IMG/VR virus record: IMGVR_UViG_3300006056_000014
Span: 1-37,314 of that record
Strand: one strand, 5' to 3'
DNA: 37,314 nucleotides
Origin: a virus
Part shown: positions 1 to 37,314 of the stretch, piece by piece
How the letters are laid out: every line of letters starts with the position of its first letter
Numbering within the stretch: the first letter of the stretch is position 1
Notes under the pieces: model-generated
The model's input: only the letters and a program-made list of their open reading frames with translations
What the model was told of the DNA's origin: nothing
The model's database searches: none
Position numbers and translations under genes: made by a program

Positions 1-80
1 ACCGCGCTGGAAATGATCGAACTGCAAAAACAGTCCGCCGCCCGGGCTGTCCTGCCTTTCGTTGTCGGCTGGGAAGGTGT
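1..80. repeat. Terminal direct repeat copy 1, identical to 37235-37314 (overlap of a circular or permuted assembly)
   Basis: The 80 nt string accgcgctggaaatgatcgaac...ggctgggaaggtgt occurs at both ends. It lies inside one ORF that reads through the junction. Confidence 0.95.
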
Positions 81-252
81 CAGCGAACTGTCCATGTTCG
101 ATGGCGGCGCCCCACATCCGCTGCCCTTCGACGCGACCGTTTGCGCCGAATGGCTGACCGACCGGCTCGACATCCTCGGTGAGATCGTCAAAGCCGTCTT
201 CAAGGCCTACGAAGACCACCAACTCAAGCTGGCTGAAGCCGCAAAAAACTGA
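1..252 (+). CDS. Tail assembly chaperone (gpG-like), 3' part; the gene starts at 37154 across the circular junction (110 aa in total)
   Basis: The frame is open from nt 1 (TALEMIELQ...) and matches the ORF that begins with ATG at 37154. It lies between the major tail and tape measure genes and ends with the slippery site followed by TGA at 250-252. Confidence 0.8.
   Translation, partial: TALEMIELQKQSAARAVLPFVVGWEGVSELSMFDGGAPHPLPFDATVCAEWLTDRLDILGEIVKAVFKAYEDHQLKLAEAAKN
243..249 (+). promoter_or_regulatory. -1 programmed ribosomal frameshift site, slippery heptamer A_AAA_AAC
   Basis: Zero-frame codons AAA(244-246) and AAC(247-249) are preceded by A243 and followed directly by stop TGA 250-252. 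The -1 frame stays open to TAA at 456-458. Confidence 0.8.
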
Positions 253-458
253 CGGCCTGGCTTGAGGGGCAAAACCTGCCGGGAACCCTCAAGCCAGCCG
301 GCCAGCCGCCGGAAGTCAGGCTCGCCATAGAAGCCTGGAATCTATGCGGTGGTCTGGATTGGTCGGCACTGCCGGCCGTCGCTGAAATTCTCGGCTACCA
401 GGACATTGAGCTGCTCATTGCGCAAATGACGGCAATCAGGGATCACCACAGGGAATAA
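249..458 (+). CDS. gpT-like -1 frame extension that produces the G-T fusion chaperone
   Basis: The -1 frame reads LTAWLEGQNLPGTLKPAGQPPEVRLAIEAWNLCGGLDWSALPAVAEILGYQDIELLIAQMTAIRDHHRE with no stop. It ends 3 nt before the tape measure ATG at 461. Confidence 0.7.
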   Translation: MTAWLEGQNLPGTLKPAGQPPEVRLAIEAWNLCGGLDWSALPAVAEILGYQDIELLIAQMTAIRDHHRE

Positions 459-460
459 GC

Positions 461-2776
461 ATGGCACTCGCTACGCTATCAATCGACCTCGAAGCCAAGC
501 TGGCCAGCCTGGAGCGGGATTTTTCCCGCGCCTCGCGGCTCGCCGAAGACAACGCCCGCCGCATGCAAGCCTCCTATGCCGGCGTCGGAAAAACCTTCGA
601 AGAGCTTGGCGCCACCATTGCCGGTGCAGTCGGCGTCAACTTCACCGTCTCCCTGATTCAGGGCGCCATCGATGCCCAGGACAAACTCAAAGACCTGAGC
701 AAATCCACCTCGCTCACCGTCGAGCAGCTGGCCGGCCTGAGCTCTCTGGCCAACAAGAGCGGCACTGATATCGACGGCTTGGCTGCATCGATCAACAAGC
801 TGTCCGTCAACATGGGCAAGGATGCCGAGAAATTTGCCAAGATCGGTATCGACGCCAAAGACCCGATCGAGGCTTTCAAGCAACTGGCCGACATCTACAA
901 CGCCATTGAAGACCCGCAACAGCGCGCCGCATTCGCTGCCGAGGCGCTAGGAAAGTCCTGGCAGTCTGCTGCCCCGGCGCTGTCCGAGGGTGGCAAGTCC
1001 ATCGGCGAACTGATCGAGCGCGGCCAAAAACTGTCCGGCATCACCAAGGAATCGGCTGGTCGGGCCGATGAGCTGAACGACAACATCGCCGACCTGAAGG
1101 GCTCAGTCAGTGGCCTGGCGACCGCCTTTGCCAATAGCCTGGTGCCGTCCCTGAACGATACGACCAAGGCAATGACCGAATCGATCGAGAAGGGCGACAC
1201 GCTGTATGCCTTGCTGCGCGGCTATATCGGCCTTGGAAAGTTGCCATGGGATGCGATGTTGGGCGACGTCGATATGTCGCAGGGCGCTTTCCAAAAAGAT
1301 CTTGAAAACACGTTAGCCACGCTTGAGGTGCGTCGTAAGGAGGTCGAGGCTAACGGCGGCCTGCTAAATAAGTGGTTGTATGGATCAAAAGAAGAGCTCG
1401 ACCAGAAGATTCTTGTCACCAGAAACCAGCTTGAGGCGCTGAAGAAATTTGGTGACAAGCTGACAAAATCGGTCGGTGAGACGCTTGAAGAAACATCTCC
1501 AAAGCCTAGCAGGAAAAGAATTCAGCGCTTCATCGATGGCGATAAAGAATTAACTGACCCCCACGCTAACGACTTCTCCAAGCTGATCCAGTCGCTGAAC
1601 GAGAAGATCGCCGTCCAGACCGAAGACCTGCAGAGCGTCGAGAAGCTTACCCAGGCGCAGAAGGATTACGCCAAGTTCCAGGCAGACATTGCCTCCGGCG
1701 CTGTTGTCCTGACGGAATCCCAGAAAGCCGTTGCTGGCTCTTTCTGGGAGGTCTATCTCGCCCGCACCAAGCTGAACGAATCCGAGAAGGCAAACGAGAA
1801 AGCTGGCGCTCTGGTCGATGACTACAAGCGCGGCAACGCCATCATCCTGGAGCGTATCGCTCGCGAACAAGAGTTGGCCCTGATGACCGACCGACAGCGC
1901 GCCATTGCTGAGGCCCTGTACCGCGTCGAAGACGACGGACAGAAGATCCGTGAACGGATCATCCACGACATTCAGGACGAGACCGCCCAGAAGCTTGCCC
2001 TGGCCAAGGCCGAAGAAGAGCTCGCCGTCCAGAAAAACAAGGTTGCCGAGGCAACGGCACGCAGCTTTGATCAGCAACGTACTTTTGAATTCGGATGGCG
2101 AAAGGCCTTTCAGTCCTATCAGGACAACGCCACCGATGCCGCGCGTTCGGCGCAGGAAGTCTTCCAGCAGGCCAGCAGCGCCATGGAAGACGCCCTGACG
2201 CGGTTCGCCATGACCGGCAAGCTCAGCTTCAGCAGCCTGGCCAACTCAATCATTGCTGACATCGTGCGTATGCAGGCCGAGCGCGTCGTCGGCATCATGG
2301 GCTCCTTGGGTAATTGGGTTGGTAGTTTATTCGGCGAGTCAAAAACAGGGCTTGCATCGCTACCGTCAAGCGTGAATTCCACGTTTGCCAAGGGTGGCGT
2401 GTTCGAAAACTCGCCGTCGCTCTCCGCCTACTCCGGCAGGGTCTACGACTCGCCACAGCCCTTCCTGTTTGCCAAGGGTGCCGGCGTCTTTGGCGAGGCC
2501 GGTCCCGAAGCGATCATGCCGCTCAAGCGCGGGCGGGACGGAAAGCTTGGCGTTGCCTCCGACGGTGGCGCATCCGTCACCGTCAACGTCATCAACAACA
2601 CCGGCGCCCAGACCCGGCAGACAGAGCGCCCCGACGGCCGCGGCGGAAAGATCATCGACGTTCTGATCGAGCAGGTCGAGGCCAAGCTGGCCGGCAATAT
2701 TTCGACCGGCAGCGGCCCGGTACCGGCTGCGCTGCAGTCTTCGTACGGTCTCAATCGCACGGCAGGAGCTTACTGA
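461..2776 (+). CDS. Tail tape measure protein
   Basis: 771 aa, long coiled-coil/alpha-helical composition, positioned right after the G/GT chaperone. Its TGA overlaps the next ATG (ATGA-type junction at 2774-2778). Confidence 0.85.
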   Translation: MALATLSIDLEAKLASLERDFSRASRLAEDNARRMQASYAGVGKTFEELGATIAGAVGVNFTVSLIQGAIDAQDKLKDLSKSTSLTVEQLAGLSSLANKSGTDIDGLAASINKLSVNMGKDAEKFAKIGIDAKDPIEAFKQLADIYNAIEDPQQRAAFAAEALGKSWQSAAPALSEGGKSIGELIERGQKLSGITKESAGRADELNDNIADLKGSVSGLATAFANSLVPSLNDTTKAMTESIEKGDTLYALLRGYIGLGKLPWDAMLGDVDMSQGAFQKDLENTLATLEVRRKEVEANGGLLNKWLYGSKEELDQKILVTRNQLEALKKFGDKLTKSVGETLEETSPKPSRKRIQRFIDGDKELTDPHANDFSKLIQSLNEKIAVQTEDLQSVEKLTQAQKDYAKFQADIASGAVVLTESQKAVAGSFWEVYLARTKLNESEKANEKAGALVDDYKRGNAIILERIAREQELALMTDRQRAIAEALYRVEDDGQKIRERIIHDIQDETAQKLALAKAEEELAVQKNKVAEATARSFDQQRTFEFGWRKAFQSYQDNATDAARSAQEVFQQASSAMEDALTRFAMTGKLSFSSLANSIIADIVRMQAERVVGIMGSLGNWVGSLFGESKTGLASLPSSVNSTFAKGGVFENSPSLSAYSGRVYDSPQPFLFAKGAGVFGEAGPEAIMPLKRGRDGKLGVASDGGASVTVNVINNTGAQTRQTERPDGRGGKIIDVLIEQVEAKLAGNISTGSGPVPAALQSSYGLNRTAGAY

Positions 2777-4380
2777 TGGGAATGCCCTGGCCCTCAACTT
2801 TGCCCATGCCGTTGCTCGACGGCTATTCAACCGCGCCCGGGGTAGAGATTGCGCGTACCGACATGGAAGCCGGCGAGGCGCGGGTGCGCCGTCGCTCGGT
2901 GTCGGCGCCTGACACCATCAAGCTGGCCTGGCTTCTTGATGCCGCGCAGATGAAAATTTTCCGTGCCTACTGGGATATTGAACTGGCCGCCGGTGCGTCC
3001 TGGTGCGACATGAATGTCGACGTCGGCGACGGCATCGAGCAGAAATCAGTGCGTGTTATCGGCCAGTACCAGGCGGCAATGTTGTCTCCGTCGCGCTGGA
3101 AAGTCAGTTGCGAGGCCGAAGTGCGCAAGCTTCGTTCGTCGGTATTCGACTACCTGAACCTGATGGGCCTGCCGTCGCTGGATCTTGATTTCGCTGGCAC
3201 ACAGAGTCTGTCACCGGTCATTACCTCGGCCCGGCAGCCGCGCCCGGTTGTGTCATTCGCCCGTGCATCGACAGCCACCTACATCGGTGCCGACGGCCTG
3301 CTGAAAATCGCTGCTGAAAGCGAACCTCGCTTTTATTGCGACCCGATCACCCACGTATGTAAAGGTCTCTTGATCGAAGAGAGCCGCGCAAACCTGTTTT
3401 TGTATTCCGAGCAATTCGACAATGCAGTTTGGAACAAGGGCGGCAACACAATCACCGCCAATGCCGCTGTTGCGCCTGACGGAACTACGACGGCCGATAA
3501 ATACATCCCAAACAACGGTCAGACCGGCACATGGATGCCGCAGTTTGTATCCGGTCAGGCCGCAGGGACATTTACGGTTTCTGCCTTCCTAAAGGATGCC
3601 GGCGGCGGGTACGCGAACCTGTATTTTTACACCACCGAGCACGGCGACAACTGGTGCCGGATCAACCTCTCCACAGGGGCGCTCGACTCAACGGCCGGAC
3701 CGGTAACAAAGACCCTGCAGATTCAGCAATTGATCAACGGGTACTACCGTTGCTCGATGACGTTCACGACGACAGGGATGACGTCGTTTCAAGCCGGGAT
3801 TCGCCATTCTGGCTGGACGGGTGACGGAACGAAGGGGTTTTACATGTGGGGCCTCCAGATCGAGGCCGGGTCGTTTCCCACATCCTACATTCCGACGACG
3901 TCATCTTCGGTGTCTAGAGCCTGGGAAGTGTGCAGCTTGAGCGGCAGCAATTTTTCAAGCTGGTATCGCGCCGACGAAGGCGGTCTTGTTGTTGATCGCA
4001 TTCCCGCTCGATATCCGTTGCTCGCTGAATACGATCCTGTCCTTATCTCTGACGGCACATCTAACAATGTGATTTATCAGCGCGTAGTCGGAGGTACAAC
4101 GCAATATTGCGACAGCTACCTTGTCGCATCTGGTACGACATACGTTGATTCTCCTAACGCGGCTGCGGCTGCCTGGGTTGAACACAAGCAGGCAGTGACA
4201 TTCAACGCCGCCAGCCATGCGGATTGTCTCGACGGCGGCACCGTGAATTCCGATTCGACGCTGGTTATACCGAGCGTCAACCAAATGCGTATCGGAAGTG
4301 CTGGCGCAGGTGTATTCAAGCGCGTCCGCTTCTTCCCGAGGCGCCTGACCAACGCCGAGCTCCAGGCGCTGTCGGCATGA
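2776..4380 (+). CDS. Minor/distal tail protein in the gpM position, with a long C-terminal lectin-like (ConA/LamG-type) extension
   Basis: 534 aa. The first ~120 aa sit in the gpM/Dit position after the TMP. The remainder has carbohydrate-binding-module style motifs (APDGTTTADKY, GFYMWGLQIEAG..TSYIPT, RVRFFPRRLTNAELQALS). Confidence 0.55.
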   Translation: MGMPWPSTLPMPLLDGYSTAPGVEIARTDMEAGEARVRRRSVSAPDTIKLAWLLDAAQMKIFRAYWDIELAAGASWCDMNVDVGDGIEQKSVRVIGQYQAAMLSPSRWKVSCEAEVRKLRSSVFDYLNLMGLPSLDLDFAGTQSLSPVITSARQPRPVVSFARASTATYIGADGLLKIAAESEPRFYCDPITHVCKGLLIEESRANLFLYSEQFDNAVWNKGGNTITANAAVAPDGTTTADKYIPNNGQTGTWMPQFVSGQAAGTFTVSAFLKDAGGGYANLYFYTTEHGDNWCRINLSTGALDSTAGPVTKTLQIQQLINGYYRCSMTFTTTGMTSFQAGIRHSGWTGDGTKGFYMWGLQIEAGSFPTSYIPTTSSSVSRAWEVCSLSGSNFSSWYRADEGGLVVDRIPARYPLLAEYDPVLISDGTSNNVIYQRVVGGTTQYCDSYLVASGTTYVDSPNAAAAAWVEHKQAVTFNAASHADCLDGGTVNSDSTLVIPSVNQMRIGSAGAGVFKRVRFFPRRLTNAELQALSA

Positions 4381-4673
4381 ACAAGACCAATTTCGAACAC
4401 GCGCTCTACGCGCTGGCGATGCAGGTCGCTGTGGCACTCGTCGGCTTCGGCTGGGTTGCTGGGGCCTTCCTCGGCGCTGGGTTTTTCATCGGCCGCGAAC
4501 TGGCGCAGGCGGAGTACCGCTGGATCGAGCAGTTCGGCGGCGGTCGCCGTGCCAACCTGCCGTGGTGGGGCTGCTTCGACCTTCGTGTCTGGCAGCACCT
4601 GGACGCATGGCTTGACGTTCTGTGTCCGGTGGTAGCAGTGACAGCGCTCGCCTGCGCGATGGGGAGGTTCTAA
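4377..4673 (+). CDS. Small membrane protein (hypothetical)
   Basis: ATG at 4377 overlaps the upstream stop (ATGA). MNKTNFEHALYALAMQVAVALVGFGWVAGAFLGAGFFIG... contains hydrophobic helices. Confidence 0.5.
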   Translation: MNKTNFEHALYALAMQVAVALVGFGWVAGAFLGAGFFIGRELAQAEYRWIEQFGGGRRANLPWWGCFDLRVWQHLDAWLDVLCPVVAVTALACAMGRF

Positions 4674-4676
4674 TCC

Positions 4677-5186
4677 GTGCCTGATTCCACTCTCTCGCAA
4701 GCTCTCAAGGAAGCCTACGCAGCCGCGCCGTCGGACGTCATCGTCTATCACACGCTGGAGATCAACCATCCAGCATTCAACCAGCCGATCTACGTGGTGC
4801 GCGATACCTCTGACCTCAACGCCAATCTGGAAAACGGCGATCCGGTGACCTTCATTCGCTTCGCATTCCGCCTAGTTAAGCCGGAAGTGTCGCCGACCGG
4901 TGTACCGCAGATGACCGTCGAGATCGATAACGTCAGCCGCGACATCCTGGCCAACATCCAACTGGCGATGCAGTCGACGTCCAAGATCACGATGACCTAC
5001 CGCGAGTACTTGTCGACCGACCTCTCCGGCCCGCAGAACGATCCTCCGATGGAGATGGTGCTTTCCAGCATCAAGGCTGATGTGTTCAAGGTGTCGGCGA
5101 CTGCGTCGTTCGGCGATGACAACAACAAGCGATTCCCGAACGAGGAATACACGGCCGATCGCTTCCCTATGCTGGTGGTGGAATGA
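4677..5186 (+). CDS. Minor tail protein, gpL-position (DUF1833-like)
   Basis: 169 aa with a GTG start. It sits between the gpM-like and NlpC/P60 genes. The sequence style (VIVYHTLEINHPAF..., EIDNVSRDI) is typical of DUF1833/tail L-like proteins. Confidence 0.55.
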   Translation: MPDSTLSQALKEAYAAAPSDVIVYHTLEINHPAFNQPIYVVRDTSDLNANLENGDPVTFIRFAFRLVKPEVSPTGVPQMTVEIDNVSRDILANIQLAMQSTSKITMTYREYLSTDLSGPQNDPPMEMVLSSIKADVFKVSATASFGDDNNKRFPNEEYTADRFPMLVVE

Positions 5187-5584
5187 TGCATTGGGCTTTT
5201 GAATATCTCGGTCGCCCCTGGATCGCCAAGGTCCATGAGTGCGGACACTTCTTCGTCGACGTCCAGCGCGAGCGCTTCGGCGTTGTGTCGCAGGTGATCG
5301 ATGCCGACTCGCTGTCTGTGCTGTCCTGCGTGCGGGCGCTGTCTGGCCATCACCCCGAACTGCTCAACTGGGTCGAGGTCGAGGTTCCGGAAGAGGGTGA
5401 TGCCGTGCAGATGAGCCACTCCAAGCACCCGCACCATATCGGTGTCTGGGTGGACGTGGATGGCGGCGGCGTCCTGCATTGCGTGGAAGGCCCGGGCGTG
5501 GTGTTCAGCACCCGCAAATCCTTGAAAGCGCACGGCTGGAACATCGTTTCGATCAAGCGCCACCGGAGCCGTGCCCATGGCTGA
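5183..5584 (+). CDS. NlpC/P60-family tail protein (gpK-like)
   Basis: 133 aa with a Cys/His/His arrangement (HECGHFF, HHIGVWV, VLHCVEG), in the gpK position. Confidence 0.65.
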   Translation: MMHWAFEYLGRPWIAKVHECGHFFVDVQRERFGVVSQVIDADSLSVLSCVRALSGHHPELLNWVEVEVPEEGDAVQMSHSKHPHHIGVWVDVDGGGVLHCVEGPGVVFSTRKSLKAHGWNIVSIKRHRSRAHG

Positions 5585-8198
5585 TCGCGTCTCTGCCTTC
5601 TCGGCCCACTGCGTCACGATTCGCGACCCGTTCCATCCGCTGCGCCATCGTGAGGTGGTGCGGCTGGACGGCCCTGGCCCAATCTCGGCATTGGCGCCGA
5701 CGACGACTCAGCCGTTCATCATCATGCGCAACGGGCAGGCCCTACTGCGCAAAGACTGGAATCAGACGGTCAGCGACGGCGACCTGTTGGCGGTAGTGCT
5801 GCTCCCGCAGGGCGGTCGCGGTGGCTCTGACGTGCTGCGTATTGTGCTGATGGTGGTTATTGCGGTTTTTGCCTATCAGGTTGCCCCATGGGTTGGTGGG
5901 CAATTTGGTATTACGTCGGCAGGGGGGATTGCTGCAATCCAGGGTGGTATCGGGATTCTTGGTTCTGCGCTCGTCAATGCCATATTGCCCCCGCAGGCCG
6001 CGGCTAATAGCGGATCTGGCAACAACAAGGCGGCCTCTCCAACGTACAACCTGGCCGCGCAGGGAAATCAAGCCCGTATCGGTGCGGCGATCCCTATCCA
6101 GTACGGCCGGCTTCGTTCTTATCCGGACTTCGCCGCGGCTCCCTACGTCGAATACCAAGGCAACGAGCAGTACCTGTACCAGCTGCTGTGTATTGGCATT
6201 GGCGAATATGCCATCGAGCAGATCCTGATCGAAGATACCGATATCGGCAACTTCGAGGAAGTTCAGTACGAGATCGTTGGGCCGAACGAGACTCTTGATC
6301 TGTTTCCCGCCGCTGTCGTCACTGCTGGCGAGGTCGCTGGCCAGGACATGGTCTATGACACGGCGGTCGGGCCGTTCATCAGCAACAACGCCGGAACCAC
6401 GGCCACCAAGCTGGCGCTCGATATCGTTCTTCCCCGCGGCCTGTACCACCTCAACAATTCTGGCGCCCTGCTTGTACGGAGTATCACCTTCACAGCCGAG
6501 GCGCGGCAGGTCGATGACAACGGTACGCCGATCGGCAGCTGGATTACCCTCGGTGAGGAAACCATCGAGGCTGCCACCTCAACGCCGCAGCGCCTGTCCT
6601 ACAACTACCAAGTCACCGCTGGTCGCTATGAAGTCAAGGTGACGCGGACCAGTGAAAAGGATGAGGACACGGCCACTGCCAATGACATCGTCTGGGCTGG
6701 TCTGCGTGCCTATCTCATCAGCGATTCGACATTCGGCAACGTGACGCTGCTGGCGGTTCGCATCAGAGCGACGAACAATCTGTCGCAGCAATCATCCCGC
6801 AAGATCAATGTCATCGCCACGCGCAAGCTGCACTACTGGAACGGTTATGCGTGGGCTGGCCCGGTGGCGACCCGTTCTATTGCCTGGGCGCTGGCCGATG
6901 CCTGCAAGACGGTGGGTATTCCGGATAACCGGATGGATCTCGACGGCCTTCTGGCACTGGAAGCGACGTGGGCGGCTCGTGGCGATACCTTCAACGCCCG
7001 ATTCGACAATACCAGCACCTTCTGGGATGCCTTGACCAAGATCGCCTTGGCAGGTCGGGCCAAGCCGTTCAAGCAAGCCGGCATCGTGCATTTCCGTCGC
7101 GACGAGGCCGTTTCCCTGCCGGTGGCCATGTACTCGATGCGCAACATCATTCGCGGCTCGTTCTCGATCGAGTTCCTGACGCCGACCGATGAGACGGCCG
7201 ACGCGGTCGAAGTGACCTACTTCGACGAGACGACGTGGAAATTCCGCACCCTGCTGTGCAAGCTGCCGGATTCCACTGCCGAGCGACCGGCAAAGATCGA
7301 GTACTTCGGTGTGACCAACCGTCAGCAGGTCTATGAGTACGGCATCTACATGGCCGCGGCCAATCGCTATCGCCGGATGCCGATCTCCCTGCAGACCGAG
7401 ATGGAAGGTTTTATTCCGTCGTTTGGCGATCTGGTGGCGATCTCGCACGACATGCCGCAATGGGGCCAGGGGGCTGATGTTGTCGATTGGGACGAAGACA
7501 CGCTAACCATGACATTGAGCGAGCCGCTGGTTTTTATCGGCACCGGCAACCACTACGCCGGCCTTCCTCGCCGGGACGGGTCGGTATCAGGGCCGTACGT
7601 GGTCCGGTCGGGTGCTGCCGAAGATCAGATCGTATTCACTGTGCCACCTGATTTCACGCCATATACCGGTCAGGATGAGGTGCGCACGCAGGTCATCTTC
7701 GGTCCCGGTGAGGCCTGGTATCAACCGGCCCGGGTGCTGGCGATCCGCCCGAAGGATGAATACACGGTCGAGCTGGTCTGCATCAACGAAGACCCGTCGG
7801 TGCACACCGCCGAACTTGGGATGCTTGCCCCGGCCATCAACCATTCGCAACTGCCAGCAACCCCGAAGGCGCCGGAGGTGTCTGGGCTGATCGCCCGATC
7901 GGCACCGGGTCAGCCAGACAAGATGGTCATCAGCTGGCGCCCGTCGCCAGGCGCAGAGCGCTATCTGGTCGAGCAATCGGCAGACGGTCTCGTCTGGACA
8001 CGCGTTGGCGACACGACAGCCAACAACTACACCGGTCAGGCGCTGTATGGCGCCCAGACCAAAGTGCGCGTGGCGGCCATTGGGGCGCTGCGTGGATCCT
8101 GGGCAAGCATCAATTACGCCCTTGAATCCGATTACATGTGGAACGCCAATGCGGCAACGCCGATGTGGTCTTCCGATAGCAATCCGATGTGGGGTTAA
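5577..8198 (+). CDS. Tail tip/host specificity protein; gpI-like N-terminus fused to a gpJ-like body with a C-terminal FN3 domain
   Basis: The N-terminal ~190 aa mirror lambda gpI: a ubiquitin-like part, a Gly-rich hydrophobic stretch, and the ...NLAAQGNQARIGAAIPIQYGRLR motif. The central region resembles gpJ. An FN3-like segment is PEVSGLIARSAPGQPDKMVISWRPSPGAERYLVEQS... Confidence 0.8.
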   Translation: MADRVSAFSAHCVTIRDPFHPLRHREVVRLDGPGPISALAPTTTQPFIIMRNGQALLRKDWNQTVSDGDLLAVVLLPQGGRGGSDVLRIVLMVVIAVFAYQVAPWVGGQFGITSAGGIAAIQGGIGILGSALVNAILPPQAAANSGSGNNKAASPTYNLAAQGNQARIGAAIPIQYGRLRSYPDFAAAPYVEYQGNEQYLYQLLCIGIGEYAIEQILIEDTDIGNFEEVQYEIVGPNETLDLFPAAVVTAGEVAGQDMVYDTAVGPFISNNAGTTATKLALDIVLPRGLYHLNNSGALLVRSITFTAEARQVDDNGTPIGSWITLGEETIEAATSTPQRLSYNYQVTAGRYEVKVTRTSEKDEDTATANDIVWAGLRAYLISDSTFGNVTLLAVRIRATNNLSQQSSRKINVIATRKLHYWNGYAWAGPVATRSIAWALADACKTVGIPDNRMDLDGLLALEATWAARGDTFNARFDNTSTFWDALTKIALAGRAKPFKQAGIVHFRRDEAVSLPVAMYSMRNIIRGSFSIEFLTPTDETADAVEVTYFDETTWKFRTLLCKLPDSTAERPAKIEYFGVTNRQQVYEYGIYMAAANRYRRMPISLQTEMEGFIPSFGDLVAISHDMPQWGQGADVVDWDEDTLTMTLSEPLVFIGTGNHYAGLPRRDGSVSGPYVVRSGAAEDQIVFTVPPDFTPYTGQDEVRTQVIFGPGEAWYQPARVLAIRPKDEYTVELVCINEDPSVHTAELGMLAPAINHSQLPATPKAPEVSGLIARSAPGQPDKMVISWRPSPGAERYLVEQSADGLVWTRVGDTTANNYTGQALYGAQTKVRVAAIGALRGSWASINYALESDYMWNANAATPMWSSDSNPMWG

Positions 8199-8200
8199 CC

Positions 8201-9424
8201 ATGAATCTATCACCATCCTCGTCTGCCACTTCTCCGACCGCTACCGAAGGCGACGTCAAAAACTTTCTGACCAACGTCCGCGACTACATCGCTACGTTGC
8301 TTGGTGCTGATACATCCAATAAATCGGCTGTTCTCACCGCCCTGACGGCGCCGCTCAATAGCCGGATCGACAAAACAGCAGCCTATACGGTCGTCGCGGC
8401 CGATCGCGGCAAGGTGATCAACTGCACCGGAACCGGTGGCTGGGATTTGACCATCACGGCTGCGGCAACGCTGGGCGATGGCTTTGTATTCGCGGCGGTC
8501 AACAGGACGACCGGGGCGATCACGATCAATCCGAACCTGAGCGAGCAGGTGGCAGGCGTCACTACCTACGCCATGCAGCCTGGCGAGTCGGTGATTGTGT
8601 ATTGCACCGGCTCGGCATTCGAGTTGTTCGGCAATTCGCCGAAGCGCTCCGATATACAGACATTTACGTCCAGCGGCACCTGGATCAAGCCCCCTGCAGC
8701 GCCGGCAAACTCCCTGGTGATTGTCGAGACGTGGGGTGGCGGTGGTAGTGGCGGCAAGGGGTCGTCGGATAAGTCTGGCGGTGGTGGCGGTGGTGGCGAG
8801 TACGCCTGCGACATTTACCCGCTTTCTGCGTTCAGCACCACAGAGACCGTCACGATCGGCGCCGGTGGTACGGCCGTTACGGCGGCTTCAACCAACGGTA
8901 ATCCTGGTGGGAATACGACAGTCGGTGCGCTGCCCATTGCCTACGGCGGCGGCGGTGGTGCGAAGTGGGGAGGCAACGCGCCGGCTTCGCCCGGTGGCGG
9001 CGGTGGCGGTGGCGGCGGCGATGTGTCTGGCGGCACCAACGGCCTCGGCGCTAACGGCGGCATGCGGGCAACGGCCCCGGGTGGCCTTGGCGAACTTGGC
9101 GGGATAAGAAATGCCACTACGCCAGCCCCTGGGATTAATGCTGGCGGTGGCGGCGGTGGCGGTGGCGGCGGTACATCAAGTGGTGGCGCCGACGGCGGCA
9201 ACACGATCAAGGGCGGCGCCGGTGGTGGCGGTGGCGGCCGATCTACAGGCGACCCTGCCGGCGACGGCGGCATTTCAAATTACGGCGGCAATGGCGGCGC
9301 CGGGTCTGTCGATTCCGCGTCGGCAACGGCCGGTTCTTTCCCGGGTGGTGGCGGCGGCGGCTCAGAAAACGGCACCAGCGGTGCCGGTGGAAACGGCAAG
9401 GCAGTCATCACTGTGATTTGGTAA
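8201..9424 (+). CDS. Glycine-rich domain protein (putative tail fibre/receptor-binding accessory)
   Basis: ATG at 8201 follows the gpJ stop. FTSSGTWIKPPAAPANSLVIVETWGGGGSGG is followed by multiple poly-Gly blocks, the typical phage Gly-rich domain architecture. Confidence 0.7.
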   Translation: MNLSPSSSATSPTATEGDVKNFLTNVRDYIATLLGADTSNKSAVLTALTAPLNSRIDKTAAYTVVAADRGKVINCTGTGGWDLTITAAATLGDGFVFAAVNRTTGAITINPNLSEQVAGVTTYAMQPGESVIVYCTGSAFELFGNSPKRSDIQTFTSSGTWIKPPAAPANSLVIVETWGGGGSGGKGSSDKSGGGGGGGEYACDIYPLSAFSTTETVTIGAGGTAVTAASTNGNPGGNTTVGALPIAYGGGGGAKWGGNAPASPGGGGGGGGGDVSGGTNGLGANGGMRATAPGGLGELGGIRNATTPAPGINAGGGGGGGGGGTSSGGADGGNTIKGGAGGGGGGRSTGDPAGDGGISNYGGNGGAGSVDSASATAGSFPGGGGGGSENGTSGAGGNGKAVITVIW

Positions 9425-9434
9425 GGGGGTACAA

Positions 9435-9821
9435 ATGAGAGCAGCGCAAATTGCAAACGGGGTCGTGGTCAACGTGGTCATCGTTGATGCGATCGATGAC
9501 TTGCCCGATCTGGTCATGATCTCTGATGAATACTGGATCGGCGACCTGTACGCGGACGGAGTGTTTTCCAAGCCTGTCGAATCCATCCAAGTGCCGACGT
9601 CGGTGACCCGTCGGCAGATGAAGCTGGCCCTGCTGCAGCAGGATCTGCTCAGTACGGTCGAAGCCGCCGTCGAGGCATCGAACGACATGGCGCTCAAGAT
9701 CAACTGGTTCGATGCGCTGGATTTTCAGCGCGACAACCCGTTTGTGATTCAGATGGCTGCGCTGCTTGGTAAGAGTGACGACGATCTCGATCAGATATTC
9801 GTGCTCGCCGCATCTCTCTGA
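9435..9821 (+). CDS. Hypothetical protein (tail-fibre-adjacent)
   Basis: 128 aa ORF with an AGGGGG RBS and a clean acidic composition. Confidence 0.55.
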   Translation: MRAAQIANGVVVNVVIVDAIDDLPDLVMISDEYWIGDLYADGVFSKPVESIQVPTSVTRRQMKLALLQQDLLSTVEAAVEASNDMALKINWFDALDFQRDNPFVIQMAALLGKSDDDLDQIFVLAASL

Positions 9822-9848
9822 CCAAAAAAACCAAGAAAGGAAAACAGC

Positions 9849-10205
9849 ATGCCGGAACCGCACTCAACAACCATCGGCATCGCGGTCGGTGCCGGCATCG
9901 GTCTGACCGGGACGGTCATGGGCGCCCAGGTCGATGCGCTGATCATCGGCCTGGTCGCGGCGATCCTGATCAGCTTCTGGCTGCCGACGATTGATGACCG
10001 GAAGAAGGCCGCCGCCTCGGTGGCCATGTCCTCGTTGCTGGCTGGCTATGGTTCTCCGGTCGCCGCCGCCTGGCTGGCGGCCGATCAGGCGTCGTTCAGC
10101 AACGGAAGCCCGTTGCGCCTGCTGCTGGCCATCGCCATCGGCTCGGCCACGCCAACGCTGGTGCCGGTAATCCTGGGCTGGGCAAAACGCAAGGTGGAGG
10201 CCTGA
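9849..10205 (+). CDS. Holin-like membrane protein
   Basis: 118 aa with 3-4 hydrophobic helices, an AAGGAAA RBS, located just upstream of the endolysin. Confidence 0.55.
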   Translation: MPEPHSTTIGIAVGAGIGLTGTVMGAQVDALIIGLVAAILISFWLPTIDDRKKAAASVAMSSLLAGYGSPVAAAWLAADQASFSNGSPLRLLLAIAIGSATPTLVPVILGWAKRKVEA

Positions 10206-10207
10206 TC

Positions 10208-10450
10208 ATGCTTGAGACGCTTCTCTGTGGCTTGGCCACGCTGGTTGTGTTCTGGAAGCTGATCGGCGTCGTTGGGTCGATCAACATTCATGCTTTCGAT
10301 GGTCATCCGTGGCAGTTCATCGGCCTGGCTTGTCATTGGGCGCTGGTCTGTGCCGGATCGCTGGCCACCTTGCTCGGCCTGTCGATCGGCGGGGCAATGC
10401 TGGTGGTTGGCATGGCCATGATGATTCTGTCTGATCGGAGGTCGAGATGA
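10208..10450 (+). CDS. Second small membrane protein (holin/antiholin candidate)
   Basis: 80 aa with 2-3 TM segments. Its stop overlaps the endolysin start. Confidence 0.5.
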   Translation: MLETLLCGLATLVVFWKLIGVVGSINIHAFDGHPWQFIGLACHWALVCAGSLATLLGLSIGGAMLVVGMAMMILSDRRSR

Positions 10451-10992
10451 TCACCCGCGAACAACTCCTGGCCATCATGCCGCACGCCGGGGCGCGTGCC
10501 GATCGCTGGCTTGAGCCGTTGAATGCGGCGATGGCCGAGTTCGGCATCGATACCCAGCGCCGTATCTCGGCCTTCCTGGCGCAGGTGGCGCACGAATCCG
10601 GCGAGCTGCGCTACACCGTCGAAATCGCCAGCGGCGCTGCCTACGACACTGGCCGCCTGGCGGCGCGCCTGGGCAACACACCGGAAGCCGATGGCGACGG
10701 GCAAAAGTACAAGGGCAGGGGGCTGATCCAGATCACCGGCCGCCACAACTACCGGCAGGCCTCGCTGGCACTGTTCAACGACACGACGACACTGCTCGAG
10801 CATCCCGAGCTGCTCGAAGAGCCGGTGCTGGCCGCGCGCTCTGCGGCATGGTTCTGGTGGTCGAATGGCCTGAACACCGTCGCCGACTGCCCGAACAGCT
10901 TCCAGGTGATCACCCGCCGCATCAATGGCGGCCTGAACGGCTACCCGGAGCGGCTGGCCTACTTCGACCGGGCGCAGCGGGTGATGGCATGA
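10447..10992 (+). CDS. Endolysin, glycoside hydrolase family 19 (chitinase-like lysozyme)
   Basis: FLAQVAHESGELRY...YKGRGLIQITGRHNY...AAWFWWSNGLN...ITRRINGGLNG are canonical GH19 motifs. Confidence 0.9.
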   Translation: MITREQLLAIMPHAGARADRWLEPLNAAMAEFGIDTQRRISAFLAQVAHESGELRYTVEIASGAAYDTGRLAARLGNTPEADGDGQKYKGRGLIQITGRHNYRQASLALFNDTTTLLEHPELLEEPVLAARSAAWFWWSNGLNTVADCPNSFQVITRRINGGLNGYPERLAYFDRAQRVMA

Positions 10993-11471
10993 GCCTGCTC
11001 AACCTGATCCCCGCCGAATATCGGCTGATCGCCAAGCTAGGCGGGCTGCTCGCGCTCGTCGCCGGGCTGATGATCGGCTACTACTGGCTGACCAGCTATC
11101 ACGAGCGCATCGGCTACCAGCACGCGGTCGACGTGATGACCCGGCAGGCGCTGGCTGCCGAGCAGGCCGCCCGCGCTAAAGAGCAATCCATCAACGAAAA
11201 GATCAGAAAGGCCGAACAAGATGCTGCCGACCGTGAAAAACGCCATCGCGCTGAGCTGGCTATTGCTGAGTCTCGCTATATCCGGATGCGCGACGACTTT
11301 GCCGAACTCCGCAACCGACTGCCCGGCCTTTCCGCCGCCGCCTGCGCTGCGACAGCCGATGCCGCCCTCGACGTATTCCAGCAGTGCGCAGATGAATATC
11401 GAGCGCTGGCACAAGCGGCTGACGGACACGGCGAAGATGCCCGAAAATTGATCGAGTCATGGCCGAAGTGA
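10989..11471 (+). CDS. i-spanin (Rz-like)
   Basis: ATGA overlap with the endolysin. N-terminal TM (LIAKLGGLLALVAGLMIGYYWL) followed by a coiled-coil periplasmic domain. Confidence 0.8.
   Translation: MSLLNLIPAEYRLIAKLGGLLALVAGLMIGYYWLTSYHERIGYQHAVDVMTRQALAAEQAARAKEQSINEKIRKAEQDAADREKRHRAELAIAESRYIRMRDDFAELRNRLPGLSAAACAATADAALDVFQQCADEYRALAQAADGHGEDARKLIESWPK
11221..11451 (+). CDS. o-spanin (Rz1-like), fully embedded in the i-spanin gene in the +1 frame
   Basis: Signal peptide plus lipobox LAISG|C, then a Pro-rich mature part (CPAFPPPPALRQPMPPS). Confidence 0.75.
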   Translation: MLPTVKNAIALSWLLLSLAISGCATTLPNSATDCPAFPPPPALRQPMPPSTYSSSAQMNIERWHKRLTDTAKMPEN

Positions 11472-11731
11472 TGGAAAACTGCCTGACCTACGCCCTGCGC
11501 ACATGGCGGATGGGCCGGCCATCCGATCACCTGGTGATCCGCCGCAGCCACTGGGGCTGGTTCCCGCACTTCGCGGTCGTTTTTGAGATGGAAAACGGCG
11601 ACTTGGAGAAGCGCGAATATGTCCCGATCAAGCCCAGGCCGCGCTGGCTGCCGCTGCTGTTCTTCAAGGGCGTCGAGAAAATCACCTACTACCGGAGGTC
11701 GTATGTCATCGACGGACGCACAAATCATTGA
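11459..11731 (+). CDS. Hypothetical protein (alternative start at ATG 11471)
   Basis: 90 aa ORF that directly follows the spanins with coding-like composition. Confidence 0.45.
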   Translation: MAEVMENCLTYALRTWRMGRPSDHLVIRRSHWGWFPHFAVVFEMENGDLEKREYVPIKPRPRWLPLLFFKGVEKITYYRRSYVIDGRTNH

Positions 11732-11855
11732 CCTGGCGGAGTGGAAGGCGGCGCATCCGCCGGCACTGCGTTGCTGGAATGCGGCGGTCAGATGCTGGTG
11801 GAACTGGGCGTCGTTGGCCTGGTATCCGTGGCAAAAAGTCTTCTACAAAAAATAA
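11703..11855 (+). CDS. Small Trp-rich hypothetical protein
   Basis: GGAGG RBS then ATG 11703: MSSTDAQIIDLAEWKAAHPPALRCWNAAVRCWWNWASLAWYPWQKVFYKK. Confidence 0.35.
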   Translation: MSSTDAQIIDLAEWKAAHPPALRCWNAAVRCWWNWASLAWYPWQKVFYKK

Positions 11856-11893
11856 ACGGCCGCGCAACCACGCGGATTTCAAGCGCTATTATT

Positions 11894-11919
11894 TCGGCTA
11901 TTCGGATTTTCGTGTGGAA
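11894..11919. repeat. Left arm of a 26-bp imperfect inverted repeat that brackets the methyltransferase-like gene
   Basis: tcggctattcggattttcgtgtggaa versus the reverse complement of 12572-12597, tcggctattcggaaaatcgtgtggaa (23/26 identical). Confidence 0.8.
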
Positions 11920-11936
11920 TGGAAAATTCCATGTTG

Positions 11937-12566
11937 CTACGCACAATAGATTCCTCCGTTGCTGCGTCGAGCCAGTCGCAGCAGTTCGTCACGAAATTCC
12001 AAGGGCGTGGCGTTCGCCTCTCTCTTGCCGAGGGTCGGCTTATTCGCAGCCTTCCCTCGTTGGTCTGGAAAACCAATCTGGTGCGTTCCTTCCTGTCGCT
12101 CCCACCGCAGTTCAAAAGGCGGGGTCGTGCCGCAGTAGTAGAGCCATGTCGCTTTGTTCGCCCGGTGTCCGTATGCGCTCTGCCAAACCTCGCACACCCA
12201 ACCGCGATCGATGGTCATCTGCCAGCCAATGGCTTCCGGAGCGGCCAGTCCGTGCGCGTTCCATGCCTTGGTCTTCGCCGGGTGTTCGAGAACCCCGCCA
12301 AAACGCCGCACGCTATCTAGGGCGGCAGCAAAGCATCCGCCGTCGTTCCCAGGCTTGTTGTGGTCGCCGCCCCATCTGGTGTAGTTCACTACCGCCATTG
12401 CTCCCCACAACTGGCACGGCGGATGCGCAACAACTGGCATTGGCCCTGCATAAAGTCTCGCGTCTCTATGTTCCGGCCATGCATCAACATCAGGCAGCCC
12501 GGAATAGCACCCATCTGCCTGCACAAACAATGCCGCCAGAACATGGTTATTTGTGCGTTGCATCAT
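11937..12566 (-). CDS. C5 cytosine DNA methyltransferase-like protein (small phage type, no clear motif I)
   Basis: VVAHPPCQLWG (PCQ, motif IV-like), GGVLEHPAKT (ENV-like) and a C-terminal ATPLEFRDELLRLA. No FxGxG SAM loop is recognisable. Confidence 0.45.
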   Translation of the reverse strand: MMQRTNNHVLAALFVQADGCYSGLPDVDAWPEHRDARLYAGPMPVVAHPPCQLWGAMAVVNYTRWGGDHNKPGNDGGCFAAALDSVRRFGGVLEHPAKTKAWNAHGLAAPEAIGWQMTIDRGWVCEVWQSAYGHRANKATWLYYCGTTPPFELRWERQEGTHQIGFPDQRGKAANKPTLGKREANATPLEFRDELLRLARRSNGGIYCA

Positions 12567-13107
12567 TCAATTTCCACACGATTTTCCGAATAGCCGATTT
12601 TCCGGAGAGCCGTTTTTTCAACGTCTCAAGCGCAGATTTGTAGCTTTCCTTGGCGGCTTTCTTGGTTGGCTTCCAGTCGCCGGCGACTTCCGGGTAGATG
12701 GACCACGATACGGACAGGTCACGGCGGAACATTCGGTACTCGCGGGTGCTTCCATATCCGCGCGTCTCGTAAATCGGCTTGTTGATACCCAGGAACTGAG
12801 CGAACGAGTCGAAGCAGTCGCCAATGCACAGGTATTCCTCAAACTTGGTGCGCTTCGGGGCCGGCGGCAAATGTTCGATGGCGTAGGCCCGGCCGGCTTC
12901 GCTGCAGACAAAGGTGATATCGCCATCGGCACAGAAGGCCGGAGTCGGAACGCGCTTCATCAAGCCCGCAGACTCCAGCGCTTCGAGGTCGGCCTGGCTA
13001 TGGTGGCCGGGGCCGGCCAGGTAGTAGTTGCGATACGACTCGCGGTGATCCGGGCGCAGGCCCAGCGTGTGATGAAGAACGTGCAGCATGCTGTCGGTGA
13101 TGGTCAC
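12547..13107 (-). CDS. Hypothetical protein
   Basis: 186 aa with good coding composition, translationally coupled to both neighbours. Confidence 0.6.
   Translation of the reverse strand: MTITDSMLHVLHHTLGLRPDHRESYRNYYLAGPGHHSQADLEALESAGLMKRVPTPAFCADGDITFVCSEAGRAYAIEHLPPAPKRTKFEEYLCIGDCFDSFAQFLGINKPIYETRGYGSTREYRMFRRDLSVSWSIYPEVAGDWKPTKKAAKESYKSALETLKKRLSGKSAIRKIVWKLNDATHK
12572..12597. repeat. Right arm of the 26-bp inverted repeat (partner of 11894-11919)
   Basis: Same alignment as for the 11894-11919 arm. It lies inside the 3' end of the 186-aa ORF, 6 nt upstream of the methyltransferase-like ATG. Confidence 0.8.
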
Positions 13108-13427
13108 GGATCCACCTCTTCACCAAGGCTGCCAGCCGGGAAGAAAACGAGGGCCGGGACAGCGGTTTCAGTTTTGGCCGATTTTTCGGCCTGACCGTAG
13201 CATTCATCCTCGGCATCCCGATCCGGGAAGCCTTCCAGCGGCAGGTACATGACCATGTTTTCGGACAGGCAGGCACGGTGCATGGGCGTGATGTGCGGCC
13301 TGTCATGGCGCAGGGTGACGTGCCGGGCGCAGTTGTCGGCTTGAAAGCAGGTGTCGCCTTCATAGAGGCCGTGGGCGAGGCAGCGCTGATAGTCAGCAGG
13401 AAGCGGCAGTGGCATTGGTTTTTGCAT
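13104..13427 (-). CDS. Cys/His-rich hypothetical protein
   Basis: The internal ATG at 13427 gives MQKPMPLPLPADYQRCLAHGLYEGDTCFQADNCARH... (107 aa). The upstream part of the listed 190-aa ORF is the out-of-frame shadow of the RT gene. Confidence 0.5.
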   Translation of the reverse strand: MQKPMPLPLPADYQRCLAHGLYEGDTCFQADNCARHVTLRHDRPHITPMHRACLSENMVMYLPLEGFPDRDAEDECYGQAEKSAKTETAVPALVFFPAGSLGEEVDP

Positions 13428-14544
13428 GGCTTTTCCGGTAGGTCTTGGAGAGGTCTGATTTGATGCTGTGGCCGCGCTGGCGCAGGGTGTTGGCGAGCGT
13501 GGCGCGGTCGTGATGGCTGTGTGATGCCTGACGCAGCAGGCCGAAGTAGCTGTTGGCGGTTTCGAACAGATCCTCGGCCGGCAGGCTGCGGGTACGGATG
13601 ATGGCGTCGTTGAAGGTGCGGCGGCGCAGGGTGCGGCGATGGGGCTTGATGACCTGGCCGACGAAGTCGATGCCACGGTCGATGGGCTGCAGGATGGTTT
13701 TCTTGGGGTTGATACGGGCGGCCAGCACCTTTTCGAGCATGTCCTCGATATGGTCCTTGGCGTCGTTTAGCCATTGCGGCGATTGGTGAAGCAGTACGAA
13801 GTCGTCGACGTAGCGGATGTAGTGCCGGCAGTGCAGTTCGTGCTTGACGAATTGGTCGAGCACGTCGAGATAGACGTTGGCGAAGAACTGGCTGCTTAGG
13901 TTTCCGATCGGAAGGCCCATGTGGGCTGGCTGGTTGGTCAGTCGCTTGTGCGGCGGGACCAGGGCGAGTTGTTGTGGATCGCCGTGCAGTTCGTAGTTTT
14001 GCCGCGGGTCGTGGAATAGCACGGCCTCGGTGAGCTGCAGCCACCAGTGCTCGTGGATGTGGCGGGCGAGCAGGCGCTGCAGGATGCGCTTGTCGATACT
14101 GACGAAGAAGTTGGCGAGATCGAGCTTCAGGTAGAAGGCTGGCTTGGTCCAGTTCTGGGTGATGCTGCGCACCTTGGCTTCGAGCCGTTCGGCGGCGTAG
14201 AGCGTGCCGCGACCTGGAATGCAGGCGCAGCTGTCGGCGATGAAGCGGGCGTAGAAGCGCGGGGCGATGTGGTTGTGCAGCAGGTGGTGCACGATGCGGT
14301 CGCGGAACTGGCCGGCCCAGACTTCGCGGGCCTTGGGGCGGGTGATGACGAAACAGATGGAGCGGCCGGGCTGGTAGCTGCCGTCTTCGAGTTCGTCGTG
14401 AAGGTCGCGCAGGTTGTTTTCCAGGTTGGCTTCGAAGGCCAGCGCACTGGCGCTGTTGCGCTTTGTGCGTCGGCAATCGAAGTAGGCCTGGGTCAGTTCG
14501 GTGAAGGTGAAGTCAGCGGGGGCTTTCCAATCTGCGGACGGCAC
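13393..14544 (-). CDS. DGR reverse transcriptase (start uncertain: GTG 14544 or 14550, or upstream ATGs up to 14793)
   Basis: LPIGNLSSQFFANVYL, YIRYVDDFVLL (YxDD box) and a GIDFVGQVI thumb region. The gene is adjacent to the TR and Avd. Confidence 0.92.
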   Translation of the reverse strand: MPSADWKAPADFTFTELTQAYFDCRRTKRNSASALAFEANLENNLRDLHDELEDGSYQPGRSICFVITRPKAREVWAGQFRDRIVHHLLHNHIAPRFYARFIADSCACIPGRGTLYAAERLEAKVRSITQNWTKPAFYLKLDLANFFVSIDKRILQRLLARHIHEHWWLQLTEAVLFHDPRQNYELHGDPQQLALVPPHKRLTNQPAHMGLPIGNLSSQFFANVYLDVLDQFVKHELHCRHYIRYVDDFVLLHQSPQWLNDAKDHIEDMLEKVLAARINPKKTILQPIDRGIDFVGQVIKPHRRTLRRRTFNDAIIRTRSLPAEDLFETANSYFGLLRQASHSHHDRATLANTLRQRGHSIKSDLSKTYRKSHAKTNATAASC

Positions 14545-14625
14545 GAGCACGGAGCTCGTTGTTCTTGTGGTTGTTGTTCTGGTTGCCGTTGTTGAAGTTC
14601 TGATACCAAGCCCAGCCGGACTCGG
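14528..14625 (-). repeat. DGR template repeat (TR), 98 nt
   Basis: On the minus strand it encodes ESGWAWYQNFNNGNQNNNHKNNELRARAVRRL with nine AAC codons. It is the adenine-bearing master copy of the three VRs. Confidence 0.93.
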
Positions 14626-14767
14626 CCCCATCGTGCTTTCTACGTCGCCCTGCCGACTGTTCAGCGGGGAAACTGCGCCGGACCTTTCCTGCGTGCGGCA
14701 GGAGGTCTCCGTGGTGCGCATGTCGGTGGCCTCGTGAGCCAGCGGCACGACCAGATTGAATGTGCGC

Positions 14768-15142
14768 TCAGTCATGGCGGCCTTGGCCTCCATGAAGCGG
14801 GCGCGACGCGGATTTGCGCCACCCGTTGGCCTGCTTCCCGATGCTGGTGGTAAGTTCGATGGCCTGGGCGTAGGCTGCCTTGCTGATCAGGCGCTTGTCC
14901 ATGGACAGGCGCAGCATCAGTTCGGCGACCTGCAGGCGCTCGACCAGTTCCAGAAGATGGGGTGCCTTGTCCTGGGCGACGTTGGCCCGGAAGATCAGCA
15001 CCGTGATTTCGATGCACTCGGTGCTGATCTTGTCGCCGATTGATCGCTTGAAGTCTCGCTGCATGTTCTTGACGAGACTGGTCACGACATCGAGCAGGTC
15101 GTAGGCGACCTTGTAGATGGGAAGATTGGTATGGGTGGCCAT
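14768..15142 (-). CDS. avd: Accessory variability determinant (Avd), four-helix-bundle protein
   Basis: 124 aa with LPIYKVAYDLLDVV...IGKQANGWRK, typical of the Avd/23S-IVS protein family. The gene order is target-avd-TR-RT. Confidence 0.88.
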   Translation of the reverse strand: MATHTNLPIYKVAYDLLDVVTSLVKNMQRDFKRSIGDKISTECIEITVLIFRANVAQDKAPHLLELVERLQVAELMLRLSMDKRLISKAAYAQAIELTTSIGKQANGWRKSASRPLHGGQGRHD

Positions 15143-15160
15143 GCTGACTAAATGACTGAA

Positions 15161-15640
15161 TTACTCAATGATCAATCTGCGGACGGCACGAGCACGGAGA
15201 TCGTAGTCCTCGTGGTAGCGGTCCTGGTGGCCGAGGACGAAGTCCTGACACCAAGCCCAGCCGGACTCGGATTCGTGGGCTTCGCAGGACCAGTACCAGC
15301 GGACTTCGAATTGATCCTTGAGGTTGGCGTAGAGCAGGGATTGCTCGCGGCGGGTGGGCAGGCTTGCAACGTATTCGCCACCTTGTTTGGCGGCCCATTC
15401 CATGGCTTTGTCCCAGGTGATGTCGTCCGCCTGGCTGGGGAGCAGCACCAGGTGATGGCTCGGCTCGCCATCCTTGCCGACGATCAGTCCGGCGTAGTGC
15501 TCGCCGGGGAGTAGATGGATGGTGACTTCCGGGAAGTAGAACTCGGCTGCAGGCTGGTTGGCCTGGGCCTCGAAGGTGGCGATCTTGGCGGCTAGTGCAT
15601 CGGCATCGGACTTGATCGATTCAAGCGTTATGGGGGTCAT
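15161..15640 (-). CDS. DGR variable protein 1 (DUF1566/C-type-lectin-like) with a 45-aa N-terminal extension
   Basis: 159 aa. The C-terminus ...WYWSCEAHESESGWAWCQDFVLGHQDRYHEDYDLRARAVRRLIIE is encoded by VR1. Confidence 0.9.
   Translation of the reverse strand: MTPITLESIKSDADALAAKIATFEAQANQPAAEFYFPEVTIHLLPGEHYAGLIVGKDGEPSHHLVLLPSQADDITWDKAMEWAAKQGGEYVASLPTRREQSLLYANLKDQFEVRWYWSCEAHESESGWAWCQDFVLGHQDRYHEDYDLRARAVRRLIIE
15173..15270 (-). repeat. DGR variable repeat VR1
   Basis: Ungapped 98-nt match to the TR. There are 14 differences at TR adenines and one G-to-T change (plus-strand position 15200). Confidence 0.95.
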
Positions 15641-15664
15641 AGCGTCCTCGAAATGACTGAATGA

Positions 15665-16024
15665 TTAAATAGGCAATCTGCGGACGGCACGAGCACGGAG
15701 CTCGTCGTCCTTGAGGGTGTCGTGCTGGAGGCCGATGCCGAAGCTCTGATACCAAGCCCAGCCGGACTCGGTGTGGTGAGTCTCATTGCTCCAGTACCAG
15801 TCTTTTTGAAACTGGTCGCGGTGGTTGGCCCACAGCATGGCTTGCTCGACGCGGGTCGGCAGATCGCCGCCGATGCTCTTTGCCCAGTCCATCTTGGCTT
15901 GCCAGGTGGCGGCGTCGTTGTCGCCGGGCAGCAGGATGACGTGATAGATGTCGCCTGCTGTGTCGCCGATGGCGCCGACGTAGATCTCGCCTTCGGCGAG
16001 CGGGGGGAGTTGAAGTTGTTGCAT
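15665..16024 (-). CDS. DGR variable protein 2 (single DUF1566-like domain)
   Basis: 119 aa. ...ATWQAKMDWAKSIGGDLPTRVEQAMLWAN...TESGWAWYQSFGIGLQHDTLKDDELRARAVRRLPI. Confidence 0.9.
   Translation of the reverse strand: MQQLQLPPLAEGEIYVGAIGDTAGDIYHVILLPGDNDAATWQAKMDWAKSIGGDLPTRVEQAMLWANHRDQFQKDWYWSNETHHTESGWAWYQSFGIGLQHDTLKDDELRARAVRRLPI
15674..15771 (-). repeat. DGR variable repeat VR2
   Basis: Ungapped 98-nt match to the TR, with 12 differences, all at TR adenines. Confidence 0.95.
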
Positions 16025-16038
16025 GGGGGCTCCTGTGG

Positions 16039-16629
16039 TTAAAGTTTGTTCCAGTGCTGCGTGGTGCGTACTTCGTGAATGACCGTGGCGAAGGCGACGG
16101 CAACCTGGTCGTTGTCGACCAGCGATTTGACGGCTGCGTGTTTCATGGCGTCGGCCTCGTTCTCAAAAATCAGGTAGCTGTCGGCGACGATGTAGCGTTG
16201 GCGGATCGGTTGGTCAGAGGCCGGCTCGGCGGGGGTTTCGTCCCGCTTTGCCGCCTCAATGACTGTTGCCTTGCCCTCGGCCCGAGGTGTTGCTTGCCCG
16301 ACGGGCTTAGCCGATGCTCGGCTGCGGCTGTTATTGGCCTCACCTGCCGCTGGGGTCTCGCTGGGTTGCTTCTTTGGTTTGCTGGGTTCTTCCTGAACTT
16401 CAGGGCGCTTCGACTCTTCTTCGTGGTGGCGTCGACCTTTCGGCGTGATCTGCCAAGCCAGTTCGTGGCGGCTGCTGTCCTCGACCTGCTTGATCTGGCC
16501 GGCGTTCTTCATCGCATTGCACGTCCAGCGCAGCTTGTTGCGCGGGATCTTGGTAGCGCGCTCAAGGTCGTCGTAGGTGCTGGTGCCAAGCTTGACCAGC
16601 GCTTCCAGGATTGATTGAACTTGAGTCAT
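16039..16629 (-). CDS. Winged-helix-like DNA-binding protein with a disordered linker and a C-terminal domain
   Basis: 196 aa. The N-terminus ILEALVKLGTSTYDDLERATKIPRNKLRWTCNAMKNAGQIKQV looks like a wHTH, followed by a P/E/K/A-rich linker. Confidence 0.55.
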   Translation of the reverse strand: MTQVQSILEALVKLGTSTYDDLERATKIPRNKLRWTCNAMKNAGQIKQVEDSSRHELAWQITPKGRRHHEEESKRPEVQEEPSKPKKQPSETPAAGEANNSRSRASAKPVGQATPRAEGKATVIEAAKRDETPAEPASDQPIRQRYIVADSYLIFENEADAMKHAAVKSLVDNDQVAVAFATVIHEVRTTQHWNKL

Positions 16630-16636
16630 GCTTGCC

Positions 16637-16909
16637 TCAGTAAGAGCGGGGAGCTGGGTCAGGTAGGCGGCGGTCGATCATGTCGGCCGAGCGGGTATCG
16701 AGCCATTCGTTCCGGCGCCTGTTGGCGTCGTCGCGGGCTGCGTGGGCGGCGAGCAGCTGGTGAACGGTGGCGGCGATCTCGGCGTTGAGCGTCTTCTCGG
16801 CGTTGATCAGATCGGAGAGCATTTGCTCAAGGTCCTCGATGTGCTGCTCGTGCGACTTGACCTGCAGGCCAAACAAGTTGGCGTAGATCCAGTTGATCAG
16901 GCGGCGCAT
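16637..16909 (-). CDS. Hypothetical coiled-coil protein
   Basis: GGAGG RBS 7 nt before ATG 16909: MRRLINWIYANLFGLQVKSHEQHIEDLEQ... (90 aa). Confidence 0.55.
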   Translation of the reverse strand: MRRLINWIYANLFGLQVKSHEQHIEDLEQMLSDLINAEKTLNAEIAATVHQLLAAHAARDDANRRRNEWLDTRSADMIDRRLPDPAPRSY

Positions 16910-17097
16910 GGGATGTCCTCCAGTTGGGCGGACGTCGGGCTCTTGACCTTGACGGCAATCTTGGTCCAGCCGGCGGGAACAATTGGGCTGACAACGGTTC
17001 GTTGGCCGTTGCTGATGATGTGCATGCCGCGGGCCTTGGCGGCCTGGGCCACTTCGTCGAGCAGGGCGTCTTCGCTGAAGATAAGGGCGGTGATCAT
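16897..17097 (-). CDS. Hypothetical protein
   Basis: 66 aa, overlaps both neighbours (translational coupling). Confidence 0.45.
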   Translation of the reverse strand: MITALIFSEDALLDEVAQAAKARGMHIISNGQRTVVSPIVPAGWTKIAVKVKSPTSAQLEDIPCAA

Positions 17098-17471
17098 GCT
17101 GCCTCCGCAATTGCCATCGGCTCTTGGTACATATTGATGGGAACAGTGAAGTCGAGAAGATGGATGGAAGAGGTGACCGAGTTGCCGATGTCGCCGGGAT
17201 CTTCGGTACGTATGGACAGACCGAGCGCATGAATGGCAACCCGTGCCCGAGCGTGGTTTGAAAGGATGAGGACGCGCACATTGACTTCGCCGCTTTGGTG
17301 GCTAGTTACGCAAGCAGCGGCACTGGTGTAGTACTCATCGGCGACCTTGTTGTTGATTTCCTCGGCCAAAGCTTCGGCTTCTGCGATCAGGCCAGCGGCG
17401 GCAATAAGTCCGACCCGGCGATCTGCAAATTCCTTGTCAAGTCTCGCCAGTTCTTGTTCCAGCATCCCCAT
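17094..17471 (-). CDS. Hypothetical protein
   Basis: 125 aa with a strong GAGGAGG RBS. Confidence 0.6.
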   Translation of the reverse strand: MGMLEQELARLDKEFADRRVGLIAAAGLIAEAEALAEEINNKVADEYYTSAAACVTSHQSGEVNVRVLILSNHARARVAIHALGLSIRTEDPGDIGNSVTSSIHLLDFTVPINMYQEPMAIAEAA

Positions 17472-17481
17472 GATTGCCTCC

Positions 17482-17655
17482 TCAGATCAGTGCCGGCTGA
17501 ACGGGCGCCGACTTTCCCTTGTTGCCAGCCTTCGCGCCGCAGGTGATGGCGATGCGAATGGCCGGGATGCTCATTGCCTTCTCGAAGCTCATGCCCGTGA
17601 ACGACAGGCCGGTGCGACGGTAGAAGGCGCGCTGCTGTTGTTCGGTGTGGGTCAT
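17482..17655 (-). CDS. Small hypothetical protein (57 aa, below the ORF-track cutoff)
   Basis: GAGG RBS then ATG 17655: MTHTEQQQRAFYRRTGLSFTGMSFEKAMSIPAIRIAITCGAKAGNKGKSAPVQPALI, stop at 17482-17484. Confidence 0.45.
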   Translation of the reverse strand: MTHTEQQQRAFYRRTGLSFTGMSFEKAMSIPAIRIAITCGAKAGNKGKSAPVQPALI

Positions 17656-17679
17656 GTCAGCCTCTAAATTGATGAATGA

Positions 17680-18024
17680 CTAAATGACCAATCTGCGGAC
17701 GGCACGAGCACGGAGCTCGTTGAGCTTGCGGTCGTCGTACTGGTCGCCGTAGCGGAAGTTCTGATACCAAGCCCAGCCGGACTCGGATTGGTTCGACCAG
17801 TAGGCGCTCGGCTTGAATTCATCCTTGGCGGTGGCAAACATCAGCGCCAGTTCGACGCGGGTGGGCAGATCGCCGCCTTGTTCCTTGGCCCAGGCCATTG
17901 CGTCGTTCCAGTTGGCCTCGATGTCGCCAGGCAGAAGGATGATGTGGGTGGTAGTGCCGTCGGCAGAGACGATGCCGCCGATATAGCGTTCGCCTTCGTT
18001 GAGTTCTGGGGTGGTGGTGATCAT
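17680..18024 (-). CDS. DGR variable protein 3 (single DUF1566-like domain)
   Basis: GGAG RBS before ATG 18024: MITTTPELNEGERYIGG...SESGWAWYQNFRYGDQYDDRKLNELRARAVRRLVI (114 aa). It is a paralogue of proteins 1 and 2. Confidence 0.9.
   Translation of the reverse strand: MITTTPELNEGERYIGGIVSADGTTTHIILLPGDIEANWNDAMAWAKEQGGDLPTRVELALMFATAKDEFKPSAYWSNQSESGWAWYQNFRYGDQYDDRKLNELRARAVRRLVI
17689..17786 (-). repeat. DGR variable repeat VR3 (remote, 1.9 kb from VR2)
   Basis: Ungapped 98-nt match to the TR, with 10 differences, all at TR adenines. Confidence 0.95.
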
Positions 18025-18044
18025 GGTTGGCTCCGTTAAATATC

Positions 18045-18091
18045 TGTAACTATGGTTACACATAGAAAAGCAAAAAGCAACCATGGTTACT
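18045..18091. promoter_or_regulatory. OL-like pair of repressor operator palindromes upstream of the leftward DGR operon
   Basis: TGTAAC-TATG-GTTACA (18045-18060, perfect) and AGCAAC-CATG-GTTACT (18076-18091). The motif is the same as in the cI/cro intergenic region. Confidence 0.6.
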
Positions 18092-18143
18092 GTTGGAGCG
18101 AAAAAAAACCGCCGGGTGGCGGTCGTTCTCGGGTTGATATTGG

Positions 18144-18623
18144 CTATCTAATTGCCCACTTGAGGTCGTACATCTCTTTTGTGCAATGCTTGTTCCAGTC
18201 AGAGGGCTTTTGGCTACTTCTGTTTTTGAGAACGACAAGAAATTCTCGGTTAATTCCACCAAACCCATTTTTGGCCCGGTATTCAACACAGGCAACCGTT
18301 GAGTCATCATTGATGTGCATGGTTTCAATGATCAGAGAATCTGGGTCTCGAAGTGTCTTTTTGAGGTTTTCAGCAACTGCCCTGGCCAATCCAAACCTGA
18401 GAGTTTCGCTGGCATCCTTTGCTTTTTCGGCGGCTGTTTTTTCTGCAGGCCGCTGGGTAGTTTGGTTCCCGACGATAGATATTGCGATGACTAGCAGCAT
18501 GAATCCAACGAGAACAATTTTTGTTGCGCTGGGTGGGCGCTTGACTTTGGCGCCGCACTTTGGGCAGGTTGTTGCTTCGCTGCTTACCTGATTTGTGCAT
18601 TCATGGCATGTTATGAGGCTCAT
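18144..18623 (-). CDS. Zinc-ribbon, single-pass membrane protein downstream of cI (possible exclusion/immunity function)
   Basis: MSLITCHECTNQVSSEATTCPKCGAKV, then TM IVLVGFMLLVIAISIV, then a ~95-aa extracytoplasmic domain. Confidence 0.6.
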   Translation of the reverse strand: MSLITCHECTNQVSSEATTCPKCGAKVKRPPSATKIVLVGFMLLVIAISIVGNQTTQRPAEKTAAEKAKDASETLRFGLARAVAENLKKTLRDPDSLIIETMHINDDSTVACVEYRAKNGFGGINREFLVVLKNRSSQKPSDWNKHCTKEMYDLKWAIR

Positions 18624-18684
18624 AAATAATGTCCTTATCGTATGCCGGTATTCTAACCCCAGACCAAGCGCAGTCGAGAGGGGG

Positions 18685-19146
18685 TTAGTCTTTTTGCTCG
18701 CTGCGCTTCTCGAAAGCTGCAAGTGCTCTGTCAGCCAACCAGATCATCTGTTCCCGATCCTTTGAATCTGCAACATGGTAGGCCTCGATAAGTTTTCTGA
18801 TATTGGGCTCCGGTTCGCGTGCTGACAATTCAGTCACTACTGGTGTGGCTGAATACGCCACCCTTGGTTCGCCATTGAATGGTGTGTTGTCGATATTTGG
18901 CTGGGTGTTTGCTTGGTGGCATTCGTCAGCGACAACGATCATCCCGCGTAATAGCAGGCCGACATCGACGTTGTACTTGTCGCAGAAGGCCAGAAGGTTT
19001 CCAAGCTTCATGTTTGCCGTATCGCCGGTTTCCCATTTCAGGTAACCCTGTCGAGAAACACCAACCTTGCCGGCGGCCTTTGCGGGGCTATCTCCAGCAT
19101 CGGTTCGAATTTTTTCGATCAGCGAGGCAAGGCTGCTTTTTTCCAC
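18685..19146 (-). CDS. cI: CI-like repressor (XRE-family HTH), probable GTG start
   Basis: HTH segment SPAKAAGKVGVSRQGYLKWETGDTANMKLGNLLAFCDKYNVDVGLLLRG. ORF codons upstream of GTG 19146 merely translate the operator repeats. Confidence 0.75.
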   Translation of the reverse strand: MEKSSLASLIEKIRTDAGDSPAKAAGKVGVSRQGYLKWETGDTANMKLGNLLAFCDKYNVDVGLLLRGMIVVADECHQANTQPNIDNTPFNGEPRVAYSATPVVTELSAREPEPNIRKLIEAYHVADSKDREQMIWLADRALAAFEKRSEQKD

Positions 19147-19209
19147 GTAAGTATGGTTACATACTGGCACGTAACTATGGTTTGCATGTACCGTGCAACT
19201 ATGGTTACA
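19146..19209. promoter_or_regulatory. OR-like tripartite operator (three 16-bp sites spaced exactly 24 bp apart)
   Basis: CGTAAG-TATG-GTTACA (19146-19161), CGTAAC-TATG-GTTTGC (19170-19185) and TGCAAC-TATG-GTTACA (19194-19209), located between the divergent cI and cro genes. Confidence 0.7.
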
Positions 19210-19211
19210 AT
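19182..19211 (+). promoter_or_regulatory. Candidate PR promoter (TTGCAT-18 nt-TACAAT), which would give a near-leaderless cro mRNA
   Basis: The hexamers overlap operators 2 and 3. The cro ATG at 19219 is 8 nt past the -10 element and has no SD sequence. Confidence 0.4.
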
Positions 19212-19218
19212 GTCCGTT

Positions 19219-19416
19219 ATGGATCATTCTGACTCTCCAATCATCGATCGTTTGGGCGGTAATTCCGCCTTGGCAAAGATGTTCTCTATTTCTTCTCAGG
19301 CCGTTTCAAAGTGGCGAAAAGAGGGGATTCCTGAGGCTCGCCGTATGTATCTGAAGTTGGCGCATCCGAGTGCGTTCGATGAGCTTGAGTCCAGCCAGCG
19401 CAAAGAGGCCGCCTGA
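19219..19416 (+). CDS. cro: Cro/YdaS-like HTH regulator
   Basis: MDHSDSPIIDRLGGNSALAKMFSISSQAVSKWRKEGIPEARRMYL... (65 aa), divergent from cI. Confidence 0.7.
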   Translation: MDHSDSPIIDRLGGNSALAKMFSISSQAVSKWRKEGIPEARRMYLKLAHPSAFDELESSQRKEAA

Positions 19417-19568
19417 GATGATTACCGTCAATTTCCACATTCCGGATTCTTTGCGCGATCGCGTGTCGTTCCAAGATCGTGTCGAAGACGGGAAGCGGCT
19501 TGTCGACGTGACCATCGAAGGCCCCGAAATGATCCTGCCGCTCCGCCGCAAGCCCTGCGGAAAGCTGG

Positions 19569-19847
19569 CTATTGGGACTGAAGGTTCTTGCAAATTTTGC
19601 GAAAGAAGTTTTCTGCTCGGTGCAGCGCGACTTCTTGAAGCTGCTGCGCATCGACTCCGTCGTCGATTTCTGATCCGGGCGGAACGGTCAGCTTGTAGCG
19701 CAGCTGGTCGGAGAACTGCTGAATGAACAGTTCGCCCTTGTCTGGATATCCGGCCAGCATGGCGCTGACGACCTGCGTCAGCAGCATTTCGTGCAGTGTG
19801 AGCTGGGCAAAGATATCCGTGTTGATGTGCTTCTGTTCCATGGCCAT
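19569..19847 (-). CDS. Hypothetical protein, antisense to the rightward early transcript
   Basis: 92 aa with an AGGAAAGG RBS and high-GC3 codon usage like the rest of the genome. Confidence 0.55.
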   Translation of the reverse strand: MAMEQKHINTDIFAQLTLHEMLLTQVVSAMLAGYPDKGELFIQQFSDQLRYKLTVPPGSEIDDGVDAQQLQEVALHRAENFFRKICKNLQSQ

Positions 19848-19943
19848 GCCTTTCCTGATGATGAATGAGTGGAATCGTGATTCTAGCGGTTATGGCATGG
19901 CCGCCAAGTTGTCTCTCCTTGCGGCATTGCATCGCCGCTTGTT

Positions 19944-19980
19944 GGCCGGCTTTGCCTTCGGGCGGCCGGCCTTCTTTTTT
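19944..19980 (+). terminator. Intrinsic terminator between cro and cII (tR1-like)
   Basis: The GGCCGGC...GCCGGCC stem has an inner GCC/GGC helix and a TTCG tetraloop, followed by TTCTTTTTT. Confidence 0.65.
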
Positions 19981-20069
19981 CATTTGGTTGCTTGCCATGA
20001 CTGACTCCGTGTTTTCGATGAGCCCAGTATGGCTTTTTGTTTCATCCGTGTTTGCTGAGGGGGTTTGCC

Positions 20070-20555
20070 ATGTCTCAGCGTGATCCGATTGACGCCCTGC
20101 ATGCTGCTTTGCTGGGGATGGATGGTGGTATTTCCGGCGCCGCCAAGGCTATTGGCCGGTCGCCAGGCATCCTGCACAACAAGTTCAGCGACGCGATGCC
20201 GCACTACGAGGTGACGGCCCGCGAGGCGCTTGCCCTGGCGGACTATGCCAAGACGACGGCGTATGTCGAGGCGGTCTGTGAGCACTTCGGCGGGACTTTC
20301 CTGCCGCTGCCGTCTGGCAAGGCGGGTGACGATGATGTGCTGCAGGCGTACCTGGACATCATTCAGCAGATGGGCGAGTTGTCGAAGGAGTTTACTGAGG
20401 CGCGGGCCGATGGTGTCATCGAGCCGGCCGAGTTTAAGGCGCTGGCCCTGCGCGGCCATCGGACGGTGGCGGCAGTGGTGCACATGCTCAACGAGCTGAA
20501 TTCAATGGTGCGCGATCTTCCTGCGCCAGTTGTTGGCCTGAGGAAGGCTGGCTGA
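20070..20555 (+). CDS. cII: Phage regulatory protein CII (CP76/186-CII-like)
   Basis: GAGGGGG RBS. ...AKAIGRSPGILHNKFSDAMPHYEVTAREALALADYAKT...QQMGELSKEFTEARADGVIEPAEF resembles the 186 CII family. Confidence 0.55.
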   Translation: MSQRDPIDALHAALLGMDGGISGAAKAIGRSPGILHNKFSDAMPHYEVTAREALALADYAKTTAYVEAVCEHFGGTFLPLPSGKAGDDDVLQAYLDIIQQMGELSKEFTEARADGVIEPAEFKALALRGHRTVAAVVHMLNELNSMVRDLPAPVVGLRKAG

Positions 20556-20809
20556 TGCCTACGCCGCCGGCAAGCATGTCCGATCGCTCGGGAAAAATCC
20601 GCGCCAGGATCGAATTTCATGGCGTCGAGACGGTGGTTTTTCTTCGGCCGGATGGGGTGCTTGATTCTGCGCCGTCTTGGTCACCGCGCGGTTCTGCGTT
20701 GCTGAAGGGTTCTGATCTCGACCGGGCTGGTTATCGCATTGTTGGGGTGTATTCCCCGGGCGTGTCGACGGAACAGTTGGCGGCCGATGTACGGGCAGTG
20801 TGGTCATGA
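20555..20809 (+). CDS. Hypothetical protein
   Basis: 84 aa, start overlaps the cII stop. Confidence 0.5.
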   Translation: MPTPPASMSDRSGKIRARIEFHGVETVVFLRPDGVLDSAPSWSPRGSALLKGSDLDRAGYRIVGVYSPGVSTEQLAADVRAVWS

Positions 20810-21324
20810 GGCGGGCGCTGGCTTACGCGAAGGCTGTGGCAGACCGCCGGAGGGCCGGTGAGCGCGTTGGCTTGCTGGTGGTGTCTGTGCATGGCTGGAA
20901 TTCCGGAAAGTGGTTTGAGTCGTCTCCCGAGGTTTGCCGGGTGCTGTTGCCGGCAGACATGGCGGTTGAGGCGGCTGATTGGTCGGTTTGCCTGGCGCTC
21001 GACGTGCTGGTTTGCGGTGATGCAGACGATGCCGTTTTTTGTTCCGTGGTGCGCGCGGTGTTGGCGGCCGGGGCAGTGTCGTGCTGGGGTGAATTTTCCG
21101 ATGGCGTGCATCGGTTGGCGACCGTCGGCGCCGGGAAGGTTGTGGCTGTGGATGGGCCTGTCCAGTTGAATAAGTTGGGGGCAGCTTTGCGGTTGTTCCG
21201 GACTGCGGCGCTGGCTTTGCGTATCGGCGGCTATGGTTCGCGGGCGTTTGATGCGGTTCGCGCGGCGATGTTCGGGCCGCTGCTGGCTGAGTTGAGTGAT
21301 TCTTTGTGCGAGGCTGGGCAATGA
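20806..21324 (+). CDS. Hypothetical protein
   Basis: ATGA overlap at 20806-20809, ~172 aa, Ala/Val-rich. Confidence 0.5.
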   Translation: MRRALAYAKAVADRRRAGERVGLLVVSVHGWNSGKWFESSPEVCRVLLPADMAVEAADWSVCLALDVLVCGDADDAVFCSVVRAVLAAGAVSCWGEFSDGVHRLATVGAGKVVAVDGPVQLNKLGAALRLFRTAALALRIGGYGSRAFDAVRAAMFGPLLAELSDSLCEAGQ

Positions 21325-22484
21325 TGGCAGAGCCGATTGATCCGGTGGCTGAGGCGATCCGCAAGGCGCAGAGCGAGGCGTTTGGTTCCGTTCCAGCGGG
21401 CGGCGGGAAGGTGACGCCGATCCGTTCCAGCCTGGCGGCGGTGCCGTCGGGTCCGATTTGCCAGCCGGTTGATATCTTTTTGCAGGCTGGCGATCCGCCG
21501 GTGTGGCTGGTCGGCGGGATTATCCAATCGAATTATTTGTATGCCCTGACGGCGCCGACCAATCATGGAAAGACGGCGGTTTCGCTGGTGATGGCGATCT
21601 GTGTGGCGGCTGGCATTCCGTTTGCTGGCCGGCCTGTGCTACGCGGCAAGGTGTTGATCCTGTGTGGCGAGAATATCGATGGGTTCCGGTTGCGGATGCT
21701 AGCGACCATGGAGTCGTTGGGGGTTTCGCTGGCGGACATTGAGGGCTGGATTTTTGTGGTCCCTCAGTCGAACGGCCTGGCTTATCTGCTTGAGCAGATC
21801 AAGAAGGATGCCGAGGCGATGGGTGAGCTGGCGTTCGTGCTGGTTGATACCAGCGTCAGCTTCTTTACGGGCGATAACGAGAACGACAACCAGCAGGCTT
21901 ATAGCCATGCGCGCGATCTGCGCGAATTGACGATGTTGCCCGGCAAACCGGCCTGCGTGGTGAATTGCCACCCGGCGAGCGGTGCCAGCAAGGATTTGAC
22001 CCGGGATAGCTGCGTGCCGCGCGGCGGCTCGGCTTTCCTGAATGAAATCGACACGAATCTCTCGGTGTGGGCCGAAGGCGAGTGCGCCGAGTTCCATTGG
22101 ATGCGCAAGAAGCGCGGCCCGGACTTCGCGCCGATCCTCTTCGAGTATCGGGCGATCAATATCCAGCAGTTCGATCAGCTTGTTCCCACGGTGGTTGCAG
22201 AGCATATCGACGAGGAGCGCGAGAAGGATATCCGGACGCACAAGCGGGAAGCCGAGGCGCGTCTGATGTTCGCGATGTATCGCAGCCCGAATGGAACGAT
22301 GCGTGAGTGGGCCATGGATGCAGGTTTCACGATCAAGACGGGCCGCCATGCCGGCCAGCCGCACATGAGCATGGTGTCGCGGACCCTGGAGCGTTTGAAG
22401 GATTACAAGCTGGCTGAGCGCTCACGGCGCGAGGGCTGGATTCTGACGAAGCTGGGCAAGGAGGAAGCCAAGGACATTCGATAA
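21321..22484 (+). CDS. RecA-fold replication ATPase (AAA_25/RepA-like)
   Basis: Walker A TAPTNHGKTAV, Walker B FVLVDTSVSFF, and a C-terminal wHTH-like tail. It is followed directly by iterons. Confidence 0.7.
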   Translation: MMAEPIDPVAEAIRKAQSEAFGSVPAGGGKVTPIRSSLAAVPSGPICQPVDIFLQAGDPPVWLVGGIIQSNYLYALTAPTNHGKTAVSLVMAICVAAGIPFAGRPVLRGKVLILCGENIDGFRLRMLATMESLGVSLADIEGWIFVVPQSNGLAYLLEQIKKDAEAMGELAFVLVDTSVSFFTGDNENDNQQAYSHARDLRELTMLPGKPACVVNCHPASGASKDLTRDSCVPRGGSAFLNEIDTNLSVWAEGECAEFHWMRKKRGPDFAPILFEYRAINIQQFDQLVPTVVAEHIDEEREKDIRTHKREAEARLMFAMYRSPNGTMREWAMDAGFTIKTGRHAGQPHMSMVSRTLERLKDYKLAERSRREGWILTKLGKEEAKDIR

Positions 22485-22650
22485 ACCCTCTGCTGCCGCA
22501 TGAGGTAGGGCTGGCGGATGCCAGCCTGGAAAAATAACCGAGTCAGTAAACCGGACCATGGCGAGCCCGTGACACCTGATAGGACCAGCGAGTTAATCCC
22601 CACGAAAAGCAAAAGCAACAGGGGCGGCGCTAGACAGTAGAGATACGCGG

Positions 22651-22745
22651 CGGAACAAAGCGGAACAGAGTTGAATGTAAGTTGTTGTTTAACAAGTAAT
22701 AAACACGGAACAGGAAAGCGGAACAAAGTGGAACAAAGCGGAACG
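22651..22745. repeat. Iteron cluster/putative replication origin
   Basis: Six copies of (C/T)GGAAC(A/G) at 22651, 22661, 22706, 22719, 22729 and 22739. The tandem copies at 22651/22661 and 22719/22729/22739 are spaced exactly 10 bp apart. The two groups flank a 35-bp AT-rich spacer (22671-22705). Confidence 0.7.
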
Positions 22746-22774
22746 CGCAGGGCGTCTTGTCGCATCGAAAAAAC

Positions 22775-22795
22775 ACGGGGAATCCCGTTTTTTTT
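22775..22795. terminator. Bidirectional-looking intrinsic terminator after the replication module
   Basis: AAAAAAC-ACGGG-GAAT-CCCGT-TTTTTTT. Confidence 0.55.
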
Positions 22796-22912
22796 GTTGC
22801 TCTCGACGTCGGTTCGGCAACGGGGGAATTCCCATACCCTACACCCCCTAAGGGGGGTTAGGGGTATGGGAAAGACATTCCCCCATGCCGACTTTGCCGG
22901 GGCGGCGAAGGC

Positions 22913-23131
22913 ATGACAACTGATCGCCGTGCCGACATGGCGGCGTGGACAAAGGCAAACCTGCCGACCTGCGTGTCGGTTGCCTCGTCATTCCGCGCTG
23001 CCTTTGGCGATGTGCGAATGGTTTTTGCCAGCGAGGGCGGCCATTCCGTTGGGGCCAAGGGCGAGGATGGCGTAAAGCTGTCCGAGACCCATGTTGGCCC
23101 GTTGTTCCCTGCTGAGACGGGGAGGCGCTGA
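22913..23131 (+). CDS. Hypothetical protein
   Basis: 72 aa ORF, coupled to the next gene (ATG 23131 overlaps its TGA). Confidence 0.45.
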   Translation: MTTDRRADMAAWTKANLPTCVSVASSFRAAFGDVRMVFASEGGHSVGAKGEDGVKLSETHVGPLFPAETGRR

Positions 23132-23328
23132 TGGCTTCCGTGCCGTTCTCCTGGATGTGGAAAGACCCGGCGCTGATCACCGATCAGCTGATCGGGATGC
23201 GTGATCGGATGGCCAAGGCTGAGGCCGAGATCAAGGAAAAGGACCGGCGCCGCAAGGCTCGCCGTATTCGGAAGCTGACCAAGCTGGCGAAGGCCGGCAT
23301 GCTGAAAGGAACAGGCAATGGGCGATAA
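23131..23328 (+). CDS. Hypothetical basic coiled-coil protein
   Basis: 65 aa, KAEAEIKEKDRRRKARRIRKLTKLAKAG. Confidence 0.45.
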   Translation: MASVPFSWMWKDPALITDQLIGMRDRMAKAEAEIKEKDRRRKARRIRKLTKLAKAGMLKGTGNGR

Positions 23329-23785
23329 CCTGAACCGCGTCGAAAGTGCCGTCACGGCGACATCAAGCGGGAATCTGACCTGGGATAAATGGACGCTTGA
23401 TTGCGCTGTGGCGCTCGGGTTTGCCGGCCAGCGAAATCCCCTTGGATTTGCCATGGTCCGCTACCTGTCCGACCCGCCGACGTCGGCCAATGTCTGGGCG
23501 CTGGTGATGACCCTGGCGAAACAAATGGAGAAGCAGGGCGTTGCCACGGAAGGGCTCAACGAGCTGGCATTCCAGGCCTTCGAGTATTGGCAGAACAGTC
23601 GCTGCCCGTCGTGTGGCGGTCGTGGCGTGGTCAGCATCGAGCAGCGCCAATGCCAGGCCTGCGCCGGTGCCGGACAACGCCCAGCGCCCAGTAGCCCAGA
23701 CCCCGTTCGCATCGGCGTTTCCTGCCTGCTTGAGGCTGAGAGCTATCTGGAAGGGCAGCTCAATGCACGCATGCGCCGTGCCTGA
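23318..23785 (+). CDS. Possible late-gene antiterminator (Q-like, double CxxCxGxG zinc motif)
   Basis: CPSCGGRGVVSIEQRQCQACAGAG. It is one of the last early-region genes, with three small ORFs and the HNH gene between it and terS. The late operon contains several intrinsic terminators. Confidence 0.4.
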   Translation: MGDNLNRVESAVTATSSGNLTWDKWTLDCAVALGFAGQRNPLGFAMVRYLSDPPTSANVWALVMTLAKQMEKQGVATEGLNELAFQAFEYWQNSRCPSCGGRGVVSIEQRQCQACAGAGQRPAPSSPDPVRIGVSCLLEAESYLEGQLNARMRRA

Positions 23786-23847
23786 ACGCTTAGCTGTTGG
23801 GCCGCGCGGGGTTTCGCGCGGTCCCACACGAGCGTAGTGTTATTCCT

Positions 23848-24096
23848 ATGACAATAAACAGGATGGTGAAGATGGTTTTTACGAAATGGAAGGTTGGCCG
23901 CACTGAAGGTGGCTACGCGGAAATTTGTCTGATACTGCTCGATGGCGAGATGGATCGCGTCGTTTCGTTGGTGAAGGAATCTGACGGACAAATCACGTTC
24001 CGCGAAGAGTGCGACGGCTACTTCAACGTGACGATGCCGAAGGATGAAGCCAAGAAAGCACTGGCCGAAGCACTGGTATGGCTCGATGAGGCATAA
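23848..24096 (+). CDS. Hypothetical protein (start ambiguous: 23848, 23863 or 23872)
   Basis: Coding-like ORF MTINRMVKMVFTKWKVGRTEGGYAEICLILLDGE... Confidence 0.45.
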   Translation: MTINRMVKMVFTKWKVGRTEGGYAEICLILLDGEMDRVVSLVKESDGQITFREECDGYFNVTMPKDEAKKALAEALVWLDEA

Positions 24097-24140
24097 CAGG
24101 GGTTTGACAGCCATCTGATGCATAGAAAGGACGATGCGAA

Positions 24141-24356
24141 ATGAGCGAAACAGAATGGCGAAATGAACCGCCAACAGAGCCCGGCTACTACTGGGTGCGT
24201 TACGTGGACATTCATGGCGCGACGAGAGAGCCGGACATCATGTGGCTTATTGAGCAAGGACGAGCCTTTGAATTTTGCAGCGAGCACGTATGGGCTCCTG
24301 GTGTCGGATGCTTTGAGTACGGGCCGAAGATAGAGCCGCCCAACGCACCAGCTTAG
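24141..24356 (+). CDS. Hypothetical protein (DUF551-like flavour)
   Basis: 71 aa, MSETEWRNEPPTEPGYYWVRY... Confidence 0.45.
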   Translation: MSETEWRNEPPTEPGYYWVRYVDIHGATREPDIMWLIEQGRAFEFCSEHVWAPGVGCFEYGPKIEPPNAPA

Positions 24357-24414
24357 GCGGACGCCGCTTGCGGCGTGTCTCCTGGAGTGATGGGTTCGGC
24401 GGCACACGATAGGG

Positions 24415-24573
24415 ATGAAAGCAATGAACGAACTACTTTGGACGCTTGCGGTTGTTGGCGCGTGGAACGCCATAAACATGGCAGGGCGGATTTACTACAA
24501 GGCGCCATGGTGGCCGTACTGGTGGCACGTTTTTACCGGCGCATGGGCGGCCTGGCTGCTGTGGCAACAGTGA
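24415..24573 (+). CDS. Small Trp-rich membrane protein (52 aa, not in the ORF track)
   Basis: MKAMNELLWTLAVVGAWNAINMAGRIYYKAPWWPYWWHVFTGAWAAWLLWQQ. This is more protein-like than the overlapping 80-aa ORF at 24375-24617. Confidence 0.3.
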   Translation: MKAMNELLWTLAVVGAWNAINMAGRIYYKAPWWPYWWHVFTGAWAAWLLWQQ

Positions 24574-24619
24574 CGCCGAACAGGGGGGTTGACATCCATG
24601 GTAAGGTAAAAATATAGCC

Positions 24620-25012
24620 ATGCCAGTCTCAGCCCCCAAGCCTTGCCGTCATCATGGATGCGGTCAGCTGGTCAGCGATGGCAGCTACTGCCCGGCGCAT
24701 AAGCGCCCCGATCCCGGGTCATTCTCAGACCCCAGCCGCGGTACTCGACATGAGCGCGGCTATGGCAGTAAGTGGGACAAGCTTCGGGCATGGATACTCA
24801 AGCGCGACAACGGCCTTTGCCAGGAGTGTTTGCGCAATGGTCGCCTCACTCCGGTTGGTCAGACGAAGTTCTCCTACTTCTGCGACCACATCAAGCCGAA
24901 GGAAGAAGGCGGCAGCGATGACGAAAGCAACCTCGAAGCGCTCTGCAAGCCGTGCCACACGGCGAAGACAGACCGCGAAAAGAACAGATGGAGGGGCGGG
25001 TCAAAAGTCTAG
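24620..25012 (+). CDS. HNH endonuclease (packaging-associated)
   Basis: Cys-rich N-terminus, CQECL...DHIKPKEEGG...NLEALCKPCHTAKT, upstream of the terminase genes. Confidence 0.88.
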   Translation: MPVSAPKPCRHHGCGQLVSDGSYCPAHKRPDPGSFSDPSRGTRHERGYGSKWDKLRAWILKRDNGLCQECLRNGRLTPVGQTKFSYFCDHIKPKEEGGSDDESNLEALCKPCHTAKTDREKNRWRGGSKV

Positions 25013-25652
25013 GCCCGCTTGCCCCAGGACCGAGCGCTAGGTCAAATTTTTTCGTGCGGTAGTTATTGGGGGAGGGGGTACCCCCTGCCAGTAGCTCTGC
25101 CGTGCAAACGTGTGCACCAAGAAGACTGGATATTCGGACCGATGGGCTCGGTTGGATTGGACAATGTCAGGAAGCCCATACCCGACATCCCTCGAATGTT
25201 CAGCCTTGTTGGTGTAAGCGCAGGCTGATGCGCGAATAAAAACCGTGGTGATTCCAGCAGAGGCGAGAGGCGACGCCAGAAAGCGGGCCAGTGCAGCGGA
25301 CGCACATTAAAAACACCAGCCACGGGAAACACTCAAAGCCGGAGATCAGCACCGGCCACCAGCAACATCTGAAAGCCGGGCTTAGCGCGGATGTAGCCAA
25401 TAGGCAGCGCGTAGCTTCGAGGGTAGCCGCCTCGTTAATCGGGTCAATCAAAGGCTCAACACTAGCGACGGTTTGGCTCCCTCCAAACGCCGGATCACGT
25501 AACCGGCAAGAATAAAACCCTGAGCCAGAGTGCTCGTGCCAAGGGTGACGATGGTGACCCGGGCCGCTTCGGCGGCCCGGTGATCCTGAACCATCCCGCC
25601 GAGCCAGCGAGATCCTGAGAACCAGAATCTCCCCCTGGTGGGGAAACCATCC

Positions 25653-25675
25653 AACCGCCTTAGGGCGGTTTTTTC
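25653..25675 (+). terminator. Intrinsic terminator, member 1 of a repeated AACCGCC-TNNG-GGCGGTT-T(n) family
   Basis: AACCGCC TTAG GGCGGTT TTTT, 17 nt upstream of the terS ATG. Confidence 0.65.
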
Positions 25676-25691
25676 GTTTACGGAGATCGCC

Positions 25692-26240
25692 ATGGGACAG
25701 AGAGGACCGAAGCCGTTGCCCGGCAACGTGCATCTGTTGCGTGGCAATGCCAGCAAGAAGCCGATCGGCGCGCTGCTCGACGAGTTCCAGCCGGAAGTCG
25801 AGATCCCGAGCTTCCCGTCGTGGATCTGGCCCGAGGCCAAGAAGGAATGGAAGCGCATCTCCACCGAACTTGAGCGCTACGGCCTGATCTCGAAACTCGA
25901 CCGGGCCGCCCTGGTGCTGTACTGCCAGGCCTGGGCCAAGATGGTCTGGGCAGAGAACCAACTCTCCCGCGCCATGAAGCTGGCCGAAGAAGCGCGCCAG
26001 CTGGCCGAGGCCAAGGGTGAGGAATACACCGGCGGCGATGGCCTGATGGTCAAGACGGCCAACGGCAACTTCACCTATTCGCATCACTGGGTCGTCGGCA
26101 AGCATGCCGCCTCCGAGGTCAAGCGCTACCTCGATCTGTTCGGCCTGTCGCCCAGCGCCCGTTCCCGCGTTCGCACCAGCGACAACCGTCAAGGCCAGCT
26201 CTTCGAAGAAGGCTCGCAAGACCAGTGGGCCCAGCTGTGA
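25692..26240 (+). CDS. terS: Terminase small subunit (P27 family)
   Basis: GGAG RBS. MGQRGPKPLPGNVHLLRGN...LDRAALVLYCQAW...YLDLFGLSPSARSR is typical of the P27 family. Confidence 0.88.
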   Translation: MGQRGPKPLPGNVHLLRGNASKKPIGALLDEFQPEVEIPSFPSWIWPEAKKEWKRISTELERYGLISKLDRAALVLYCQAWAKMVWAENQLSRAMKLAEEARQLAEAKGEEYTGGDGLMVKTANGNFTYSHHWVVGKHAASEVKRYLDLFGLSPSARSRVRTSDNRQGQLFEEGSQDQWAQL

Positions 26241-27955
26241 GTTCCGAACTGACCTCTTTTGGCGACATCGCCACGGCGTATGCCCGCGATGTGGTCGACG
26301 GCAAGATCGTCGCCTGCAAGTGGCACCGCCTGGCCTGCGCTCGTCACCTCAAGGATCTCGCCCGCGCCGAGGCTGGCGACTTCGCCTACATCTGGAATCC
26401 TGAACTCACGGACCAGAAGGGCAAGACCTACTTCCCGGCAGAACGCATCTGCAAGTTTGCCGAACTGATGCCCCACATCAAGGGCGACTGGGCAGCCCGT
26501 GGCCAGCTCATCAAGCTTGAGCGCTGGCAGATCTTCATCCTGGCCAGCATCTTCGGCTGGGTCAACAAGGTCACCTTCAAGCGCCGCTTCCGGGTGGCTG
26601 ACGTCATCGTGCCGCGCAAGAACGCCAAGAGCACGCTGGCCGCCGTTATCGGCAACTACATGCTGGCGGTCGATGGCGAATTCGGCGCCGAGGTCTATTC
26701 CGGCGCCACCTCGCAGGATCAGGCCATGGAAGTCTTCCGGCCGGCCCTGCTGATGGCCCGAGCCACGCCGCGTTTTATCCAGGCCTACGGCGTCATGGTC
26801 AACGCGTCGAACCTGTCGATCGCCGAGAACAACAGCAAATTCGAGCCCGTCATCGGCAAGCCCGGCGACGGCGCCAGCCCCAGCTGCGCCATCGTCGACG
26901 AGTACCACGAGCACAAGACCAGCGAACTCTTCGACACCATGCAGACCGGCATGGGCGCCCGCTCGCAGCCGCTCATCCTGGTCATCACCACCGCCGGCTC
27001 TGACATCTCCGGCCCGTGCTACCTGCACCAGGTCGAGCTGCAGAAGATCCTCGAAGGCGTTGTCGAGAACGACCAGCGCTTCGGCATCGTCTTCACCATG
27101 GACGAAGACGACGACTGGACCACCGAGATCGCCCTCAAGAAGGCCAACCCAAACTACGGCATATCCATCGATGCCGAGTACCTGCAGCTGCAGCAGCGCG
27201 ATGCCGTCGCCGACACCCGCAAGCAGAACGTCTTCAAGACCAAGCACCTCGACGTCTGGGTCGCTGCCGCCTCGCCCTGGTTGAACCTCTACAACCTGCA
27301 GCAATCCGGCGACAGCTCACTGACCCTCGAAAGCCACGACTGGGACGGCTGCGTCGAAGGCCTCGACCTGGCCAGCAAACAGGACATCGCCAGCCGCGTC
27401 AAACTCTGCTGGCGCGACCTTGACGACGGCCGACACTACTACGCCTTTTCAAAAAACTACGTCCCGCAATCGACGGTCGACAAGCCGGAAAACGCCCACT
27501 ACCAAGCCTGGGTCCATAGCGGTCATCTGATCGCCACCCCGGGCAACATGATCGACCTCGAGCAGATCCAGGAAGAACTGATCGAATCGGCCAGCCAGGT
27601 GCATATCCGGGAAGTCGCCAAAGACCCCTGGGGCGGTCACCAACTCGGCGCCAACCTGGCCGCCGAAGGCTTCACCGTCGTCGATATACCGCAGCAGGTG
27701 CGCTACCTGTCGGACCCGATGAAAGAAATCGCCGCCGTCGTCGACGCCGGCCGATTCCACCACGACGCCAACCCGGCCTACGTCTGGATGATGAGCAACG
27801 TCGAAGTCCAGGAAGACCGAAACGAAAACATCTTCCCGCGCAAGTCGCGGGCCAGCAACAAGATCGATGCCGCGGTGGCCACCATCGTCGCCATGAATCG
27901 GGCGCTGGCCGCCGAGCCAGAGCAGGCAACTACCATGGAACTCATCATCCTATGA
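26237..27955 (+). CDS. terL: Terminase large subunit (GTG start at 26237, or at 26225)
   Basis: ~572 aa. Walker-like segment and VDEYHEH, then the nuclease half. GTGA overlap with the terS stop. Confidence 0.9.
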   Translation: MSSELTSFGDIATAYARDVVDGKIVACKWHRLACARHLKDLARAEAGDFAYIWNPELTDQKGKTYFPAERICKFAELMPHIKGDWAARGQLIKLERWQIFILASIFGWVNKVTFKRRFRVADVIVPRKNAKSTLAAVIGNYMLAVDGEFGAEVYSGATSQDQAMEVFRPALLMARATPRFIQAYGVMVNASNLSIAENNSKFEPVIGKPGDGASPSCAIVDEYHEHKTSELFDTMQTGMGARSQPLILVITTAGSDISGPCYLHQVELQKILEGVVENDQRFGIVFTMDEDDDWTTEIALKKANPNYGISIDAEYLQLQQRDAVADTRKQNVFKTKHLDVWVAAASPWLNLYNLQQSGDSSLTLESHDWDGCVEGLDLASKQDIASRVKLCWRDLDDGRHYYAFSKNYVPQSTVDKPENAHYQAWVHSGHLIATPGNMIDLEQIQEELIESASQVHIREVAKDPWGGHQLGANLAAEGFTVVDIPQQVRYLSDPMKEIAAVVDAGRFHHDANPAYVWMMSNVEVQEDRNENIFPRKSRASNKIDAAVATIVAMNRALAAEPEQATTMELIIL

Positions 27956-29241
27956 ACGCACCGGTCACCTGGTACAACGCCGAACGGGTCAGCCAGCCCG
28001 GCAGCGCCATCCTCAACGCCTGGAAAGCCGAGCGCGAGGCGGCTCGCATCCAGAATTCCGGCGGCAATGTATACCCCAGCAGCGCCGGGACCAGCGGAAG
28101 CCAGCTCTACGAATGGATGACTGGCGGCAACATCTCTCATGCCGGCCCGGCGGTGACTGAGCGCACCGCCATGGGCATCGGCGCTGTTTATGCCTGTGTC
28201 GGCCTGATCGGTGGCGCCATTTCCAGCCTTCCGCTGCAAATCTACCGCCGCACCGAAAATGGCCGCGAACGGATCAACCACGACATTTGGTGGCTGCTCA
28301 ACGAACAGCCTTGCGCCTGCATGTCGGCCGCCGTCATGTGGGAATTCCTCGCCTGGTCCTTGCTTCTGCACGGCGATGCCTTCGCCATCATCCAGCGCCA
28401 GGGGCCGAAGATCATCGGCCTTGAGCCGGTTCATCCGCTTTCCGTGACGGTTCATGAAGTCGAGGAACGCCTGGTTTATACCGTCGTCGATAATGACGAA
28501 ACGCTCGTTCTCGACCAGGACGACATGCTGCATATTCCAGGCCTCGGCTTCGACGGCAAGCGCGGCTTGTCGCCGCTCCGCTACGCCGCCCGTCAGACCT
28601 TTGGCCTGGCGCTGGCCGCCGAAGAGTACAGCGCCCGCTTCTTCAGCAACGGCGCCCGCCCGGACTACGTCATCACCACTGAAAACAAGATGGATTCAGA
28701 GCAACAGCGGCTATTCCGTGAAAGCTGGATGGCCCGCTATGCTGGCCTGCAGAATGCCCATATCCCGGCGCTGCTGACGGGTGGCGGTGCTGAAGTCAAG
28801 TCGCTCACGCTAAGCCCGGAAGAAGCCCAGCTCATGGCAACGCGAAATTTCCAGGCCACCGACGTCGCCCGCATTTACGGCGTGCCGCCGCACATGATCG
28901 GCATTACCGAAAAAACCACCAGCTGGGGCAGCGGCATCGAGCAGCAAGGCATCGGCTTCGTCAAATATACCCTGCAGCGCCACCTGGTAAAGATCGAGCA
29001 GGAAATCAATCGCAAGCTCTTCCGTCGCTCGTTGCAGCTCTTCGCGGAATTCAACACCGCTGGCCTTGAGCGCGGCGATTACAAAGGCCGCAACGAAGGC
29101 TATCGCATCGCCGCTGGCCGGGCCGGTGAGCCCGGATGGATGACCATCAACGAGATCCGCAAACTCGAAAACCTGCCGCCGATCGATGGTGGCGACATTC
29201 TCTTCAACCCCAATCAATCCGCTGGAGCCGCCGCGCAATGA
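27952..29241 (+). CDS. Portal protein (HK97 family)
   Basis: 429 aa in the conserved position, with an ATGA overlap with terL. Confidence 0.88.
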   Translation: MNAPVTWYNAERVSQPGSAILNAWKAEREAARIQNSGGNVYPSSAGTSGSQLYEWMTGGNISHAGPAVTERTAMGIGAVYACVGLIGGAISSLPLQIYRRTENGRERINHDIWWLLNEQPCACMSAAVMWEFLAWSLLLHGDAFAIIQRQGPKIIGLEPVHPLSVTVHEVEERLVYTVVDNDETLVLDQDDMLHIPGLGFDGKRGLSPLRYAARQTFGLALAAEEYSARFFSNGARPDYVITTENKMDSEQQRLFRESWMARYAGLQNAHIPALLTGGGAEVKSLTLSPEEAQLMATRNFQATDVARIYGVPPHMIGITEKTTSWGSGIEQQGIGFVKYTLQRHLVKIEQEINRKLFRRSLQLFAEFNTAGLERGDYKGRNEGYRIAAGRAGEPGWMTINEIRKLENLPPIDGGDILFNPNQSAGAAAQ

Positions 29242-29978
29242 ACAAGCTCATGAAACTCCTGGCCGACAACCGCGGCATTGGCTTATTCAAAGCCGAAGCC
29301 AGCAGCAACGAAGCCACCATCTATCTCTACGACGCCATCGTTTCCGATGCCTACTGGGGCGGCGTTGCTGCTGCGGATTTTGTCCAGCAGCTGGCCAGCC
29401 TGAACGTCGCCACCATCCATCTGCGCATCAATTGCCCCGGCGGTGAAGTCTTCGCCGCCCAGGCCATGGCCCAGGCCGTCCGCGAGCACCCAGCCAACAT
29501 CATCGCCCATGTCGATGGCTATGCCGCCAGCGCGGCCAGCTGGCTCGCCCTGGCCTGTGACGAAGTGCTGATCTCCGAAGGGGGCTACTTCATGATTCAC
29601 AAGGCGATCACCATCGCCTACGGCAACGCCGACGAATTCAAGAAGCAGGCCGATCTGCTCGACAAGATCGACGGCACCCTCGTCGCCAGCTACGTCAAGG
29701 AAACGGGGCAGGACGCCCAGCAGATTGCCGACTGGATGGCCGCCGAAACCTGGTTCAACGCCGAAGAAGCCGTGGCCAATGGTTTTGCCGACAAGATTGC
29801 CGAGGCGGCACCCAAGAACATGAAGCAATGGAACCTGGCCGCCTACAACAAGGCCCCGGTCATTCCCGAATCGCCCATAACTCCGCCGGCCAACGATGCT
29901 CAGCCTGATGAGCCAGCCATCGATATCACCCAACACCTCCGCCGCCGCCTTGCGCTGGTGGAAAAGCAAGCTGCCTGA
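29238..29978 (+). CDS. Head maturation protease (ClpP/S49-like)
   Basis: ATG 29238 overlaps the portal stop. IHLRINCPGGEVFAAQAM...VDGYAASAASWLALACD is a ClpP-like serine protease motif. Confidence 0.85.
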   Translation: MNKLMKLLADNRGIGLFKAEASSNEATIYLYDAIVSDAYWGGVAAADFVQQLASLNVATIHLRINCPGGEVFAAQAMAQAVREHPANIIAHVDGYAASAASWLALACDEVLISEGGYFMIHKAITIAYGNADEFKKQADLLDKIDGTLVASYVKETGQDAQQIADWMAAETWFNAEEAVANGFADKIAEAAPKNMKQWNLAAYNKAPVIPESPITPPANDAQPDEPAIDITQHLRRRLALVEKQAA

Positions 29979-29997
29979 GCGCTCCCGCGCCAAGTAG

Positions 29998-30022
29998 AGC
30001 CGCCTCGAGGCGGCTTTTTTTT
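29998..30022 (+). terminator. Intrinsic terminator-like hairpin between the protease and capsid genes
   Basis: AGCCGCC TCGA GGCGGCT followed by T8. Confidence 0.55.
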
Positions 30023-30049
30023 CGACCTGATTTCACGAAAGGAAATCGT

Positions 30050-31273
30050 ATGCAGTCCATTCAAGCCCTGCGGGAGCGCCGCGCCTCCCTCGCTCAGAAC
30101 CTTCACAAGCTGCTGGAAGAAAACCCCGGCAACAAGTGGGGCGCTGACCAACAATCCGCCTACGATCAGGCTATGGCCGAGATCGAAAACGTCGACGCCG
30201 AAGTCAAGCGCATCAATGCCGTCCTCGAAACCATCAAGGACAGCGCCGAAAGCAACACCATCCGCAACGCTGTCGAGCGTATTGCCCACGACCAGAAGCG
30301 TCCTGAACATCTGAACGCCTTCTGGAAGCTGATGAAGAACGGCGAAAAGCTGATGACGCCGGAAGAGTGGGGTGTCCTGCGCAACACCATGTCGGTCGGC
30401 ACCTCGGCCCAGGGTGGCTACACCGTCCCCACCGAAGTCGCCACCTCCGTCGCCGATGCCCTCAAGGCCTACGGCGGCATGCGCTCGGTGGCCGAAGTCT
30501 TCCGTACCGCGGCTGGCAACGACATCAACTTTCCGACCTCCGACGGTAACTCGGAAACTGGCGAGCTGATCGGCGAAAACACCACTGCCACCGGTGCCGA
30601 TCCATCGTTCGGCGTTGTCACTATCAAGACCTACAAGTTCAGCTCGAAAATCGTCGCTGTCCCGTTCGAACTGCTGCAGGACTCTTCCATCGACATGGAA
30701 AGTTTCATCCGCAGCCGTCTGGTCACCCGTCTCGGCCGCATCACCAACACCAAGTTTACAGTCGGTACCGGCACCGGCGAGCCGAATGGCATCGTCACCG
30801 CTGCCGCTTCCGGCAAGGTCGGCACCACCGGCCAGACGACCACCGTCATCTTCGATGACCTGGTTGATCTGATTCACTCGGTGGATCCGGCCTATCGCGC
30901 CATGGGCGACTGCAAATTCATGATGAACGACGCGTCGCTCAAGATCATTCGCAAGCTGAAAGACTCGCAGGGCCGCCCGATCTTCCTGCCCGGTTACGAC
31001 GGCCTAGCCGGTAGCATGCCGGACACCCTGCTCGGCTACCCGATCGTGATCAACCAGGACATCGCGGTCATGGCCGCCAATGCCAAATCGATCCTGTTCG
31101 GCTGCTTCAGCTTCTACAAGATCCGCGATGCGATGGACATCCAGATGTTCCGTTTCGACGACAGCGCCTACATCAAACTTGGCCAGATCGGCTTCCTGGC
31201 CTGGATGCGCAGCGGCGGCAACTTTGTCGATGTGGGTGGCTCGGTCAAGTACTACGCCAACTCCGCAACCTAA
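30050..31273 (+). CDS. Major capsid protein (HK97 fold family)
   Basis: 407 aa with an N-terminal delta-like coiled coil followed by the capsid body, AAGGAAA RBS. Confidence 0.9.
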   Translation: MQSIQALRERRASLAQNLHKLLEENPGNKWGADQQSAYDQAMAEIENVDAEVKRINAVLETIKDSAESNTIRNAVERIAHDQKRPEHLNAFWKLMKNGEKLMTPEEWGVLRNTMSVGTSAQGGYTVPTEVATSVADALKAYGGMRSVAEVFRTAAGNDINFPTSDGNSETGELIGENTTATGADPSFGVVTIKTYKFSSKIVAVPFELLQDSSIDMESFIRSRLVTRLGRITNTKFTVGTGTGEPNGIVTAAASGKVGTTGQTTTVIFDDLVDLIHSVDPAYRAMGDCKFMMNDASLKIIRKLKDSQGRPIFLPGYDGLAGSMPDTLLGYPIVINQDIAVMAANAKSILFGCFSFYKIRDAMDIQMFRFDDSAYIKLGQIGFLAWMRSGGNFVDVGGSVKYYANSAT

Positions 31274-31292
31274 CCATCAATTGCAACAGACA

Positions 31293-31322
31293 GGCAGCGC
31301 CCTTCGGGGCGTTGCCGTTTTT
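31293..31322 (+). terminator. Intrinsic terminator after the capsid gene
   Basis: GGCAGCGCCC TTCG GGGCGTTGCC GTTTTT. Confidence 0.6.
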
Positions 31323-31335
31323 AAAGGAGCCTGAC

Positions 31336-31650
31336 ATGGCTAACAAAAAAGTCCGCGTACTTGTCGCCGGTGCGATCGGTGGTGTTCTGTACCAGTGCAA
31401 CGATGTCGTCAACCTTCCCGATGTCCTGGTGAAACAGTACGCCGAAGCAGTCGATTCAAACAAGGAAGCCGTCGCCTACGCACTGTCGGTCAATGGGAAT
31501 GTCGTCACTGATTATGTGGCGCCGGTTGAAGCGGTTGCTGTTGATCCAGTGGCTGAAAAGATCGCCACGCCCGTCGCTCAAGCGCCAGCCGCCGAATCCA
31601 CCGAAGAAGCCGCCGTCCCTGCTGTCCAGGGCGACAGCCCGCAGGAGTAA
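31336..31650 (+). CDS. Hypothetical head-region protein with an Ala/Pro/Glu-rich tail
   Basis: AAGGAG RBS, MANKKVRVLVAGAIGG... Confidence 0.55.
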   Translation: MANKKVRVLVAGAIGGVLYQCNDVVNLPDVLVKQYAEAVDSNKEAVAYALSVNGNVVTDYVAPVEAVAVDPVAEKIATPVAQAPAAESTEEAAVPAVQGDSPQE

Positions 31651-31653
31651 CCC

Positions 31654-31869
31654 ATGAAAATCCAATGCCTCACCACCTTCCTCGAAGGCGCAGACCGCTT
31701 CGAGGAAGGTGACATTCGCACCGTCCAGGACGACGTCGGCGTTCGTCTCGTCGCCAACGGCTGGGCCAAGGACGTCACCGGTGAAGTTGCCACCGGCGCC
31801 GCTGCTGTCGGCGAATCCACGCTAGAAATTCAAAACCTGACCGCTTCTCAGGAGGTCCGCCATGGCTAA
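31654..31869 (+). CDS. Hypothetical protein
   Basis: 71 aa, GGAG RBS. Confidence 0.5.
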   Translation: MKIQCLTTFLEGADRFEEGDIRTVQDDVGVRLVANGWAKDVTGEVATGAAAVGESTLEIQNLTASQEVRHG

Positions 31870-32242
31870 AACAACGCACGACGACGTGATGGACGGCGCC
31901 CTCAATGTCATCAAGAACAACGTCACCCGGCAAGTCGCCTGCTCGGCCCAGCCGACCACCTTTGCAGAAGCCAACGCTACCTATGCGCTGGCCGATGTGA
32001 CGATGGCCTCCACTGACTTCACCATTGCCAACGGCGATACCTCCGGTCGCAAAGTCACCGTCGCCGCCAAGTCCGGCGTGCTGATCGATACCTCCGGCAC
32101 GGCCACCCATGTCGCGTTGCTCGACGTCACCAACAGCAAGCTGCTCGACGTCACCACCTGTACCTCGCTGGCGCTGACGGCCAACGGCTCCAACACCGTC
32201 AACTTCCCGGCCTGGAAGCATGAAATCGCTGATCCGACCTGA
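31862..32242 (+). CDS. Hypothetical structural-region protein
   Basis: 126 aa, AGGAGG RBS. Confidence 0.55.
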   Translation: MAKTTHDDVMDGALNVIKNNVTRQVACSAQPTTFAEANATYALADVTMASTDFTIANGDTSGRKVTVAAKSGVLIDTSGTATHVALLDVTNSKLLDVTTCTSLALTANGSNTVNFPAWKHEIADPT

Positions 32243-32244
32243 TC

Positions 32245-33105
32245 ATGAACGGCGTCTACGAAACCACGACGACTAGCGGCACCGGAACTGTAACGCTGTC
32301 TGCTGTCACTGGCCGGCCGCGTTTCTCCGACGCCGGTGTTGGAGCGCTGGTGCCCTATGCCATCAAGGACGGCAGTAATTGGGAGTGGGGCATTGGTACT
32401 GTCGGTGGGTCAAATTCGCTTCTCAGATCCGTAGTTACGGCGACCTATGTGGCAGGCACCTACGACAACACCAGCCCGGCAGCGATCTCGCTGTCTGGGT
32501 CTTCTGCCGATGTTTATCTAGCAAGCATCGCCGAGGCATTGGCCACTGGACTGCCGATTGTTTCTGGGGTGTACGGCCGCAAAGCGGTCATGTCTACCCA
32601 TTGGAATACGTACGCCAATAGCACGCTCACCGTTGCTGCTGATCGCCTTTACCTGCTTCCGTTCCGTGTTGATTCTGCCTACGACATCAACGGTTTTTAC
32701 ATCGACATGAACACGGCAGGTGCAGCATCTACGAAGGCGCGCATCGGTCTGTATCGCATGAAGTCAGATGGTCAACCCGGCGCATTGATCGTAGAAACAG
32801 CTGATATCGATACGTCAGTCGCTGCCGCTGTCCTGTCGCCTTCGGTGACACAAACGCGCATCGCGCCGGGCTGGTACTACATCGCGCTGGTTTGCTCGGG
32901 AACTCCGACATTTCAGGCTTATCCGTCTTCTGCTATCGGTATCTCTCCACTTGGCCTTGAAAACGGTGCTAGTTCGATGCTTCCAATTCAGGCAATTTAC
33001 AAGTCGATTGCCGGGTGGTCTGCGCTGCCTGCCGATCCGACCGGTTTCACTGCGCTGTCGCCTGGCAGCGCATCGATCCCGGCGATCGCTCTCAAATTGG
33101 CGTAA
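32245..33105 (+). CDS. Hypothetical structural-region protein
   Basis: 286 aa, Thr/Ser/Gly/Ala-rich beta-type composition. Confidence 0.55.
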   Translation: MNGVYETTTTSGTGTVTLSAVTGRPRFSDAGVGALVPYAIKDGSNWEWGIGTVGGSNSLLRSVVTATYVAGTYDNTSPAAISLSGSSADVYLASIAEALATGLPIVSGVYGRKAVMSTHWNTYANSTLTVAADRLYLLPFRVDSAYDINGFYIDMNTAGAASTKARIGLYRMKSDGQPGALIVETADIDTSVAAAVLSPSVTQTRIAPGWYYIALVCSGTPTFQAYPSSAIGISPLGLENGASSMLPIQAIYKSIAGWSALPADPTGFTALSPGSASIPAIALKLA

Positions 33106-33108
33106 TCA

Positions 33109-34452
33109 ATGAGCTTCGGCGTTAATTCGTTTGGCGTTGGTTCGTTCGGATCACTAGCTGAGGTGTCTGGTGGCGGCTCGTCCGTCACCTTGACCATTCA
33201 GGACACAGCTCAATCGCAGACGCTGGAAGCGTTCTCGCTATCATCCAACGGCGCATCCGATCTAGGTATTCAGGATGTATCCCAGGCGCAATCCATCGCC
33301 AATGCTACGCTCAGCATCATCCCTGCAGTCGATTTCAAAGTCGCTATCCTCGGTGATTCAAACGCCTCCGGTCGAGGTTCTTTCTCTCAGACCAACAGCG
33401 CATCCAATGCGTGGCTTTACGATGTGTCCGGGAACATAGTGACACTTGCTGATCCATGGGATTCTGGCTCTGATACCTATTCGGTGTTGAGCGACAGCGG
33501 TAGCGCTGGCGGCTCCTATGTTCAGCATCTGGCAGACCTGTTGTCTGCAGCAGGCAAGTCAACGCTATGGATACCTGCCAATAAGGGGGGCATAAAGGCG
33601 TCTGACTGGGCCTACAGCACCAACACAACTACCTGCTACGGCGCCATGAAGGCGAGGATTGATGCGGCTGGCGGGGCTGACGTCATCATCATACATCTGG
33701 GGGCAAATGATGCGATTAGTGCTGTTTCGCAAGCGACATTCACTAGCCAAATGAATGCGATTATCGGGCATCTGGTCACAGACTTCCCGACTGCAAAAAT
33801 CTACTTGCAGAAGATTCACCACAACAGCTCAGCAACCACAACCAATATCGACAATATCAGGGCTGCTGTTGACGATATCTGGAACGGGTCTAGCGGCTGC
33901 CGACGCGGCGCCGACCTTGAAGGGATCTCGACCGGTGTCCATTACGGGCAGACTGGCAACACGACGACCTGCACTTCTGAGCTCAACGAAGTCGCCTTGC
34001 GCACGTTCAATGCGGCATTTGGTGCTGGCCTTGTTGTCCAAGACATAGGCCAGGCGCAAGCTGTGTCATCGGTGACTTTAGCTATCGAAGCGGTGCTGAA
34101 TGTTGCTGACATAGGGCAATCTCAGTCTATCGATGCCATCAGTCTTTCTGCGGCAACCACGCTGTCAATATCCGACCTGTTCCAGGATGGCATGCTTGAA
34201 AATGTGTCGATCTATGACGATTCATCGCTCAACCTGCAGATTTTCAGCGTCGCGCAGATGCAGGAAATCGATTCAATAGCTTTGTCGTCGTCGGCATGGC
34301 TATCGATATCTGGCATGGGGCAGGCTAGTCAGATCAGCCACGTTGCGCTATCGCTCCCCGGCCAGTTCGTTCGCGCCCCGGCCGGTAGCGGCCCAAGCAT
34401 TATCCGGCCAGTCGGCCAGCGCCCGCCCAACACCGGCGGGCAGCGAATCTGA
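33109..34452 (+). CDS. SGNH/GDSL-type hydrolase flanked by ~22-aa peptide repeats
   Basis: Block I VAILGDSNASGRG, block III IIIHLGANDA. There are two N-terminal and five C-terminal copies of an L.IQD..Q.Q.....LS-like repeat. Confidence 0.65.
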   Translation: MSFGVNSFGVGSFGSLAEVSGGGSSVTLTIQDTAQSQTLEAFSLSSNGASDLGIQDVSQAQSIANATLSIIPAVDFKVAILGDSNASGRGSFSQTNSASNAWLYDVSGNIVTLADPWDSGSDTYSVLSDSGSAGGSYVQHLADLLSAAGKSTLWIPANKGGIKASDWAYSTNTTTCYGAMKARIDAAGGADVIIIHLGANDAISAVSQATFTSQMNAIIGHLVTDFPTAKIYLQKIHHNSSATTTNIDNIRAAVDDIWNGSSGCRRGADLEGISTGVHYGQTGNTTTCTSELNEVALRTFNAAFGAGLVVQDIGQAQAVSSVTLAIEAVLNVADIGQSQSIDAISLSAATTLSISDLFQDGMLENVSIYDDSSLNLQIFSVAQMQEIDSIALSSSAWLSISGMGQASQISHVALSLPGQFVRAPAGSGPSIIRPVGQRPPNTGGQRI

Positions 34453-34457
34453 CCACC

Positions 34458-34479
34458 AACCGCCTCCGGGCGGTTTTTT
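34458..34479 (+). terminator. Intrinsic terminator, member 2 of the repeated family
   Basis: CCACCAACCGCC TCCG GGCGGTT TTTT. Confidence 0.65.
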
Positions 34480-34496
34480 ACGACCACGGAAAACCC

Positions 34497-35066
34497 ATGA
34501 CCTACAAAGTCGTCACCGCGCCGGCCGTCGAGCCCGTCACGCTGGAAGATGCCAAGTGGCATTGCCGCGCCGACGATGCAGACGACACCCTGCTGGGTGC
34601 CCTGATCGTCGCCGCCCGGGAATCCGCCGAGCATGAAACCGGCCGCTCCCTCTGCACGCAAACCCGCGAGCTGGTTCTCGACGCCTTCCCGGAAGCCTTC
34701 GTCCTGCGCGGGGCGCCGATCCAGTCGTTGGTCTCGCTCAAGTACCTGGATACTGACGGCGTCGAACAGACGCTCGACCCGCAAGACACCCTGCTCGACA
34801 AAGACAGCGAACCCGGCTACCTGCTGCCTGCCTACGGCAAAGCCTGGCCGGCCAGCTACCCGGTCCCCAACGCCGTCCGCGTTCGCTACACCTGCGGCTA
34901 CGGCGATGCCTCGGCTGTGCCGCAAGCCATCAAGCAATGGATGCTGCTGGCCATCGGCGCCATGTACGCCCAGCGCGAAACCTTCACTGCTGGGCAAGTC
35001 GCCATGCTGCCGGATCGCTTCTGGCACCGTCTGCTCGACCCCTATCGCCTGTACGAGGTCGCCTGA
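34497..35066 (+). CDS. Head-tail connector (gp6-like)
   Basis: 189 aa. The N-terminus VEPVTLEDAKWHCRADDADDTLLGALIVAARESAEHETGRSL is typical of gp6-like connectors. Confidence 0.7.
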   Translation: MTYKVVTAPAVEPVTLEDAKWHCRADDADDTLLGALIVAARESAEHETGRSLCTQTRELVLDAFPEAFVLRGAPIQSLVSLKYLDTDGVEQTLDPQDTLLDKDSEPGYLLPAYGKAWPASYPVPNAVRVRYTCGYGDASAVPQAIKQWMLLAIGAMYAQRETFTAGQVAMLPDRFWHRLLDPYRLYEVA

Positions 35067-35401
35067 TGATCGCCGCCGGTGAATTCGATCAGAGGATCAC
35101 CTTCCAGCAAAAGTCGGTGACCAGGAATGGCCTCGGCGAAGAGGTCGTCACCTGGGTAGATGTTGCCACCGTCTGGGCCAAGGTCATGCCCCTGCGCGGC
35201 AATGCATTTTTTGCCGCGAACCAGCAACAGCACGTCATCGATGCCCGCTTCCTGATTCGCGATCGCGCCGGGCTAGCCACCGACATGCGCCTGCAGTGGA
35301 AGTCAGCGCCCTACGACATTACCAACTTGATCCCTGGTACCGGCCCGTATGTCGGCACCATCGAGGTCACGGCAATCCATGGAGCGAAAGATGGCCGATA
35401 A
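35066..35401 (+). CDS. Head closure/head-tail adaptor protein
   Basis: MIAAGEFDQRITFQQ...VWAKVMPLRGNAFFAANQ... (111 aa), SPP1 gp16-like pattern. Confidence 0.7.
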   Translation: MIAAGEFDQRITFQQKSVTRNGLGEEVVTWVDVATVWAKVMPLRGNAFFAANQQQHVIDARFLIRDRAGLATDMRLQWKSAPYDITNLIPGTGPYVGTIEVTAIHGAKDGR

Positions 35402-35594
35402 ATACAAAATCGTCAGCCAAGACGGAACGACGAAAATATTCGATCCGTCTGGTGCAGAGATCAGGAACTGTCGATCGCTGAAAATCGAGTCAGTGGCTGG
35501 CCGGTTGGTGGCATTCATTGAGTTGATTGCGTTCTCTCCGGAGATTGATTTGGAGGTTGTTGAATCGCCCGGATCAGATAGCAATGGCCGATAA
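35391..35594 (+). CDS. Small hypothetical protein
   Basis: 67 aa, MADKYKIVSQDGTTKIFDPSGAEI... Confidence 0.4.
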   Translation: MADKYKIVSQDGTTKIFDPSGAEIRNCRSLKIESVAGRLVAFIELIAFSPEIDLEVVESPGSDSNGR

Positions 35595-36084
35595 CATCAC
35601 CGCCCGCATCGAAGGTCTCGACGACCTCAAGCGCGTCCTCGATGAGCTGCCGAAGCAGTTGCGCAAGAAGGTTGTGCTGGGCGCCCTCAGAAAAGCCGCC
35701 CGGGTGCCGCTGCTGGCCGCTCGGCAGGTTGTGCCGGTCATGTCGTCGGCGACCGCCGCCGCGGCGCCGTACCGTACGCCGGGCCTGCTCAAGCGCCGTC
35801 TGATGGTCCGCACCAGCAAATCGTCCGGTCGCGCTGGCAACGTCGGCGTCTTCATCAACGTCAAGCCCCTGAAGTCCGCGGCAATTCGAGGATTCAAGCG
35901 CATCGTCGGCAAGTCCAGCCGGAACCCGGTCGATCCGTTTTACTGGCGCTTCGTCAATTTCGGTACCAAGAAGATGCCAAAGCGGGATTTCATGAGCAAG
36001 GCCGTCGAGGCATTGCCGCAAGCGCTTGACGTTTTCAAGGCCCAGATCGCTCCAGTCATCCAATGGTGGAATAGCCGCAAATGA
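35584..36084 (+). CDS. HK97 gp10-like neck/tail-completion protein
   Basis: MADNITARIEGLDDLKRVLDELPKQLRKKV...FVNFGTKKMPKRDFM. Confidence 0.7.
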   Translation: MADNITARIEGLDDLKRVLDELPKQLRKKVVLGALRKAARVPLLAARQVVPVMSSATAAAAPYRTPGLLKRRLMVRTSKSSGRAGNVGVFINVKPLKSAAIRGFKRIVGKSSRNPVDPFYWRFVNFGTKKMPKRDFMSKAVEALPQALDVFKAQIAPVIQWWNSRK

Positions 36085-36437
36085 GCGCCGAAACCCAACT
36101 CTATTCCGCCCTGTCCGGACGGACTGAACTGACTGAACTGGTTGGGACGCGCATCTATCCCGATGCCATCCCGGAAAACTCCCCATTGCCAGCCGTCGTC
36201 TATGTTCGGTCGAGCACCAACCCGACCTACACCATCGGCGGCACGTTGGTCTGCGAAGACGTCCGGCTGTCGGTCACCGCCTGGGCGCCAACCCGTACCG
36301 AAGCCGAGGCCGTCGCCGATCAGATCCGGTCCGCCATCGATGGCGCCGGCCATCCCATCGCTGACCGCGCCAGCGGCTTCGACAACGAAGTCGGTCTGTT
36401 TGCCGTCACCATCGAAACTGACTGGTTTCACACGTAG
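36081..36437 (+). CDS. Tail terminator/completion protein (DUF3168-like)
   Basis: 118 aa, LYSALSG...LVGTRIYPDAIPENSPLPAVVY pattern. Confidence 0.65.
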   Translation: MSAETQLYSALSGRTELTELVGTRIYPDAIPENSPLPAVVYVRSSTNPTYTIGGTLVCEDVRLSVTAWAPTRTEAEAVADQIRSAIDGAGHPIADRASGFDNEVGLFAVTIETDWFHT

Positions 36438-36457
36438 CACCGTAGTACTCCACCACC

Positions 36458-36480
36458 AACCGCCTTCGGGCGGTTTTTTT
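36458..36480 (+). terminator. Intrinsic terminator, member 3 of the repeated family
   Basis: CCACCACCAACCGCC TTCG GGCGGTT TTTTT. Confidence 0.65.
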
Positions 36481-36502
36481 ACGTCCATCGAAAGGGCAAA
36501 TC

Positions 36503-37150
36503 ATGGCCACTGCAAAGAAATGGTCGAACGTCGCTGTAGCAATGCAGTCGGCACTCGGCGCTGCAATCACTCTGACCGCGATCACCAAGGCCGCGGCCGG
36601 TGTCGTCACCACCTCCGCTGCGCATGGTTTGAGCAACGGCGATTATGTCGTTCTCTCCGTCCAGGGTATGCGTCAGGTTGATGACCGCGTCTTCCGCGTA
36701 TCTAGCGCTTCAGGCTCCACCTTCACGCTGGAAGGCGAAGACACCACTGCCTTCGACACCTTCACCAGCGGCACGGCGCAGAAGATCACCTTCGGCACCT
36801 CGATCACTACGGCGACCAGCCTGTCGTCGTCCGGCGGCGAGTTTGACTTCCTCGATACCACCACCATCCATCAGGCGGCACGCTCGCAGATGCCTGGACT
36901 GCCGTCGGCTGCCTCGTTCGGCTTCGACAATATCTGGGATGTTTCCGATGCTGGCCTCAAGGCCATGAAGTCGGCCTCCGATGCCCAGGCCAAGCGTGCC
37001 TTCATGTTCACCTTCGGTGCCGGCGGCCAGATCATGGTCTTCAACGGCTACGTCGGTGCCTCGCTGTTGCCTGGCGGTGCTGCGCAGCAACTGGTGACGA
37101 CGAAGACGACGATCACCATGAACGGCACGCCGACCTACTACGCGAGCTAA
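36503..37150 (+). CDS. Major tail (tube) protein
   Basis: 215 aa, located immediately upstream of the G/GT chaperone with a beta-rich composition. Confidence 0.75.
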   Translation: MATAKKWSNVAVAMQSALGAAITLTAITKAAAGVVTTSAAHGLSNGDYVVLSVQGMRQVDDRVFRVSSASGSTFTLEGEDTTAFDTFTSGTAQKITFGTSITTATSLSSSGGEFDFLDTTTIHQAARSQMPGLPSAASFGFDNIWDVSDAGLKAMKSASDAQAKRAFMFTFGAGGQIMVFNGYVGASLLPGGAAQQLVTTKTTITMNGTPTYYAS

Positions 37151-37153
37151 CCC

Positions 37154-37314
37154 ATGAGCCTTGCTGAAAAACTCCGCAAGGCTCGCGAAGTGAAGGTTGA
37201 AGCCGCCGGCTTCACCTTCACCATTCGCCGGCCAACCGCGCTGGAAATGATCGAACTGCAAAAACAGTCCGCCGCCCGGGCTGTCCTGCCTTTCGTTGTC
37301 GGCTGGGAAGGTGT
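37154..37314 (+). CDS. Tail assembly chaperone (gpG-like), 5' part; continues at nt 81 of the window
   Basis: ATG 37154 gives MSLAEKLRKAREVKVEAAGFTFTIRRPTALEMIELQKQ... The last 80 nt duplicate nt 1-80. Confidence 0.8.
   Translation, partial: MSLAEKLRKAREVKVEAAGFTFTIRRPTALEMIELQKQSAARAVLPFVVGWEG
37235..37314. repeat. Terminal direct repeat copy 2 (identical to 1-80)
   Basis: Exact 80-nt identity with the window start. Confidence 0.95.

Follow-up and report, generated by a model that had tools for sequence, protein, structure and literature searches.

The window, that is, the whole stretch of 37,314 nt of DNA that was analyzed, is a complete 37-kb phage genome of the siphovirus type, assembled as a circle, and on its minus strand we identified what is very probably a complete and currently active DGR; the phage is a siphophage of the cI/Cro type, probably infecting a Rhodocyclales betaproteobacterium, and the activity of the DGR is deduced from differences between assemblies. 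The first-pass annotation had proposed such a complete DGR, in which one template repeat (TR) feeds three variable repeats (VRs), and the reverse transcriptase (RT), the Avd, and the adenine-biased repeats each passed an independent test. The cassette is part of a minus-strand operon, preceded by operator-like palindromes, and comprises the following features.

13393-14550 (-): DGR reverse transcriptase gene (Pfam RVT_1, 4.4e-14)
14528-14625 (-): TR, 98 nt, with 28 adenines and nine AAC codons in the target frame (repeat alignment)
14624-14806 (-): RT-15 RNA (Rfam RF03018), 183 nt, from the avd 3' end to the first TR bases
14768-15142 (-): avd accessory gene, 124 aa, four-helix-bundle family (Pfam PF22296 bAvd)
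15150-15169 (-): AT-rich VR-flank motif, copy 1 (ATTGAGTAATTCAGTCATTT), overlapping the target 1 stop codon
15161-15640 (-): target gene 1, 159 aa, holding VR1 (weak Pfam Lcl_C/DUF1566 match; phrog_4245)
15173-15270, 15674-15771, and 17689-17786 (-): VR1, VR2, and VR3, ungapped 98-mers ending three paralogous ORFs
15651-15670 (-): AT-rich VR-flank motif, copy 2 (ATTTAATCATTCAGTCATTT; pattern match)
15665-16024 (-): target gene 2, 119 aa, holding VR2 (1830 homologues, several named DUF1566)
16039-17655 (-): five small genes separating target 2 from target 3 (called on near-identical contigs)
16039-16629 (-): the 196-aa product of the first of these, winged-helix regulator-like (weak TrmB match and PHROG transcriptional-regulator matches)
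16637-16909, 16897-17097, 17094-17471, and 17482-17655 (-): the other four, of 90, 66, 125, and 57 aa, respectively (gene calls, near-identical contigs)
17666-17685 (-): AT-rich VR-flank motif, copy 3 (ATTTAGTCATTCATCAATTT; pattern match)
17680-18024 (-): target gene 3, 114 aa from the ATG at 18024, holding VR3, the first gene past the operator-like sites
18046-18124 (-): control region upstream of target 3, with a terminator-like hairpin and T-run (18107-18124; terminator scan) and then two operator-like palindromes (18077-18090 and 18046-18059; sequence GTAACYATRGTTAC)

Repeats, reverse transcriptase, and natural alleles

The alignment reproduced exactly the coordinates that the first-pass annotation had given for the TR and the three VRs, together with the mismatches to the TR counted in VR1 (15), VR2 (12), and VR3 (10), 36 of which, out of 37, fall at TR adenines (A>G 18, A>T 10, A>C 8), the sole exception being G71>T in VR1. 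When the substitutions were tabulated by TR base, the check set by that annotation, they proved adenine-specific: given 28 A's in the 98 nt of the TR, the probability of at least 36 of 37 mismatches at A is 6.9e-19, and at the site level 19 of the 20 variable sites are A (Fisher P = 1.4e-12). None of the variable A's occupies a third codon position. The invariance of the first 21 nt and the last 27 nt across the TR and VR1 to VR3 and the nine AAC codons, both part of the same proposal, were recovered as well, and the 3' 30-mer of the repeat occurs exactly four times in the window (0 expected). Read in the target frame, the TR encodes ESGWAWYQNFNNGNQNNNHKNNELRARAVRRL. The mismatches between VRs involve all four bases, whereas those between the TR and the VRs are confined to A with the single exception given above, which identifies the TR as the donor. 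The figure of 15^9 peptide variants per target put forward earlier is instead too low an estimate of the potential diversity, since the A's of TAT, CAC, AAG, and GAG codons also vary among the observed alleles.

The RT gene presents the motifs LPIGNLSSQ (motif-4 IGxxxSQ) and YVDD (YxDD) in an intact ORF, and the equivalents of bRT I181 and G182 are kept. Its best solved structure is 8ub7_A (E 1.8e-33, 119.5 bits), which we take to be bRT, from Bordetella phage BPP-1; among group II RTs the best match reaches 35 bits (7e-8), and no retron RT chain was found among the PDB matches at E <= 0.001. NCBIfam and PADLOC do not include a DGR-RT model, and the RT matches found there were generic or subthreshold only. 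An RT with DGR motifs, as claimed from the first reading, is supported by these comparisons, in which both motifs were found and the sequence is far closer to bRT than to group II RTs. The 124-aa Avd-like protein was also confirmed, the ORF being present and clearing the threshold of Pfam PF22296 bAvd (46.3 bits, cutoff 40); against NCBIfam DivGenRetAVD it scores 48.6 bits, under the cutoff of 80.

Contigs 99.6 to 100% identical to the window over 5 to 12 kb carry an identical TR and different VRs, which indicates, from differences between assemblies, that the DGR diversifies in nature. The 10 natural VR alleles show 122 substitutions, 115 of them at A and 7 at other bases; there are at least four alleles of VR1 and at least three at the target 3 position. 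In particular, in the near-identical contigs L067 and L063, where the TR is invariant, all the operon mismatches (5/5 and 23/23, respectively) are inside VRs, and the target 2 proteins P0002 to P0006 are the same outside the VR and differ at VR-encoded positions, with P0007 showing one extra change outside it. The search for A-site polymorphism in natural populations suggested by the first-pass annotation was thus positive between assemblies of such genomes. Pattern scans of viral and metagenome contigs gave few further alleles, the look-up of exact proteins being far more productive. Natural variants of the window phage with four targets occur, and a 2,015-bp unit, made of target 2 and the five small genes, is duplicated in some related contigs; the two copies of the duplicated block are 100% identical over 1,917 nt, yet the middle VR differs among three samples.

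It could be supposed that the locus is a relic, with recognizable parts and lost mobilization, in which the VR differences are old and vertically inherited. The VRs are indeed not different in every genome, since the exact target 2 protein is present on 26 contigs and several contigs share the same VR2 and VR3. However, we consider a relic very improbable, because genomes as similar as those described above differ almost only in their VRs, with the TR identical, because the middle VR of a recently duplicated block differs among samples, and because the RT ORF is intact with its YVDD.

Even less credit, close to none, is given by us to an ordinary paralogue family, in which the repeats would derive from gene duplication followed by normal mutation, selection, or gene conversion, and the RT would be that of a retron, a group II intron, or a defense system. 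Such a reading would account for the paralogy of the three targets and for the VR-VR recombination that appears to occur, as in the 2,015-bp duplication, and in PADLOC the RT weakly resembles many DRT and retron RT models; however, no specific retron or DRT model outscores the generic RT model, and the RT is separated by 119.5 versus 35 bits in favor of bRT. Moreover, a fourth copy of the repeat lies outside any target gene with A at every variable site, the A-only TR-VR mismatches (P = 7e-19), in contrast to VR-VR mismatches at all bases, are at odds with such a family, and an Avd is present. An active DGR therefore remains by far the preferred reading.

The RT-15 RNA, the TR-RT junction, and the VR flanks

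The RT-15 RNA was found at full length (model positions 1 to 192) with a covariance-model score of 175.8 bits, versus a gathering score of 82; its helices covary in the clade alignment (18 sequences), and the region shows no codon periodicity. RT-15 lies 5' of the TR in 23 of the 23 other loci tested with an RT identity of >= 62% (24/24 clade members) and is absent in all eight loci tested with an RT identity of <= 53%, and we regard it as a candidate cis-acting accessory RNA of the window DGR. No match to RT-10 was obtained in the window at E <= 0.1. RT-15 was originally defined as located near RT genes, and only RT-10 was tied to a DGR, the occurrence of other RT motifs in DGRs being a speculation (Weinberg et al. 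2017); in our literature search, no paper connecting RT-15 to DGRs was found. This orphan Rfam motif now gains a context, as an RNA 5' of the TR in a spacer-less DGR clade, and its placement bears on the generality of the cis-priming architecture of BPP-1.

The conserved core of the RT corresponds to positions 13393 to 14523, and third-codon-position periodicity is present only from 14523 downstream. The alignment with 8ub7_A begins at bRT residue 14, about 8 codons past the TR, and thus no TR-RT spacer is present; such a spacer is a feature of the prototype and not a defining one for DGRs generally. The RT likely starts at a GTG at 14550 or 14544, within the 3' constant part of the TR, and the 466-aa RT ORF (13393-14793), which also takes in the TR and the RNA that precedes it, has probably been called too long. 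The upstream RT frame is open for 250 to 495 nt in 21 of 22 sequences (the window and 21 relatives), an ATG in this frame overlaps the avd stop codon, and several relatives have no ATG, GTG, or TTG start near the RT core. A translated N-terminal RT extension comprising the TR and RT-15 was considered and rejected as a requirement, because codon periodicity is missing and the L024 sequence has stops.

A stem-loop 37 to 107 nt downstream of the TR (z = -4.3) and a possible pairing across the TR were both set aside as by-products of coding sequence, neither showing covariation in the 18-sequence alignment. A systematic scan of RT-15, the 3' end of the TR, and the sequence downstream for conserved long-range pairings yielded no covarying priming or stop duplex, so that the roles given here to RT-15 and the flank motif are put forward as hypotheses. 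The sole 100%-paired candidate of that scan, GCAGUU with GAYUGC, was discounted, as both segments are nearly invariant and one is coding.

The TR and the VRs have in common the GC-rich 3' constant segment CTCCGTGCTCGTGCCGTCCGC. Past CAGATTG, the VRs continue into the AT-rich motif, whereas the TR passes straight into the RT coding sequence. In the window, the flank pattern occurs at the three VR flanks only (0.03 expected), and clade-wide an AT-rich motif of about 25 nt follows the VRs and not the TR. No significant GC-rich hairpin was detected after the VRs. Located behind every VR, the AT-rich motif is a candidate recipient-site determinant and would represent the recipient-specific part of an IMH-like site.

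Target proteins, operon, and proposed mechanism

The three targets are paralogues with 50 to 55% identity, and in all of them the VR occupies the C-terminal end. Their scores against Pfam PF07603 Lcl_C are 19.3, 20.6, and 24.8 bits, all under the gathering threshold of 34.9, and many of their homologues (71 to 92% identity) have precomputed PF07603 matches or the NCBI name DUF1566; judging from sequence, the description that suits the targets best is that of divergent DUF1566-like proteins. Furthermore, the target profile matched 8Q4E (Legionella Lcl-CTD; DUF1566, C-type-lectin-like) with an E of 0.0045. The AF2 target model, built from a 41-sequence alignment, has a pLDDT of 68.7 and a disordered VR loop, and its Foldseek comparison with PDB and BFVD gave no match at E < 0.001, so that only weak sequence similarity points to a C-type-lectin fold. 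Many of the weak Foldseek matches of the model are C-type lectin domains. No recognized structural-protein domain was found in the targets, and their N termini, by reading, show no evident signal sequence.

The palindrome GTAACYATRGTTAC occurs in 4 copies in the window versus 0.21 expected, and the two copies other than those preceding target 3 (19147-19160 and 19195-19208) sit between the cI-like and cro-like genes. The promoter scan revealed no sigma-70-like site beside the operator-like palindromes. Since the operon lies behind repressor-operator-like palindromes, infection or induction is probably followed by early expression of the cassette.

Following the BPP-1 paradigm, transcription of the minus-strand operon would yield an RNA that contains RT-15, the TR, and the beginning of the RT message. 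By homology, RT-Avd would copy the TR to cDNA, misincorporating opposite template adenines, in agreement with the A-specific outcome, and RT-15 may supply RNA scaffold or boundary functions for RT-Avd. The cDNA would then replace, by homing, the 98-nt VR at the 3' end of the three paralogous DUF1566/C-type-lectin-like genes, a replacement whose outcome is visible in the ten natural alleles.

It is possible to hypothesize, although we consider it rather unlikely, that RT-15, and not a 3' spacer, carries the RT/Avd-binding, priming, or termination function, and that the targets are diversified intracellular binders (e.g., for host defense or takeover) rather than receptor-binding virion proteins, their copy number expanding by VR-VR recombination. 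The idea of intracellular binders derives from the lack of an evident signal peptide and from the position of the targets at the head of, and within, a repressor-controlled early operon. With the targets placed in what is probably an early operon, one may ask whether there are phage DGRs that diversify nonstructural proteins.

Comparison with known DGRs

The prototype DGR of BPP-1 (mtd-avd-TR-brt) resembles that of the window in its homologous RT (E 1.8e-33) and Avd, in the avd-TR-RT order, in the VR at the C-terminal end of the target, in the AAC-rich TR, and in the GC-rich 3' constant segment of TR and VR. In BPP-1, the only target is Mtd, a tail-fiber protein whose gene adjoins the cassette; cDNA synthesis is primed by a 140-nt spacer RNA (Rfam RT-10) located between the TR and brt, and the VR has a GC-rich hairpin behind it (PMC5737381, PMC5758913, bioRxiv 10.1101/2023.10.23.563531). 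Different from BPP-1, the window has three short DUF1566-like targets, RT-15 located 5' of the TR with no spacer, and an AT-rich motif in place of the post-VR hairpin. The CLec2/DUF1566 "category d" targets, such as Legionella LdtA (Wu et al. 2018), share with those of the window a VR of the class that ends in a DUF1566-like sequence; however, LdtA belongs to a DGR on a bacterial chromosome and is a surface lipoprotein, whereas the window targets are encoded in a phage operon and lack an evident signal sequence.

RTs related to that of the window were collected from 57 IMG/VR loci and 80 genome loci, and in nearly all related loci with a detected repeat pair the TR is just upstream of the RT, the mismatches are A-only, and 1 to 4 VRs are present. 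Such a number of VRs per TR is normal in the phage clade of the window; one TR serving several VRs is reported for about 15% of DGRs (PMC5758913). In the genome announcement of Burkholderia phage Magia, genes 47 and 57 were named as holding the targets of a potential DGR (PMC7883833). The cassettes of Magia (MT701587) and of Shewanella phage vB_Sb_QDWS share with the window the order of targets, avd, RT-15, TR, and RT, a nucleotide identity of about 70% across the cassette, one TR with at least two VRs and A-only mismatches, and the same AT-rich VR-flank motif, and they lie, as in the window, on the strand of the early/recombination/integrase genes. The Magia cassette is annotated as a DGR, whereas its counterpart in vB_Sb_QDWS is unannotated. 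The backbones are different: for the initial 12 kb of the window, where tail genes lie, megablast gave no match, and Magia has been announced as a myophage (PMC7883833), whereas the window genome is of the siphovirus type. Moreover, the window differs from both phages in its three targets within one operon, the first of which is remote, in its four-target variants, and in the lack of a detectable integrase.

Thus, the window DGR belongs to a phage DGR group already sequenced and annotated and is not a new kind of system; as multitarget phage DGRs with DUF1566-type targets are already catalogued and a cultured relative is annotated, little is added by it as a DGR. Its value is that of a clean natural example, in which a complete circular genome and many near-identical metagenomic siblings allow VR turnover to be seen against a constant TR.

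The repeats, their substitutions and the encoded proteins

The element is a genuine and complete diversity-generating retroelement (DGR), and the interpretation proposed in the first-pass annotation holds. The single template repeat (TR) and the three ungapped 98-nt variable repeats (VR1 to VR3), which end three target genes, were reproduced exactly where that annotation had placed them:

14528-14625, minus strand: TR, 98 nt, 28 adenines
15173-15270, minus strand: VR1, ungapped copy of the TR with 15 differences from it
15674-15771, minus strand: VR2, ungapped copy of the TR with 12 differences from it
17689-17786, minus strand: VR3, ungapped copy of the TR with 10 differences from it

The adenine count was likewise borne out, with 36 of the 37 TR-VR differences located at TR adenines and A>G, A>T and A>C all seen; the sole exception is G71>T in VR1. 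Given 28 adenines per 98-nt TR, the probability of such a distribution is 6.9e-19, and an adenine occupies 19 of the 20 variable sites. An independent repeat detector recovered the identical three TR-VR pairs, with adenine-only mismatches from TR to VR, whereas mismatches between VRs hit all bases, and the TR is therefore the donor. The 3' constant 30-mer is present in four copies, with none elsewhere in the window. In the target frame, the TR does contain the nine AAC codons reported earlier, and no variable adenine falls at a third codon position. The associated estimate of 15^9 variants stands as a lower bound and not as the full figure, since real alleles show changes at the adenines of TAT, CAC, AAG and GAG codons too.

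Substitutions at bases other than adenine are rare. In VR1 alleles, the change at TR position 71 converts GAG to GAT or GTT (window 15200-15202), another VR1 allele features C53>A, and a VR3 allele of contig L065 has two C>G changes. A 6-bp hairpin (ACGAGC/GCTCGT) present in the TR, VR2 and VR3 is broken by the G71 change.

Across the clade, a conserved AT-rich motif comes after each VR; in the window it takes the form ATTKARTMATTCAKYMATTT and occurs at the three VR flanks only (0.03 expected), being absent after the TR. No significant hairpin was found 3' of the VRs. It is plausible that the GC-rich constant segment and the AT-rich motif together represent a variant of the IMH, the recipient-side site at the VR 3' end.

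The reverse transcriptase (RT) has a Pfam RVT_1 domain and contains both the DGR-typical IGxxxSQ motif (LPIGNLSSQ) and YVDD. Its best match among solved structures is 8ub7_A, a reverse transcriptase of 328 residues (E = 1.8e-33); group II intron RTs follow, none better than E = 7e-8, and these matches include no retron RT. From its length, residue numbering and sequence, 8ub7 would be bRT, the RT of the Bordetella phage BPP-1, the prototype DGR; its numbering agrees with that of the bRT residues discussed in a cryo-EM preprint (10.1101/2023.10.23.563531). The 124-amino-acid open reading frame (ORF) described as Avd-like (14768-15142) clears the Pfam bAvd threshold, and its match to NCBIfam DivGenRetAVD is below the cut-off.

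The VR-bearing ORFs are paralogous, as first described, with 50-55% identity, and their products of 159, 119 and 114 amino acids each consist essentially of one DUF1566-like domain. The matches of the window's targets to Pfam Lcl_C lie under the gathering score, and close homologues carry the NCBI name DUF1566 or PF07603 matches. Furthermore, the target-family profile matches the C-terminal domain of Legionella Lcl, 8Q4E (E = 0.0045), which is C-type-lectin-like and, according to its authors, trimeric (PMC11162425). The AlphaFold model of a target is of moderate confidence (pLDDT 68.7), with the VR loop disordered; it gave no significant fold match, and many of the weak ones are to C-type lectin domains. 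As judged from these comparisons, a C-type-lectin fold is probable for the targets.

The RT-15 RNA and the start of the RT

Homology of the RT to bRT begins about eight codons past the TR, so there is no spacer between TR and RT, and no match to Rfam RT-10, the spacer motif of BPP-1, was found. A different RNA family lies on the other side of the TR:

14624-14806, minus strand: RT-15 RNA (Rfam RF03018), 175.8 bits against a gathering score of 82

The RT-15 match extends from the last avd codons to the first TR bases, and its helices covary in an alignment of 18 clade sequences. Among the related loci tested, RT-15 immediately precedes the TR, on its 5' side, in the window and in each of the 23 others whose RT identity is at least 62%, and is absent in all eight with RT identity of 53% or lower. 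The motifs RT-1 to RT-19 were defined by their proximity to RT genes; only RT-10 was assigned to a DGR, and a DGR role was speculated for others (Weinberg et al. 2017, PMC5737381). In the literature searched, we found no paper linking RT-15 to DGRs. It is possible to hypothesize that RT-15 is the cis-acting DGR RNA of this clade, where it could serve as a scaffold for RT and Avd or set the 5' limit of cDNA synthesis. No covarying priming or stop duplex was identified around RT-15 and the TR.

Upstream of the RT core, the RT frame stays open over 250-495 nt in 21 of 22 sequences (the window and 20 of 21 relatives), which is why gene callers report an "RT" of 460-466 amino acids with the TR inside it. 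The RT core shows strong third-position periodicity (entropy 1.25 vs ~0.68), whereas RT-15 and the TR show none; thus, this stretch is conserved as RNA. The most likely candidate for the RT start is a GTG at 14550 or 14544, within the 3' constant part of the TR, and in several relatives no ATG, GTG or TTG start occurs close to the RT core. In the RT frame (13393-14793, minus strand), an ATG overlaps the avd stop codon (CATGACTGA).

Variation among natural relatives

The exact target 2 protein is encoded by 26 public contigs. Five of its homologues (P0002-P0006) are identical outside the VR and differ at VR-encoded positions only, with one additional change outside the VR in P0007. Moreover, 99.6-100% identity to the window, over stretches of 5-12 kb, is seen in seven contigs, which come from several ENA samples and one JGI sample. 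The TR is identical in all the near-identical contigs that extend to it, and we could distinguish at least four alleles of VR1 and at least three at the VR3 position. The operon mismatches of these near-identical genomes with respect to the window are located in the VRs: 5 of 5 in VR1 over 5.5 kb for L067, and 23 of 23 in VRs over 6 kb for L063. Taking 10 distinct VR alleles together, 115 of the 122 substitutions with respect to the TR affect adenines. The adenine-site polymorphism in natural populations that the first-pass annotation proposed to look for was therefore found, as differences between assemblies. Judging from these assembly-level VR differences, the DGR is apparently active in nature.

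Three of the near-identical contigs (L062, L063 and L066) contain an extra tandem unit of 2,015 bp, which gives four targets:

L062, 6224-10351, also in L063 and L066: duplicated region, equivalent to window 15631-17786

The unit starts just after VR3 and stops at the end of VR2; the duplicated bodies of 1,917 nt are 100% identical, and the middle VR of the duplication varies between the three samples. This arrangement is best explained by unequal crossing-over between VRs and subsequent DGR-driven diversification, and an assembly artefact is the less likely origin of the tandem copies. Such unequal recombination between VRs would expand the target array.

Operon context, target function and known relatives

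Bases 1-80 of the window are exactly repeated at 37235-37314, and this 80-bp direct terminal repeat indicates that a complete genome of 37,234 bp was assembled as a circle. The genome is siphovirus-like, encoding a tape-measure protein, a J-like central tail fibre, a large terminase, a portal and a major head protein, with no tRNA genes in the window. Its first 12 kb have no close match among deposited phage genomes, and the nearest genomic relative of the RT is in a Dechloromonas sp. CZR5 prophage (87% identity). In the late/structural region, three near-identical terminator-like elements, CCAACCGCCTYCGGGCGGTTTTTT, occur on the plus strand (25647-25674, 34452-34479 and 36452-36479). Repeated glycine-codon tracts of the GGTGGCGG type are found at 8773-9240, in a 411-amino-acid ORF downstream of the J-like tail gene; on related contigs, the equivalent of this ORF is marked by Pfam Gly_rich_2.

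The DGR operon, on the minus strand, comprises target 3, five small genes, target 2, target 1, avd, the TR, the RT and three small genes. Beyond target 3 lies a putative switch region:

18685-19227: cI-like helix-turn-helix gene
19153-19416: P22-Cro-like gene, divergent from the cI-like gene
within 18046-18124 and 19147-19208: operator-like palindrome GTAACYATRGTTAC, four copies vs 0.21 expected

Two GTAACYATRGTTAC copies are positioned between the cI-like and Cro-like genes, and the other two directly upstream of target 3, just past a terminator-like hairpin with a T-run. This layout resembles lambdoid OR/OL and suggests that the DGR operon is a repressor-controlled early-left operon; a consensus scan found no promoter for it. 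The early-left picture fits Burkholderia phage Magia, where the homologous cassette shares its strand with the genes for RecT, a nuclease and an integrase. Despite the cI/Cro switch, no integrase was found in the window or in the Pfam marks of the near-identical contigs. Prophage relatives (L008, L011, L012, L018, L069, L073 and L074) have tRNA genes at 3-7 kb downstream from the RT, as would fit attachment sites in tRNA genes close to the DGR end of these prophages. The cI-like gene is covered by a low-GC island (18001-19000, GC 0.485 vs ~0.60 elsewhere), which also includes a gene (18144-18623) for a 159-amino-acid zinc-ribbon protein with a hydrophobic stretch on reading; this gene may be of the moron/superinfection-exclusion type and co-transcribed with the repressor.

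As regards target function, viral DGR targets are mostly tail proteins in some clades and otherwise "unknown" (Roux et al. 2021, PMC8144416). In the window, no signal sequence is evident on reading the target N termini, no defence-system model matches the targets, and their sole phage-family match is phrog_4245, a family with no assigned function, in which the same domain ends a longer profile of ~580 positions. The targets could be virion-associated receptor binders or early intracellular binders, and the operon position weakly favours the latter.

The comparison set consisted of 57 IMG/VR loci with related RTs. In nearly all of those with a detected repeat pair, the TR is just upstream of the RT, one to four VRs are present and mismatches are essentially A-only; three VRs are likewise present in L005, the closest relative, and four in L009. 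Several targets occur in ~15% of DGRs, phage-associated DGRs frequently have non-adjacent targets, and roughly half of the targets in the DUF1566-type "category d" (CLec2) are short proteins with DUF1566 alone (Wu et al. 2018, PMC5758913). Since multi-target DGRs and clade members with one to four VRs are documented, three VRs from one TR are expected for this group. The cassettes of Magia, Shewanella phage QDWS and several phages of Burkholderia and Pseudomonas share ~70% nucleotide identity with this one. The record of Magia carries annotations for the RT, for an Avd-like protein and for a "lectin fold domain protein, potential DGR target," and the DGR is also mentioned in the genome announcement of that phage (PMC7883833). 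The DGR thus belongs to an already sequenced, partly annotated phage clade and is unsurprising to a specialist. The additions made here are modest, namely, the association of RT-15 with the TR, the motif flanking the VRs and the location of the targets in what is probably an early operon. Different from the BPP-1 prototype, which has the RT-10 motif in its spacer, the window lacks a TR-RT spacer and instead presents RT-15 5' of the TR.

Follow-up and report, generated by a model that had tools for sequence, protein, structure and literature searches.

A DGR in a temperate lambdoid phage diversifies small stand-alone proteins encoded in a repressor-controlled early unit, possibly for conflict inside the infected cell

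We find that a temperate lambdoid siphovirus, whose circularly closed genome of ~37.2 kb makes up the window (the whole stretch of DNA analysed here, 37,314 nucleotides of IMG/VR record IMGVR_UViG_3300006056_000014) and whose host is probably a betaproteobacterium, carries a complete canonical DGR (Avd, TR, and RT) on its minus strand, and that this DGR is directed at three small proteins. The earlier note, made from the sequence of the window, had proposed that these targets might be soluble binders acting inside the infected cell or the lysogen, or detachable adaptors, rather than a fixed tail fibre, and this interpretation is partly supported by the present analysis. A role as fixed tail fibres is very unlikely, given that the targets are encoded on the strand opposite to the tail genes, that the first of them sits behind OL, that no virion protein was found in common with four other phages carrying the system, and that the family consists of small proteins. 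To the reading that they are small, soluble, DGR-diversified proteins, made early under repressor control and serving in conflict inside the infected cell, we give an even chance, its intracellular part being what we infer from the evidence below.

The targets are encoded by paralogous genes on the minus strand, T1 (159 aa, 15161–15640), T2 (119 aa, 15665–16024), and T3 (114 aa, 17680–18024), in agreement with the three VR-bearing proteins previously listed. The 98-nt repeat that defines the system occurs in exactly four copies in the window, one TR and three VRs, and a search with both invariant repeat ends returned 4 matches vs 0.00 expected. The TR (14528–14625, minus strand) holds 28 adenines and nine AAC codons, reads ESGWAWYQNFNNGNQNNNHKNNELRARAVRRL in the VR frame, and could give rise to about 1e16 different proteins for each target. 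The TR is contained in the reading frame of the reverse transcriptase (13393–14631, minus strand; RVT_1 E 4.4e-14), which is open back to 14793 and has its nearest in-frame ATG (14631) 5 nt before the TR; the RT is 58–68% identical to the annotated-DGR RTs of phages Magia, vB_PL1, QDWS, and LPPA56. The Avd accessory protein (14768–15142, minus strand) matches PF22296 (bAvd) with 46.3 bits vs a cutoff of 40, and NCBIfam DivGenRetAVD with E 7.8e-13 and a score under the cutoff of that family. VR1 (15173–15270, in T1), VR2 (15674–15771, in T2), and VR3 (17689–17786, in T3), all on the minus strand, are each placed 3'-terminally in their target ORF, ending 2–4 codons before the stop. Their mismatches to the TR fall almost entirely on TR adenines (VR1 14/15, VR2 12/12, VR3 10/10; 36 of 37 in total). 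Immediately 3' of the VRs are minus-strand AT-rich boxes of 3 × 8 nt (TCATTYAG-like), at 15148–15172 for VR1, 15649–15673 for VR2, and 17664–17688 for VR3, where the box overlaps the final codons of T3 together with its stop. The 8-mer triplet differs from the sequence 3' of the TR (365 VR vs 120 TR copies) and is a candidate VR-specific cis element with an IMH-type asymmetry; no GC-rich hairpin was found 3' of the VRs.

This DGR is active in natural populations, because near-identical phages from other samples differ from one another in the region only inside the VRs. For example, contig L085 and the window, compared over 11819–17786, show 23 differences, all within VRs (10 in VR1 and 13 in VR3), and zero in the rest of the ~6-kb stretch. 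Across four contigs from different samples, 91 of 98 VR differences were at TR-adenine positions, and the VR3 of same-phage contigs differed by 9–13 nt, again mostly at TR-adenine positions, while the hypervariable columns among 78 homologues fall on AAC codons.

The three targets, Avd, TR, and RT belong to one leftward unit that extends from the OL operators to a terminator-like site at 11860. Between a cI-like HTH repressor (18685–19145, minus strand; HTH_31/HTH_3) and a divergent cro-like DNA-binding protein (19219–19416, plus strand; phrog_8008 and phrog_409, with a P22_Cro Pfam match on an identical gene in contig L087) lies an OR-type cluster of three GTAACCATAGTTAC-like palindromes at 24-bp spacing (19147–19208). 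Translation of cI probably begins at a GTG near 19145, since the longer ORF, which reaches 19227, crosses these operators. Two further copies of the palindrome form OL-type operators (18046–18090), 22–66 nt upstream of the T3 start codon, and the motif has 10 strand-matches in the window vs 0.56 expected. With two operators directly upstream of it, and a GGAG RBS 8 nt upstream of its ATG at 18024, T3 therefore opens a lambda-PL-like leftward unit, the position that the earlier note had assigned to the targets. A sigma-70 consensus scan at 18025–18110 found no site in this phage of a probably betaproteobacterial host, and since PL hexamers could not be identified, the PL promoter is placed by the position of the operators. 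A zinc-ribbon protein gene downstream of cI (18144–18722, minus strand, low-GC region) occupies the place of lambda rexAB as an immunity-region moron, and an intrinsic-terminator-like hairpin with a T-run (18107–18124, minus strand) closes the cI unit just before OL. Within the leftward unit, T3 is separated from T2 by five early-left genes (57, 125, 66, 90, and 196 aa; 16039–17655, minus strand), the last product resembling winged-helix regulators at its N-terminus; sister contigs carry a tandem duplication of this 2-kb block plus one target gene. Three distal genes without assigned function (about 107, 186, and 209 aa; 11937–13427, minus strand; phrog_21796 and phrog_12600) precede the terminator-like hairpin (11860–11875, minus strand), which is convergent with the lysis genes. 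No integrase or recombinase was detectable in the window, and the genes that neighbour the targets there match no known defence or anti-defence family (PADLOC and NCBIfam included) and show no recognisable function.

The Q-like, terminase, portal, tail, and lysis genes are all on the plus strand, which bears out the claim that the targets oppose the tail genes. The further claim of a distance of more than 8 kb from the receptor-binding candidates at 2776–9424 holds for T3 only, as T1 and T2 are 5.7–6.2 kb from 9424. Those candidates are undiversified as claimed: the repeat search of the window found no VR copy within the tail genes. A J-type central fibre is encoded in the window. The proposed action in the lysogen fares less well and is unlikely for T3, because T3 sits behind repressor operators. 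A variant of that proposal, in which a promoter within the T2-T1-Avd-RT cassette drives the targets as conversion or exclusion factors to the advantage of the lysogen, could draw on the terminator annotated in Magia just upstream of the T2-like gene, suggesting a separate unit there, and on the many prophage morons found near the integrase end. We give it a slim chance: besides the location of T3 directly behind OL, a search for promoter-like sites ahead of T2 and T1 found none, a gap of 14 nt precedes T2, and the targets have no export or membrane signal, which most exclusion proteins possess.

As for the proteins themselves, T2 and T3 are stand-alone CLec/Lcl_C-like domains, and T1 adds an amphipathic N-terminal helix (residues 6–27, with heptad-spaced hydrophobics) that looks like a coiled coil, so that the description of each target as a single DUF1566/Lcl-C-like domain applies to T2 and T3 and fails for T1. 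Matches to Pfam Lcl_C (PF07603) score 19.3, 20.6, and 25.4 bits, all under the gathering cutoff of 34.9, and many close homologues carry a precomputed PF07603 match and the NCBI name "DUF1566 domain-containing protein". The AF2 model of T1 (pLDDT 88) has as its best PDB match the C-terminal domain of Legionella Lcl (8q4e_A; E 1.7e-5, TM 0.52/0.62, 25% identity), followed by C-type lectin-like domains. The T3 model has a pLDDT of 72.6 with low confidence across the VR, and its top matches are all CTLDs, the best of them not significant (E 0.26). From the T1 model, the targets are thus predicted to have an Lcl_C/DUF1566 C-type-lectin fold. T2 has 1830 relatives, the top 120 of which are all about 119 aa long. 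An Mtd-type N-terminal joining domain is absent, T2 and T3 consisting of the lectin domain only and T1 adding its 22-residue helix. The absence of signal peptide, lipobox, and TM segment noted earlier agrees with our checks. The maximum 19-residue Kyte-Doolittle hydropathy is ≤1.21 for T1–T3, with no TM segment; the N-termini are acidic, with pI 4.8–5.0; T2 and T3 have no Cys, and therefore a lipobox is impossible in them, while T1 has two, at residues 119 and 131; and a crude predictor found a signal-like or lipobox-like N-terminus in 0 of 240 close homologues.

Proteins of this kind might also be released at lysis as soluble lectins that mask receptors on debris or neighbours, bind glycans of the matrix, or block competitor phages. 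Among solved structures the closest is, after all, an extracellular glycan-binding adhesin domain (the Lcl C-terminal domain, 8q4e), and a missing signal peptide is compatible with exit through lysis. A post-lysis function, however, would have no need for the immediate-early placement of T3, and a diffusible product would uncouple a variant gene from the benefit it brings, so that DGR variants would be selected inefficiently. Nor does the phage diversify its own receptor-binding genes in parallel, and we consider release at lysis highly doubtful.

The cassette (target, target, Avd, and TR-RT) is portable: many temperate phages of betaproteobacteria, unrelated in their virions, carry it in the early-left arm that is proximal to the integrase. 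In a survey of synteny, which the earlier note had called for, 123 of 157 related loci had the order target-target-Avd-RT, with a target immediately upstream of Avd in 123/123 and every one of the 273 targets sharing the strand of RT; 49 of the 123 loci had a detectable integrase, downstream of RT in every case. The window and phages Magia, vB_PL1, QDWS, and LPPA56 have in common only RT, Avd, and the three targets, and no virion protein common to them was found at E<1e-4. Magia, vB_PL1, and QDWS have myovirus-type tails (with sheath and baseplate in Magia), whereas the window encodes a siphovirus. The cassette adjoins RecT and exonuclease in Magia, and in Shewanella QDWS it has RecT/exonuclease on one side and, on the other, a cytosine methylase and a "host nuclease inhibitor". 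A compact, self-contained cassette that is the only thing common to otherwise unrelated phages could be largely selfish cargo, spreading among phages and keeping its own targets at no specific benefit to the phage. This we think has little probability, in view of the more than 340 intact target ORFs with conserved non-VR residues (29 invariant columns), the 2–4 targets per phage, the about 9% of a 37-kb genome that the system occupies, and a natural VR turnover free of stop codons.

Another reading makes the targets detachable or accessory receptor-binding adaptors, i.e., small lectins that are produced in the cell and would bind the tail tip or fibres non-covalently and widen the host range as Mtd does in BPP-1. 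Every characterised phage DGR target of known function is a tail protein (PMC5758913, PMC8144416), there are long tail-fibre-like proteins of phages that carry the Lcl_C/CLec fold C-terminally (phrog_4245, with a profile length of 583), BFVD matches with this fold are 594–1417 aa long, the N-terminal helix of T1 could serve oligomerisation or docking, and the authors of the Magia study suggest host-range alteration (PMC7883833). Yet the target genes are opposite to the Q-dependent late operon and behind repressor operators, and T2 and T3 have no residues beyond the lectin domain with which to dock. The targets are also 50–63% identical across phages that have different tail types and no detectable virion protein in common, and therefore no conserved docking partner. 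Target ORFs in the related loci (n=344) have a median length of 152 aa and a maximum of 339 aa, and 140 of the best 150 family representatives are <250 aa. Homologues fused to tail-fibre domains, which the earlier note held to be evidence against its view, did not appear: a tail-fibre Pfam domain was present in 0 of the 10 longer or extended members scanned among those 150. On balance, we regard adaptors as unlikely.

The RT, with Avd, copies the TR into adenine-mutagenised cDNA, and this takes the place of the 98-nt VR that ends each of the three target genes. For early binders inside the infected cell, a possible sequence of events is then as follows. The targets would be made right after infection or induction, when repressor is absent, and neither in the lysogen nor together with the virion proteins, and would act within the infected cell as soluble binders with a diversifiable face. 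Most probably they would serve in phage-host conflict, by binding factors of host or competitor that vary, e.g., defence proteins. A variant gene would be expressed from the incoming genome, so that genotype and phenotype would remain linked, and the phage population could therefore constitute a pre-made library from which successful variants are selected per host. We acknowledge that the unit may be placed early for the sake of Avd and RT, not of the targets, and that proteins made early can last and end up in virions. Long tail-fibre-like proteins of phages, at their tips, and cell adhesins also have the Lcl_C/CLec fold, so its usual job is extracellular binding, which counts against the intracellular reading.

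Compared with known systems, the arrangement has precedents in short DUF1566 targets, in the annotation of Magia, and in a non-structural target of Quimbyvirus. The BPP-1 DGR (mtd-avd-TR-brt) and that of the window are alike in mechanism and order (target with 3' VR, Avd, TR, and RT), in adenine-specific mutagenesis, in AAC-rich TR codons, and in a variable domain of C-type-lectin fold. Mtd of BPP-1 is a 381-aa tail-fibre-tip protein with N-terminal domains. The window, in contrast, has three targets of 114–159 aa without Mtd-like N-terminal domains, encoded in a repressor-controlled leftward unit on the strand opposite to the tail genes; its VRs are followed by the AT-rich 3 × 8-nt box and no GC-rich hairpin, and its TR is inside the RT ORF.

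The DGR of the window belongs with that of Burkholderia phage Magia (gp44 RT, gp45 Avd, gp46, gp47, and gp57; NC_070954; PMC7883833), in a cassette family that also includes those of vB_PL1, vB_E192a, Shewanella vB_Sb_QDWS, and Pseudomonas LPPA56. Magia, vB_PL1, and QDWS are 58–68% (RT), 50–75% (Avd), and 50–63% (targets) identical to the window, while the targets of LPPA56 are more distant (27–35%). The genes are arranged in the same way, and a third target again stands apart, close to where the leftward operon begins. Magia gp47 and gp57 are annotated as "lectin fold domain protein, potential DGR target" (NC_070954; PMC7883833), and gp46, the T1 orthologue, was left as hypothetical. Magia, vB_PL1, and QDWS carry int, xis, RecT, and exonuclease, whereas the backbone of the window is entirely different.

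The second DGR target of Quimbyvirus, a phage of gut Bacteroidetes, has been proposed to be non-structural and to act in phage-host conflict (Benler et al. 2021, PMC8008677), and like the targets of the window it is distal to the structural module and on the opposite strand. Quimbyvirus is, however, of another phage lineage and host phylum and in addition has a diversified structural protein close to the tail fibres, whereas the window has no structural target, and its targets are minimal stand-alone domains, duplicated 2–4 times, under lambdoid operator control. Short DUF1566-only DGR targets have been described before (Wu et al. 2018, PMC5758913). [quoted passage not shown] Finally, intracellular CLec targets of cellular DGRs include STAND-type "antigen sensors" of multicellular bacteria (PMC10907252) and cyanobacterial regulatory proteins (PMC7517822). 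They resemble the window targets as diversified lectin-fold domains, presumably cytoplasmic, with roles in conflict or signalling; they are large multidomain proteins in which the lectin sensor is fused to effectors, whereas the window encodes the domain alone, on the phage side of the conflict.

A complete diversity-generating retroelement (DGR) occupies the minus strand at ~11.9-18.1 kb of the window, comprising an RT ORF (13393-14793, RVT_1), the accessory gene Avd (14768-15142, PF22296, above cutoff), a 98-nt template repeat (TR, 14528-14625), and three target genes, T1 (15161-15640, 159 aa), T2 (15665-16024, 119 aa), and T3 (17680-18024, 114 aa). Exactly four copies of the 98-nt repeat were found in the window, namely the TR and the minus-strand variable repeats VR1 in T1 (15173-15270), VR2 in T2 (15674-15771), and VR3 in T3 (17689-17786), with each invariant end giving four matches against 0.00 expected by chance, and a search of the repeat ends across the window found no VR copy in the tail genes. 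The repeats carry the mark of adenine mutagenesis, as TR-to-VR mismatches fell at TR adenines in 14 of 15 (VR1), 12 of 12 (VR2), and 10 of 10 (VR3) cases. Read in the VR frame, the TR is ESGWAWYQNFNNGNQNNNHKNNELRARAVRRL, and its 28 adenines and nine AAC codons allow ~1e16 possible protein variants per target; the VR 3′ ends lie two to four codons ahead of the stop in each target ORF. T3 starts at the ATG at 18024, with GGAG 8 nt upstream, and a 134-aa version of T3 was rejected because its start would fall inside an operator. The TR itself is embedded in the RT reading frame (14528-14793, minus strand). Downstream of the TR, no in-frame start codon precedes the conserved N-terminus of the RT; the closest one is the ATG at 14631, 5 nt ahead of the TR. 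Translation of the RT therefore probably runs through the TR, which would make up its first ~33 codons in a frame other than the VR frame.

Directly 3′ of every VR, and absent 3′ of the TR, is an AT-rich triplet of 8-nt units (minus strand, 17664-17688, 15649-15673, and 15148-15172; e.g., GTCATTTAG TCATTCAT CAATTTAG), which overlaps the final codons and the stop codon of the targets. Across 365 VR copies in related loci (L004-L083 and L092-L168), its consensus is ‘.c.ATTtA.t.aTT.a...ATTT’, with ATT recurring at a period of 8 nt. No GC-rich hairpin of the BPP-1 type was found 3′ of the VRs (DNA folding relative to shuffles, z = -0.6 to 0.2), and the AT-rich box is put forward as a candidate cis element, specific to VRs, by which targets could be recognised.

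Comparison with other samples shows that the DGR diversifies these targets in nature. Four contigs from other samples (L084-L087) represent essentially the same phage, being >99.6% identical to the window, and one of them (L085) differs from window positions 11819-17786 at 23 sites, of which 10 are in VR1, 13 in VR3, and none elsewhere in this ~6-kb stretch. Over all four contigs, 91 of 98 VR differences were at TR-adenine positions; VR2 is identical in them by construction, because they were retrieved by the exact T2 sequence. Further, among T2 homologues of the same length (n=78), columns with at least nine residue types coincide with AAC codons. Separately, two of these contigs (L084 and L085, 39.8 kb; 5986-10360, versus window 15665-18024) carry an additional tandem copy of a 2-kb block, which contains one target gene and five others (57, 125, 66, 90, and 196 aa), giving four targets, which is consistent with unequal recombination between conserved VR-flanking sequences or with an assembly artefact.

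The targets are small, soluble proteins of lectin fold. Their matches to Pfam Lcl_C (DUF1566) are sub-threshold (19-25 bits vs a cutoff of 34.9), and the T1 sequence had no significant match among PDB chains. AlphaFold2 modelled T1 confidently from 76 sequences (pLDDT 88); in the model, a lectin-like domain comes after an N-terminal helix (residues 6-27) whose hydrophobic residues are at 6, 9, 13, 16, 20, and 23, i.e., at 3-4 heptad spacing. The top PDB match of the model was the C-terminal domain of Legionella Lcl (8q4e_A, E 1.7e-5, 25% identity), with C-type lectin-like domains (CTLDs) ranked below it. T2 and T3 align to T1 only from about residue 33 and thus represent the domain alone. Confidence in the T3 model is good over the N-terminal two thirds and not across the VR, and the model's top PDB matches, non-significant given the low confidence in the VR, are all CTLDs. 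T1, T2, and T3 are all acidic (pI 4.8-5.0), none has a hydrophobic segment (maximum KD19 1.21), and the lack of cysteine in T2 and T3 makes a lipobox impossible there. A crude screen of 240 close homologues found no signal-like or lipobox-like N-terminus, and a genuine lipoprotein signal occurred in one of 150 family representatives, a 3255-aa cellular adhesin.

PHROGs and Pfam annotation of the window gave a textbook lambdoid map, and the identity of the 80 nt at 1-80 and 37235-37314 indicates a circularly closed genome of ~37.2 kb. The immunity region runs cI-like repressor, operators, cro, and a cII-like gene, followed on the plus strand by primase/helicase-like, Q-like, HNH, TerS, TerL, and portal genes, then tape measure, a J-like central fibre (875 aa), a Gly-rich 411-aa fibre, and lysis genes; the plus strand carries every late gene. 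Alongside cI, cro, and the cII-like gene, no integrase, excisionase, RecT, or exonuclease was detected in the window, which was searched with homologues from related phages. The palindrome GTAACCATAGTTAC has 10 strand-matches in the window versus 0.56 expected, including three copies at 24-bp spacing in the cI/cro interval (19147-19208) and two at 18046-18090, 22-66 nt upstream of T3. Terminator-like hairpins on the minus strand close the cI/zinc-ribbon unit just ahead of the latter operators (18107-18124) and follow the last leftward gene (11860-11875). T3 is thus the first gene of a PL-type (leftward early promoter) unit, in which it is followed by five small genes, T2, T1, Avd, TR-RT, and finally three genes of unknown function. 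A sigma-70 promoter scan recognised neither PL hexamers nor an internal promoter. For the other genes of this unit, Pfam and PHROGs returned only families of unknown function and a winged-helix-like regulator, and scanning the targets and neighbouring genes with PADLOC and NCBIfam was uninformative. The zinc-ribbon gene (18144-18722, minus strand) is directly downstream of cI, ahead of the terminator, in a GC dip (0.485 vs ~0.60), and by analogy with lambda, whose rexAB position it takes, it may be a lysogen-expressed moron. The earlier note placed the targets over 8 kb away from the receptor-binding candidates at 2776-9424, a distance that applies to T3 and overstates that of T1 and T2 (5.7-6.2 kb from 9424). 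The targets themselves could be lysogen-expressed factors, a role we consider improbable for a unit that begins behind repressor operators.

Relatives of the targets are numerous, with 1830 for T2 and 1287 for T1 in a 90%-clustered protein collection. The best 120 of the 1830 T2 relatives are almost all 119 aa and the best 120 of the 1287 T1 relatives are likewise nearly all ~157 aa, and among these the sole given name is ‘DUF1566 domain-containing protein’; named hosts of relatives include Cupriavidus, Dechloromonas, Burkholderia, Paraburkholderia, and Sulfuritalea. Searching 1.84 billion representatives with a profile yielded 3611 clusters (229 at E<=1e-30), and among the best 150 of these, 140 are <250 aa and one exceeds 400 aa. 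Ten longer or extended representatives from these 150 were scanned, and none has a tail-fibre domain. One family representative (P0345, 373 aa) fuses a SNF2/DEAD helicase-like N-terminus to the lectin domain, which may be a gene-calling artefact and, if real, would be a cytoplasmic context for that domain; another (P0260, 3255 aa) is a very large lipoprotein adhesin in which Lcl_C is repeated at least six times. At the T2 position, upstream of T1, several loci (L013, L016, L020, L024, L032, L040, and others) have a 200-222-aa variant whose match is confined to the C-terminal lectin half, the extra N-terminal ~90-100 aa having no Pfam match. Relatives were found in 450 IMG/VR viral contig stretches and in 103 stretches (77 loci kept) of species-representative genomes, mostly Betaproteobacteria, and a search of PLSDB plasmids with T1 gave no match, hence no evidence for a non-phage carrier. 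Two 47,902-bp records, OK094664.1 (L090, Shewanella phage vB_Sb_QDWS, hereafter QDWS) and OP650936.1 (‘Hujiaoplasma phage zrk29-1’), have near-identical matches to the DGR region and stated hosts in different phyla, so at least one host assignment looks doubtful.

We surveyed synteny in 157 loci, of which 123 have both Avd and RT. In all 123, Avd is preceded within 150 nt by a target, and all 273 targets at these loci are on the RT strand. Loci have 1-4 targets, two being commonest; the median length of untruncated target ORFs (n=344) is 152 aa and the longest has 339 aa, and an integrase was detected in 49 loci, always 0.4-6.9 kb downstream of the RT. For example, the Burkholderia phage Magia has a T3-like gene (gp57) at the head of its leftward operon, then exonuclease, RecT, AAA, and regulator genes, and distally gp47, gp46, Avd, RT, and last xis and int, an order shared by phage vB_PL1. 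QDWS is ordered repressor, T3-like gene, RecT, exonuclease, T2, T1, Avd, and RT, with a cytosine methylase, host nuclease inhibitor, and integrase beyond the RT, and B. dolosa and Dechloromonas prophages have repressor, T2, T1, Avd, RT, and integrase. Comparing all window ORFs >=60 aa with Magia, vB_PL1, QDWS, and Pseudomonas phage LPPA56, RT (58-68% identity) and Avd (50-75%) are common to all, targets are 50-63% identical in the first three and 27-35% in LPPA56, and the only other matches, weak and to QDWS, are endolysin and cro. No head or tail protein is shared between the window and these four at E<1e-4, and the tails differ: sheath and/or baseplate genes are present in Magia, vB_PL1, and QDWS, and the window encodes a J-type siphovirus. 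The cassette is thus independent of virion type. It might then be selfish cargo that moves among phages, which seems to us quite unlikely for an element that diversifies its targets in nature.

The earlier note suggested soluble binding proteins acting inside the cell, or detachable adaptors, in place of a fixed tail fibre, and gene position, predicted fold, and synteny lead us to give roughly even chances to early, repressor-controlled expression with a non-structural, intracellular binding role in phage-host conflict. Counting against this, ligands of this fold are normally extracellular, and the fold is also found capping long fibre-like proteins of phages. The latter would suit virion-associated detachable adaptors; virion docking would need a conserved partner, which none of the compared phages shares, and we regard such adaptors as rather unlikely. 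Lectins released at lysis would likewise meet extracellular ligands, and we doubt this strongly for genes of a PL-type unit. For intracellular binding, expression early from the incoming genome would tie each variant's effect to the gene that encodes it, a situation well suited to selecting from a library made beforehand. We put forward, tentatively and as a minority possibility, that the targets are a DGR-made repertoire of intracellular binders, an ‘antibody-like’ counter-defence library. Each incoming genome would make its own variant from the first early promoter, and rare variants would bind a restrictive host protein, such as a defence protein or sensor, and neutralise it or alternatively hand it to a conserved partner via an invariant face, so that successful variants could establish infection in otherwise resistant strains. 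Under such a scheme the scaffold needs no partner in the virion, which would explain how the cassette can move from phage to phage. Our literature search found no DGR-linked anti-defence role in proteobacterial phages.

Phage DGRs are usually read as tropism switches that act via tail-protein diversification. Multi-VR DGRs in Burkholderia, Ralstonia, and Collimonas were listed in DiGReF (2012), about half of DUF1566-class targets were reported as short and composed of the DUF1566 domain only (Wu et al. 2018, PMC5758913), and the Magia announcement (PMC7883833) took the targets to be ‘relatively short reading frames’, with speculation about host range. For Quimbyvirus, Benler et al. 2021 (PMC8008677) made the case that one target has no structural role and is involved in conflict. 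Publications on the isolated relatives vB_E192a, Cruim01, and Magia contain no virion proteomics and no DGR analysis beyond the Magia remark. In the searchable literature, we did not find described a portable cassette with minimal stand-alone lectin domains as its sole targets, its placement under lambdoid early-left control, or its recurrence in hundreds of phages with unrelated virions. Because cultured members exist, i.e., Magia (on B. cenocepacia), vB_PL1, vB_E192a, and QDWS, the role is directly testable.

Together, these data describe a widespread cassette that diversifies only minimal soluble lectin domains, encoded in the early arm under the repressor and independent of virion type. 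If the targets do act inside the cell, they would be a natural binder scaffold of very small size, compatible with the cytoplasm and open to ~1e16 possible variants, and phages would use targeted hypermutation for intracellular conflict too, mirroring the DGR-diversified sensors of bacteria.
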